DNA of 63,647 nucleotides, filler included, from Chrysochromulina tobinii (Eukaryota), in assembly GCA_001275005.1 (NCBI GenBank). It is 5 parts of 5 records of this genome, joined end to end, with 100 filler letters (N's around TTAATTAATTAA, not from the genome) between each part and the next. Parts side by side here need not be neighbours in the genome. Positions count along the whole stretch, not along the records: positions 1 to 13,764 come from JWZX01001350.1; 4 more parts are not named here. One strand, given 5' to 3'. Shown here piece after piece: positions 1-63,647 of this stretch. Below the pieces are notes generated by a model. The model saw only the letters and a list, made by a program, of their open reading frames with translations, made no database searches and was not told the origin of the DNA. The position numbers were made by a program, and so were the translations under genes. Position 1 is the first letter of the stretch. Every line of letters begins with the position of its first letter.

Positions 1-3000
1 GCGGCAGCGGCAGCGGCAGCGGCGGCAGCGGCAGCGGCAGAAGAGGCGGCAGCGACATTGAAAATGGAATGGGCCAAGCAAGTGCTCGGGGAATCTCGGT
101 ACACAATCTCAGCTGACGTCGAGCCAACGGACGCACAAACCATCGCCCAATATGTCACAGGCTCACAGCGTGGCGCAATGGAAGCCGGCAGAACGTACTT
201 CGACGAGTCAGAGGTGCGGGCAAGAATCAGGGAGAATGGAGGAGACGACAGCAAGTACAGCCTCCACACACTCAGGCAAGCCGTAAAGGACCACGACCGA
301 CTACGTCGCGGAGAGGAATACGCCCACGACCTCCGGTGCGGAGTCACAGCCGGCACAACAACTGATGGAGCCCTACACATGCGGGACGACGAGATCATAT
401 GGCCGCGCGACGATGTGCGATTGCAGCGCCGGGAAGGCGCAAGACAGTCAGGACAATACCGTGAATGGGCAGAAGGGGCGGCCGGTACGATCACCCGCAG
501 TGCAGGAAGAGGAGACTGGACAGTCCAAGTAAATGGCATCGCGGGAAAGTACGAGATCGACGTGTCGAGAGAGGAGGTACACCTAGTCAGAAGACGAAAC
601 TACACAGCGGGTGACGTCGCCGTGTACATAGAGACAGACCAAGAGGGCCTCGAGAAGAACGACGGAACCGCCCGAGCACCAAGCGCAGTCCTGCTCCTAA
701 GACGGACACCTTGCGAAGAGAACAGGCTTGGTGCAGCGAGATGGATAGCATGCAGAGGGAGCGACGCGATGACAGTGATGGTATACGAGGAGAAACTGCA
801 ACGAATGCCGTGGCAACCACAAAATCGACGTCAATCACGACAGGCGCCAACGGACAAAGAAATACTAGTGGCGGCGGCGCAGCGAGCATATGCCATATCA
901 GGTGATTGGGAGGGCGACATAGTCGCAGCAACCAGGAATGCCGCCGGTAGCAAGGGCCTTCAGATCAACGAAGTAGAGGCCAAGGCTGCAATCGGCGAGG
1001 CTCGACGACGTTGGCAAGGGGGCAACGCCTGTGCACGCATGGCCACGCTCAATCATGGCGGGATCATCGTACGCCTACGCGAAACAACGGCGGCGATGCC
1101 GGGACAGCGCAGAATGGCGGAGACGCAGGCGAACGCCGACACCGCCACGCTCTCTTGGGAAGCGGACAACAGGCTCTGGAGAACCATGCGTACGCTAGCC
1201 GAGACAAACGACGTCGTGCTCTTACAGGAAACCCACCTACCTAAACACGACCCGAAGGGGCTGAGCAAGATAGTGCAACAGACGCTCACCAGCGGCGAGT
1301 TCTCGGGCTGGCGCATCGCCGCATCACCCGCCGACGCGGACGATAAATACGCAGGCGTCCTTATGTGGTGGAACTCCGAGACGGTTGAAATGACTGACGT
1401 CAAAGTCTTAACACCCGGAAGACTACAACGAGCACGAGCGCGCATCCTTGCGGATGGGACGGAAATGGTCATAGTAAACGCCTACGTCCCCACGAGATGC
1501 GGCGCCCCGAGCGCACAGCAAGCGGCCGTGCTGGAAAACGTACGGGCACAACTACAACTCGAGGTCGATACCGCGGACGAGGAAGGAGACGAGATCGCAA
1601 TAGGAGGGGACATACAGGCACAGACGACAGACACGCTGGAGGCGCGGAAGGACACAGGCAGCGACAACGCATACAACGCATGGCTCGATGCGTTCTGCGC
1701 GGACAACTGCCTCATGAGTATTGGAGATGAAGAGCCCACTTACAGTGCAGGGGACGGCGGGCCGCAGACGACGATAGACCACTGGATCGTCAGCACAGGG
1801 CTGGCCGACAGAGCGGCCGCCGAAGTGGGAGCTGGCGCAGACGGACTCGCGGGGATTCAAGACGGCACTCATGGGCACAACTCACTCCAGATGAGCCTCG
1901 CCTTGCGCACCGCAGATGCGGAGGGCATCGAGGAAGAATGGGAGCAGCGGGAATCACAGCTACCACCCATGGATGAATGCGAATGGGCCGCGTTCGACGG
2001 GAAGGAAGTGGAGACGGTCGCAGAGGCCGCGGAACGCGCGGACGCGACGCACCAAAAGGCGCACACCGCGGTGGGGGGCGACTCATTAGGCGACTCATTC
2101 GGCCAGGCGGCGCGCAGACTGGTGGCTATCGAAGACGCGCTCAAAAAACTGGTGACCGACATTCAGGAAATTGGCGACCGCGCAGGGCCGTCGACAAGCA
2201 GCAAAATAGTCCGCCTCCACGAGAAAATGCTCCGGTGGCGCAGGTGGCTACGAATATGCGATGGCAAGAGACAATACCCCGATACGCACCGCATGTTCCA
2301 CGACGACGACTGTGCACAAGTGCTCGGCGACGCACCGACGCGCGACGACCTGGTCCGCGCAGCCGTTAGGAACAACGCGCCAGGGGGGCCGAGGCGGATT
2401 GCACTCCGCGAGATCTGTCGCAAGCGACTGCTTCACGCCAGAGAAAAGTACGAGGGAGCAGTAACGAAAGGTGCTGTGGACACTGATCGAATACGCACCC
2501 GCCTACTCGCAGACATCAACAAGGCCGTAGAAGAAGGGCGCGACCCACGCTGGGAATGCTTCAGGGCAGTGGGCCGAGCGAAAGCGGCGTTGGCGGGCAA
2601 GCGCACAGCGCCGCGGCTGGATCAACCGGGCATGCGGGCCATTAAGCGCACGGGCGCCACCAAAGCGGAGACGGGGCAGGGAGCGGTGCTCCGGGCAATC
2701 CATGACGAAAGCGTTGTTATGCACCAGGAAAGGGGAGCCAGCGCGGCAGGCACCCTGATAATGCAAGAACACATGGCGACCGCGGGCCTGCCTGCGCCGT
2801 GGCCACATACGGTACACGAACGACGCGAGGACGCGGAAATCACAGCGGAAGAGGATGCGCGCGCCAAGGTCGCGGCCGACATGAAGGCGGCGTGGGCACA
2901 ATGGCACCACGAGACGACGACGGCAGCGGACAACGGCGGAGACCCATGGGATGCGATCTACAGCGCCGCCTACCAACCAATCGTCGAGAATCTGCGCGTG

Positions 3001-6000
3001 GAGATGAAACTGATCATGTCCGACAACAACATCGACCGAGGCTTACAACGCTTCCGAGCACGACAAGGTGTTGGGGTCGGCGGATTCTCAGGCATCTGGA
3101 TCGCTCGCGCCAGCACCGCCACGAGGACGCAATATGCGCGTACGCTGAGGGAGATAGCGGCGGACGTCCTCATCGCCGCTGATGCACTCGACAAGGCCCG
3201 TAGTCCACAGGAACGACGCGTGGCTGTGGAACTAGTACGCACGGCCGCACCGCGAGGATGGACACAATGGATAATCATGCTCCTCACCAAGCCAGGCAAA
3301 GCCCTTGACGTGCTCAGCAAGCGTCGTGACATCTGCCTCCAGCCTCACTCGCTCAAGCTATGCGCCAACGCCGTGGCGCCACACTACCAAGAGGTGCAGG
3401 AACACACGCAACCCGAGGCCAACACGGGCTTCAGACCGCGCGGCGCTGCAACAACGACGGCACTATGGCTGGGACTGACCAAGGAAGAAGCTGCCTCCGA
3501 GCGCAAGGGCTGGTTCTGTGGATTCATCGACAAGGGCGGTTTCTTTCAATCCTGCGTCCGACGGGCGCAACGGGTAGTGGAAGCACGGTACGGCGTGCCG
3601 GTCTCGGTCACCAACCTCATTATGGCCATTCACGACTCCCTCACGGTGAGGTACGACTCAGGGATGGGACTCACACATGGCACGGAGTCCAATGTGGGCA
3701 ACGGACAAGGAGACACCATCGCATCCATGCGCAGCATGATTCCACTCGCCACTGAGACGCGCGCAGTGGAATGGCTTGTCGCCGGATTCCAGTTCGTGGC
3801 TCCGAAAGGCGTATCCCGAACGCGCACTGTGCAGGGATGGTTTGCAGATGATGGTGCCCTCGTGGTCGACTCCCTTCGCGCCCTACAACAAGCCTTCACC
3901 GTCGGATCGGCGATGGCGCGTGTACTGGGCTTCACAGTCGGGATTGACGCGGACAACAAGGGTGTACCCACTGGCGACAAAACAGGATGGATGGGATGCG
4001 AATGGAGGGATGGCGCATGGACAGAGATGGGGGACGACGTCACCATCAGACTCGTCGATGGCAGGGCTGTGCCGCGCGTCAAGGAGTTTTACAAGCACTT
4101 AGGAATTCGGCAGCCACCCAAAGCGGACTGGACAATCGCGCGGAAGATTGTGACAAACCGCTGCGGCGGCATCGCGAGCGCACTCTCACGCCTGGGAATC
4201 CTATCGGCCGAAGAATATGTGGAAACGGTGGACGCAGCGACCACCACGGTCGTCGCATACTATGGTGCCACGTTCCCGATCGGCAGGCAAGCATGCGAGA
4301 TGATCGATGTTGCAAAACGACGTGGACTCGCGAGACTGGGCCACGCAGGCGAGCGCACGTCGAGATGGCTCGCGCATGCGCCGCGGCCGCGCGGTCTCGG
4401 CATGGCGATGACCTGGCCCCACGCGGCCGCGGCACTCGTAGTGGAGGTGGATCGAGCACTGAACATGCCCGAAACTGCGCCGGCGCACGTGGCCACCGCG
4501 AGCAGAATAGCTAAAGAATTCTGGAGATGGGGATGGCGACCAAACAAAGGTGCGCACGTGCCGCTCGCGTGGAACCCGACATGGATGCGAGAATCGCTCA
4601 CAGAGGAAGGCATTATCGAGGCGTGGCAGTTCTACCTACAGATCGCCGAAGTCCAAACGCGGACGAGCGACAAAGGCAGTGGAGCCGCGGATGCACTGGC
4701 GGACGGGTACCGCATGCCCGCAGATCCGGAGGGAGCGGATGCACCAGTCTGGGAAAGGGAGGGACGCATGTACGGCAGACGGCTGGCCAGACTTGGCGGC
4801 ACACTACGCAAGCACTTCCTTGCCGACAACGGCGGGTGGCGCAGTGAGAAGGAACTCGGTGAATATCTTGGGCGCGGCGGACGCATCGTCGGCGGACATA
4901 GGATCGGAGCGAAGCTGACGACAGCGGAAGCCCGGGAATATCAAACACTGCTACGACAATTCCAACCTGACGAGCACGCGTGGGCAGCCACGCAACACCC
5001 AGGCCCGCGCGAACGCCCAGCAGAAGTACGCGCCGTTGACGTCATATGCGCGGGAAACGGGGCTGCCGACAGCGCGGAGTACCTCATCGAATTTAGCGAC
5101 GGAACGACGAGATGGGGGCGGCGACCGAAAGCTATGGCTCCGGGAGTGATGGACAAGCTGCGCGACGCACGAGAGAACTACCTGGAGGAAGGGGAACGCA
5201 CCATCGAGCAATTTGCTGAGGACCTACTCGAGGGCACGGAAGCATGGTGGCTCGCCACCAGGGCACCGTTGGCAGTCGGAGCACGCGCCCCACAAGACAT
5301 CTCCGCAGAGGCGGCCAGGGAAATCGGAAAAGGATGGTGGCGACCAGGAAAGGCGAGCATGTCCGCACAAGAGCGACTGGGACCCGGGGCCAACATGATC
5401 CAAGGCGCGCGACGTGCAGCAGACGAAGCCAAGGCGGATGCCACCCGGGCGGACGCGGCGATGACGGACGGCACAACAACACCGAGCGAGCAAGCTACCC
5501 TCGCGGAGGCGGCGGAAACGGCTTGGGCGTGGGCGGCTGCCATGGAGGATGTCGCGGCATACCTTGAAGCGCCGCCAGATGAACGGGAAGAACGGAAGCC
5601 GCCGATGGACAGAGCGTACGCCGAATATATTGCAGCCGCAGCACGGGCGGCTACCGGCAATTACGCGGAGGCAGTCGTCGCCTGGGCGCGGGCACTGCCG
5701 GAGCACGGACTCGCGGCCAGAGAAAACGCCGAAGGAGCCAACGCGGCGACGGAAGCGGACGCGAGAGCCCCGGCCAAGCGATTCCGACCCAGCGCGCGGC
5801 CGGAATGCTTCATGGGCACCTTAATGCCCGCAGACGACAACGGCAAGCGGCACATGCGACCGTCTCTCGAGCTCACCGAGGCGCAGCGCAGAGCCGCGGC
5901 AACGCTACCGCCCGACATGCCGGTACCCGACGAGCGCGACATGCGAAGAGACCCAAGAGTAGCTTGGAAGGACGACTGGCACATGTGGAACGACACGCCA

Positions 6001-9000
6001 CGACGTCTCGGATGGAAGCTCTCGGAAGAGCAACTCGAACAGGTGCACAGACAAAGGCTCGCCGCCCTAGAACGCCGGGCGGCGGCCCGCCCAACGCGTC
6101 AGCACAGCGGTACAAGCACGATCGCAGGCGCGCACGCAGCCGAAACAGCAAACACAGAGGGCGCTTCAGGCCAAGCCCACGGCACCAACCGCGCACGCCA
6201 ACAGTTGACAGAAGCAATGGCCGCGGAAGCACGCGCAGACGAGGCGGCGTGTGCACATGAGCCATGGCCGAGTGAATGGGGCGTAGAGGAACTGGAGCGG
6301 GCTGAGCGTGAAGCCGCGGGGGCAATGAGCGATGAGGACGTGGAGATGCGGATTGCCGCGGATCACATGGAGGCTTACGACGAGGCGGAGAGGATGACGC
6401 ACGCGTACCTATGCGATGACACGGAACAAGACGCTGCGCAGCACGAGCTCGGGCACGCGAGGAGCCAAACTGCAACAATGCGACGACACGTGGCAGGGCA
6501 GCACACACTCGCATGTGAACGCAGGCTACAACTCGTGACGAGCGAGTCGCTACGGCACACCGCAGCTCTCACGAAGGCGACGGCAGAGGCGGAACACGAA
6601 TGGCAACGAATGTGCGCTGAAGCTCTTGAAGCGAGACGCATAGCGGACGAACGAGCCAGCCAATGGAACGACGTCAGATTGTCGGTGATGGACATTTATC
6701 GCGACTCCAGCGCCAAGGACACCGAGCGCAACAAGGCAGCGCGGCGCGTCACACAAGCGCGAGACGCGGAGAATGCAACACGAGAGGCGGGTGCTGCACA
6801 AATCAGAGGGGCGGAAAAGCGCCTGCGCCAGACGCGAGCGGAACTGGCGCGGATGAAACGAGCATGCGACGAGGCGGCGCTCGTCACGGACGCGGAACGC
6901 GAGGCCCTCGAGAGCGAGGAACGGGAGGAAGAACAAGAGCGCGAGGCCTCCCGACTGCGAGCAGTCGAGCATGCAACCCGACAGGAGGCGGCGAGAGCAA
7001 CGCGCCTACGGGAGATGGCGGCAGCGGAAAAACTGCAGATAGCGCGAGAGGCAACCACAGAAGCACTGCGCACGCTCGACGGGTCCGATGAACGCGCGAG
7101 ACGGAAGGCACGAGCGACGGCGGAGCACGCAGCGGAGGAGGAGAAATATGCGCACGTGGAGTATTGGGATGCTCTCACGACTGAACAACGCGCCGCCATC
7201 CTCGCCAGCCCAACGCTGCGACTATGCGCGCGACATAGGGACATGGAGCAGAGCACGGCGGCGCGAGCGACGGACCGCCACTACGGCGGAGTCGATATCA
7301 GCATGGAGCCCAAGGAGCGCCGGAACATCGACACGACGGAAACCAAACATGCCGCCGCCGTCGGGCTTGCCATCGAACAACGGTACGGCATTCAGTTTGC
7401 GTACGCAGTGGACGGCAGCAAAGATGACGTGGAAGCGTGGGGCGACGGCGCAACGGGCGAACGAGCAGCGGCATGGGGCGCCTGGGACGGCACCACCGCG
7501 TACGGGGGCGCGCTACCGCCGGGCACGGGCAATCAGGAAGCGGAGCTATTCGCAGTAGAGAGGATCCTCGCGCGGCACACGCGAGGCGATCGGGTGCTCA
7601 TCATGTGCGACTGCCAGGCGGCGCTCGCGATGGCCGAAAGCACGTGGCAAAGCGGACGAATAGGGACGGGCAGCCCTGCAGACGGGAGAACAGGCGGGCT
7701 GCTGATTGAGGCAATCACAAGACACCGGCTCCGGATCACGAGCAGGATCGACGACAGCAAGCCAAGGGGATGCGTATGCTTCGTGTGGATCAAAGCACAC
7801 GGCGGCGGCGTCGCGCCAAACGCGTACGCAGACGCGATCGCAAAATCATACCTAACGGCCGACGTGGACTACGCCACGGTAGACGCGCCATACCTGGCAC
7901 TGCCAAGGGTGTGCCTATACGTAGCTCAACCAACGCCGCATGAAGGCACGTGGGAGGTTGGAAGCCAGCAGTACACCTGCATCGCGGCAGACCGATCACT
8001 AAGAAGCCTCATCGTCGACGGCATGACACGCCAAATTCTAGCGCACCTGCCGAGACAGTCGCACGGGCACTGCGACGCGCGGGTGGCCACGGAGGTGACA
8101 CACACGCAAGGACGACCGGCGGGCGCGACACCGGGTGCGATGCCCAGACACGGCGTCACGGAGCCGACAACGACCGGCAGCGCCCTACGGCTGCGATCGA
8201 ACGACCTCCGACAGCAAGGGATGATTTGCCCGCTTTGCCACGCACAGGGTCCGCTCGAGGGCGACCACATCTTGCAATGTGAGGGCATACCGAAGGCGAA
8301 ACGAGATGAGGCGGTGGCAAAGATGACCTCGGCGCTAGAAGCGGCTGCGAACGCACTGCCCTCGGGGCAGCGCGACGCACCCGCCGACAACACGAGGAAG
8401 GCATGGACGGAAGCCGCGCGCCGCGCAGGACAACACGGAGCGGCCGCCGCCCTCGGACCGGCTCCGACCGAAATCGGGACACGCACGCCAGCTCACGCCC
8501 GCGAGTGGGCGAGGTCAGGGTGGAAGACCAAGGACGATGTGTATGAACTCAGTATGCGCGAAGACGCAGCGAACATCGACAAGAGGCTTGCAGCGTGGTG
8601 CGCCGTGGCGATATGCAGCGCGCACGCAGCCGCCGTCAGCGCAGCAAGCGCAGGTGACGCCACCGACGAGGTAGCCCAGGCATGCGACGAGGCCGTGCGG
8701 AAACTTCAGGACGGCCCCTTGGGATCAGCGAGCCGAGCAGCGGGCGACGCGACCGTGGATGGGGTAACAGGCACGCCATACATCCCACAGCGAGGTGCGG
8801 ACGAAGGCCACATCAGCGCGATCCGAATGCGCTTCTCACAGCTCCAGCGCCACACCCAACTCGCACACGTGCACGAGTGGACAGGCCGACGAGCATGGCT
8901 GCCGTCTGAACGCAGGAAATCCGAGACGGCGACGTGGACGGCACACACCCACCGCGGATTCCGTGAGGGCGGAGGGGCCGCAGGGCGAAAGGAGGCACAC

Positions 9001-11188
9001 GCTGTTGCCGTGGATGCCCACGAGACGGTATACTCTATCGCGGCGACGGCAAGATGGCCGTGGCTGGTGGAGTACGAACTCGACGCCTTCGACGCGACAC
9101 GGACGGACGGGACGAAAGGACAACGAACGTCGGTCACCGTTCAGCTCGGGTACTCGGATGGCGAAATGACAGCACGAGTCCGCGCGAGACACGTACAAGC
9201 AGATGGGCAGCGGTACAGGAGCGACGACACAGCTATCAGCGCAGAGATGGAGCTCATAGGCGACCACGAGGGGCGTGGATTACGCGCATTGTTTTGGGAC
9301 ATCGCAATGGGGACTCACGACGCGACCCATGGCGCTCAGGCGACTGTACGGAGAGCGACAGCTGCCGCCACCACAAGGTGCCAAGGGGATCCGAGCGGGG
9401 AAGGCTGGAACACTCTGCGGCGCACATTAGGCGGAGAGATACCACCCCCAACCCCGTACGAGAGATCCGAGACACAAAGCCTGCAACGGGTAGCGTGCGA
9501 AGCCGCCGCGGCGGCGGCCGAAGCACGCACCAGGGCCATGCACGAAGAGGCCACAAGAGACGGCAACACCGTGACGGCGGCGCGAGCGAGCGAATCTGCC
9601 GAACAACTCCGCGCGGCCGCCGAACTCCTCGGCGTCAACATCGACGCCACGGCACAGCTGATACGGCAAGCGTTCCTGCGAGAAGCACTCAACACGCACC
9701 CGGACAGAGGAGGCACTGACGCGGCCTTCACGTCGCTGCAAGATGCACACCAGAGCCTCACACGCATCACCGACGAATCACGCCAGCGCGCTGCCAAGGA
9801 AATACGCGACGCTCGGGAGGCAGCGTCAAAGGCCCGGCGCCACTCGGCGGAAGCGGCCGAACACACATCTGCACTCCGTCTAAAAGATGAGATCGCGAGG
9901 GCGAAAGCGGCAGCGGAGCGCGAGGCAAAGGCGGCGTGGACTCCAGTGAGTCGAACTGTTGCGCTCCATCTCCAAGCGGCCAATCAGGGGTACATGAACT
10001 TATGGATGCAGTACCAACGAAAAGTGACGCGGGAACTGAACACGCAAGCGCAGGGCGTGCAGGGAGCCACCTACACAACGCACGCCGAGCGCGTCGCCGC
10101 AGAGACGGTGCAACGCAAAGCAACGCAACGCCACGCGAGGGAGCTTGCGAGACAGACGGCGGTAGCGGACATGCGAAGCGCGGAGCTACGCGCAGCCAGC
10201 GCTCGCAGAATAGAAGCGGTGGCGACGGCCGACCAGTTGAGACGTCGCGGCGCGGAGGCGCTGACTAAAGCCGCGCTCGACGACGGCGATGCTATCACAC
10301 AAGGGTACCGCGCAAAGGTACCGTGGGCAATGTGGGGCAAGCGACACGCCGACAGCGACCAATATGTGTACTACGACATCACGGAGTTCGACACGACATG
10401 GGTCACGCTGGTACGAACCGCCGCAAGCGACGCGGAAAGAAGGACGCCGATCGCGACCGCGGGATGGAATCGCTTCCAACTCAACTGGGAGGAATTTACC
10501 GGCGTCAAGCGATACGGAACGGCACAGCGCGGCGTTGAGATCGTGCCCAAAGGGGCGACAGGCATGTCCTCGGAGGAGGACGAGGAAATAGACGAAGAGG
10601 AACGCCAACACGAACGACACGAAGAGCGACGAGCGATGAAACGCGCGGCCGAGATTGCCCGCGCCGCCAACCGCGACGCCGCGCGAGTGCTACGGGAGGA
10701 GGAACGACAGCGACTGCCGCACACGGCAGCGGATGACGCCCTACGCCAGGAAGAGGGCAAGGGCGCGGCAGCGGCAGAGGGCACGGACGACAGCGACGCC
10801 GACCGTCGAGAGGAAGCCCTCGGCGCCGAGCAGGACAGGACGGGGCCCCCCACCTGGGGACCGAGGGCGCCAAACGCACGCCGACGAGGAGCGTGGAGCG
10901 GCAAGAACTGGGCCAGGGAGGCATGGACGGGGCCGATCGCGGCGATGGAATACGCGGAGGCGTGGCGGGAGGGTCCCCTCCCACGGCCGCCAAAGTCGGC
11001 GGCGGCACACTCGGCACAACGGGCGGCGCAGCGGCGATCCCACAGTGCCAACGCCGAAGGCCACGCACACGCGACGGCGACCGCAGCACGAGAGACAGCA
11101 CGGAGGACGAGCAGTCTGTGGGGCGCCGCGGCCGACGCAAAGGAGGCCAAGGTACGACAAGGCGCCACAGAAGAGCTGAAGGACAGCT
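1..11188 (+). CDS. Retrotransposon polyprotein, main part up to the left inversion breakpoint
   Basis: APE ~1039-1900 (TLNHGG, LLQETH, NAYVP, GGDIQ, TIDHWIVS, GHNSL). RT ~3050-4300 (LTKPGK, RRDICL, NTGFRP, FIDKGGFF, GNGQGD, WFADDG at 3838, YKHLGI). RNase H ~7396-7850 (VDGS, EAEL, CDCQ, WIKAH, NAYAD). CPLC-x9-H-x3-C 8227-8280. J-domain ~9613-9762 with HPD at 9697-9705. Confidence 0.9.
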
Positions 11189-11899
11189 CGTATCGAGCTG
11201 CGATCTCTTGGACGTTGGCATGTGTGAGTTCGTTTCGTATCAACTCCGCATATGCTGTGCACGCTGCTTCCCTCTCATGGTCGTCACTTGGGTCGATGGG
11301 GAACGGGTTGCCGAGAGGCGTCCCGCGGTCCACTCTCCTGTCCTCTGTGTTCTCGGGTCGCCATGGCGCCGTCCGGCCGTTTGCTTGCAAGTTGCCAACG
11401 TGGATGGTGGTGTGGGGCAGGGGTTGTGGTACGCGTTCCCGAGCCGCTGATCCATCTGTCGACGGCGGCTCGTTCACGTCCTCCGTCCTTCCGCGCACTT
11501 GTTGCGCCGCCATGGGCGCATCACGCATTGGCTCGTCTCTCGCTGTGATCGGTATGCATGGTAGGCATTCGAGCACGGTGGTCATCAGCCGCTCAACTTC
11601 TTCGAGCTCGTGGTTCCTGAATGTTGAGGATGCCGATTCCCCCCGGATGAGCTGGAGCACTTGCCTCGCCCTCTCCTCATCGTTGCCGCCCGTGAGCCCT
11701 TGGAGGGCCCCTGTCGCGGTCATCATCTGTGCCGTATCCACTAAGGCCCGCTTGCGGGCCGCCGCCGCGACCTTGTCTGTTGCGGGTCTTTTTCTCTGGA
11801 GCGCGTCCGCCGCCTCAGAGGCGACGCGTGCTGCATCTTGTGCATAGGTTAAATGTATCCCTTGCAGTGGTAGTTCTATCGCTTCCCTTGTTTGCCAGC
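11186..11899 (-). CDS. Inverted internal segment of the same polyprotein, ending in the N-terminal half of a DUF4326-like domain
   Basis: Minus-strand frame reads WQTREAIELP...TIHVGN...RVDRGTPLGNPF...EREAACTAYAELI...NVQEIAARYE. Base-composition skew flips over this interval. Confidence 0.8.
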
Positions 11900-12493
11900 G
11901 CCGCACCATTCGCGTCGACCAACGGCACGCGCTACCAACGGCAACACAGGCGCTGCGTCACGCACTCCACCGACTCGAACAAGACGTAATGGAACTGCAA
12001 CCTGGACGATCAATCCGCCTCATGTGCCACTGCACCCCCAAACAGTGCCACGCCCATGTCATCGCTCACGAAATTCGATACCGGCTCCGAACACGCGGCA
12101 TCAACATTGAAGTAGACGACGGAGGCTGGGAAAGGCCAGAGGAGCGCGGGGACGCAGGCTCAAACGCGGGCAAAGAAGATGAGGGCGCGGACGCAAGCAT
12201 GGATGAAGAAGCCAGCCGCGCCACGGCGCAACGAGCCGACCCAAGGGCACCGAGCCACGCCCCCGCAGACATGATGAACGCCTCACCGACGCTCGCCGAG
12301 TGCTGGATCGACGAAAACAAGGAGCGCAACGAAAGAGCTTACGAGGAATTCATGATACAGATGGCGACGGAGGCAGCAGCGACGGCGGTCGAGGCGACAA
12401 CGGCGACGGCGTTATCGGCGAAGGCGGTGACGGAAGAGGCGAGTCGGAGAAAAAGTACGACGGCGACGAGGAGGAAGAGGGCGGCGGTGGCGA

Positions 12494-12525
<32 letters not shown>

Positions 12526-13254
12526 AGAGCGACGGCGGCTACAGAAACGGGGATGGCGACAACGGAGGCGGCGACGAGGGCATCGGTAACGGCGGCAGCG
12601 GCGGCAACGGCGACGGGAGATGCGGTGACGGGGGCGGCGGCGACGGCGGCAGTGGCGACGGCAACGGGGGAGGCGACGGCAAAGGCGGTGACGGCGGAAG
12701 CGGCGATGACGGCAGCGGCGGAAGGGGGGGACATCGATAGAAGGGATACGGACAACAGCGGCGTGACAGCGAGAGATGCAAGCGAAAAGAACATGGAGAC
12801 GGCAGCGGCGGGGGCGACGACGGCGACGGCGGCAGCGACGACGACGGGAATAGCGACGACGGAGGCGACAACGGGGGCAGCGGCGACGGCGACGACGGCG
12901 GCGATGGCACCGGGGGCGGCGGAAACGGGAGCGGGGGTGACGGCGGAGAGGGCATTGGTGACGGGGGAAGCGACGGCGGTGGCGGTCGGAGGGGGCATCG
13001 AGAGGAAGGAAACGGACAACAGCGGCGTGACAAAGGGAGATGCAAGCTCAGCAAACATGGAGACGGCGGACTCAGAAAGGAACGAAAGCGACGAAGATAA
13101 GACGAGAGACGAAGAAGACGGCAGGGCAGACGGCACCGGGCGAAAAAAGCGCAACCGAGGCAGGCGACTGAACAGTGGACAACGGCAAGTGAGGGCAGAT
13201 CGACGGTCGGCGACAGACGAGGCGCGCGGGAGCCGAGCGGGACAGAGCGAGTGA
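11899..13254 (+). CDS. C-terminal part of the polyprotein: DUF4326-like C-half, Ala/Thr-rich low-complexity tail and basic C-terminus
   Basis: Open from the right breakpoint: RRTIRVDQRH...IRLMCHCTPKQCHAHVIAHEI. Stop TGA at 13252-13254. Confidence 0.8.
12724..13067 (+). repeat. Internal ~80-bp coding duplication in the element tail
   Basis: GGDIDRRDTDNSGVTARDASEKNMETA (~12724-12803) vs GGIERKETDNSGVTKGDASSANMETA (~12991-13067). Confidence 0.8.
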
Positions 13255-13258
13255 GGAA

Positions 13259-13473
13259 GCACCAGATTCTGTGTCGGTAACGACCACGGGAAGGGCTTGC
13301 TCACTCGCGACGGGGCACCACAGCGATCGCGACGCGGCACACAAACACAACAGACGGCCGACGACCGGCGGCGAGCGAAGCGAGCGCAAACCGGACTGCA
13401 CGGCACAGGGGATACGGCACCAGTTTCTGTGTCGGCAACGACTACGGGAAGGGCCTGATCCCCCTGCGACGGG
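13259..13473 (+). repeat. Imperfect ~55-bp direct repeat in the element 3' UTR
   Basis: gcaccagattctgtgtcggtaacgaccacgggaagggc at 13259 and gcaccagtttctgtgtcggcaacgactacgggaagggc at 13417. Confidence 0.85.
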
Positions 13474-13764
13474 CAGCTCGACGAACGTGACGCGGAATCG
13501 ACCGACCACGAATACCCCGCGCTACCCACACATCAAAAATGTTCGCAGGTTTTTCCCACTCCGTATATCCAGACATTTAAAGGCGGGGCGTTTACGGGCC
13601 GTGCCTAGCAATAGGTTCCCGGAGCCAAAATTTAACCGGGTAACCGGGATGCGCATGTGAGATACGGCGTACATATCACCTACGAACTACGCCTCCCGAT
13701 TCCTCCCGAGACCGTCGTGCGTAGCGCTTGCGATCAGTAGTGGTTCGTGCCTCGAGCGACGCTC

Positions 13765-13864
13765 NNNNNNNNNNNNNNNNNNNNNNNNNNNNNNNNNNNN
13801 NNNNNNNNTTAATTAATTAANNNNNNNNNNNNNNNNNNNNNNNNNNNNNNNNNNNNNNNNNNNN
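13765..13864. other. Artificial contig-joining spacer
   Basis: N44-TTAATTAATTAA-N44, with stops in all six frames. Identical at four places. Confidence 0.98.
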
Positions 13865-15627
13865 TGAACGCGATGCCGACAACAGGGCCGATGATGAGGG
13901 ACAGGAAGCGCAACGTGTCCGGAATCATCTTCTGGGCCATGAGCACGAGCGGGCCAATTTTGGGGCTGCGCTCGAGCAACCGCAGGGTCTGCGACACGAA
14001 CATGAGTAGGATGCCGCCGGCGAGCAGGGCCCGCTCAAGGTTCTGGAGCGACGGCATGAAGCGAAGGATCAGGCCGCCCGAGGCGAGGATAGACGCCGGC
14101 ATCTCGAGCCTGCGTGAGCGCGCACACGCACGCGCATCACAGCGCGCGCGGTGGACGCGGCCGCGCGCGGTGGGCGCGTCAGTACCATGGCACGGAGCGA
14201 GGATGCGCGCTAAGTGGAGCCCTCGCATGCACGTACATATTCAGGGGGTCGGCGGCCCAGAGCGGACGGTTGGCGTAGGCCTCGTGCGCCTCGAGCACAG
14301 CGAGCTGCACCGTCCACACGAGGAGCAACGCCGTAATGTGCTTCCCGCGCTCGGCGGGCAGCGCTGTGAGCAGCACGGCAAGGAGCAGCTGCAGAGACGT
14401 CCATGCGTAGAACTTGAACGCGGGCTGAAGGATCGGGTACAGGCGAAGCACGCTCGCAGCCTTCTTCTCGGCAAGCTCGGCGCAGCGGGAGAAAAAGGTG
14501 GCACGGGCCGCGTTTTTGCGCTTGTCGGAAGACCCATTCACCTTTCGCCAGTAGCTGCTCACCACCTTGCCATCAACCTTGAATGCGATGTATTCACTTG
14601 TTCCGTCGTGACTTGGCTTGTTTTCCTCCTCGACTTTAAAGTCTGTGCGCGCAGATTTTTGCTCCTCGTTCCTATTCTTCACCAGTATCTTCTCGAACGG
14701 CGGGAACACGGCGATAGCGGCCGCGTGCCAGACCGAGCGGAGCGCGATCATGGCGGCATCCATGAAGTCCTCGGGGCTGACCAGGCTCCACTGTGCGGCG
14801 GTCGCCTGCTGCAGCATAACGTCGGCGAGCGTCACCTTGCACTCGGCGAGCACGAGCGCCATGCGCGAGCGGGCGCCGCGCTCTTCACCTAGCAGGTGCT
14901 TCACCTCGGCGGCGTCGAGGGCGCGCAGCAGGCCAACCGCCGCCTGCTGCGCCTTTTGCACCAGGTCCATGAGCTGCTCACCGCTCGGGGCGTCCAAACG
15001 TTTGACGCGGTAGGCCTCGGCGCGGAAGTTCTTGACTAGGTCGGCGATGCGCTCGAGGGTGCGTAGGCGTGACTTCGCGAAGGCGGCGGACAGGGCTACT
15101 TCGAGCAAGCCAGGCACTTCAAGGGCTTTCAGCTCGTCGGTGGTCAGATCTGTCTTGTCGAGGGTGGCGATGTGAACGATGGCGGCGGCGGCGGCATGGC
15201 CGCGCTCACGTGCGACTTCAAGAGGGGTCCGTTTTGAATGGCTGGGCGTTTGAGCGTCCGAGCCGGATTCGATGAGCAGAGTGAGGCACTCGGTGTGGCC
15301 GTTGGAGCAGGCGATGTAAGTTGGGGTCCTCCCGTTACTCCTTGCCAAGTTGACATCGGCACGATTTTCGATGAGCAGTTTGAGGCATTCGGGTTGGTCC
15401 TCCTCGCTTGCGACGTACGCTGGAGTTTCGTCGTATTTGTATTTGTGATTGACATCGGCGCGTTCATCGTCGATGAGGCGCTTCACCTCGGACACTTCAC
15501 CTCTTTCAATCCTTTTCCTTAACTCGTCCTCGTTGGCGCCGCTACGCTTCAATCGGAGCGAGGTATTTACTCCATCACGATCAACATCGAGACCGCTCAG
15601 GAAAGGCACGCTGCGTCCGAAATGCAT
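13865..15627 (-). CDS. Ankyrin-repeat TRP-like ion channel, 3' truncated (exons 15627-14237, 14109-13865)
   Basis: Ankyrin repeats (DETPAYVASEEDQPECLKLLIE, GRTPTYIACSNGHTECLTLLIE, KRTPLEVA), then TM segments. GT-AG intron 14236-14110 restores DPLNMLE. S4-S5-linker-like KIGPLVLMAQKMIPDTLRF. Confidence 0.75.
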
Positions 15628-15745
15628 CGTCGACTTGTTCAGAATAGTTCCTATGAGAACAAGTCCTGAAAAGGAAATGTTGTTACGGGCCAAAAAAACC
15701 TCTTGGCTAAAACGACATCACACACCCTTGCTCCCCCCTTCCCCC

Positions 15746-17113
15746 TCACCTCCAGTGCTGCACCACCCACTCGCTCTGCACCTGGTGCGGCTTGGGGTGG
15801 CGCGGGAAGCACACGACCGCGGCGCCCTCTGGAGGGCCGCTGGCCCGGCAGTGCGAGCGGTAGTCGACGATGAGCCCTGGGCACACATCTTGCAGCAGGT
15901 GCGCGCGCGGCACGAGCATCTCGACCCAGTGATCCCATCGCATCAGGCACTGGAAGACTTCGGGGCGCACCGCGTCATGGAGCACGCGCAGCGCCTCGCC
16001 GACCTGGCCCGAGGCTTCCCACACCATCACGCTCGTGTTGTAACCGTCGACGTACCCCTCCTCTGCGTCGAATCCGCGGCTCGACAATGTGGCGAACGGG
16101 CCATCGTATGCAGCGAGCGACGCCATGCAGTACGTGTCGATGATCACGGTGTCAAGGTCGATGTAAAGCACCCGTCCCTCGAGTCCAGCCGCGCGTGAGA
16201 ACAGGTGCGCCTTGTGCCACCACCCCTTCCACTCCTCTCGCCTCAGTGGCAGTGGACGCGCCTCGATGTCCGCATCCAGACCGTCAACGTCGTCCGTGAA
16301 GCACACAAAGTGCGCTCCCACGACGGCAGCTCCCAGCGCGCGCCGCACGCCGCGGCACAGCTTATTAGCGTACTCGGCGCCATAGAGCGTGCCCCACTTG
16401 ACGCACACGACCGTAATTGCCGATGGGCTCGCCGCCAGCGATGGCGGGCCGTCGGAGAGGACGAGCGCCGACGGGCGCAGCGCGACCTCTTGCCCCAGTG
16501 TGCCCGCGTCGCCCGAGGCCGCCGCCGCCGCACGCGCGGCCGCCGCGATGTGTATGATGTGGCTCCAAGTGCTCTCGATGGCCTCGTCTTTGCGGCCAAC
16601 CAAGCGCAACGCTACGTTGAGGTGATGCGAGGCCTCGAGGTTCATCGTCTTGTATACCTCGGCCTGCAGTGCGATGGCATGGCGGCAAGTGGCGATCGCG
16701 TCGGCCGGCCGCCTTGCGTTCAGCTGCGCCACTGCGAGGTTGGATGCGGTCTCAACGAGGGTTGGCTTGAGGCGCAGCGCGGCCTCGTAGTGTGGGATCG
16801 CCCTCTCAAAACGGTTGAGGCGCTGCAGCACGCTCGCCACGTTGTGATGCGCACTGTGGCTGAGCGGATTTGCCGCGATCGCGAGCTCGTATTGATGCAG
16901 CGCCTTTTCGTTCTGACCCGCGGAAGCGAGCATATTGCCAAACTTGACGTGGTTCTTTGCGCGCTCTTTTTGCTCGTCGCTGACGGCTTTATCCGCAAGT
17001 GCCGGGCCCAAGGCCACCGCGCGCTCCGTGGCGCTCGTCAACGTCGCGTATGCCTCGTAGGCGACGCGCGTCGGGAATGGTGACTCGATAAACGTGAAGA
17101 GGCCGATCGACAT
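15746..17113 (-). CDS. TPR-repeat protein fused to a GT-A (DXD) glycosyltransferase-like domain
   Basis: Three TPR-like repeats (ALHQYELAIAANP, AIPHYEAALRLKP). C-terminal VVCVKWGTLYGAEYANKL, FVCFTDD, GWWHKAHLF, LYIDLDTVI. Confidence 0.75.
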   Translation of the reverse strand: MSIGLFTFIESPFPTRVAYEAYATLTSATERAVALGPALADKAVSDEQKERAKNHVKFGNMLASAGQNEKALHQYELAIAANPLSHSAHHNVASVLQRLNRFERAIPHYEAALRLKPTLVETASNLAVAQLNARRPADAIATCRHAIALQAEVYKTMNLEASHHLNVALRLVGRKDEAIESTWSHIIHIAAAARAAAAASGDAGTLGQEVALRPSALVLSDGPPSLAASPSAITVVCVKWGTLYGAEYANKLCRGVRRALGAAVVGAHFVCFTDDVDGLDADIEARPLPLRREEWKGWWHKAHLFSRAAGLEGRVLYIDLDTVIIDTYCMASLAAYDGPFATLSSRGFDAEEGYVDGYNTSVMVWEASGQVGEALRVLHDAVRPEVFQCLMRWDHWVEMLVPRAHLLQDVCPGLIVDYRSHCRASGPPEGAAVVCFPRHPKPHQVQSEWVVQHWR

Positions 17114-17375
17114 CCTTCTCGCCTATTGGGCCCCACGCTCACGACTCGACGCCGTGCGTCCCTGGCGACGGAGGCGCGAGCGGCGGCCGCGAGACGAAGG
17201 AGGTGTAGAAGTCACACAGACACACATTCACATTCACATACACACATTAACACCATGGCGGGTGTTGAGTCTCTTTTGAAAAAGTTGCTGTGAATATTAA
17301 AAAGGACTCAAAAAAAGTCATCTCGAAGCCGTGTGGACACTTGGTCCGCTACGTTGATGGCCTTCAAAGCTGTGC

Positions 17376-20300
17376 TCACCTCCCGCCCGCCAGCCCGGCG
17401 GTCAGATCGAGCGTGATTGGCACCCCTGGGGTGACCGACCATGGGCACTGCCCACGCGTCAGCAGGTTCAAGTAGTCGAAGAGGCAAAACTGCGTGAACA
17501 ACCCTGTGAACTCGCCCGCAAGCACGCCGGCTGTGTCGGCGCAGGTGCATGTCGCGAGCGCGGCCTCGCGTTTGGCCGGGGGCATCTCGCGGTCGATAAG
17601 CAGGAACATCTGCACGTACAGCGTGCCGCCGATGAGCCCAACGGTGAGCGCGCCCGCGTGCAGCGGCCAGCCGGTGATCGTCTGCGTGGCGGCGTCGCCC
17701 ACAAAACCGACCAGCAGCGCCACTTGGAGCACCACGAGCGCGTGGAGCACGGGCCGCGGCAGCGTGAAGAGCATCCCGGACGCGCGCGAGACGAGCACAC
17801 CACACTGGTAGAGCAGATTGAATGTGTGGTACGCATTGAGACGCGAGCCGGCGTCGTCAATGCGCCGCGGCTCGGGCAGCGCGAAGGCCGTCCAGGCGCC
17901 GCTCTGGCATGCGTACTCGGCCCAGAAGACGAGGAAGAGGGGCACCATGTAGATCGTGATCTCGCGGAGCAGGCGCATGCGCGCGCACATCGTGGTGCCG
18001 TCGTGGGCATCGCGCCCGCGCAGCACGTGGCTCGCGCGATCGAGCTCGGCGTCGGAGAGCGCGATCGAAGCGAGTGAGCACTGCGAGGCGCCGAAGACAC
18101 TCTCCTTGATCCGGCCCAGCTCGACCTGCACGGGACGGAGGAAGGGACTCGACATGATCCCCTCACCCTTTGTGCTGCGCAGCCAACTCACCATGAGCGG
18201 ATCGAGGCTCGGGAAGCGGCGCAGCTGCGGATCTGAAACGGCAAGCCGCTGCCTGTGGGGTGCGATCAGCGCATAACGGCCGGGCAGCACACGCTCGTGG
18301 TGCAAGCCGCGGCCGCGAGGGATGGCCGCACGAGCCGACCACTCACGCGATCCGCCGACGAGGGATGCGGTGGGTCGTGGAGCGACGACAGGAGCGGTGG
18401 CGGGGATGGGGACGAGGGGGAGAGCGGAGGAGGGGATCACAAAAATGGCGGCGGGAACGGCGGGTGTGGTGGCGGCGGCAACGGCGGCGGCACCAACGGT
18501 GGCAGTGGCGGCAGCGGCGGAGGCGGGGGCGGGCGCTGCCCTCGGCGGAGGGAAGCCCTCGAGCATCACAAGCCTCGTCTCGGCCGTCGGTCCCGTCAGC
18601 GGCGGCGGCGATCGCGGCTGCAGCGGCGATGGAGGCGCTTTCGGCGGAAGCGGCGGCGGTCCGCCCCACTTCGACAGCATCCCTCCATTCCCGTGCCCAT
18701 CCCCGTTGCCACTCTCCTCGCCATTCTCGTGTGGCGGCACTCGCTCGCTTCCGCTGATCGACTCGGCGAGTAGCTTCTGTTGGGAGTCCGCCGAGAGAGA
18801 ACGAGTGAGGACCCTCTCGCACTCGCTCGCACTCGCAGGGGAGGGGCCTCTCACAGAGAGAGGGGAGGTACCATGACGGTTCCAGGCGCCTTCGGGCACA
18901 AGCGAGCGTGGCACAGAGAGAGGGCCTTCACCTCTCTCTGTGCCGTCAGCCGCATGCCGCTCGCGCTCGCTTGCTCGACCCGCCCCATCGCCCATCGCGT
19001 CGAACGCGCAGCCCAGACGGAAAGAGCGATAGTGGCTGCGGTATAAGGCCATCTCAGATGAGCTATCGAAGAGCGGCGGTCGCAGCGGTAGGTCGATGGG
19101 CGAGTGCGCCAACGGCACCTGGGCCTCGCGCATCGCGTACAGATTGGCCCCGACGGACCTGGCGCGCGTGAATGCAATGCTCTGCTTCTGCGGAGGAGAG
19201 ATCTCATCGGAGATCAGCTGCTTCTGAGGAGAGATCTCGTCGGAGATCAGCTGCTTCTGAAGAGAGATCTCGTCGGAGATCAGCTGCTTCTGAAGAGAGA
19301 TCTCGTCGGAGATCAGCTGCTTCTGAAGAGAGATCTCATCGGAGCTCCTGCACGCACATGCATGGCCATAGGCTCGCGGTGGTATGGGCGAGAGTCCATT
19401 CATGGCAAACGTGGCGCTCTCCGCCCTGCGTGGCCGTGCCACCGAGGGCGGGCGCGTACGCCCGTCCTGGCCCGCCACTGTCTCGTCCTCATCGGACTCC
19501 TCACTTGTTTCTTCCAAGAGAAGCGTGCCGTGGAAGTGGTGACTCCAGAAGGCTGAACGGCCGACGACGGCCTCCGCGTGTGTCGCGCGGCCCACGGGAG
19601 CCGCGCTGATCAACAAGCTCGTGCCGTCTGTCGCTTTGGTCGGCACGCTCGTGCCCTTTTGTGGCTCGGGCAAGGCACCGCCGCTCTCGTCGTCGTCGTC
19701 CACCTGCGGCGAGTACTCTCCCTCGAGAGGAGTCGCGTCGACCCAGGGCGTGTCGAGCACGAGGAAGTAGGCGGCCAGATAGGAGAGCACGAGGATCGTG
19801 CCGAGCCCAACCGAACCAACGTCGCCCAAAGCTGGCAGCACGAAGATGCGTAGGCCCCAGCCGCACACGCCCGCGCCGCCTGTGCCCGCCGCAAAGGCGG
19901 AGATGTGGCGCCGTGGCTGTGCATAGAACTGGGTGAGTCCCATACACGTGGCCTCGCCCGCTGAAGAGCCAATGTCGCCCAATGCGATCCCCAAAAGCTT
20001 AAGGCTTGTCGGCACGCCCGGAAGCACGAGCACATACAGGTTTAAGGCGAGGCTTAGGCCGACAAGGAGTATCTTGGCGGTGTATGTACCGCGATCGATC
20101 CACAACGGCGCGACGAGCTTGATCGCGAGCCCCGGCGCCGTGTTTACTATGTACACGATCGCCACAGCGTCGGGCATCACGCTGCCTGCGCTGGCATTGG
20201 ATACCGCGTAGACGACATTGTTCAGCAGGCCGAGGCATGCAAAAGCTATTAGGTTTCGAGGTGAGGCCTGCGCCTCGTCAGTTTCGAAAATTCTCTCGCC

Positions 20301-20402
20301 GGTGGCGTCATTGCACCTGTCCTGCTGCGGCGCTTCTTCCTTCTGATGTTTTCGCATACCGTTCGTGGAGCGTCGACGAGTCGTCTTTCCGCCACCAAAC
20401 AT
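17376..20402 (-). CDS. CLN3: CLN3/battenin (Btn1)-family lysosomal/vacuolar membrane protein with a very long low-complexity loop; start may be 20357
   Basis: FACLGLLNNVVYAVSNASA, SSAGEATC, AGTGGAG, YMVPLFLVFWAEYACQSG, YQCGVLVSRAS, GLIGGTLYVQMF, REAALATCTCAD. Confidence 0.85.
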   Translation of the reverse strand: MFGGGKTTRRRSTNGMRKHQKEEAPQQDRCNDATGERIFETDEAQASPRNLIAFACLGLLNNVVYAVSNASAGSVMPDAVAIVYIVNTAPGLAIKLVAPLWIDRGTYTAKILLVGLSLALNLYVLVLPGVPTSLKLLGIALGDIGSSAGEATCMGLTQFYAQPRRHISAFAAGTGGAGVCGWGLRIFVLPALGDVGSVGLGTILVLSYLAAYFLVLDTPWVDATPLEGEYSPQVDDDDESGGALPEPQKGTSVPTKATDGTSLLISAAPVGRATHAEAVVGRSAFWSHHFHGTLLLEETSEESDEDETVAGQDGRTRPPSVARPRRAESATFAMNGLSPIPPRAYGHACACRSSDEISLQKQLISDEISLQKQLISDEISLQKQLISDEISPQKQLISDEISPPQKQSIAFTRARSVGANLYAMREAQVPLAHSPIDLPLRPPLFDSSSEMALYRSHYRSFRLGCAFDAMGDGAGRASERERHAADGTERGEGPLSVPRSLVPEGAWNRHGTSPLSVRGPSPASASECERVLTRSLSADSQQKLLAESISGSERVPPHENGEESGNGDGHGNGGMLSKWGGPPPLPPKAPPSPLQPRSPPPLTGPTAETRLVMLEGFPPPRAAPAPASAAAATATVGAAAVAAATTPAVPAAIFVIPSSALPLVPIPATAPVVAPRPTASLVGGSREWSARAAIPRGRGLHHERVLPGRYALIAPHRQRLAVSDPQLRRFPSLDPLMVSWLRSTKGEGIMSSPFLRPVQVELGRIKESVFGASQCSLASIALSDAELDRASHVLRGRDAHDGTTMCARMRLLREITIYMVPLFLVFWAEYACQSGAWTAFALPEPRRIDDAGSRLNAYHTFNLLYQCGVLVSRASGMLFTLPRPVLHALVVLQVALLVGFVGDAATQTITGWPLHAGALTVGLIGGTLYVQMFLLIDREMPPAKREAALATCTCADTAGVLAGEFTGLFTQFCLFDYLNLLTRGQCPWSVTPGVPITLDLTAGLAGGR
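19182..19345. repeat. 33-bp tandem repeat (~5 copies) inside the CLN3 loop, coding SDEISLQKQLI
   Basis: Unit agctgcttctgaagagagatctcgtcggagatc, head-to-tail with no spacers. Confidence 0.95.
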
Positions 20403-20596
20403 CGCGAGATTCGCAAAACTCCCCAATAAATGACGAACCTCGCGTGACGAACCTCCTTTCGCGACATCTGCACGCAAGAGCAACGATCTTCATTGACACA
20501 GTCAGACGAAACTTGTTTCGGCACAGGCAACTGTGTGCAGCCGCAGGGTACGGCCCGAGAAACACACGGGTGCTGCAGCGGCTTCAGGGCCGTGTG

Positions 20597-23500
20597 ATGT
20601 CCCGCAACGTCGATCGCTCGCCGCACTCGCCGTTCGGCCACCGCCGTGCGCCACGACTCAGTACTGTCAAGGCGCTGCCGTACCTTGAGTTGAAGGACGA
20701 AATCAGCTCGGAGACTACGGTTGGCGGTGAGGCTGCCGAGCGGTTGGGCTCCTGCTTGGAGACGGCGGCGTCAAGCCGCAGTTGGCTGTCCGAGATCATG
20801 GGCGGCCTGCTCGCTTCCATCGTCATCGTAGTCCTCAATGCGACCTACGCGGGCGTCGTCATGAACACCCCCGTGCTGCGGCCGTACCTTACGTACAGCA
20901 TCGCCATGTGCCTCGGTTGCACGGCGCTGTCCAACCTGTGGTTGCTCGTCTCGCGGCGCAACATGCCATTCATCTGCGTAGCCGACTCGTTCATGGCCGT
21001 GCTCTTCGCGACTACCGCGAGTAACATCGTGCGGCTCGCACCCGACGGGAGCGCCGTGTTTGGCACACTCGTGATTGCAATGCTGCTGTGCTCGCTGCTA
21101 CTCAGCCTAAGCTACATCGCGACGGGCGTACTGCGCGTGTGCAACGTGATCCAGTTCGTGCCGTCGCCCGTCATGGCCGGCTACCAGGCCTCCATTGGCT
21201 ATCTGCTGTTTGACTCGGCGGCTAAGTTCCAGGGGTGCTCGCTCTTCGCGCCGCAGTGCTTCCTGCGCGTAGGGGTGGACACGCAGATCGCGCTCTCGTT
21301 GGGACTGGGCGTGCTGCTCTCCCTGGCGCAGCACTTCTTGCCCGACGGCATCGCGCGCATCCTTGCGCTGCCCACGATTCTCGTGCTCGCCACGATTCTC
21401 TTCCAAGTCGCGCGCCAGCTCGAGCCTTGGCATGGCTCCGACCTAGCGCTGTGGACGATGCAGCCGCCGCCGGTGGCGACGTGCGAACCGACGACGCCGG
21501 CGCATTGGGTGCTGCCCTGGGCGATGCACCCGAACGCGGAGGCGGCGTGTGATCTGACGACTCGCACGCTAGGCACGCTGCTCGCGGACCTTGACGTGAC
21601 GCATATCTCGTGGAGCCTGGCAGCCAAGGAGGCGCTCCTCGCCGCAGTGACCGCCTTCGTACCCAACCTGCTGGGCAAGCTGCTCCAATATTCGGCCCTC
21701 GAGGCGCTCTTCGACACCGACATCGACTTCAACCGAGAGATCCGGCACGCGGGCTTCTCGCAGCTCGCCTCGGCGCCCGCGATCATGGTACCCACGGTCA
21801 CGTACACGGGCATGCTCGTCGCGTGGGACATGGGCGCTCGATCCTTTGTGCCGCCCGCGATGGTCGTCATCAGCTCGATTGTGCTCCTGCTCACGGGCTC
21901 GAGAGTGGTCGCGGTGGTGCCCAACTTCATGTTCGCGGCGCTGCTCGTCTCGATCGGCATCACCATGATCTGGGACAACCTGCGCTCCGCGTGGAACATG
22001 CTGCCCGTGCACGAGTTCGGCCTTGTCATCCTGCACATCATCCTCACTGCACTGCTCGGTATGCTCTGGGCCGTCGTGCTCGGCGTGCTCTTCACCGCCA
22101 CCATCTTCATCGTCGAGTACTCGGCGCATTCGGGCGTGCTGCTGAGCGCTACGCTGCTGCTCGAGCGCTCTAAGGTGCAGCGCTCGAGCTTCGAGACGGA
22201 GATCCTCGAGCAGTATGGCGCCACCGTGCTCATCGTGCACCTGCACGGCATGATCTTCTTCGGCTCCGCCTCGTCGGTGCTCGAGGAGATCAAGGCGCAT
22301 GTGCTCCAGCTCGCCGAGCTGCAACTGCCGCTCCAGGTCTTGCTTATGATGGCAATGATTATGATGGCGATGATTATGATGGCGATGATTATGATGGCAA
22401 TGATTATGATTGCTTATGATTGCCCGTACCGCTACAGGTCTTGCTGCTCGACTTTGACCGGTGCACGGGCATCGACTCGTCCGCCGTGGCCGTGCTCTTC
22501 CACACGCGCCGCCAAATCAAGGACGCCAGGCTCATCTTTGCGTGCGCGGGCTCGTCGGTGCTCTCGATGCTCGTCAAGGGCGCGCCCCGCGAGTTCAAGC
22601 ACTTCACCACGCTCGACCTCGCTCTCGAGCAGTGCGAGAACCGCCTACTAGCGCGCTACATGGGCAGGTGCTCTGATGAACACGACGACCTGGAGGTGAT
22701 TGCGGGGGATACCGAGGGCACTGGCGCTGAGCTCGGCGTCTCGTCGGGCGTCCACGCCGGCTCCAACCCTTCCTCGGATGACGAGTACCCGTTCGATCCG
22801 CCGGGCCACCCACACGCGCTCTGTGCGCTCTCGAAGGGCCACGTGCGCTCCGACAACGTCCACGAGCGTCGCCAGAAGCGCTTGTCCCGCGACAGGCTGC
22901 CGAATGTCATGGGGTCCACGGTTGTTGTCGTGGGCGAGCATGAGGGCCAGCCAGTGCAGTACCGCTGCCTGCGGCCCGTGAGCGGCGCGGCTAGCGGAGC
23001 GGACACGGCGCCGTCGTCGTCGCTGGGCGACGTGGCCGGCGCGGACGGCGGCGAGGCTCGCGACAAGGCTGGCGTGGCCGGCGGCGCTGCGAGTGCGTAC
23101 AGCGTCGGGGCGTGCGTGCCAGGCAGCGTGCCAGGCAGCACGCCAGGCAGCACGCCAGGCACGCCGCCGCGCAAGGGGATGCCACACGTTGTGGAAAGGG
23201 GCGCGCTGCACCCCAGCGAGAGCCCATACGGACACTGCTCGAGCTCGCCCACGGACAGCGGGCTTGCTGTCATCTACTCGCCCGAGCAGGCACGTGCAGA
23301 ACTGCGCCCCGAGGCGCTCGCAAAGATGCGCGAGCGCTTCTCGGACGCCGTGCGCAGCGCGTATGGCTCCAAATTCGACTTGGATGAGCTCTTTGATTAC
23401 TTCGACATCATGCTCGTCCCGCCGCACTTCACGGTTGTCTCACCGCACTTGACGGACGTCACCTCGGGCCTGTCCCCGCCGCCCCCGCCCGACGGCTCAC

Positions 23501-24102
23501 TCCCGCCCCACCTCTACATCATCGATCGCGGCTACGTGTCCGCCTTTTACACCACCCTGGGCGGCGAGCAGCCCTCAATACAGCGCCCCGGCGGCTCCCG
23601 CGCCGGCGACCTACCGACTGTCGACGGCGCGGGCGGCAGCAGCAAGCCGCACCGTCGCTTAGCCAAGTACGGACCGGGCGCCATCCTGGGCGTCGACTCC
23701 TTCGTGACCCCGGACGACATGCCTTCGCTCACGGTGATGCCGACGGCGGCCATCTCGGACGAGTATTCCCAACTGCTCCGGCTGCCGCGCTCGCGCTGTG
23801 ACGAGCTCGAGAGGCTCGCGCCCGCGCTCATCTTTCGGCTCTATCGGTTGCTCGTGCTCATCTCGGAGCGGAGGCTGCAGGAACATCGGCTGCGTGTGGT
23901 CGCCTCCGAGACCTTCAAGATCAATGTGCGCCCCTCGACCAACTTCCAGCGAATGCTCATCTCCGACCAGCTACCGACCTCTTCTCGTGCCCCTCCAGGC
24001 TCGCTCCCGACGTCAAGCTCAACCGACCAGCTACCGACCTGCCGACCACGCGCAGCCTGTGCTCCTGCAGCCTCCGCTCCTGCTTCGGAGTGTGGAGTCT
24101 GA
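20597..24102 (+). CDS. SulP/SLC26-family transporter with STAS and cNMP-binding-like domains (exons 20597-22336, 22438-24102)
   Basis: QFVPSPVMAGYQASIG, DIDFNREIRHAG, HLHGMIFFGSA, LLDFDRCTGIDSSA, TLDLALEQCENRLL, LYIIDRGYVSA...YGPGAILG. Phase-0 GT-AG intron 22337-22437. Confidence 0.88.
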
Positions 24103-24892
24103 ATCCTTGTCGTGCAGATCGACTCAATCGTTTCGAACGATTGAGTCCGATTCGATTGAGTCCGAGACGTCCAACTCACGCCGCCTCCTTCATGCAGCGG
24201 TGATCAGGCAGGCCAACCGCCAGCGCAGGCCAGGCCCTGGCCAGGCCCCGTCCGGGGCAAGACTCGACTCGGTCAAACTCGGTCGTGTTCTTGAGGTGTA
24301 CGATTACTATGTTTAGGTATTAGCTCATACGTATAGGTAGAAGGTACCGACCGATATCCGACTCTCGAAGTCGAACCGCAACAAAGAAAAATACCCATTA
24401 AAATCACAGCGCATATCCAGAATCCACCGGCGCGCGGCGGGACGCGCGCGCGTGAGCTTCAAAAACGTTCAAAATCAGCAGGTGGTGGGCGCGTAGTGTG
24501 TGAATCCAGAAAGGGCTCCAAGAATACCTCCCCCTACCCCTTTGGGTCAATCACTGAGTTCAAAATCAGGTGGTGGGGATAGTCGGTGACAGTTCGCGTC
24601 CTCACAGGCTCACGCAGCTGAGTGAAATTTCGATATACTGTTCCTCTAACCTAACTCTAACCTCTAAGACTTAGTGTTTAGGAGCTGCGAAATCTGACGT
24701 TGCAGCTTTTTCAAGCGTTACTTTGATGACCCTAAGCTCACAGCTGTCACCTGTGAGTCAAAAATTCTCGCAGCTCCAGGAGCTGTCGTCCTCGTCGGAA
24801 CATACATGTATTTGAAGCAAAAACTTGTTGATCCAACTGGTTGAGTTACGGAGTTTGAATTCTCACAGCTCGTTAACTTCAGGAGCTTTGAG

Positions 24893-25849
24893 ATGCCACT
24901 CTCAAGCTGCTCAAGTTGGATGTTAGCTTGGACTGGGGGGGGGGGAAGCTTTTTTTCACTGAGCTCGCGCCCCAGGTTGGAAAAGGACTTCGCGACTGCA
25001 CGAAAACGCGTCAGAGTGAATGCGTCTCATCACCCTTGCCCCATCAATACTCTTCAAAGACCGATCCAATACAGCCCAGCCCTGCATCCGATTGCTTGCA
25101 TTTGGCCTGGTGATGCCTTTGTAAGCGGCACAATCGCCAACGGCGGTTTGTGGGATGCCGAGCTCGCGCATGTCATGGTGGATCACCTCCGCAACAAACC
25201 CACCTCGCTTGTGATCGATGCTGGCTGCAACGTCGGGCAGTTTTCGTTGCTCGCCGCTGCATCGGGGCACTTTGTCGCCGCAATCGATGCTCTTCACGAG
25301 CATGCCGCCATGGTAAATCATGCGGCAATTCTCAACGGCTTCCAAGATCGCATCTGGGTTCAGAACGTTGTGCTTGCTGCAAAAGACGACGGGAAAGCCA
25401 CCGTCACCAGGGACGGCATGAGCTCAAACATGGGTGGCATTACCCCGAAGCTTGATGCGAGAAGGCTGCAGGTTGCCCATGTGCGCACGGCGACGCTGAA
25501 TGCTCTACTCCGACACCACAAGCCCAGCCTGCCAGTCTCCTTCTTTAAGCTTGATGTGGAAGGTTTCGAGCCGCTGGTGTTGGAAGGGGCGCAGAAGTGG
25601 CTAGTGGCGCGTCGGCCGCAAGCCATTGCGCTCGAGATCACTCCTCAAGCTTGGCGTGCACATGGATATAACGTAGCGGACGTTCTGCAGGGGATCATGG
25701 ACCTGAACTACACGTGCGCACGCTTGTACGGCGGGCTCAAGGGGGTGCCGCGGAGTGCGCTGCGCTCGTTTGTGCAAACCATAGAACATCTCAACACCGT
25801 CGACATGGTCTTCACCCACGAAAGCGAGGCATCCAAACGACCTGCTTGA
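24893..25849 (+). CDS. FkbM-family SAM-dependent methyltransferase; start uncertain
   Basis: VIDAGCNVGQFSL, FFKLDVEGFEPLVLEGA, IALEI. Confidence 0.8.
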   Translation: MPLSSCSSWMLAWTGGGGSFFSLSSRPRLEKDFATARKRVRVNASHHPCPINTLQRPIQYSPALHPIACIWPGDAFVSGTIANGGLWDAELAHVMVDHLRNKPTSLVIDAGCNVGQFSLLAAASGHFVAAIDALHEHAAMVNHAAILNGFQDRIWVQNVVLAAKDDGKATVTRDGMSSNMGGITPKLDARRLQVAHVRTATLNALLRHHKPSLPVSFFKLDVEGFEPLVLEGAQKWLVARRPQAIALEITPQAWRAHGYNVADVLQGIMDLNYTCARLYGGLKGVPRSALRSFVQTIEHLNTVDMVFTHESEASKRPA

Positions 25850-26042
25850 CGAGCACATCTTTCGGAAATGGGGTATGCTCCAGCAGCACAGACCAGGCAG
25901 CCGCAGAGCCGCTTGGGGTATTTCCGTGAGGGCTTTTCTCCGGATTCATATAAATTTGGACCTGTCGATGAATTCCACAGCTGATGATTGATATTCCCAA
26001 GTTTTCACACTGTATGGATACTTTCTGCGCCGATTGGTTTTC

Positions 26043-27242
26043 ATGGCGGCCATTACGCAGGCGGAGAGTGAATCACTCTGGAATGAGGTCAAGGGGATGA
26101 TGGACGACGCGCAGGATGACCCCGAGAGCGTGCAGCCGCTCTCGAGCGACGAGGAAGGATACGTTGATCGCCTTATGGAGGGCCGCACGGCACGTATCGG
26201 CCGTCAGTCGTTCTCCAAGTTCACGGCGGCAACGCCAGTCGAACATCGTGCTGCGGCCGCGCCCGTAGCCACAGGTGGAACGGCCTTTGCACAACGCATG
26301 CTTGCCGCGTTTGACGGTTTGCGTCCTGACGCCCTGAGCGCCTTTCGGCCCAATGGCCTCGATGGGAGCGGGCGCATCGGCCCCGCATTCGAGCAGCAAT
26401 GCCGTGGGCATAACCTCGCGGAGCCGATCACACCATCGCTGCAGGACGTGGCTGACGAAGATGAGGGCGAGGAGGAGGACAAAGAGGATGAGGAAGACGA
26501 AAGCTTCGACTACGCCGAGGAGCACGAAGGCAAAGAACAGGACCCGCGTGAATGGTCGCGCCACACGGCCACGTGGGCGGAGGACGTCTCCGACAGTGAG
26601 GAAGAAGGGTATTGCAGGCCGTCAACGGATTCCGAGGTGAGCCTCCGGGGCGCGAGAATCGGAGGTGGAGGCGGCGGCGGTGGCGACGGCGGTGGCGGCG
26701 GCGGTGGTGGCGGCGGCGGTGGCGGTCGCGGTGGCGGCAAGGGTGTTGGCCATGGCGGCGCCGGCGCGATCGCGGCGTTCGGCAGTCTACGCGACCTCGA
26801 CGACCTCGACGAGCTCGACGCCATGGATGAGGGAGATGAGGCAGCGGGTGGAAGCCGCGCGGCGGGCCTTCAATCTGCGGATGGATCGGCTGCGACTCGA
26901 CGTCCAGAGCTCCGCTCGCCCAGGAAGCGAACGGGCGACGTGGTCCGTGCAAATGCTGCCTCTGGCAAGAACGATGGCAAAGAGGGGGCGAGCAGCGGGG
27001 CCCTGGGCGTGGCCGGGATGACGAAGCGGGTGCGCTTCGAGGAGCCACAATCGGCAATGGCCGTCGACAGCGAAGCGGCGAACGCCGCAGGCCTTGCAGA
27101 TCTGCTGAAACTGATTGACGCGTCACAGCTCGCAGCTGTTGCTAGCGGTGCAAGCAGCGCCGCAGAAGCTTTGGAGTTGGGTACTGACAGGACGGCTCGG
27201 AGCAAGCCGCGCTCGAAGGCACCTTGGCGTCGTGGGCTTTGA
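26043..27242 (+). CDS. Hypothetical acidic/Gly-rich low-complexity protein
   Basis: 399-codon ORF with host-like GC. No recognisable domain. Confidence 0.5.
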   Translation: MAAITQAESESLWNEVKGMMDDAQDDPESVQPLSSDEEGYVDRLMEGRTARIGRQSFSKFTAATPVEHRAAAAPVATGGTAFAQRMLAAFDGLRPDALSAFRPNGLDGSGRIGPAFEQQCRGHNLAEPITPSLQDVADEDEGEEEDKEDEEDESFDYAEEHEGKEQDPREWSRHTATWAEDVSDSEEEGYCRPSTDSEVSLRGARIGGGGGGGGDGGGGGGGGGGGGGRGGGKGVGHGGAGAIAAFGSLRDLDDLDELDAMDEGDEAAGGSRAAGLQSADGSAATRRPELRSPRKRTGDVVRANAASGKNDGKEGASSGALGVAGMTKRVRFEEPQSAMAVDSEAANAAGLADLLKLIDASQLAAVASGASSAAEALELGTDRTARSKPRSKAPWRRGL

Positions 27243-27741
27243 GCCTGTGAAACGTGCTGAGTGGCTGCGAGCCTGTGACGTGCTGAGTGTGGCCCGGCCC
27301 CTGCTCTGCTCGCTACCTGGTGCGGTGCCCGTTTGGTGCGTAGCCTCAAGCTGTTGAAGGCGTCATGTGTTATTGAAGGCAAGGCGAATATGATATATGT
27401 GTTCCTACCGCCCGGAAGCGAAGCCGAAGGTGCGCCGGGCCACTTGCGACCGGGCCCGACTGCCGACGTGCCGTGCGCCGCGCGGCACCGCATCGCGGCG
27501 CGTCCCCGTCCCCGCGCCACGCCATTCGCCGGGTGCCTGACCGCGCGATTTCGTGGGTGCGCTGCGTGGCATGGGGCCATGGCCCTGCGTGGACGATACG
27601 ATGCCGAAAAGCGGAAGTGGTCGGTGGACGCGCGGCCGCGTCCGGGAGCGGTCTCTTGAAGAGCCAGTAGTTGACATGCTGCTGTACTAAGACGTACTGG
27701 TTTCACTGTTAGTATGCTCCACTGAGCTGTGCACTGGCGCC

Positions 27742-27841
27742 NNNNNNNNNNNNNNNNNNNNNNNNNNNNNNNNNNNNNNNNNNNNTTAATTAATTAANNN
27801 NNNNNNNNNNNNNNNNNNNNNNNNNNNNNNNNNNNNNNNNN
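27742..27841. other. Artificial contig-joining spacer
   Basis: N44-TTAATTAATTAA-N44. Confidence 0.98.
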
Positions 27842-30752
27842 GGTAGATGGCTTCTTCGTCTTCTTCTTCGATTTTAGCTTGGAGGAGTTTGAGGAGCATG
27901 AGGTTTTCGGCGATGAAGGAGTGTTGAACAAAGCCTGTTTGCTGGGGTGATACGAACTGGAGTACTGCTAGGTTCATGCGTTGTGTGAGTATACGAGTGA
28001 AGATTTTATAATCGCAGTTTAGTAGAGATATCGGTCTATAGTTACGGGGGTCGTCTTTGACACCTTTTTTGTAGAGTACCGAGATAAGTCCTTCAAGGCA
28101 GGTGTCGTGGAGTTCGTTGTTTGCGATGCTCTCCTCGTATACTTTGTGTAAGATGAGAGCGATGGTCTCGGAGAATGTTTTGTAGAATCGGCAGGGGAGT
28201 CTGTCGGGTCCTGGTGACTTGCCGGTGGGGAGGGCGCTGATGGCGTCGGCGATCTCTTTCGCGAGTATGGGGGCGTCGCAGAGGTCTGCGGTAGGCTTGA
28301 GGACGCGGCGGGTGTTGCCGTCTGGGTCTGGGCCGCTGAGGGTGTGGAGGCAGGCTTGGGTGGCATGTGAAAGAGGGTCGGTGTTTTTATCTGCGAAGAG
28401 GCTCGTGTAGTATTTGGTAAATTCTTTTAGGATTTGCGACGTTGAGCTAACTGTGTTACCCGTGTGAGTTGGGTTGGAGAGGTCCGTCCAGTCGGTTTCT
28501 TGCATCTTGTGTGGTGCTTGGTTGGGTCGCGCTGGGTTCCATTGGCGGAAGAACTCGCTGGAGCCGATGTCGTGTTTTTTGCCGTTGTTGTAGGCTTCTC
28601 CTTCGAGGGTGTCGTGCAGGGTGACGGCTTTTCGTCGTGCGGTCTTGATCTCTTTTTCAAGGCGGTCGGCTTCGGCTTCGTTGATCTGTTCGCCGTTGGT
28701 GGTGCGGGTGCGTAGGTTGGCGAGGATGAGCTTCTTGAGGGTGAGTTGCTGGTCGAGTTTGAAGCGGGCGCGCTTTGTTTCTGCGAGGCATTGGGTTCGG
28801 GCGTCGAGTTTGATTGATTCCCAGGTGGAGCGCCAGTTTGTATTTGGCGTTCGCATGGCGTTGTTGTACTTGGTGCGGATGGATGCGTGGAGTTGTGAGG
28901 TGAAGGGTTGGTCATCGAAGATGCTCTCGTTGATGAAGGGTAGATCGTTGCCTCGTTTGTGCGTCGTCTGCGTGCTGCATACGTGTACTGCGTCGTGGTC
29001 TCTGGTGGCTCGGGCGTCAGGGTGTGGGAAGAAGTCGGTGCAGTTCGAGTGGACGTAGGACTCATCTGAGGTGTCGGGGACGTAGATTCGGTCGATGCGC
29101 GTGTGCGTGATGCCCGCAGCGTGCGAGTGGTGCGAGGTGAAGAAAGGGTTGGTGCCGTCTGAGCCGAGTTGTTGGCGTGCGACGTCTGTGAGACCATTGT
29201 CGTCTGTGAGGTTGTTGAGGGTCTTGTATCCGTCGTTCTCGTAGGGTGTGGTGCACGCGGTTGGGCGTAGGGTGTCGAGTGTCGTGTCTGGTACGCAGTT
29301 CGCGTCGAGTCCGAGGATGGTTTTGGGATTGACCATCGCAGCGAGGGCGGAGAAAAAAGTGGTGCGCGCGGGGGTGGCTGATTGCTTCCAGTAATTATTC
29401 TTCACTTTGATAAAGTCTGTCCAGTTTAGTTTACCGAGTTGCATGCTGGTGATTTGGGCGGGTGTGAAGGAGGCTTTTGTTGTGCCGGGTGGGCGTTGGC
29501 TGAGTGTGGCGGTGAGCTGTGCTGTGTTGGTTTTGAGCTCGCGTCCCTCTTTGGGTCTGTTGGTGCCGACTTTGGTCCACTCGGTGCCGAGGAGTTCGGT
29601 GCTAGGTTCGGCTGGTGCGTACGCGCAGGTGAGTGTTCTCGGGTGGCCTAGGACGTGCATTTTCGTCGAGATCGCTCTGCCTGCGAGGTGCGCGGGACGG
29701 AAGGTTGATTTTTGGATTCTGAGGATCGCGTCGTCGAGGGATTCGCCTGGTTTTTTCTCGATCGAGGTGTGGGGGATGATGATGGCGGTGCCCCCCCAGG
29801 AGGTTGCTTGGAATTGTTTCGGGGTGGCGTATGCGAGGAGGATGAGGAGCTGGTGTCCGCGGGCGATTTTTTCGTGCGCTTTTTTATCCTGTTGTTTGAG
29901 GTTGTGTTCTTGGATGAAAAGGGCGGTGATGGGCTGGCGTTCGTGTTCGGACGCGATGGCTTTGCAGCATTGGAAGAGTTTCCCTGCTCCTTGCAGTCCG
30001 TTGACGTTCTTGGTGACGTACCGGGGGCCCGGGTTTGGTTCGATGCCTTCTTCGGTGAGGTCTCGGATCCATGTGAGTGAGGGGTTGATGAGTCCGGAGA
30101 GGAGTGTGGTGAGCTCTTTGGAACGGTTTCTTTTGTGTTTGGGTTTATTAGTTGATGTGGCGGTGGTATGACCTATGATGCGTGGGTGTCTATGGGTGTG
30201 AATATGTCGGGTGCCGTGTGCTTTTTCTCTTTGTGTGTCTGCGTTCACACGTGCTCGGTATGGGTGGGGTGACGGGGTGGTGGTGGTGGCTTTGGTTGGG
30301 TTCGTACGTGGTGCGTTGTCTGGCGTTGGGTCGGCGAGTGCGCTTCGGCTGTCCATTGGTTCGGGAGCGGACTCGTGGTAAACTGGTTCCGGTGCATTGT
30401 TTTGTGTGTGTGAATTGTGTTTGGGTTTGTGTTTTTTTGTGCTGCATGCATGCATTTTGTGTGGTGGGTAATTCGTGGTTTGTGACTCTTTTTGGGGGTT
30501 GCTTCTTTTTGGGTGCTTGTTATTTGAGGGACTGATGGGGTGTGACTTTATGTTAACTTGGTACGCTGTACACGGGGTATGGTACCGAAGGTATGGTTTA
30601 TCATGTACTGTGGTACTTGACACATTTGGGCGCTGTGCGGGCGCTTGGGTGCGCTTTCTCTCTGTATGCTTGCGGATGCGCGTTGCTGCCGAGTGCGTGT
30701 GCACGTGAGCTCGTGTGTGGTGCGTGCGCTGGGCTGTTGCGGGAGTTATCAT
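27842..30752 (-). CDS. LINE ORF2: basic leader, 2A-like peptide, APE endonuclease, RT (partial)
   Basis: DLTEEGIEPNPGP, TKNVNGL, FIQEH, CAYAP, GLDANC, RIDRIYV, RDH, GKSPGPDRLP, LYKKG..DDPRNYRPISLLNCDYKIFT, QQTGFV. Confidence 0.92.
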
Positions 30753-31648
30753 GTTGCTTTCTCGATGGGGTCCTTCTCGGTTGCGGCGGGGGTGGGCTCC
30801 TTGGCCTCTTCCTCCTTGGCGCGTTTCGCTAGCATCGACTTGAAGGTGTCGATTGCGTTTGAGGACGCGGGCGCGCGCTTGGGCGCTGGTTTCTTGCGGC
30901 ACTCGGTGTGCATGGCCGTGTTGATGTAGGTGGTCATGCGCAGGTGCGAGACGGTGGTGTCCTCGTCCGTCTGGTGGTCGAGGTACATGGGCTTGTTGAC
31001 GACGGCTGGGTGGTCTTCGGGGAGGGGGCAGAAGCACTGGGTGCACAGGTTGAGTTTGTGCGTGAGCGTGTGGGAGAGCCCGGTCTTCCAGTGCGCTCCC
31101 TTGATTACTACGTGCTTGAGTTCCTCGAGGGTGCTCTTCACGGTCGGGTTGTCGCGGGCGAAATTCTCCTTGAGGTGGATGGCGACGTAGTATTCGCCGG
31201 TGAGGTTCTTGACGTCGGTGTTCTTGCTCAGGTTCGGCTTGAGTTCGGCGATCTTGAGGCCGTTCTTGGTGAGGATGTCCTCGAGGACCATCTTGAGGAT
31301 TGGTGTTGGGGTGCTCGGTGCGCTCTCGGGCTGCGTCAGGCTCATCCAGTAGCGGACGGGTTCTTGGGTCCATGGCAGGTATTGGATGGTCCGCGATGCG
31401 GGGATCGTGCAGGTGAAGGGCTTGGGGTCCGTGATGGCGGTGAGGATATTGACGACGGCCTGCGGGAACCATGCGATGTAGAGTTTTCTCTGCGGGTTGA
31501 CCTTGATGATGATTGTCTCCGGGTTGAGCTCGCCCTTGGTGAATTTCATGAGCTGGATTGCGATCTCCACCAGGATTTGGATCTGGACGTCTCCGACGTG
31601 CGGTACGATTTTGATGTGCAGCGGTACCTTCTCTGCCGTGTCCGCCAT
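30749..31648 (-). CDS. LINE ORF1 (putative nucleic-acid-binding protein with a Cys/His motif)
   Basis: 299-aa ORF directly upstream of ORF2. Strong codon periodicity. CTQCFCPLPEDH motif. Its TGA overlaps the ORF2 ATG. Confidence 0.75.
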   Translation of the reverse strand: MADTAEKVPLHIKIVPHVGDVQIQILVEIAIQLMKFTKGELNPETIIIKVNPQRKLYIAWFPQAVVNILTAITDPKPFTCTIPASRTIQYLPWTQEPVRYWMSLTQPESAPSTPTPILKMVLEDILTKNGLKIAELKPNLSKNTDVKNLTGEYYVAIHLKENFARDNPTVKSTLEELKHVVIKGAHWKTGLSHTLTHKLNLCTQCFCPLPEDHPAVVNKPMYLDHQTDEDTTVSHLRMTTYINTAMHTECRKKPAPKRAPASSNAIDTFKSMLAKRAKEEEAKEPTPAATEKDPIEKAT

Positions 31649-32121
31649 GAGTAGGTCGAGGTCCGGTCTGCGGCACGGGGGTGGTGGTTTGGTAGTGAGT
31701 TTGTAGGTTGCAAGCCCTATTATACTCAGGGCGAGTCTCTGTTTGGGCGGTTTGATTGCGGGGCATGCTGATGAGGCTGGGCAGCGTGCAGATGAGGGTC
31801 AGGGTGATTGCCAGGCGTGTCCAGGGTGCGGGGTTTATGTGCTGGTTTGTCTGTCTGGGCAGGCATGTTGGCGCGCGGCAGTCGGAAAGTGCTGGGGAAG
31901 CGTTGTGCATGCGCGTCTTTCGGGCAGGATGTTCATGGGAGGGAGGCGGTGTGCGCGTGCTCATGGCGGCGTACGTTACGGGTGACACGGGTTCGATCTC
32001 AGAGGCCACTGGGGCGAGAGAGAGAGGTTCCGTGCTCCCCATCTTTTAGAAAAAAGAGGGGATAAAGTTTCTGCGTATACGCACCCCCGACCGCGTAAAC
32101 GCAGGAAACGACAAACCGTAA

Positions 32122-33306
32122 TGGAAGTTGGGAGGCGCATCAAGGCCGAACTCACTACAATCAGGCGATGCGATGCGTATGTCGTTATAACGTTATAACC
32201 AATAACGCGTATGTCCGGTGTTCATTATAAGCTTATAACTCGAAACTCGTAAAACACAGGAAGACCTCGAACAACTAGTACATTTAGAGCTCCGGTCTGT
32301 GATCGGGTCTCGGCCGAATGACGATCCTCGATCGGCCCTGTCACTGTAAGAACACACTGTCGAAGGGCGTCCTAGGCCGTACACACACCCATGTGCGTAA
32401 GGGCTTCACCTTCACGGCACAGACGCAGAAAACACATACACAGGGTCACAGAAAGGCACAGAGAGAGAGACACACACCACGTCTTAACAAGGCTGACTTT
32501 GAGGAACGGAATACGCTGAGGTCACCAAGAGGTCACCATGCAAGCCACCAAAGGCACCCACGCAGACTGCCATATTAAGGCTTGGAGTACACTGAGGTCA
32601 TCGCAAGGTCATATGCGTGCTCACTTTGCGCTGCAGATGCGCGAGAACATATCCTCGACGCCCATTTCATGTGCGCCTTCTTGCTTCTCATGCGCGCGCG
32701 TGCGCAGGATCTCCACCTGCTCGATGATCCGAGAGAACGGCCAACCTCAGAGGCCATCAGTAGGCCATCAGTAGGCCATCAGTAGGCCATCAGTAGGCCA
32801 TCAGTAGGCCATGAGAGGCCATCAGAGGCCAATCACTCTGGCCATCAGCGAGGATCGGAGTCGATGAGAGGCCATCAGAGCGCGTTCGAGCCCAGCGCGA
32901 GTGCACCTGTTCGTCCGAGAGCGTGTCCATCCTTAGATGGATCTTTGCCCCGATCACCCGAAGCATGCGCTGCGCAATCGACTCGGCGTACTTGCCGCGC
33001 ACGTAGATGCTCAGCACGGTCATGACCTCCTCCAAGGTGGCGCGACGCAGAGCCATCGACGAGTGGCCTCTGGGTGTTGCCGTGTCGCTGTCGCCATTGG
33101 AGCCCGGCACGGCGCGTGTCAGCGCCAGCGATGTCGACCCTGCGGACAGCGCAGCAGCGGCTGCTGCTGCCTCATTAACTGCCTCATTAACGGCCTCATT
33201 AGGAAGAGGAGCCTCGCAGAATAGCATGCTCTCCGGAAGCGCTGTGCTGGGCGCGTCGCACACTAGCATGCAATGCGACGACGCTTCGAGAGCGTCCAGA
33301 CTGCGA

Positions 33307-33362
<56 letters not shown>

Positions 33363-34907
33363 GCCGCTGCAGCTGGTGCTGCCAACGTCGTCGCCGCAGT
33401 CGCTGCGCGGTCGGGAGTCTGCACCGCTGTGACCGGTGCCCTCGCCGATCGCCCACCAGCCCGGGGCGCCGGTGGCGCGCTCGCCTTGGGTCGGATTGGT
33501 GCCCTCGCCCTCGTCGGTCAGCCAGTTGTCGGCGAGGCTGCGCCTTTCTTCGCTCAGCCGGGGCTCCTTGGTCTTTGGAGAGCGGTTAGAATCCGTCGTG
33601 GGTCGGCTATGCTCGCGCGAGAGGGCCGGCGGCACCGAGGTTGAGCGCCCTTTCCTCCTCATCGAGGACGCCACTGGAAGGAACCCAATGACCTCAGTGG
33701 ACAGGACCGCGGGGCGAGGAAGCACTAACGATAGCGTCGACGCCTCCGCCGGATGCCCAACAGAGCTGAGCTTCAAATCCTCGCTGCCAAGCATGGGAGG
33801 ACTCCCGCCTAATCTCATTTCAGGTGGCTGGCCCGACTCCATGTAAAGCAGGTTCGACGTCCTTTTCTGGATTGGGTTTCCGCAGGGCGTGGCCTGATAT
33901 GGGTGTTCCGTCAATTTGTGTCGAAGTTAGCAAGCTCATTTGCGATTACATCGCAATTGCAGTGACGCGCACCACCACCAACTCCATGTCAAAATCAGCC
34001 GTCCTGTATTTGTAGGCAAATACGACGCTCCCCTCCGTCATTCGATCACGTACAGTATCACGATTCGCATTCGGCTTGGCGCTTGCGGTGCTCGTCCGCC
34101 GTTCTTGACCCTGTTGGTTGCATGCATGCGAGGTGCACTCCAACACCATCAACTATTTGGAAGTTAGGGAGGCGCAAGGCCGAGCCCTAACGCCACCAAT
34201 CACCAATCAGGCGAACCGATGATACTGCTGCGTGGCGCGCATGACATCTCAAAACTCGTTAAACAGGGCGCCTCGCGCCCTCGTACAACCTTCACGAAAC
34301 ACACACACACACACACGCACACGCTGTAAGCTTTAACACACCGGCAGCAGAACACACGGAGAGAGTCGACACGCACATCACGTCTAAACGACTCACTTGT
34401 TGAGGAACGGAATACGCTGAGGTCACCAAGCCACCAAGGCATGGAGTCCACTAAGGCACGGAGTACACTGAGGTCATCGCAAGCGTCATATGCGTGCTCA
34501 TTTAACGCTGCAGATGCGCGAGAACATATCCTCGACGCCCATTTCATGTGCGCCTTCTTGCTTCTCATGAGCGCGCGCGCGCACCATCTCCACCTGCTCG
34601 ATGGTCCGAGAGAACGGCCAAGTACCTCAGAGGCCATCAGTAGGCCATCAGTAGGCCATGAGAGGGCATCAGAGGCCAATCACTCTGGCCATCAGCGAGG
34701 ATCGGAGTCGATGAGAGGCCATCAGAGCGCGTTCGAGCCCAGCGTGAGTGCACCTGTTCGTCCGAGAGCGTGTCCATCCTTAGATGGATCTTTGCCCCGA
34801 TCACCCGAAGCATGCGCTGCGCAATCGACTCGGCGTACTTGCCGCGCACGTAGATGCTCAGCACAGTCATGACCTCCTCCAAGGTGGCGCGACGCAGAGC
34901 CATCGAC
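32122..34907. repeat. Local segmental duplication: copy A ~32122-33060, copy B ~34159-34907
   Basis: Near-identical 32770-33060 vs 34630-34907. Similar flanks (ggaagttgggaggcgca / ggaagttagggaggcgca; gaggaacggaatacgctgaggtcaccaag in both). Confidence 0.9.
32621..33842 (-). CDS. Hypothetical protein (exons 33842-32907, 32716-32621): disordered N-terminus with poly-Gly, C-terminal ~80-aa module shared with the neighbouring gene
   Basis: Phase-0 GT-AG intron joins SDEQ to VEILRTRAHEKQEGAHEMGVEDMFSRICSAK*. Confidence 0.55.
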
Positions 34908-34915
34908 GGGTCCAT
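34498..34915 (-). CDS. 85-aa hypothetical protein (exons 34915-34754, 34593-34498), paralogue of the C-terminus of the previous gene
   Basis: Own ATG, same intron position, MDPSMALRRATLEEV...MFSRICSVK*. Confidence 0.55.
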
Positions 34916-34982
34916 TTTTGCCTCAAAAGGAAAGTGTGTCTCGGACGTGAACCGGACCGGGTCAAGACTTGGTCGGGCGTTC

Positions 34983-34990
34983 TATTTATA
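34983..34990 (-). promoter_or_regulatory. Possible TATA box in a short divergent intergenic region
   Basis: TATAAATA on the minus strand ~70 nt upstream of ATG 34915. Confidence 0.35.
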
Positions 34991-35108
34991 GTAATTCCGT
35001 CAAGTTGAAGCGAACCATTTGAGATAATTACGTCGTTGACGACCGTTTTCACGGCGCTTACAATTTTAAGGCGCGGCACGGCGCGTCCTCAAAAGGTCAG
35101 TTCCGAAG

Positions 35109-38100
35109 ATGGAGCACTCGGACGAAGACGGAGCGCTCCCGCCGTGCCTGGCCATAGACGCGGGTTCGTATCAGTGGCGAATTGGCTGGACGGGCGGCGA
35201 TGAGATCAACGCGATCATCGACGCGTCGGCGCAGCCCGACCTCGCCTCCGCCTTCGCCGAGGTCGAGGCCGCGCCCGACGAGCATGCCGTGCTGCTGAGC
35301 GAGCCCGTTGGGACATCCGCGTCCGAGCGCATCCGCGCCGTTTCGGCCCTGTTCGGCATGGGTGTGCAGGCCTTGTACGTGAGTGCGACGCCGCTGCTGC
35401 CGCTGTACCACTTTGGCATCGACACGGGGATCATCGTGGACATCGGCGAGCGGAAGACGACCATCTGGCCCGTCTTCGAGGGCCACCCCGTGCTTGGTGC
35501 GGCGGCGATCCTCGAGCTAGGCGGCTGGCATTTGACGCGATGGCTCGCCATGCGCATGCGCGCGATCGCCCTGTCGTCGGCTGCGGCCGAAGCGCCATCG
35601 CCGGTGGCCGCCGCCGGCACTGGCACTGCGCCGCCACTGAGCGATGCGTGGCTCGCTCTTTCCCGAACGACCAAAGAAGCGCACGCAAGAGTCGAGCTCG
35701 AGGGGTTGGCAGGCGCCGCTGCGCCAGGCGCTGTGCCGGGCGCCGCCAAGAAAGGTGGTGGCTCCAAGGGCACCGCGAAGCCGGCGGGTAAGGGCGCCGA
35801 GGCGGCGCGGCCTCCAGTCGAGATCACTCTGCCTGACGAGATTGACGAGATCGGGCTGATCTCCCGGGTGATCTCGCTCTCGAGGGACGATCTGGCGCGA
35901 TGTGGCGAGGCGCTCTTCCAGCCGCCGGCAGACCTCGGTGCGGGTAGCGCCCAGGACGGCGCGCACCCGGGCGCTCCCTTGCCGCCAGCCTCTGAGGGGC
36001 TCTCTGAGGGGCTCGGCGACGCGATCTGGCGAGTGCTCGCTTTGTGCGACTACAGCCTTCGCGGCACGCTGCTCGGGAGCGTGGTGCTCGTCGGGGGCGG
36101 CTCGATGCTCGAGGGGCTCCCTGAGCGCCTCCTTCGCGAGCTGCAGCAGCGCGTGCCCAACACGGCGTCGGGTGCGCACGAGAAGGACGAGAAGGCGAAG
36201 AAGGAGAAGCGAGCGAAGGAGGAGAGGGCTGCCCAACACGGCGCCCAGCACGGCACCGACCGCGGGCTGTCAGCGGGGGGGGCGCCGTTGTGGGCGCCGC
36301 GCGTCCTCGCGCGCGGCGATCGGCGATACGCGTGCTGGCTAGGCAGCGCCGTGCTGGGCGCGACCTCGGCATGCGCTGAGCGCTTTGTGCGCCGCGCAGA
36401 GTACCTCGCGGCGACCGACGCCCAGGACGACGCGGGCGACAGGCGGGAGGGCCCCGCGAGCGGGGCGTGGGCTTCACAGCTCCCTTCACAGCTCACTTCA
36501 CTGCTCACCCGGTGGGGGGCCTTCGCTGGCTGCTCGCTGTTGGAGCTCGAGGCGGCCGAAACGGCCAAGCACGCCGCCGCCGCCGCCGCCGCCGCCGCCT
36601 CGGAGGAAGCCACGCGTGCACGGCTGCGTGCTGAGCATGAGGAGACGCGACGATGGTGGATGGAGATGGCACCGGTGCACTCGGCGCTCGAGCGCCAGCG
36701 GCAGTGGCGGCTGCAACGGCTCGTCGTGTTGCCGATGTTTGAGGCCGCCACCGCCGAGGTGCTTCACGGAGCGAGCAGCAGCCGCGGCCGCATCAACAGC
36801 ATCGACTTCACCCAACGGACGCCGCCCGCGACGGCGCCGCGCGTGACGGCGGCGCGCTCTGTGCCGCCGGATGCCACACTGAGCGCGGCGGCGCTCGAGG
36901 CGCGCCGTCAGTGCGCTGACACCGCGCCTTGGCGCCTCGCCGCGCGCGCTTCGTCACTCGCGAGCCTGGCGCTCGGCACGGCGTCTGGAGATGGCGGTGG
37001 CGAGTGGGAGTCGATGTGTCGCGTGCGCATGCGGCTGTGCGCGCGCTGGGCGGCGGATGTCTTCGAGTCGCCGTTTGACAGCGCGCCCTCCGTCCATGTG
37101 GCGATACGGGCGCGTCGGCTGCGTGCGGCGAGCTCTCTCTGGTCCGATCGGGCTGGGAAGTTCGCACGGGCGGCACGCCGCGGGATCGAGGTGCGATCTC
37201 GCTTGAGTGCCCTTGAGTGCCCTTGAGTGCGATTGAGTGCAATTGAGTGCAATTGATGACACGACCCACGTGCTCGGGATCGAGGTGTGATCTCGCTTGA
37301 GTGACCTCGGATGGCCATGCTAATGACCTCTGATGGCCTCTGATGACCTCTGATGACCTCTGATGAGCTTCGATGACCTCTGATGACCTCCGATGACCTC
37401 TTATGACCTCTTATAACCTCTGATGACCTCTCCCTAGTCCGTCAGGCGCGGCGGCATTGGGTTGCCCATGGCGTGCGCCGGGCGATGCGCCGTTGGGTCG
37501 CTCAGTGGATGCAGCTCGTGCTCCAGATACACGAAGCTCGTCACCTGGGCGTCACTTGTCTCCTACGCGGCGGCTGGCGGCGCTGGCACGCTAGCTGGAG
37601 CAGGCGGCAGGCGTCGCTCACTCGCACCGCCGGGGCACTCGCGCACATGGTTGGCTTCGTTGCTTGGCGTGAGTGGCACGCGTGGATACGTCATCGAGGC
37701 GTCGCGATCGTGGCAATGGCCCGGGTGCGTCGCTTTTTCGCTGGCTGGCGGCTGGTGCAGGCCCTCCACGCGTGTGTTCGGCAGCGTGGGCGCGTGCAGG
37801 CCCTCGAGGGCCTCGCCGATGCCCTCGCCCATCTCCGCTCTCTCGAGGCACTGCAGCGAGGCTGGCGTACCTGGCGGCAGCTGGGCAGCGCCGAGGTTGT
37901 CCGTTACGAATCGCGCGCGGCGGTACGCGTGCGTGCGGGGTTACGACGCGGATGGATCTCTTGGTGTCGAGATCGGCTGGTGGCGCCATCTGCCTCGGGG
38001 GCTCGCTGGAGATCGATCGAGATACGCGAGCGTTGGCAGGTGCTCGCAAGAATAACCCCCGAACTGCGCCTCTGAGTTCGCCGCTCTCATCGCCCTGCTA

Positions 38101-39897
38101 ATGGCCCCTCTCATCGCCCCGCTAATGGCCCCGCCTACCTGGCGCAGGGTTGGCGTCTCTGCCGCGCCTTCCACACACTCACGACGCGAATCGCTCCAAA
38201 GGAAGCGCGTCTGCTGCGGCTGGCGCGCTCAACGGGCGACCTGACCCGCAAGGCCCGCGCGGTTCGTCAGTGGGCCAACGGCTGTGAACAGAGCATTGTG
38301 AAGCATGCGAGACTGCAGCAAGCGGCGCGCCGTTTCGAGCGCACGCGCGAGCGGCTTCAGATGGCGACAGCACTCGGCGCTATGAATGCGGCTCAGGTGA
38401 TGGTCCCTGATGGACCTTTGTGGCCCTTGATTGGCGCTGAGGGCACCATCGATGCGGCGCAAGCCACGGTCGACTCGGAGCTGCTTTACCTCCGTGATTG
38501 CCTCCGTGATTGCCTCTGATGACCGATTGATTGCCTCCCTCATCAGGCCACCGTCGAGTCGGAGCTGCTCTACCTCCAAACCAAAGCCGATGCGATCGTA
38601 CACGTGGCGCGTCTAGGGGGTGCCTATGGCACCTGGCGGCACTATGCCAAAGCTCGGCGGCGACGACAGATCGAAGCACGTGCGGAGGCGTGTGCCGAGG
38701 CGGACGCTGCGGCTCGCACCCTTACCGGTACAACCAGCTGCACGATCGGCTTGACGAGTGGAGGAGGTGCTCTCTTACGTGCACCGTTGGTGGATGAGTA
38801 CCGCCGATGGCGCCACCAGGTGCGTGGCCCCTTACATTCCCTAATGATCCCTAATGGCCCCTAATAATCCCTAATGGCCCCAAATAATCCCTAATGGCCC
38901 CTAATAATCCCTAATATTCCCCGATGGCCCCTAATGGCCCCGCCCTTAATTGGCTCTGGATGTTGTTTCTGAGAGCCCCTTTGAGCGCCTCTCTGAGTGC
39001 CTCACTCTTGGCGTCCCTGATGGCTTCGCTCATTGCCCCTGGCAGGAGAAAGTGTTACAACGGCTGAGCCTGATGATTGCCTCCCTCATGATTGCCTCCC
39101 TCATGATTGCCTTCCTCATCAGGAGAAAGTGTTACAACGGCTGAGCCAGATGCTCGATGGACAGCAGAGGGCCCTTGAGAAGGTACGCCTTGATTGCGCC
39201 TGGACTGCGCCTGGTGACAGCCCCCTGATGGTCTCATGATGGCCCTCGCTCGCAGGTGCACCGAGTGCTGAGGCGCAACGGCGAGGACGGCAGCGGCGGC
39301 ATCGACGGTTACGTCAACGGAGGCGATGGCTATGGCCATGGAGGCGCTCGCTATGGAGAGGGTGGTTACGAGTATGGCGACGGGGGCGGCGACGGATCTC
39401 CTCTCGTCGAGATCATCAACCAGACCTTCGAGGAGTGCGTCACCGCCTCGCTCGCGGCCACGCCTTCACCTCGCACGGCAAGCTGGCGTGGCTCTGGCTT
39501 GTCGGGTGGCACCCCCCGCGGCCTCGCGTCCCTCGCACAGGGGCTCGCACAGGGGCTGGCCTCGGGTAGTGCCCAGTACGGCGCGAGGGCCCAGTTTGAT
39601 AGTGTGCGGGCGACGGACGGGGACAGTGGACGCCCCAGCGCATCCTCGGGCGCCGTCTTGGGCGTCGTCTCAAACGCCTCATCAGAGGCGATCAGAGGCA
39701 ATCAGAATAGCGCCGTCTCGAGCGCCTCATCGCGGCTCGTGCAGGCGCTAGGGCTGCACGAAGTGACCGAGACGGCGCCCAGCGCGGGCAGCCTCGCGCA
39801 CGAGGAGAGCCTCGGCATGTACGAGACGCCCGTACGCCAGCTGTGGAATGCCTACCGCGACAAGGTTCCACTCGGTAGCTACCTGCACTACCGATGA
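35109..39897 (+). CDS. Divergent actin-related protein with C-terminal Trp/Arg-rich Sfi1-like repeats (exons 35109-37190, 37446-38039, 38148-38396, 38547-38819, 39123-39182, 39256-39897)
   Basis: Actin-fold motifs AIDAGS, VLLSEP, TGIIVDIGE..T.IWPVFEGH, VVLVGGGSMLEGLPERL, WLGSAVL. Five phase-0 GT-AG introns join in frame (1299 aa). Repeats LRGGWRRWH, LQRGWRTWR, LRRGWISW. Confidence 0.7.
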
Positions 39898-40482
39898 TCG
39901 CCTAATGATCGCCACGCGATGAGACTGGTGAGAACAGCGATATCACGTTGAAGACCTTATTTTAATGACGAGGCTCAAAAAGCAGCGAGCAAAGTAAAAG
40001 GGATCAAATAGGACGAACGGGTGAACCATTTTAATTATCAGATCATCGCTCAAACCCTTAGACTTACCCCCCCGGGGACTCTCGAGAGCTCCTGTGGGAA
40101 ACTAGGAATTCTGAACGACGTAAAGCTCGGCTACTACGGCTACACACGAACAAGCGTGCATCGGTACCGACGCGTTTGCTTAACGTGTACTCGTATACTT
40201 AATGTACACAATATGATAGGAGTATGTTGTCTGATGAGTGACGTCTGCGGAGGTGTGCTTTAATTAATGCCGCGCTCTCTCGTTTCAGCGGGAGTAGAGG
40301 CGCCTTGCGCCATTGGGCTTCAGGATGACTAGCGGTTCCGGCTCTTGGCGCGTGCCTTGCTCCCCCTTCGTCAGGGCAGCTTGGGTTTGGAGGACGATCC
40401 TTGGACCTTTGGAACAAAGAGCGAGAGCACCTGGGGAGTGGGGCGGCCATCACGGTGTGAGCTCACCTGATGAAGAAGGCCA

Positions 40483-42086
40483 TCACGCGCATGCAATCGA
40501 GAGCGCACCTGGGGAGCGGAGGCTGGTATTCACAGTGGCCGGACATCGGGTGGTATTCACAGTAGAGCGCACCTGGGGAGCGGAGGCTGGAGCGGCGACG
40601 ATGTTGATGAATTGTGATTGGGGTGAATGAGGGGACGCCGGTCCTCCTCGCGAATTGAGATTGCGGCTCGAGGGCGTGACGATGTTGCGGAATTGCGACG
40701 CCTGAGGCGCGCGGCCTTTGTTGCGCGAAAAGCCCCCTCGAAGCTGTGACGCCGCCTTCACAGTCGGGTCGGGCGCCTGTTCACAGCAAACGTGGATCCG
40801 GCCGTTTGAGAGGCACTCGGTCAGCGATGTGCAGTGAGCAGTGAGCGGTGAACGGACTTCGCAGCACTCTGAGCGCGCACGCACCTGCCACTTTTTGACG
40901 AGCGAGCCAATCCAAACGTCCTGGAGCGCCGAAACCTCTCGAATCGTCTCATCGAGCTCGACCGCACGCTTGGGCGCTGTGGGATCTTTGGCCCACGTCG
41001 CCTTCGCAATGGCCTTCGCCTCCGGCAACGTGGGCAGGAAGAGCACAGGGGCATTCACCGTCTCAGCCAGAGCCTCTTGTACCTGTCATCAAGCGGCCAA
41101 TCAAGACGTCCTCAGGGTTAGGGTTAGTCATCAGGGCTGTCATCAAGCGGCCAATCAAGACGTCCTCCGAGCCCATCCAGCGCAATCCCACGCACTCAGA
41201 GCGCCTCAATCTCAACCTCAATCTCAATCTCAATCTCAATCCCACGCACTCAAGAGCGCTCCGGGCGTCTGCGCCAGGGCCTGCCACACCTTGTGCTGCG
41301 CGCGCTCCTCCTGCTGCTTCCGCAGCCAGTAACGCTCCTGCCGACCTAGGCCCATCTGCCGCTGCCGTTCGTGCTTGGTCGCCAGCTTCGCCCTATCCTC
41401 ATGCCGCTTGTGGTCAACCCATTGCTGACGCATCGCCTCATCCTAATGAGGGTACATGGACGGGCGCATGGGTGCGAGTGTGGTGCACTCAAGGAGGAGG
41501 AGGAGCGGCCGCGGGGATGCAGGCGGCTTGAGCATGCATGCGTGCACGCATGCATGCACGGAAGGCTCACCTGCGCCTCAATCTTCCTGACCGACTCCTC
41601 GTGCGCTTCCATATGCATGCGGTTGCGCCGCGCCCAGTAGGCGTTGAGGCGACGCTGGTGCGCGGGCGGCTTTGGCGGGACGCGTGGCACGAAGCCGCGC
41701 TCAAACGCTGCTCTCCGTGCCGTGCGGATCACCTCCATGTGCTCCAGCGAGCCGCTGCCGTCCTCGTCGAGCAGCGCAAAGACCTGGTCGATCACGTCGG
41801 GCGGGTAGGTGATACCGACATGGAGGCACGCTGCGCGGAACTCTTTTTTGTCGATGAGCCCATTCTTGTCCACGTCGAACATGTCAAACAGGTCTGACAC
41901 ACGCCCGGCCATCCGCGCGAGGTGGTCGCACACGTCCTGAGTCGCCTGCAGCACGTTTTTGCTCGGGCCTTCGGGGATGGCCGGGATGATCACATTCGGC
42001 GAGGGCGCCTCTTGCGCGATGATCACCTTCGGTCGGGACAGGTATGGCAAGCCCGGGGCTGCTTGAGAGCTGGAGGCCGCCGCCAT
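40483..42086 (-). CDS. EF-hand calcium-binding protein with coiled-coil region, multi-exon
   Basis: DVDKNGLIDKKE and DEDGSGSLEHME. GT-AG introns at ~41570-41443, ~41289-41083 and ~40884-40778. 3' end uncertain. Confidence 0.75.
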
Positions 42087-42253
42087 CGAGGATGGACGGT
42101 GCTCGAGCACAGTGGGTGTCGTTGAAAAGCACCAGTGGAACAAAATGGTTCACACTTGACGTGGTATCTATGAATACGGCTGCAAGGCTGTCACAGACCA
42201 GTCGCTCTATCTCTCCTGCATGCTCTACTCTCATCCTGCGCTCTCTACGGCTC

Positions 42254-42458
42254 TCAAAGCTCCCATGCTGCGCCCGCGGCCTTGGCGAGATGGCAGAGGG
42301 CCTCCTCCATGACTTCCTCCTCACCGTCTCCCAAGGTCGCACCCGCCACCTCGTCCGCCGCCTCGTCCGCCGCCTCGTCCGCCGCCTCGTCCGCCACCGC
42401 TGCCTCGTGCTCCTCCTCCCCCTCCTCCCCCTCCTCCCCCTCCTCCACCTCCTCCTCC
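42254..42458 (-). CDS. Possible 3' end of an acidic low-complexity gene cut by the contig edge
   Basis: EEGEEGEEGEEEHEAAVADEAADEAADE, frame open to the gap. Confidence 0.3.
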
Positions 42459-42558
42459 NNNNNNNNNNNNNNNNNNNNNNNNNNNNNNNNNNNNNNNNNN
42501 NNTTAATTAATTAANNNNNNNNNNNNNNNNNNNNNNNNNNNNNNNNNNNNNNNNNNNN
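42459..42558. other. Artificial contig-joining spacer
   Basis: N44-TTAATTAATTAA-N44. Confidence 0.98.
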
Positions 42559-43528
42559 GTGGGGGTGGGGAGGGGGGGCTGGGCTGGGACGGCGGCGGAG
42601 GAACGTGCCTATGCGGGGGATGCCTATGAAAGAACAATCGTCTGTGTTCGGGGACGTGCTTGTGAGCAGCCCGCTCAATGAGTGCAGGGGCTGCATCCCG
42701 GCTGATAGCTGGGTCGCTTAGAATTCCACTCTTGGCCGAGGCGAACTGCGTTGTAAAGTCGAGGAACGGGGAGAGCTCGGCGGTGTAGGAGCTAGACAAC
42801 TCAACCTGGACTCCGTTGGTGCCGCCAGTGGGCAACACGATCCAGCCATGGTTTGCACGGCTACCCGCGAGCCACGCGGCAACCGATGAGGTCACGTCAA
42901 ACCTCTGCCAGCCAGTGACGACACCTGGGAAGGTACTGGGAAGGCACATGGCAATCCGACGCTGCCGACGTTGGTGGAGCTCCACGATGACGATGCGAAT
43001 GGGAGGTTGATCCACGTGACTGTGGACTGTCGAAAGCAGGGAGGGGCAGAGAGGGACGCGTCAGCGTGAAGGGGTCTCAGCCAGGGTGCCACACGCGGTT
43101 GTGGGGGGAGTGGGCGTCTTCGCGGTCGGCGTGCACACATCATTCCATGGAACGGTGAGCTCGCGGAGCGAGGCGTTGTTGCCTGCGTTGGACACATAGT
43201 AGTTGAGCCAGACGGGTTTGGTGGGCACGAGCGTGGCGCCGACGAAAGAGCTCAAGTCGAACTTGATCAGGAAGGCGGACGTATCAGAAGTGACACCTGA
43301 GATGACCTGTGTGGCCGAGATCGTCAATGGGCCATCCCACCATCCTTGAGTTTGGGCGTTGAAGTTTGTCGTCGCGTAGTTGATGATTGGAGCCGTAGTG
43401 GAATTGCCGGCCCTGATGTACGTATCATAGGTGACACTCGGGCCTCTGATGATCACGCCCGTGACCGAGGCGATCAATGCGAGGAAGAGCGTGGCTCTCA
43501 GCGACCGCATCCGCGAGGACGATGGCAT
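42559..43528 (-). CDS. Secreted/surface protein with a DNRLRE/CBM96-like domain and Pro-Ser linker; 3' truncated, apparent frameshift near 42935
   Basis: Signal-like RATLFLALIASVTG, DTYIRAG..INY, FLIKFDLSSF, WQRFDVTSSVAAWLAGSRANHGWIVLP, then PPPPSQPSPPSPPP. Confidence 0.6.
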
Positions 43529-43788
43529 GTTGCAGAGCGCGGAACCGGGTAGCGTGTTCGGCCGGGTATTTTCAAGTCAATCATGACAAAATAACTTCTG
43601 ACCAGAAGTACAGGTGCGGCAGCGGTCGCGCGCTCGAACTAAGCATCCCGAGGGGCAAGCACACCTAGACCTCGTGAATGTGACTGGTTCGCGGTTTTTG
43701 GCGCTGGAGTTTCGTTATTTACTCGGGAGTTAAAGTTGGCAAGTTTTTTTAGGCCGTCCAGGACCGAGGCGCAGCTATCCTGCGAAAC

Positions 43789-44697
43789 ATGCCGACCGAC
43801 CTGCCAGACCTGTATCTCGCCAAGCTTGCCGAGCAGGCCGGCCGCTTCGATGATATGCTTGAGCATATGCGCAAGGTCTGCACGGCGCGCGAAGGCGCCC
43901 TTGCGCTCGAAGAACGCAATATGCTGTCAGTCGCATTCAAAAATGTGGTCTCGCAGCGCCGCTCGTCCCTGAGAATATTGAGTCACCTTCTAAAGAGGGA
44001 GGCGGATATGGGGGGTAAAAAGACCGCGCAGATCCAGGCATACGACACCAAGATCCAGGTGGAGCTTCAGGGCTTGTGTAATTCCATCATCACGCTGCTT
44101 GACGGCTCGCTCATCAAAAAGGCGGAGAACTCGGAGGCGAAGGTTTTCTACCTGAAGATGAAGGCGGACTACTTTCGATGTGCGCGCGCGTGCGATCGAG
44201 CGGGCGGCGCGCGCGAAGGCAGCAGCAGCAGCAGCAGCAGCACCAACCAGCCAACCAACCAGCCAACCAACCAACCTCACCCAGCCAAGCAGCTAGCCAG
44301 GAGCAACCAGCACCCGCTCCTGTACACTCCCTGACACGCCCTTCTGCCCCTCCCTCCCCGGCGCTGGCCCTGCACAGACCTGTCCGAGTTTGCAGTCCCG
44401 AGCGACAAGAAGTCGTATGCGGACCAGGCCGCCACGTCGTACGAGAAGGCATCGGTCCTCGCTAGCTCGCAGCTCGCGCCAACCCATCCGGTCCGCCTCG
44501 GGCTGGCGCTGAACTACTCGGTCTTCAAGTATGAAGCGCAGGAGCATCACACAGAGGCTTGCGCGATCGCCAAGCAGGCCTTCAACGACGCCTTGGACGG
44601 GCTCGACCAAGTCGACGATGAGACGTACAAGGACGCCGCCCTGATCATGCAGCTGCTCAAGGACAACCTTGGCCTATGGCAGGAGCCGGAGAGCTGA
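43789..44697 (+). CDS. 14-3-3 protein (exons 43789-44179, 44378-44697)
   Basis: YLAKLAEQAGRFDDM, EERNMLSVAFKNVV, KVFYLKMKADYFRYLSE, PTHPVRLGLALNYSVF, YKDAALIMQLLKDNLGLW. Confidence 0.97.
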
Positions 44698-45149
44698 GTG
44701 AGGGCGCGAGAGCTGCCGCGCGCGCGCCTGGGACGGCGCGAGAGTTCGCGCGCTGTCGCGGGCGTGAATCCTCCTCGCCGCCGTCACGCAGGCAAGCGAG
44801 TTCTGGCTTCTAGATAGAGAAAGTCGTGGTCACGTAGGCTGCTGTGGGATAAGGGCTAGAGAGAGTCATGACGTTGATGACGTGGGCCTGTGAAGGGCCG
44901 CGTGTGTGAATCAGCCTGTGCGATCGCTGAACGCGTGAGTGTGCATGCACACAGCACACATGTCGAATCATGTATACCGTACGTAGGCCTGTGCAGGGCC
45001 GCGTGGTGTGAATCACAATCAGCCGTGTGTATCTGCCGCGGGACGTCCCGTGATCGCTTGAGCCAAAAGGTGTACGCGTTGACTCCGTTGCATGTCTGAG
45101 GTGTGCGTTCAAGGTTTTCGCTCCAAAAATAGGCATAAAAATTTACATC

Positions 45150-47117
45150 ATGAAGCCCAGCGAGGCAACGCCACTGACGGGCGCGCGCAAGGCTTGGTCC
45201 TCCTCAGAAGCCGCCACTTCCGAGGCTTGGTCCTCCTCAGAAGCCGCCACCTCCTCGGAAAAACAGGAACCTGCCACCTGGAGCTGGACGCCGCGCCACC
45301 TCGCCGCCATCCTGTTCTCGGCCGCGCTCTCCGTGGGGATCGCCATCCCTCTCACGCTGTGGCTGACCAACTGTGACGCGCGCATCGATGAGGCGCGCGT
45401 CGAGATCGAAATGTCCGCACCGTATGAAGTGTGGCTATGCGCGAGCTTCGACACGGCTACGCCTGATCGTAACGTCATCTGGAGCTACTGGGATGGCCAG
45501 GGCGTCTCACCCGACTTCAGCCCGATCTCTGCCTCATGGCAGCTTTGGGCTCCTAACTTTACGGTGAGGATGCTCGGTCCCCAATCGGCGCGGTGCTTCC
45601 TGCCGGACATTGACTTCACAAGGGTCAAGGAGGTGCGCCTCTTCACCGATCTGTTGCGGCTCCGGCTGCTCCAAAAGTACGGCGGCGTGTGGTTGGACTC
45701 GACTGTGCTGCTGACCGCGCCTCTCAACATCGGCGCCAAGGGTTTCCGTGCCGAGTACCGGCCCGAGCTGCAGATGCACGGCGCGCCCGACTTTGTCGAA
45801 TCGTGGATGCTCGTGGCGGACAAGGACGAGTACATCGTGAGCGCGTGGGCGGAGCTGCTTGAGCGCCTGATCGTGCTGAATGGGGGCGTGACCGCGGGCA
45901 TCTCGTCGGCAGACGTCTACGAGCCGCGCTTCAGCGCGACCGACATGTTCGAGAAGCTCGAACACAGCGGCATCATCTTCGATTCGAATATGAGGGAGTA
46001 TCTGGTCGTGTACGTCGCATTCACCTACCTGTGCCACACCGATGACGTCTTCCGCGACAGGGTCGCAAACTCGACCCTGATCGACACGTCGACGAGTGGC
46101 TACCTAGTGCAGATGCGGTACAGTTGGGACGACCACGCGTGGATGGACGTGCTGCGTGCGCCGCTCGGCTCGCGCCCGGAGCACGCGGAGATGCTGCAGG
46201 CCGGTCACGTCAAACTCTCGACACAGTCGCCAGGCATCGTCGAGCTGCTTGCCGAGACAACGACGCCGATGTCACCAATCTCCTCGTCCCAGCCACCCTC
46301 GTTCATCGCGGCTGCGCTCAAGCGCACCCAGTCCAACGCGCACTCGCTCACGCGGGATGAAATGCAGCTCGTCATCGCGCAGTATGACGAAGACATCAGC
46401 TGGTCAGAAAAAGGGTACTGCGGCGTCCGATGTGTCTACACGAAGGGGTACCAGGGCAAGCCCTATGGGAACGAGATGGCGCTCAAGCGCACCTCCGCCC
46501 CCGCCCCGACCGCCGTCGACACCTACAAGACCCTCCCCAACGTCGGGCGGGAGTCTCACACATTCCTAACGCACGTGCTGGACAACTATTACAACCTCCC
46601 GCGCTTTGTGGTGTTCGCCCAGGGAGGCCTGTCGAACGACCATGCGTGGACGCGTCGGGACTATGGGGCCGACATGTACTTCAACATGTACGAGGAGGCG
46701 CGCTCGTCGCCGTCGGGGTGCTCCGTGGCCCCCCTGCTCGTCGACCCCGACGACCCTGAAATGGGGGACTGGAACTGGGACTTCAGCCCGCACGTTGTCG
46801 AGAACACGCCGACGTACAAAGGCGAGAATGCCTCCAAAGCACGCGTGGTGGCGCGATCATCCGCCAACAACTTTGGCCAGTGGTTCCGGGGCGTCGCCAA
46901 GCTGCAGCCCTCGCCGGACGGCCGACTGCGCATCTACCCCGGTGCCGAGTTCTCAGTGTCTCGCGAGCGGATCCTCTCGCGACCGCGTGGCTGGTATCAG
47001 AAGCTACGGGAGCAAGTGATGCTCCCAGCGCCTATGGAGGGGCACTACATAGAGCGATCGTGGTACTACATCTTCAACTGCGACGGGAACACCCGTAAAT
47101 ACGTCCGTGGGCACTGA
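45150..47117 (+). CDS. Type II membrane protein: capsular-synthesis/GT32-like DXD glycosyltransferase fused to a DUF3431-like domain
   Basis: N-terminal TM. IWSYWDG, DLLRLRLLQKYGGVWLDSTVLL. LVIAQYDEDISW, LPNVGRESHTFLTH, GAEFSVSRERILSRP, GHYIERSWYYIF. Confidence 0.8.
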   Translation: MKPSEATPLTGARKAWSSSEAATSEAWSSSEAATSSEKQEPATWSWTPRHLAAILFSAALSVGIAIPLTLWLTNCDARIDEARVEIEMSAPYEVWLCASFDTATPDRNVIWSYWDGQGVSPDFSPISASWQLWAPNFTVRMLGPQSARCFLPDIDFTRVKEVRLFTDLLRLRLLQKYGGVWLDSTVLLTAPLNIGAKGFRAEYRPELQMHGAPDFVESWMLVADKDEYIVSAWAELLERLIVLNGGVTAGISSADVYEPRFSATDMFEKLEHSGIIFDSNMREYLVVYVAFTYLCHTDDVFRDRVANSTLIDTSTSGYLVQMRYSWDDHAWMDVLRAPLGSRPEHAEMLQAGHVKLSTQSPGIVELLAETTTPMSPISSSQPPSFIAAALKRTQSNAHSLTRDEMQLVIAQYDEDISWSEKGYCGVRCVYTKGYQGKPYGNEMALKRTSAPAPTAVDTYKTLPNVGRESHTFLTHVLDNYYNLPRFVVFAQGGLSNDHAWTRRDYGADMYFNMYEEARSSPSGCSVAPLLVDPDDPEMGDWNWDFSPHVVENTPTYKGENASKARVVARSSANNFGQWFRGVAKLQPSPDGRLRIYPGAEFSVSRERILSRPRGWYQKLREQVMLPAPMEGHYIERSWYYIFNCDGNTRKYVRGH

Positions 47118-47547
47118 GTGACACGACATCCGTGGTCCGATAACTCGACTTGAACTTCGCGGGACCTGTCCGCCGTTCGCCTCCGCGAGCGGAAGGCTCG
47201 ATACAGCTGTATGCCCTGTTTTCAAAAGTGTCCCGGTAATCGCCAACGTAGCTCGCCGTGTTCGTAGATCGTAGTACCGACATACACCCTGGTACCGTCT
47301 CGTTACGACGTGTCGAGTGACCTGGGCGTGTTCAAGAGGCGTTTCGAGAGGCAGCGTGTGCACCTCTTCCAATCACGCCAATGCGATACTTTTGGCAAAC
47401 CGCATGCACGTACAGGTACACGACAGCCATGAGTGACGCACAGCACGACCGGAAAAGCGGCCGTGAGCCCATCCACTACGCGCCCACACGCCGAGCCCGA
47501 CCCCAACCCCCGCCCAGATGCTGCAAGGCCAGGTCACAAGGCCGCTT

Positions 47548-48948
47548 TCACGCGGCGATGCGCGTGCTCACTGTTGTCTCGTGATTCTGTCGGCGCTGCT
47601 CGCGGCGGCGCTCCCGCTCTTCAGCAGCTGAACGGCGTGCCTTGCGCTTGTCTTCCGATAAGGCCGAGTGCTTTTGTCGCTCCGAGCCGCCCTTCGGCAC
47701 GCCATGCCCGCGCACGCTCGCCTCCACGTCAAACGCGGGCCCCACATCCAGCCACACACGCACGGCCCGTGCAACCGCGCAGATTCGCGCATCGAGAAAA
47801 TCCACCTCTGGAGAGAGTCCACAGCACAAGTCATGCCACACGAAGTTGCAACACGGCAACTGCACGACCGTGATGGCCGGGGCGCGCCCCGACGCTTGCT
47901 GTGCCGCTGCGGCGGCGCGTGTGTACCGAATGCAGCCGAGGGCCGCATCAGGTGTCACATGGGCATGTGGCAACAGAACTACAAGGCGGCTGCGCGGTAC
48001 GACAGGCACGACCACCTCATTGGGTCGGCACGACGCCCGGCACGACGCCACAGGCTGAGGCGTGGGCGAGGGGTCGGCCAGATCAGGCCAGGCCAGGCCA
48101 AGGTCACACGGTGGCTCTGGCAGGGTGAGTCGCACGCAGGCCTGCTCGACGGTACTGGCGATCAACGAGAGCCTCTCGATCTGTAAGAGGTCCGCTCGTA
48201 GCATCGCCCGGCGCGCCCTCGCACGTTCATGCTGCTCCTGAGCTTCTAGTCGAGGGTGGCGCAGCTCTTTTGGCAGCGTGCGGTAGTCCGGTGCGGACGC
48301 GTCGGGCTCGCATGCGGCGGACGCGTCGGGCTCGCATGCGGCGCACGCCGGCGATGGTGTGCCGGCTGTGGCTGTATTGTCGACGAGTCCGTGCAGGGCG
48401 GGATCTATGGAGACCACTGTCCACCTCGTGCGCATCGCGAGGAGTGCGGCCGTCCGCGGCGTGCGGCCGTCACCAATGACGATCGCCACCACGTCTGAGT
48501 CGGCGAGCAACGGCTGACCGTCGGCGAGTTGCTCAGTGACCGCCGCCAAGCAGGCCATCGACTCAGAGATTTCTTGCATATTCGGGAATAGGTTCATGCC
48601 GAGTAGCGTGCGCCCGCACTCCCACCGAAGGAACGTGTCTATCAGTCTCGGATTGATGCTCAAGAGGCCGCTCGCGTCCTTTGCTGCGAAAAACCGCGGG
48701 TCGCCGTGCTGCGGGATGGCGTCTTTGGGCGTGCGGCTCTTCTTTGGCGCTCGCTCCATGGGATGACGGTGTGCGAAAGAGCGCTCGCTCAGCTGTGGGA
48801 GTGCCGATATACAATGCTTCGTAATCCTCCGATGGCGGCGGTATCTGGTGTAGAGAATAGCAGCGGCTAATGTTGAGAGCACGACGACCACGGCCTTGTT
48901 CGCGCTCGTCGCCATCAGAACGCGGTTTGGGTGCCGTGCTCTCAACAT
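47548..48948 (-). CDS. Conserved hypothetical protein, possibly methyltransferase-like, with N-terminal TM
   Basis: LFPNMQEISES, IVIGDGRTPRTAALLA, VVSIDPAL, LPHAH, QLPCC. Confidence 0.55.
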   Translation of the reverse strand: MLRARHPNRVLMATSANKAVVVVLSTLAAAILYTRYRRHRRITKHCISALPQLSERSFAHRHPMERAPKKSRTPKDAIPQHGDPRFFAAKDASGLLSINPRLIDTFLRWECGRTLLGMNLFPNMQEISESMACLAAVTEQLADGQPLLADSDVVAIVIGDGRTPRTAALLAMRTRWTVVSIDPALHGLVDNTATAGTPSPACAACEPDASAACEPDASAPDYRTLPKELRHPRLEAQEQHERARARRAMLRADLLQIERLSLIASTVEQACVRLTLPEPPCDLGLAWPDLADPSPTPQPVASCRASCRPNEVVVPVVPRSRLVVLLPHAHVTPDAALGCIRYTRAAAAAQQASGRAPAITVVQLPCCNFVWHDLCCGLSPEVDFLDARICAVARAVRVWLDVGPAFDVEASVRGHGVPKGGSERQKHSALSEDKRKARRSAAEERERRREQRRQNHETTVSTRIAA

Positions 48949-49077
48949 GGCTGTGAAGGGACTTCAGCGCACGAAACTCCTTGTGAACGCGAACACCAAG
49001 TCCGCATGCATCACCTTTTCCTTTCCCGCTCGGCGATACGAGGCACGACACGTGGCAAATTAGATCAGCAATAATAA

Positions 49078-51849
49078 ATGTCGACCCTGTATTCGCGACA
49101 GCAGACCCGCGCAAGCGAGGTCAAAGCTGTGACGGCTCAGCGCTACGATGTCATCTTCGCCTTGAAAAGAACTCCAGAGCCTCTCATCAATTACCTCGTG
49201 AGTCGTCTGGCAGCTCTGGAGCTCGACGTCGTGCGACTCAGCGGCGGCGAGGGCAAGAGCACAGACACGACCACGTTCTTGTGTGTCACGGTGACTGGCT
49301 CCGTGCTCGAGCCTCTTGCTGAGCAGTTCCAGCTCCAGAAGATGCTCAACTCCGCTGCGGAGGGCAAGTGGTCGGAGACTGACTACCGCGTGCGCACCTT
49401 CACACGCGCAGACCGCGCCTCCTTCATGAATGCTGGTGTCGTCGAATTCTCGCCGACGGAGCGTGCATTCCTGCTGCAGAGCTGCCTCGAGACACGACTC
49501 GTTGCCGAAGAGGCCTGGCCGGCGGCCCTCGCCGCCGCGGGCTGCTCCGGTGCGGCCGACCACCCGAAGGCTGCCTGGCTCCTCGGCCCGAACTCAAATT
49601 CCAATTGGGATGGCCAGCTACCGCTGATCGGTGCGCTGACCGAGCTCGGGTATCTCGAGGCCACGTGGCCTGCGCACACCACCGGCCGGTACGAGAGCCT
49701 CGGCGTGCCGATGGTCGCCCCCGGGAAGCGTGCCATCGCGTGGGGTGCGTACCTTACGGGTCTGGTCACCCGTAGCCATTCGCTGCTCGACGTGAACTCG
49801 ATACGAGTCTACTGGGGCGATCAGGTTGCATACTACTTCGCGTGGCAGCTCTTCTACATCCGCATGCTGCTCCCCCTGGGTCTCCTCGGCCTCGTCATCC
49901 ACCTACGCCGGCCGGCAGACGTCACCGTCGATGACGACCCTTTCTTGCCACTCTTCTCGCTGGTCGCTGTGATATGGGCGATTTCGTTCGTCCAGGGCTG
50001 GCGCGGCAAGCAAGCCGAGCTAGCGTTCGCGTGGGGCAGCGCTGAGATGGGCGCCACCACCGAGCGCCTCCGGCCGAGCTTCCGAGGCAGAGAGGTCCTC
50101 GATCCGATCAGCGGACGGCTCATCCTAAAGGAGGCACGTTGGCGGCGCGCGCTGCGCTACACGATCTCGGGTACAATCTCGGTGCTTTGCCTCCTCGTGC
50201 CCGTGGTGGTCATGTTCGCCTCGCTCAACCTGCAGGGCTACATCACCGTCAACGACCGCGACTGGTTCGGCGTCCCTGTTTACATACCGCTCATCGCCAA
50301 GTTTGCCGCTCCAGGTGCCCTATTCGAACCGTCGTGGTTCCACTCCCTCCTAAGTGCCTCCTAATTGCCTCCTAATTGCCTCCTAATCGCCTCCTAATTG
50401 CCTCCAGGTGCCCTATTCGACCCGAATGGCACGTTAGGTCGTGCGCCGGTGCTGCTGCACGCGGTGACGATCAGTCTGCTCAACAAGGCCTACCGCTCGG
50501 TGGCACGTGCGCTGACGCGCCTCGAGAACCACCGCACGGAGCGCCCGTTTGAAGCGTCACTCCTGCTCAAGCGATTCGCCTTCGAGTCACTCGACTGCTA
50601 CCTCGCGCTATTCTACATCGCCTTCGAGCTCCAAGACGTGCCTCGGCTGCGCCTCGAGCTGATCGCGCTCTACACGACAGACACGGCGCGTCGCGTGCTG
50701 TGCGAGACTCTATTGCCGTTACTGCTGCACTGGCGCGCTGCTCGTGCCTCGCATGCCTTCGCCGCCGACGAGGCCGCGGCTGCCGATGGTGCCCACCACA
50801 GCGCCGCGGCCGCTTCGTCCTCAGCGGGCGGCAGCGTGAAGGGCCCGACGTCGGGTGCCAGCGGCGTCGCTCACAGCGGCGTCGCTCACAACGGCTTGGC
50901 GACGGATCACCCCGTGCTCACGCGTCGGGCGTCGACGCAGAATGACGAGAGCCTGTCGCCGACGGCCACCCGGCACGCTCGCCTGCTCGAGCCGCACGGC
51001 GAGGGGGCTGCCAAATCGAGCAGCTTGATCGTGACGACGAAACTGGCGGCGCGCCAGCTCGCGATCTCCGCCGAGCTCGAGCTCGAGGTGTATCAGGACT
51101 TTGATGACTACCTTGAGATGGTCATCCAATTCGGCTACGTCACCCTCTTCGCTTCAGCCTTCCCGCTCGCTGCGATCGTCTCCTTTGCATGCAATGTCCT
51201 CGAGCTGCTCTCAGATGCGTTCAAGCTCGTCTCCCTGCACCGGCGGCCGCGCCCGCACCGCACTGCCTCCATTGGCGGCTGGGGCGTCTGCCTCTTCGTC
51301 CTGTGCGTCGCGTCCATCTACACCAACCTCTTCATCTGCGCCATCTCGAGCGATCAATTGGCGGCGGTGCTGCCCTCGCTCTTCACCGTGCCGTCGAGCA
51401 AGAAGGTCCCTCACAGAGGCTGGCTTGGTGGCGGCCAACCGAACCGACCGACTTCCGGTGAGCATGAGATGAAGGCGGGAAAGGGTCGGTATGTCGTGCT
51501 CCTGTGCGTAGCGGTCGAGCACGCCATGTTCCTATTGCTCCTGGCGGGCGAGTGGATGCTCGCTCGCCCGCCCGCATGGGTACAGCTCGTTCTCAAGCGG
51601 CGCGAGTACGAGCAACGAGAGGCACGCCATAAGGACAGCATCAACGTCGCCGAAGGTACCAAGAAGCTCAAGGACGCGGCCTTCGTCAAGGAGCGAGACG
51701 CCATCGAGCAGGAGCGGAAGGAGACGGAGGCACGTGCGCGGGACAAGGCGGCCAAGGAGCGTGAGTCGAAGGAGCGCTCGAGACAGCGCGAGGCCGAGGC
51801 CGAGGCGCGAGCCCGATTGCTTCGCCAATCTATCCTATCTGGAGAGTGA
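49078..51849 (+). CDS. Anoctamin/TMEM16 family protein (exons 49078-50314, 50408-51849)
   Basis: IRVYWGDQVAYYFAW, LTRLENHRT, LFYIAF, FDDYLEMVIQFGYVTLFASAFPLA, DAFKL...RRP...SIGGW, VEH. Phase-1 intron 50315-50407. Confidence 0.93.
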
Positions 51850-52709
51850 CGAGTCTGATTGCTTCGCCAATCTATCCTATCTGGAGAGTGACGATGAGTT
51901 GATGTGGAATGGAGGCCTGACGCGGATGGCGGAAGACGCAAAGTGGAGTCGTCAGTCGAGCGCGACACGCTTACGACTTCGTGAAGAGCTGGGCTATTCG
52001 GTCTTCTCTGCATGAACGCATGTCCGTGACTGCGTCCGACACATAGCGTCAGCGTGGATGCGCGATGCGTGTCAACAGGCTGGGGTTGAGAGTGTCGCAG
52101 TCCATGACGCGCGAATGGCCTCAGGCATTGCGATGTAAGGTCCCCGCCCCATGAGGACAGCGCGCGACAGGCATGGCGTGGTGCTGTGCCTGTGGCGCGT
52201 GGGGCCCGTCTCCCGCCCTCCCCCGACAGGCGGCACGTACCGTACAGTAGGTAGCACAACGCTCACGCCACGCGCGGGGCACCGACCAAGCCAAAGCGCG
52301 CGCGCTCCCAACAGTCTGCAACTCCCGTGTCCCAAACCCGGAACCGGCCCACGGATCCGATCCCGCGCCGCCGCCGGCGAGGCCTCCGCGCCGGGACCGG
52401 AATCCCGTCCCGGGATCGGATTAGATCGCGTCGGAACTCGGATCGGATCGTCTTTGCCCACGGGGACTAGCACTACGCGTGAGCGGTCGTGCACACTTTA
52501 ATGGGAGTCTTTCGGTATCACACCTTACTCAAGAGCCGAGCGTGAGGGGACCAACTTCCTCGCACAACCAACCACCACCCCGGGCCACCCCTGGCCTCGC
52601 CTTCGGCGTACGGCGATCGTCCGACTCGCCCAGAAATAATCATCGTGTTTCGTCTCTACCGTCTGTCCTCCCTCTGCCGTGTGGCAGTCGAGCTCCTCAC
52701 ACGGCTGCG

Positions 52710-54431
52710 TCACGGCTCGCTGCGCATGGCTGCGTCGTCCGCAGCTAGAGGCTCGGTGGCGGGCTCGGTGGCGGGCTCGGTGGCCATCATATCAGCTATC
52801 TCCTCCTTGAGCTTCTCCTTGGGGCCAAACACAGCCGCCGCCGCATCCTCGATGCTGCCATTCGGCGCGGACACCTTCGAGAGCAACGATACATCCTTCC
52901 TCGCCATGAGACGCAGTGCTTTCCACTGGAACGCCTTGTCGTTCTTCAGCTTATACTCCTCCTCAATGCCTGCTTCGGGGTCCATTTGCTCGTGAACGGG
53001 CTTGAGATACGTCTCGAGTGAGGGCATGTAGTCCTTCTGGCCGATCGCCTCGAGCGAGTTCCCGCCCATATTCCACAGCCGCGTGAGCGACGCATTCCCA
53101 AGTTGCATGCGCTTGCCAGCACCCACGCCGCCCGTCGAGCGCCGTTTGCGCGAGCCCTCGACTTCAGAACGCGACAAGGAGGCCGCCTCCTTGTCGAAAG
53201 CCGCACACCCTGCCGCTTTCCACTTGGTCCAGTGCTCCTCTCGCTCCAGCATCGTGAGCACAGCCGCGGCAAACTTGGCGCCCCCGGGCGGGATCGCCTT
53301 GAGCAATGCCACGCACTGGCTATGCAGCGCCTCGACGGTTTGTCTCTGGGCGGCGTTGAGGCTCTTGGCAGCGCCTGACGAATTCTTGCGCTCCGTCGAG
53401 ACGGCCTGCAAGAAGATGAGCAGCTGCACCAGAACGTGCCGCCGAAAGTAGCCGTCGCGCAGCTGCAGGGTCATGAGCTTCGACGACGTGAGGAATTTGG
53501 CAAAGTAGACCTCGGCTGTGTCGCCCGCATGCGCCTCATTCACAACGGCCAAGGTTTCGTTAATGACCGCCTCGCCGTTGGGCTGCGGAGCGTCTGCACC
53601 AGCCGGCAGCGCGCTCGACACCTCGCCGGCGCCCGAGAAGGAGCCGAACACCTGGAGCACCGTATTCAGCTGCACGACCAGGGGCTCCCACGCCTCCGGC
53701 TGCACGTGCGCCATCGGGTTCGTGAACGCCTGCTGCAGACCCCAAAACGTCGAATAGAAGCCGTAGTCAATGGCCTCGCCCCTCTCGGGATGGGAGCCGG
53801 CGGTGCCGTCGAGGACAGCCGCATCCTCCGCGGGCGGGACGGGTTCGAGCGACACGGACGAGGTGGCGACCGTGCCCTTGAGGTTCACGCCCGAGCGTTC
53901 GGCAAGGGGAAACGTGTACGCCATGAACATGAGGACACGCCCGCGAAAGTTGGTGTTCTTCGACTTGGAGAGGCGGCGGAGCAGCTCGTTGCACGTGCGC
54001 AAGATGGTGAGCTTGCCCTTGGCATGCTTCTGGTCGGCGGAGAGAAGCTGCGCGAGCGCCGCCGCCCGAGCTTCCACTAGAGCAAACGCAGCCTCAGCCG
54101 CGGAGACGACGTTGGCGTCGAACAGGTCTTCGAGCAAGGCGAACGGAGTGTTCGGGTCAGATACCTCCGCATGTGCGAGGGCAATGGCCACGTCGAGCAG
54201 GCGCGGCACGCCGACCGCTTCAATAGAATGGCCCCTCAACTTGGATCGCTTGAGGAGCGTGTCAAGCTGAGTCCGCAGCGCAAGTTCAAGCACAGTGCGA
54301 TCGCGATCGCCGAGGGGGCGGGCTTCCCCTCCGCGCTCTGACTCGAGCGTGCGCTGGACAGCGCTTACGCTTTCGTCGATCTCTTCCGAGCTCTCTTCGG
54401 TGATGCGGCTGAGTAGAGCGACGAGAGCCAT
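52710..54431 (-). CDS. THOC1: THO complex subunit 1 (THOC1/Hpr1)
   Basis: LRTCNELLRRLSK..NTNFRGRVLMF...FPLAERSGVNLKG, FAKFLTSSKLM.LQL.D..FRR, EREEHWTKWK..GC, FQWKALRLMA. Confidence 0.92.
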   Translation of the reverse strand: MALVALLSRITEESSEEIDESVSAVQRTLESERGGEARPLGDRDRTVLELALRTQLDTLLKRSKLRGHSIEAVGVPRLLDVAIALAHAEVSDPNTPFALLEDLFDANVVSAAEAAFALVEARAAALAQLLSADQKHAKGKLTILRTCNELLRRLSKSKNTNFRGRVLMFMAYTFPLAERSGVNLKGTVATSSVSLEPVPPAEDAAVLDGTAGSHPERGEAIDYGFYSTFWGLQQAFTNPMAHVQPEAWEPLVVQLNTVLQVFGSFSGAGEVSSALPAGADAPQPNGEAVINETLAVVNEAHAGDTAEVYFAKFLTSSKLMTLQLRDGYFRRHVLVQLLIFLQAVSTERKNSSGAAKSLNAAQRQTVEALHSQCVALLKAIPPGGAKFAAAVLTMLEREEHWTKWKAAGCAAFDKEAASLSRSEVEGSRKRRSTGGVGAGKRMQLGNASLTRLWNMGGNSLEAIGQKDYMPSLETYLKPVHEQMDPEAGIEEEYKLKNDKAFQWKALRLMARKDVSLLSKVSAPNGSIEDAAAAVFGPKEKLKEEIADMMATEPATEPATEPLAADDAAMRSEP

Positions 54432-54828
54432 GCGTCTCGCGGCAAGCGGCGCGCGCGCGAGGAGGCACTGCGTAGTCACGTGAATTGTAAACGTCGGGAC
54501 GCCGTTACGACCATCAAACGCTCTCGAAACGAGTCTCGCTGAGCTTTCAACAGGAAAATTGGACAGAGAACCGCGGCGCGAAAGGGAAGCCGTGGGTCAC
54601 TTGACTTGACTTGAATAAAATCATATTTCTTCAGACCGGTACTTTTATTTCCCCGAGGAACTCTCTCCAGTTCTCTCTCCACCACGTCCCGCTGCACCAC
54701 GTGGACAGCTGCTGCTGCTCGCTGTGCCTTCGAGCCCTCCGCCGTGCCGCGCGCTGCCACGGACCGTGCTGACCACGCCGCGTCCGTCCCACCCGCAGCC
54801 CTCCGCACGCAATCGACCAGGCGAGCGG

Positions 54829-57800
54829 ATGAGCCTCCTGGATGGTGACACGTACAAACGGCTCCACGTCGAGGTCCTCCCGCTGATCACGCCAGCAGTA
54901 GCCAGAGCGAGGGATGGGGTGCGCCGCATTTCGCGCGCGACACGCTCGGGACAGCGCCGCACGGGGCGAAGCGGTCGACGGGGCGGGGCAGGGGAAGGGC
55001 CGCAGGGGGAGGCGGCGGCGCGGCCGTTCGACTCCGCACATTCGCCATCGCTTGCGCGCGCCCCGCAAGCACCCTGTCCCTCACATCCGCCCCACCCACC
55101 TCATCGATCACCCTCCTCCTCTCATCGCTGCTGTGTACGCACAGTACGGGCACACGCCCCTTCACTTGGCCGCTCAATACAGCTCATCGGTGGAGGTGGT
55201 GCAGGCGCTCCTCGCGGCGTACCCGGAGGCCGCCTCGGCAAGGAACTATGTACGCCCCCCCCCTTGCCGCGTGGATAAGAGGCCCTTGGCGGTCATCATA
55301 GGTCATCATATGTAATCAAGGGCAATCGGGTGTCATCATTCGCAATCAGAGGGCACTCAGCGGCACTCAGAGGGCACTCAGCGGCACTCAGAGCCACTCG
55401 GTGGCCACTCAGTGGGCCCCTCAGAGGCCATCAGCGGGCCCCTCAGAGGCCATCAGAGGTACATCAGTGGCTCGTCAGAGGTGATCAGAGGTACTCAGAG
55501 GCACTCAGAGGTCATCAGAGACCACTCAGAGCCACTCAGAGCCACTCAGTGGCATTCAGAGGCACTCAGAGGCGCTCAGAGGGCCCTCGGCACGCGGTCT
55601 TCACCGCCCCTCGCCCTGCGTATAGCGCGTCTAAGCACCCTGTCCCTCACATCTGCTCCAGCCACGTTGTCGCTCACCCACCTCCTCTCATTGCTGCTGT
55701 GTAACACGCACAGAACGGGTGGACGCCCCTTCACTTGGCCGCTAGGTTCAGCTCATCGGTGGCGGTGGTGCAGGTGCTCCTCGCGGCGTACCCGGAGGCC
55801 GCCATGGCGACGGACAATGTACGCCGCCCAGCCCCCTTGCCGCGTGGATGAGAGGCCCTCAGCGGTCATCACAGGTCATCATATGTAATCAAGGGCAATC
55901 AGGGGGTCATCATTCGCAATCATATGGCAATCAGCGGCACTCAGAGGGCAATCAGCGGCACTCAGAGCCACTCAGAGGCCCTCAGCGGGCCCTCAGAGGC
56001 CTTCAGAGGTAATCGTGAGCAATCGGAGGTCATCAGAGACCAGTCAGAGGGCAGTCGGAGGTAATCAATAGCAATCAGTGGTCATCATCAGCAATCAGAT
56101 GGCAATCAACCGCACTCAGAGCCACTCAGAGCCACTCAGAGGCCATCAGAGGTCATCAACGGCATTCAGAGGCACTCAAAGGCACTCAAAGGCACTCAGA
56201 CGCCTTCAGACGCAATCACAGGCACTCAGACGCAATCAGAGGCAATCAGCGGCACTCAGCAGCACTCCGTGGGCTCTCAGCGGCCCCTCAGAGAGCACCA
56301 GGACCCGAGACGGCCACGATGACCCAGATTGCCAGCGCCATCATTGGTGGCGCGACGGCGGCGGCGCGCGCGCGCGCCGCCGTTTGCTTCGCCATCGTCG
56401 TGCGCACCTCCCCATCCCTTTCGCCGCTGACGACCCTCACTCCGGCCGCCGCCCTCGTTCTCCGCGTGCCCGCGCCGCAGAAAGGCGAGACGCCGGCCGA
56501 CTGGGCCGCCAAGCGGCCAGACGCCGAGGTCAAGGCCTTCTTCGCGAGGGCGACGCCGCGGCGCGAGGCAGAGCGGCGTGAGGCGGAGCGGCGCGAGGCA
56601 GAGCAGCACGAGGCGGAACGGCGCGAGGCAGAGCGGCGCGAGGCTGAGCGGCGCAAGGCGGAGCGGCGCGAGGCGGAGCGGCGCGAGGCGGAGCGGCGCG
56701 AGGCGGAGCGGCGCGAGGCAGAGCCCCCCCCCGATCCCTGGCGCCAGGGATTCCACCCGGGCGTCGAATGCAACCGCTCGGGCATGCTCCCGATCGTGGG
56801 CATGCGCTTCCACCTGCTCGGACACAACTACGACCTGTGCCAGGCGGAGTATGACAAGCTGAGCGCCGCCGAGAAGGGACAGTACGAGGCGATTCCGCCC
56901 CCTGTAGGCGGGTTCATGGGCGTGGCGAACGGCGCGCCGTCCGAGGTGGCAGCTAGAGCGGCGGAAAAGGAAGCGCACCAGAAGGCAAAGGAGGAGAAGG
57001 CAAAGGAGGAGAAGGAGCAGAAGCAGTGCCTCGGTAAGCGCCTCTTCCCGCTCATCTCCCAGGTCCAGCCGGTTCGGGCACGCAAGATCACGGGCATGCT
57101 CCTCGAGATGGGCAACGGCGAGCTGCTCCACCTGCTCAAGTCACCCGAGGCGCTCAAGGCCAAGGTCATGGAGGCGGTCTCCGTGCTCGAGATGCACGCA
57201 AGCGGCTTTGCCGAAGCTGAAGCTTTCGATCAGCGGCGCGAGGCAGAGCGGCGTGAGGCAGAGCGGCGCGAGGCAGAAGTCGAGGCCGCCGTCGCCAGCC
57301 AAGATGTCGTCGCCCTCCGACAGCTCATGCATGCAAGTGCTCACCACGACGCCGATGGGTCTCAGCGGCGGGCGCCCACCGCGGCGCTCCCCGCCCATCT
57401 GCACCGGGCCGCGTACACGCTGCTGCTGCGTCATGCTCTCGACTCGCCGGATCCTCCTATGGACGCTGTGGATCGTGCAGATGCGGAAGGCAGCGCAGCA
57501 GCTCAGATCGAGTATGCGCTTCGCGGCTTCACTGGCGACAGTTACGACCTCATCACCCGCGGTGTGCTGCGGCTGCACGAGATCACGCACCTGCAGGCGC
57601 GTCGCCCCGCAAGAGGCGGCTGGCAAGCTGCATGGTCTGAGGCGCACACACTCCTCGGCCAGCTGTGCGACTCCGCCGGCACGTCCATGGGCGGCTCCGC
57701 CTCTTCCGCCGCTGCGCTCTCCGTGAGCCTCGCATCGGAGCATGGCTTGACTGAGCTCATCGCGCTTCTGCGCGCCGCTGAAGAGGATGGCGAGCTCACG

Positions 57801-60116
57801 ACCAACGACGACCTCGCCGCCGCGACCGCCGCGGCCGAGCAGCAGTCACAGACGAGCCGCGCGCAGCTCCAACGCTGCCAGCAGGCGCTCGCTCAGTGTA
57901 GCGCCGCCGATGCCGATGCGATCGGCGCGAGGGATCGCGCGCGCGCGGCGCATGTGGCCAGCCTGCAAGCGGCCCGTACAGCGCTCATGCGGGCCAGCCG
58001 CTGCGCCACGGCCTCCGAACTCACCGCCGCGTGCCGTCGCGCCGAAGCTGCCGCAGAGACGGCCACCACGGCGGTGCCCACCACGGCGGTGCTAGGGCTC
58101 GCTGGCCAAGACCTCGCGCCCAGCGCCCTCAAGGAACTGCTCACGCCGTCGGTGCTACGCGACGCCCTCGCCTCGTTTGACGCTTTCGTCGCGGACGCTC
58201 GGGCCGCGCGCCTGATCGCTTCGGCTGGCACGGCCGCCGCCATCGTGGCCGATCCCACCAACGGCCTTCGCAACTTTGACGAGCACGCGGCGTGCCCGCG
58301 CGCCCAGCTCGTGCATGTGGGCTTCCTCGTGGCGGCCAAGCTGCGCACGCGCGTCGCTGCGCTGCGCGGCGCGAGTGTCTCGTGTGGCCAGATGGCGGCG
58401 GAGCAGAGCACGGAGGAAGACGTCGGCCGCCGAGCGTCCGTGATCGTGGACGAGCATCGCACCCGCCTCCAGCAGGCAAGGGAGGCAGCCGAGGAGGCCG
58501 CGGATGAGTACGCGGAAGCCAACTTGAAATACAAACGGGCGCAGCGGAAGCACTCGTCAACTGCCGACACGGGCGCTCTCAAGTCGGCAGAGGAGGACTT
58601 GGAGCGGGCGCGAGCCGCCTTGCACGTCGCCAAGGCGGCGCTTAAGACGAGCCGCCAGCAGCTGTACCTGGATCTACGCTCCTTCCCCGAGCTGGCCACC
58701 CTCGTGCCCGAAGGCTTGCCGGCCGAGCTGCTCAGCATCGAAGCACCCATCAACACGCTGCAGCAGTACCAGGGGCCCGATGGCACACGGCCGCTCGACC
58801 CACTCAACGACAAGATCTCGGCGGACGGCGCGCGCCACCCAGTGTACCGCGGCATGCTCAACGGCAGCGCGGTGGTCCTCAAGGAGTATCCAGTCACCCA
58901 CGTCTCCATCCGCGTCTGCTACAAGGAGGTGGTCCTGATGCGCCGGCTGCACCATCCCGGCGTGCTCGAAGTGCAGCAGCTTTTCCAAGAGGGCGATAAG
59001 CTCTACCTGCAGATGCCGTACATGGAGGGTGGCACGCTGCGCTCGTGGTGCGGCGCGGCCGAGCGGCGACCGACGGCGCGCGCGCTCTGCGCGGTCTTGT
59101 ACCAGCTGACCTCCGTGGTGGCGCATGTGCATCAGCAGCGGTGCGTCCATCGCGACATCAAGCCCGAGAACGTGCTCATGGATGCCTCGGGGCGGCCGCG
59201 GCTGGCCGACTTTGAGATCAGCCTCGACCAGACGTCGGCCATCACCGAGACGCTCACCACGCGAGGCACACCCGGCACGCGCCTCTATATGGCGCCTGAG
59301 CTCCTGCGCGTACCCGGGGCGGTGGCGACGGCCGCGTCTGACATGTACGCGCTCGGTGTGTCATTCGAGCAGGTGGCGCCCGACGAGCTGAATGCGACCC
59401 ATCTGGCGCAGCTCATCGGCTCGATGAAGGCAGAGGCACCGGCAGCAAGGCCGACAGCGGTGCAGGCGCTGCAGCATCCCTACTTCGCCGCGCTCTTCGC
59501 GACTGAGCGCGGCGTCTCGTGTGCCATCTGCCTCGATCCTTTTACCGTCGACACCGGCGCGGAGTGCGATGGAGGCGCGCACTATGTGTGCCACGGCTGC
59601 CTCGCCACCTATGTGCGCACTGAGCTCGACAGCGTGCAGGAGAATGACGCGCGGCTCGAGGAGCACCGCGCGCGCGGTGGGCGCATCCGGTGCCCGCTGC
59701 ACGGCCACGGGGCATGCACCCACTCCTACGCCGACCAGGCCCTCGCCCGCGAGCTTGCACCGGAGCTCTTTGCCGAGTATCGCGCGGCGCAGGACGCAGG
59801 CGTCGAGCAGCGCCTCTGGGAAGACGCGCAGCTTGAGATTCAGCGGCGAGTGCTCGAACATCAGGAGCGGCAGGCGCGAGAGCACCAGGCCATGCACGAT
59901 CGGAGTGTGCTTGCCGAGGGCCTGCGCCGGCTCATGCCGAATGCGCGCCAGTGCGGTGGATGCGGCCGAGGGCCGGTGGACCACTACGCATGCACCGATT
60001 TGCAGGCCCACCATGGGCAGCCGATGGGCCGCGGGCGGATCAGCAATGCGTGCCAACAGTGCGGCTGGTTCCGCGCGCGCATTGCAGAGTGGCCGCCGTG
60101 GGACGGGAGGATCTGA
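54829..60116 (+). CDS. Multidomain protein: ankyrin repeats, ZZ-type zinc finger, MLLE/PABC, coiled coil, Ser/Thr-kinase-like, RING and Cys-rich C-terminus (exons 54829-54918, 55145-55249, 55714-55818, 56481-60116)
   Basis: [106 protein letters not shown]...[28 protein letters not shown]. Confidence 0.85.
55320..56295. repeat. Intronic 10-11-bp minisatellite (ggcactcaga/ggcaatcaga family), two tracts
   Basis: Degenerate tandem units at ~55320-55585 and ~55890-56295. Related arrays at 32750-32830, 37320-37430, 38835-38950 and 50350-50405. Confidence 0.9.
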
Positions 60117-60123
60117 GATTGAG

Positions 60124-60174
60124 TCTCGATCTCGATCTCGATCTCGATCTCAATCTCGATCTCGATCTCGATCT
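60124..60174. repeat. (ATCTCG)n microsatellite just after the stop codon
   Basis: tctcgatctcgatctcg... Confidence 0.9.
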
Positions 60175-60839
60175 GGGCCCTTGCGGAGTGACGCAACGTG
60201 ACGGTGGCTGCGCCGGTAATGGCGACGGCGGGCCTGGCCTTGTTGACGGAGCTGATGGACTCTGATCGCCGCGTCTGATTGCGACCATGTGTATGTATGT
60301 GTTGCTCTGCCGATGCCGCGAGGTTGAGTCGCCATGGGCCACAGGGGAGGGCGCCGTGGTGAGCACTTGCATGCGCGCGGAGGAGGGTGAGTCAGCATGG
60401 GCCACAGGGCCACAGGAGTCGACCTGGATGCGTCGTGAACGTGCGCGCCTCCGTTGTGTGTGTGCGCGACTGCATGTGTCGGCCAGGCCATGCGCAAGGG
60501 GTAAACGCGTGCTGCTGCGCGAGCTGGGGTCAGGCGGGAGCGTGAGCGTGTGCGTGAGGGTACTTTGGTCCTGCGCGATGACGAACCCTGCATGGCTTTG
60601 GGGTCGGGACTGCGTGTGGACGGCTCCCTACATTGAGAGCGCAGGCGGGGTGAGCAGATCCACTGAAGCAGCAAGGTGTGAGCTGGGCAGCGTGTGTGCA
60701 GGAACGGGGGGCGAATAGTTCGGCGCGCTGTGTGGCGTGCGGGGCGCGGCTACATGCGAAGCTGCGTGTGATGACGGGTATGCGTACGTGGGGGCTAAGG
60801 CGTTTCCCACGGGCGGGACCCGTGAGTGGTCCCGTGAGT

Positions 60840-61005
60840 AAGATGGTGAGCTTGCCCTTGGCATGCTTCTGGTCGGCGGAGAGAAGCTGCGCGAGCGCCG
60901 CCGCCCGAGCTTCCACAAGAGCAAACGCAGCCTCAGCCGCGGAGACGACGTTGGCGTCGAACAGGTCTTCGAGCAAGGCGAACGGAGTGTTCGGGTCAGA
61001 TACCT
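60840..61005 (-). pseudogene. THOC1: Partial duplicate of THOC1 (copy of 54001-54166), running into the contig end
   Basis: 166 bp identical except one substitution (ccactag vs ccacaag). Homology stops abruptly at 60840. Confidence 0.8.
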
Positions 61006-61105
61006 NNNNNNNNNNNNNNNNNNNNNNNNNNNNNNNNNNNNNNNNNNNNTTAATTAATTAANNNNNNNNNNNNNNNNNNNNNNNNNNNNNNNNNNNNNNN
61101 NNNNN
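61006..61105. other. Artificial contig-joining spacer
   Basis: N44-TTAATTAATTAA-N44. Confidence 0.98.
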
Positions 61106-62330
61106 CTCACCCCGGCGAGGGATCGAGGGGAGGACTTCGCGAAGAGGCCGGGGAAGGCGCGCCGCATGTGGATGATGGGCGCCGCGCCCATGGTCTTCGA
61201 CTTGAGCTCGCTGTCGTACGGCCCACCGAAGGGGATGAGGAAATCGAGCTTCGCCGATGCCGGCTCAGGGTGCGAGAGCATGCGCGCGTGCGCCAAGTCG
61301 CAGTCCAGCAGGGCCGCGAGGAAGGTCGCCTGCGCATGCGGCAAGAGAGCGTCGACTTCGAGCTCGCCCTGCTTGCGGATCCATTTGAGATACGAGAGCT
61401 GCCGCTGGAAGAGCCCGTGAAGCGTGTAGCCGCCCTTGGACTCCGCCGCCCAGCCCGCCGCGATCATTGTGGAGCGCACAAAGGGAATGAGCTCTTCGAT
61501 GACGGTCTCGACGATGTAGAGCTGGCCAGCGGGGCAGTCCTCGAAAGGCTCCGATGCGTCGAGGTTGAGGAGCGCGAGCGCACCGAAAGGGCGTGGGAAC
61601 CACGACATCGACGAGAGCTGGCCTCGAAAGAGCTTGTCGCACTGGTCCTGGTGGAAGAGCCAGTTTGCGCGAAGCTCAGAGATCTCACCCGTTGCCGGGT
61701 CGGCGGCTTGCGCCCGCCCCAGGTAAGCAGGCATCGCACTCAGGCAGAGCGTCAGCGCGGCAAAGACCGGGTGCTTCGTCGTGAGGCAGCTCGGGTTGGC
61801 GAAGAAGCGCTGAAAGATCGACAGGCCCGAGAGCAAGGCAGCCTCGAGCGCGCCCAGGCGCCCCTCCGTAGTATCGAGATCGAAGCCCTCGATCTCGTCC
61901 GCGACCTGTAGAAAGTCGTCGCTCTCGAGGATGGCCCGACGCAGCGCCGCGTCGGTCACCCCCTTCAGGGAGACGGAATTGCGGCTGAGGCCCGGCGTGG
62001 CGCCGTCGCCCGTCGACTCGCCTGCATCGGCGGCGTCCTTCCACTCGGCAGCCTCGAGCTTGAGGAGGCGCACCACCTCAGTGACCGCCAGCCCCTTGTT
62101 CAGAGCCTGCACCAGAAAGGCAGCGTGCTTGAGGAGTAAGGCATCCACGAGCTCGATGCAATCGAAGAGGGAGGCACCGGCGCGGTACCCCAACCCAAGC
62201 GGCGCTAAAGAGCGCAGCACCGTCACCTGAACGGCAACTGAGAGCGCAGCCCCTGGCGCGGGCACGAGCAGCCCATAGACCGAGGGGTAGTCACGGCCGA
62301 TGAGGTAGAGGCGTGAGGCAGTGACGCGGT
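61106..62330 (-). CDS. Intronless hypothetical ORF fragment, possibly a retroelement gag-like/ORF1 protein; both ends incomplete
   Basis: ~410 open codons with coding-like composition. No convincing start. Truncated by the gap. Confidence 0.5.
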
Positions 62331-62596
62331 CTTGCATTGCCACCATCTACGACACCGCCAAAATCGGCCAGCACTACACTTTGGACCCCAACCACTGCTA
62401 CCCGGTCCTGCTGTCGACGAAGAAGGGGGGGGCCGCGCTCGCGCTCTGCCAGCACTGGAACGAGCCGGGGCACACCTCCCTCACCTCTGATGCGCATGTG
62501 ATCCCCAAGCAGTTTGACTACTCGCACGTGTGCAACCACTTTGCGACGAAGGCGCCTGGCGCTAGCGAGGCCGGCAAGAAACGCAAGCTCAAATGA
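62321..62596 (+). CDS. C-terminal fragment of a Cys/His-containing protein ending in an NLS-like KKRKLK
   Basis: HCYPVLLSTKKGGAALALCQHWNEPGHTSLTSDAH. No ATG. Abuts the opposite-strand ORF. Confidence 0.45.
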   Translation: MTRSCIATIYDTAKIGQHYTLDPNHCYPVLLSTKKGGAALALCQHWNEPGHTSLTSDAHVIPKQFDYSHVCNHFATKAPGASEAGKKRKLK

Positions 62597-63647
62597 GGCG
62601 TCGCCGCCTCGGTCTGTGACGGACTTGGTTACGATTGGCGTGCTTCTGTGGTCGCCTTTCTCCTCATCATTTATCGCTGGGCTGCTTCGGTGGTTGCCCT
62701 CCTCATCATCATCCTCCTTCGTCGGAAGCGTGCGATGCTGGGGGCCAGGGAGCCCGCGCTGTTCCGAGACGAGGTGTCTGAGTCGACGACCCGATCTTCC
62801 ACGCAGATGCGCATGACTGTGCCACCTATGATCGCTACGGCCGTCACTGGAATTACAGTCTGCCTCTGTTTGGTGTTGACGGTCGACGATGAAGGCCCTC
62901 GGCCTCGTTGCAGCGGCGCGGTCTCCCTCCTCCTCATCATCTATCGCTGGATTACCAGTCCTAGAGCTTCGCTGTCGCGAGCTCGCTTTCTCCTCGAAGG
63001 CTTCCCTCTCGGAGTCGGCCGCCCCTGGGGCGACCCTCTCATGTCGCCGGCTCACCGAGCCGGAGACGGTCACGGCGCGGGCCCGCCCGCGCCAACGACT
63101 GCACCCTGCGCCAACGACTGCGTTCAACCCAGGCTACGCAGCGCTGCCACCGCAGGGTGCTCGACATCTACCTCGCTGTATACCTCGATTCCCTCTCGGT
63201 TGGCCGGCTCACCGCCGGCCTCCTCGCCCAATCAGCCCGATCACGTGCGATCCATCACGCGCATCCGCGGAGCGGGTGAACCGGGACAGGAAGGTGCGCT
63301 ACTTCGGCGCGAGAGTGCTCCTTGCTGGCAGCTTCCACTGCCGCCCGAACCCTCGACCCCTGGTCCAGCGGTGGAGGTCTCTCTGAGCGGGTCGACCTCG
63401 CCTTCTCCTCATACTCTCGGGTTCCATGGCTACATGGGCTTGGGAGAGGCGGGAGGCGGTTCGACACCTCAACCTCTTTTCGAACATGTCGAAGTTTCCG
63501 GCCGTGCCCCTGGCGCGCGCCCCGAACGAACCCCACTGACTGGTCAAGCCCTGCTAACTGAGCAGGCGCTGCCCGACCAATCGATTCTGGGCGGCCTTGT
63601 GGCTGCACAGGTTGTCACCCTGGCCGACCTCTCGGCCAGCGGTGTCG

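Follow-up and report, generated by a model that had tools for sequence, protein, structure and literature searches.

The window, i.e. the whole stretch of 63,647 nucleotides from Chrysochromulina tobinii analysed here, contains in its part derived from JWZX01001350.1 (positions 1 to 13,764) a 5'-truncated giant LINE with a blunt 727-bp inversion. We consider it somewhat probable (roughly 55%) that the inversion was produced by a host nuclease complex making paired linker cuts in silenced copies of the element. The two cuts would fall into linkers between nucleosomes, usually at a distance of four nucleosomes, and end joining would then flip, drop or restore the block. The source of the element is likely a haptophyte alga. 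The features are compiled in Table 1.

Table 1. Features of the giant LINE copy and rearranged blocks at its locus (window positions).
Feature	Position	Strand	Remarks
Giant LINE copy, 5'-truncated	1..13648	+	~300 nt more upstream in L001
Main frame, 3,948 aa, TAG end	1..11847	+	residues after 3728 are the inverted block read antisense
Tudor/PWWP-like barrel (predicted), before APE	595..813	+	pLDDT about 50-65
APE endonuclease	1045..1880	+	Pfam Exo_endo_phos, E 1.6e-5
Non-LTR reverse transcriptase	3241..4290 (approximate)	+	FADD at 3841; motifs at 3523, 3697, 3838
RNase H, complete D-E-D-H-D	7405..7850	+	E 9.5e-6
CCHC zinc knuckle	8227..8280	+	8/8 aligned sequences
Beta-rich domain, conserved	8770..9360	+	from alignment; without conserved acidic nuclease motif
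J domain with HPD	9622..9765	+	E 6.5e-6
727-bp blunt inversion	11184..11910	-	window, L001, L006, runs X1 and X10
DUF4326 N-terminal half	11351 to 11187	-	profile positions 9-60, inside inverted block
Original frame, C-terminal part	11911..13254	+	DUF4326 C-half, Ala/Thr tail
DUF4326 C-half, CHCxPxxCH	11968-12066	+	profile positions 52-81
Ala/Thr tail	about 12363-12990	+	C-terminal part of frame
3' UTR	13255..13648	+	conserved hairpin and (GTAACCGG)n tail
3' hairpin	13603-13616	+	loop GCAA/GAAA/GAGA among copies
(GTAACCGG)n tail	13633-13648	+	3' end of element
725-bp block	3073..3797		inverted in L006, run X10; not in window
725-bp block	3260..3984		X1 contigs break on both sides, no overlap
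724-726-bp block	9361..10086		inverted in L006, run X10
735-bp block	10449..11183		inverted in L006, run X10; right cut common with window inversion

The element is a real giant APE-type LINE, broken and 5'-truncated in the window. According to the preliminary description, a frame without introns is already open at the first base and encodes APE, RT, RNase H, CCHC, J and DUF4326 domains and an Ala/Thr tail, all of which was confirmed. The single ORF of more than 4300 aa claimed alongside did not hold, as a TAG at 11845 ends the frame after 3,948 aa and a further 468 aa (11848-13254) run to a TGA; coding ends there and not at 13480, and the element ends at about 13648. The single frame is broken because the 727-bp block is inverted, which splits the DUF4326 domain between the strands. 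Re-flipping the block by script yielded a stop-free frame of 4,417 codons that is collinear with a relative of 5,049 aa. An alternative genetic code or read-through of the stop at 11845 was ruled out, since this stop sits in the antisense block.

The A-over-T skew of the window flips over about 11190-11890, and the breakpoints are the best of 326 stop-free pairs in the comparison with the relative P0001. Neither inverted repeats nor a motif of at least 7 nt were detected at them. The contig is not chimeric, as a contig of run X1 matches 3985-12453 with zero differences and the related locus L001 matches 1-12900 at 100% identity.

The window was compared with 20 related loci (L001-L020), the relatives P0001 and P0007, and Logan contigs of runs such as X1 and X10. 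These loci and the window represent a dispersed family with eight different 3' flanks, six different 5' junctions and variable 5' truncation, which retains the arrangement APE-RT-RNase H-CCHC-J-DUF4326. The J and DUF4326 domains occur in identical order in P0001, P0007 and L011, which supports the proposed giant LINE lineage with accessory modules. In a quick RT tree of 25 sequences the family falls within one clade of nine (SH-aLRT 100). A search for relatives in viral contigs and prokaryote genomes found none. Short pieces of 97-100% identity were present in the RNA runs X12 and X13, which does not imply transcription or a full-length RNA.

The 5' end of the element lies outside the window; L001 provides 432 nt more, with the truncation within a low-complexity linker. 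No LTRs or other terminal repeats and no short target-site duplication were found. The 3' flank of L019 corresponds to positions 1964-2090 of L009, which lie 5.2 kb upstream of the junction in that locus, and judging from these sequences the match may possibly represent either a very long (5.2-kb) target duplication or an empty site. The (GTAACCGG)n tail is shared by 12 of the 20 loci and the window. An Rfam search with the 3' end gave no matches, and one of 17 pairs shows a two-sided change; since the stem of the 3' hairpin is invariant, covariation is uninformative.

Fold comparisons matched the APE domain to ExoIII and the L1 endonuclease (Z about 21). The RT was matched to L1 ORF2p and R2 by profile search (E about 1e-19); Pfam RVT_1 on its own reached an E value of only 0.2, and a PDB search with the APE-RT region as a single sequence gave no matches where the profile search succeeded. 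The RNase H residues D2471, E2515, D2537, H2600 and D2611 are kept in all eight aligned sequences. The predicted barrel resembles PWWP (Z 8.5, rmsd 1.9, 55 aligned residues) and Tudor domains (Z 7.2-7.8), and may possibly be a chromatin reader. For the region 7900-11181 the model reached a mean pLDDT of 62 and its match lists were dominated by J-domain and helical folds; the fold search returned no match at E 0.001, and the best ESM Atlas score of 0.81 is a hint at best. Stretches in L008 and L010 that by eye looked AP2-like and OTU-protease-like had no Pfam support.

As usual for LINEs, the element would move by target-primed reverse transcription, in which the APE domain would nick the target, the RT would prime on the 3' hairpin and tail, and RNase H would clear the RNA. 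The J domain might recruit Hsp70, DUF4326 might strip nucleic-acid ends or ADP-ribose of terminal phosphates, and the barrel might read chromatin.

The nearest comparison is Dualen rather than the I/ingi/R1-type elements suggested previously. Dualen/RandI elements likewise combine a very long ORF and accessory N-terminal modules, followed by APE, RT, RNase H and CCHC, with an algal host (PMC5029228, PMC4640811 and PMC9977147). Dualen-1_GCr from a cryptophyte encodes APE-RT-RNH-CCHC in a single ORF of 5,287 aa (PMC5029228). Giant single-ORF LINEs of this layout are therefore known and size alone is not new. The family is even larger than first proposed, with an open frame of 6,612 aa or more in one copy. 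It further differs from Dualen by its (GTAACCGG)n tail and by the beta-rich domain, J domain, coiled coils and DUF4326 that follow the CCHC knuckle. Dualen is defined by an APE plus a restriction-like endonuclease, whereas no PD-(D/E)xK motif after the CCHC knuckle was conserved by eye in eight aligned C-terminal halves and a Pfam search for a restriction-like endonuclease gave no match. On sequence grounds the element resembles Dualen, apparently without the second endonuclease. The long target duplications described for Dualen-4b_cRei have one possible counterpart here in the 5.2-kb case. Taken alone, the element is a Dualen-sized LINE variant with frames of at least 6,600 aa and shuffled cargo, and the novelty is the rearrangement process.

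The locus of the window exists in several versions. L001 and L006 have the same flanks on both sides and differ by three inversions, all blocks being 100% identical to position 13332, and the Logan contig of run X10 carries the same three inversions as L006. L002 and L007 differ by inversions and one deletion. Both orientations of the block at 3260..3984 are presumably present in run X1. Since same-flank versions of one locus differ, the events arise after insertion. An origin during reverse transcription, by twin priming or template switching as in 5'-inverted L1 copies, would suit copies that are 5'-truncated LINEs, and the identity of L015 to L011 drops from 99% to 90% at one deletion, as a template switch would produce. 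Twin priming of L1, however, leaves one 5' inversion fixed at insertion, whereas the blocks found here are internal, of fixed size, multiple, nested and variable within one insertion. The comparison of L001 with L006 already largely refutes this origin, which we regard as the least credible of the explanations considered.

Blunt inversions or deletions were detected in 14 of the 20 related loci; L003, L004, L005, L009, L011 and L012 showed no event. The fixed size of these events is the most unusual feature of the family and was absent from the preliminary description. For 19 events the size could be taken directly from the block boundaries; 16 of them measure 712-738 bp (mean 727.4, sd 6.2) and the others 554, 899 and 923 bp. 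The size classes of 553, 727 and 910 bp correspond to about 3, 4 or 5 times 182 bp; the event of ~712 bp in L015 and the X1 block were measured less firmly. Seven further events were decoded from nested patterns in L017-L020, which are four assemblies, judged from contig names, that have one pattern in common. The best period is 182 bp (25 events). The blocks are internal and nested, with up to ten per copy. Inversions leave the total length unchanged and add no bases, and at exactly mappable junctions the overlap is zero in 10 of 14 cases (mean 0.36 nt, against 0.69-0.78 nt by chance). No motif common to 41 cuts was recognised by eye.

The gaps between separate events (n=16) amount to 0, 14, 177-201, 362-390, 723, 913-952 and 1066-1102 bp. 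The cuts of independent events lie on a common lattice of ~182 bp, none of 50,000 jitter shuffles being as good, and for the 12 between-lineage gaps one shuffle in 50,000 reached the observed phasing; across subfamilies the phasing carried over weakly (p 0.02). The 182 bp would correspond to the nucleosome repeat of the alga. Methylation in Emiliania huxleyi is reported to be periodic and confined to linkers (PMC9246332). A 182-bp periodicity of CpG, GC or AT was found neither in 58 kb of host DNA and 64 kb of element DNA nor around the cuts, so that the link to nucleosomes is drawn from event sizes and phasing.

A single set of mixed-culture samples, assembled from short reads, is the source of every event that was mapped exactly; 11 runs are possible sources and the assemblies may share reads, which would be compatible with a library or assembly artefact. 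The junctions are, however, base-identical across samples as well as between Logan contigs and deposited assemblies, and the nested patterns can be broken down into consecutive steps that have the same sizes. Reciprocal blunt junction pairs without repeats leave an assembler nothing to flip on, and host pieces in the same runs, a weak control, were unaffected. An artefact is therefore very improbable.

This control is a host contig (27842-42458) with no strand flips and no 730-bp skips in four of four runs. It is weak because the long pieces add up to only ~7.7 kb in each run, for which about two events would be expected in X10 at the rate of the element, with a chance of ~0.15 of finding none. 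Genes in the host control are under selection. A second LINE family showed no gap of at least 30 aa in 89 member comparisons (~40,800 aa), with nine unexplained heads or tails, and an opposite-strand match in none of 131 proteins. As antisense read-through was seen in only 2 of 174 proteins of the giant family itself, the protein-based test is insensitive.

It seems rather unlikely, though less so than the other alternatives, that an untargeted linker cutter or topoisomerase-like enzyme acts on any regular silent chromatin or genome-wide, its events surviving where selection is absent and no dedicated defence being involved. The lattice phasing and the missing sequence motif would suit any linker cutter, and the host control is, within its limits, compatible. 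Double cuts by SPO11 in the mouse germ line are a precedent, since the rejoining of paired breaks there leaves deletions as well as fragments that are reinserted or inverted (PMC13532658). The SPO11 products are mostly short, show a 10-bp periodicity that starts at about 30 bp, have microhomology at inverted insertions, and derive from hotspots in Atm or Mre11 mutants. The events reported here, in contrast, have a quantum of about 182 bp and a mode of 727 bp, are blunt with an overlap not exceeding chance, show no 10-bp periodicity among 21 four-unit sizes, and occur in wild or cultured strains within a LINE. Furthermore, a genome-wide process causing three events per 13 kb without substitution would be expected to strike most genes, and the sharp four-unit mode with zero one- or two-unit events is unlike a nuclease ladder.

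The cutter might also be the polyprotein itself, binding chromatin via its Tudor/PWWP-like barrel and cutting or recombining family copies as a side product of integration. Every event seen lies in the giant LINE family, the polyprotein has conserved domains without assignment, and cuts at wide spacing are suggested by the single candidate for a target duplication, of 5.2 kb, for which the Dualen duplications (median 900 bp; PMC9977147) offer a parallel. The lack of a conserved second nuclease motif in the eight C-terminal halves argues against this, and self-destruction at such a rate would presumably be selected against. Since APE enzymes moreover nick single strands, we regard it as improbable.

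We return to a host nuclease complex, with a cutter that would be encoded by the host and aimed at transposons. A close analogy is repeat-induced point mutation (RIP), a heritable and fast mutagenesis whose changes build up in copies of transposons and destroy their ORFs. RIP alters single bases, whereas the changes seen in the giant LINE are inversions and deletions of whole fixed-size blocks without substitution, and the targeting of repeats is established for RIP and inferred here. In ciliates, PiggyMac-type transposases eliminate transposons through host-made paired breaks which are somatic and TA-bounded; the changes described here are inherited and lack a boundary motif, and we know of no flipping of fixed-size blocks in ciliate elimination. 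A literature search found no heritable mutagenesis in blunt, nucleosome-counted blocks; RIP and MIP of fungi are named in PMC9998398.

A more specific version, which we advance tentatively and at slightly less than even confidence, is a counterpart of RIP at the level of DNA structure. Here a nuclease guided by chromatin and equipped with a four-nucleosome ruler would flip or remove ~727 bp per round by paired blunt breaks in transposon copies, and would shred active giant LINEs within short culture times. The LINEs would form a lineage beside Dualen without the second endonuclease, and their cargo (J, DUF4326, U-box, ankyrin and protease-like modules) would partly serve as counter-measures.

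If directed by the host, the process would add a class to the known genome defences of eukaryotes, and otherwise it would be a mutational process that is unreported; either way it implies an enzyme measuring a fixed chromatin distance. Since it appears to be active in cultured strains, it is testable at once. The events would preserve nucleosome positions in the DNA sequence, and the process would bias the annotation and dating of transposons in these algae.

Block-wise mutagenesis of the giant LINE is well supported as a pattern. A single element fills nearly all of the first piece of the window (1-13764). Its frame +1 runs without a stop from base 1 to a TAG at 11845 (3,948 aa) and then continues in frame to a TGA at 13252 (468 aa). 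The APE, RT, RNase H (D-E-D-H-D), CCHC and HPD-bearing J domains of the preliminary description are present as a complete set, whereas its single ORF is interrupted by the TAG. The frame break is an inversion. The two halves of DUF4326 lie on opposite strands (first minus, second plus), the strand skew is flipped across about 700 nt, and the alignment to the related protein P0001 (5,049 aa) runs plus over 355-11184, minus over the block and plus again beyond. With optimal breakpoints at 11184..11910, restoring the block to its original orientation yields 4,417 codons without a stop. The match of a contig from the RNA run X13 ends exactly at 11910, followed by 62 further unplaced letters, as would an uninverted copy.

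The RT is strongly divergent (Pfam E 0.2), and a 20-sequence RT profile matches L1 ORF2p and R2 alike (E about 1e-19). With modest confidence, a Tudor/PWWP-like barrel is predicted N-terminal of the APE (Z 8.5, rmsd 1.9, 55 residues). DUF4326 has been described as a proposed rhodanese-phosphatase acting on terminal phosphates of ADP-ribose (PMC9503650).

A HMMER search of 1.84 billion representatives returned 253 RT-region relatives; none of ten distant ones looked up had an informative name. In 12 of the 20 related loci collected in one scan, and in the window, a conserved hairpin precedes a terminal (GTAACCGG)2-3, beyond which eight different flanks are found; six different 5' truncation points occur among the copies. 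L011 and L015 extend past their contig ends; the L011 frame is open for 6,612 aa, over which L015 is 99% identical, with 236 aa beyond. The N-terminal cargo comprises Gly-rich linkers and modules that different subfamilies have in common (57-63% identity); L011/L015 carry ankyrin repeats and L008 a U-box. The ARM repeats of P0001, L005 and L009 probably derive from a host gene to which a 5'-truncated element was joined in frame. The order CCHC, J, DUF4326 is kept in P0001, P0007 and L011, and no J match was found in P0004. Domain cargo has been reshuffled within the clade: in the distant P0107 (RT identity 27%) DUF4326 is placed after the APE and before the RT, in the likewise distant P0039 it also precedes the RT, and the distant relative P0126 (3,481 aa) carries a GNAT acetyltransferase.

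The closest described elements are the Dualens, of which Dualen-1_GCr is reported with 5,287 aa and SET, C48 peptidase, APE, RT, RNase H, CCHC and restriction-like endonuclease domains (PMC5029228). Since eight aligned giant LINE sequences showed no conserved restriction-like endonuclease motif, the element would be named Dualen-like in build and not classed as a Dualen. No short target duplication was found. The 3' flank of L019 (8442-8568) equals L009 1964-2090 on the same strand, 5.2 kb upstream of the L009 5' junction, and in run X1 the flank of the element has twice the depth of the element itself (236 versus about 110). Both observations are compatible with a very long (multi-kilobase) target duplication, for which Dualen-4b_cRei is cited as a precedent (PMC9977147), or an empty allele or site.

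The window consists of five pieces that are not necessarily neighbours in the genome. The closest named relative of THOC1, on another piece, is from Emiliania huxleyi (52%), and that piece shares its GCAATCAGAG repeat with the flank of the related locus L012; a haptophyte host is therefore likely. The second LINE shows no strand flip in its 4.2 kb; it carries at about 30050, directly ahead of its APE, what we take to be a 2A-like peptide, and this APE has an insertion of about 75 aa that is absent from most relatives.

Coordinates of features in the window and in relatives of the giant LINE
Feature	Sequence	Positions	Strand	Remarks
Filler linkers (4, identical)	window	13765-13864, 27742-27841, 42459-42558, 61006-61105		100 nt: 44 N, all-frame stop, 44 N
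Second LINE, unrelated to giant LINE	window	27842-32045	minus	cut by filler linker
Upstream frame of second LINE	window	31798 to 30752		349 aa
THOC1, full gene	window	52713-54431		
Duplicate of THOC1 residues 90-146	window	60833-61003	minus	98% identical, 6 kb from full gene
ARM-repeat coding sequence joined in frame to 5'-truncated copy	L009; P0001	4529-7140; 1-870		
Repeat units in 3' UTR of giant LINE	window	13259-13495		two diverged copies of 80-nt unit
Tandem 78-95-nt repeats in 3' UTRs	L002; L005; L016	15826-16109; 15330-15830; 7165-7530		number variable
Ala/Thr repeat	window; L001	12801-12900; 13233-13332		L001 75 bases longer than window and L006; real or assembly difference

Near-identical versions of one copy differ by clean blocks. 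L006 differs from the window by three inversions (725, 724-726 and 735 bp), with 100% identity everywhere else. The same three recur in a Logan contig of run X10, and the frame-breaking inversion is identical in runs X1 and X10 and in L001 and L006; all exactly mapped events derive from one sample set, and an artefact, ranked fourth, seems very improbable. Relative to L003, L002 lacks 734 bp, L007 carries inversions of about 899, 728 and 738 bp, and L016 combines one 722-bp inversion with the loss of 726, 729 and 554 bp in separate deletions. Relative to L009, a 734-bp inversion and two deletions (923 and 729 bp) are common to L017-L020; by our own decoding, their three nested patterns represent seven steps in succession (714-732 and 552 bp). 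L015 has a 726-bp inversion and has lost a block of about 712 bp; a further 722-bp inversion is recorded in the proteins P0016 and P0019. Events in L010, L013 and L014 (about 545, 741, 745, 930-950 and 1,509 bp), called against more distant references, were excluded from the size statistics. Altogether 14 of the 20 loci bear events and six are event-free, intact copies occurring alongside heavily affected ones.

In two assemblies the ARM-fused L009 copy is free of inversions and deletions; ten are present in L017, a sister copy of 98-99% identity. To within about 1 nt, L007 (L003 1372) and the roughly 80% identical L013 share a cut position. Identity between L015 (about 7722) and L011 (7014-7726) falls from 99.4% to 90% exactly at the deletion of about 712 bp, as might follow recombination between subfamilies at a cut.

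Among the 19 direct events (12 inversions versus 7 deletions), 16 fall within 712-738 bp (mean 727, sd 6) and the others measure 554, 899 and 923 bp; taken together, the sizes correspond to three, four and five units of about 182 bp. Gaps between cuts of separate events, which are unconstrained by any ruler acting within one event, share this lattice (16 gaps; 0 of 50,000 shuffles), and for the 12 inter-lineage gaps only 1 of 50,000 shuffles reached the observed fit. On a common coordinate, weak phasing of the cuts is seen between different subfamilies (p 0.02; 72 pairs from the 45 of 53 cuts that lie in well-aligned stretches). Inversion junctions neither gained nor lost a base, and junction overlap is below chance (none at 10 of 14). 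Errors of reverse transcription, which rank last, are scarcely credible as the source of such blocks.

Serine and tyrosine recombinases, DDE transposases, Top2 and Spo11 would leave matched spacers, duplications or filled overhangs, and are therefore disfavoured as the cutter by the blunt, motif-free, length-neutral junctions. Each event would instead comprise two blunt breaks followed by precise end joining, the cut block being lost, flipped or invisibly restored, which fits the ratio of 12 inversions to 7 deletions. The sharp mode at four units suggests a single putative complex spanning a tetranucleosome. Cutting by the element itself, ranked third, appears doubtful.

The 182-bp lattice of the cuts would be expected from positioned nucleosomes. 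The linker methylation of E. huxleyi reportedly has a period of about 182 bp. This methylation is described as periodic and confined to linkers (PMC9246332). No periodicity of about 182 bp was detected in 58 kb of host sequence.

A full-text literature search, short on subscription papers and Repbase, returned no report of the giant LINE family, and fixed-size, lattice-phased transposon inversions were unreported in the literature searched (few subscription papers, no Repbase); the block-wise mutagenesis appears to be new in kind. Sources drawn on were PMC5029228, PMC4640811, PMC9977147, PMC9503650, PMC13532658, PMC9246332, PMC9998398 and 10.1101/2022.10.25.513657.

Three events without a substitution in 13 kb represent a rate that a whole genome could scarcely tolerate, and host pieces were event-free in all four runs, a control that is small and under selection; targeting of the cutting to these elements is thus likely. 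An untargeted process of silent chromatin, ranked second, is possible at lower odds. The best reading of the blocks, at a probability of roughly 0.55, is a host defence.
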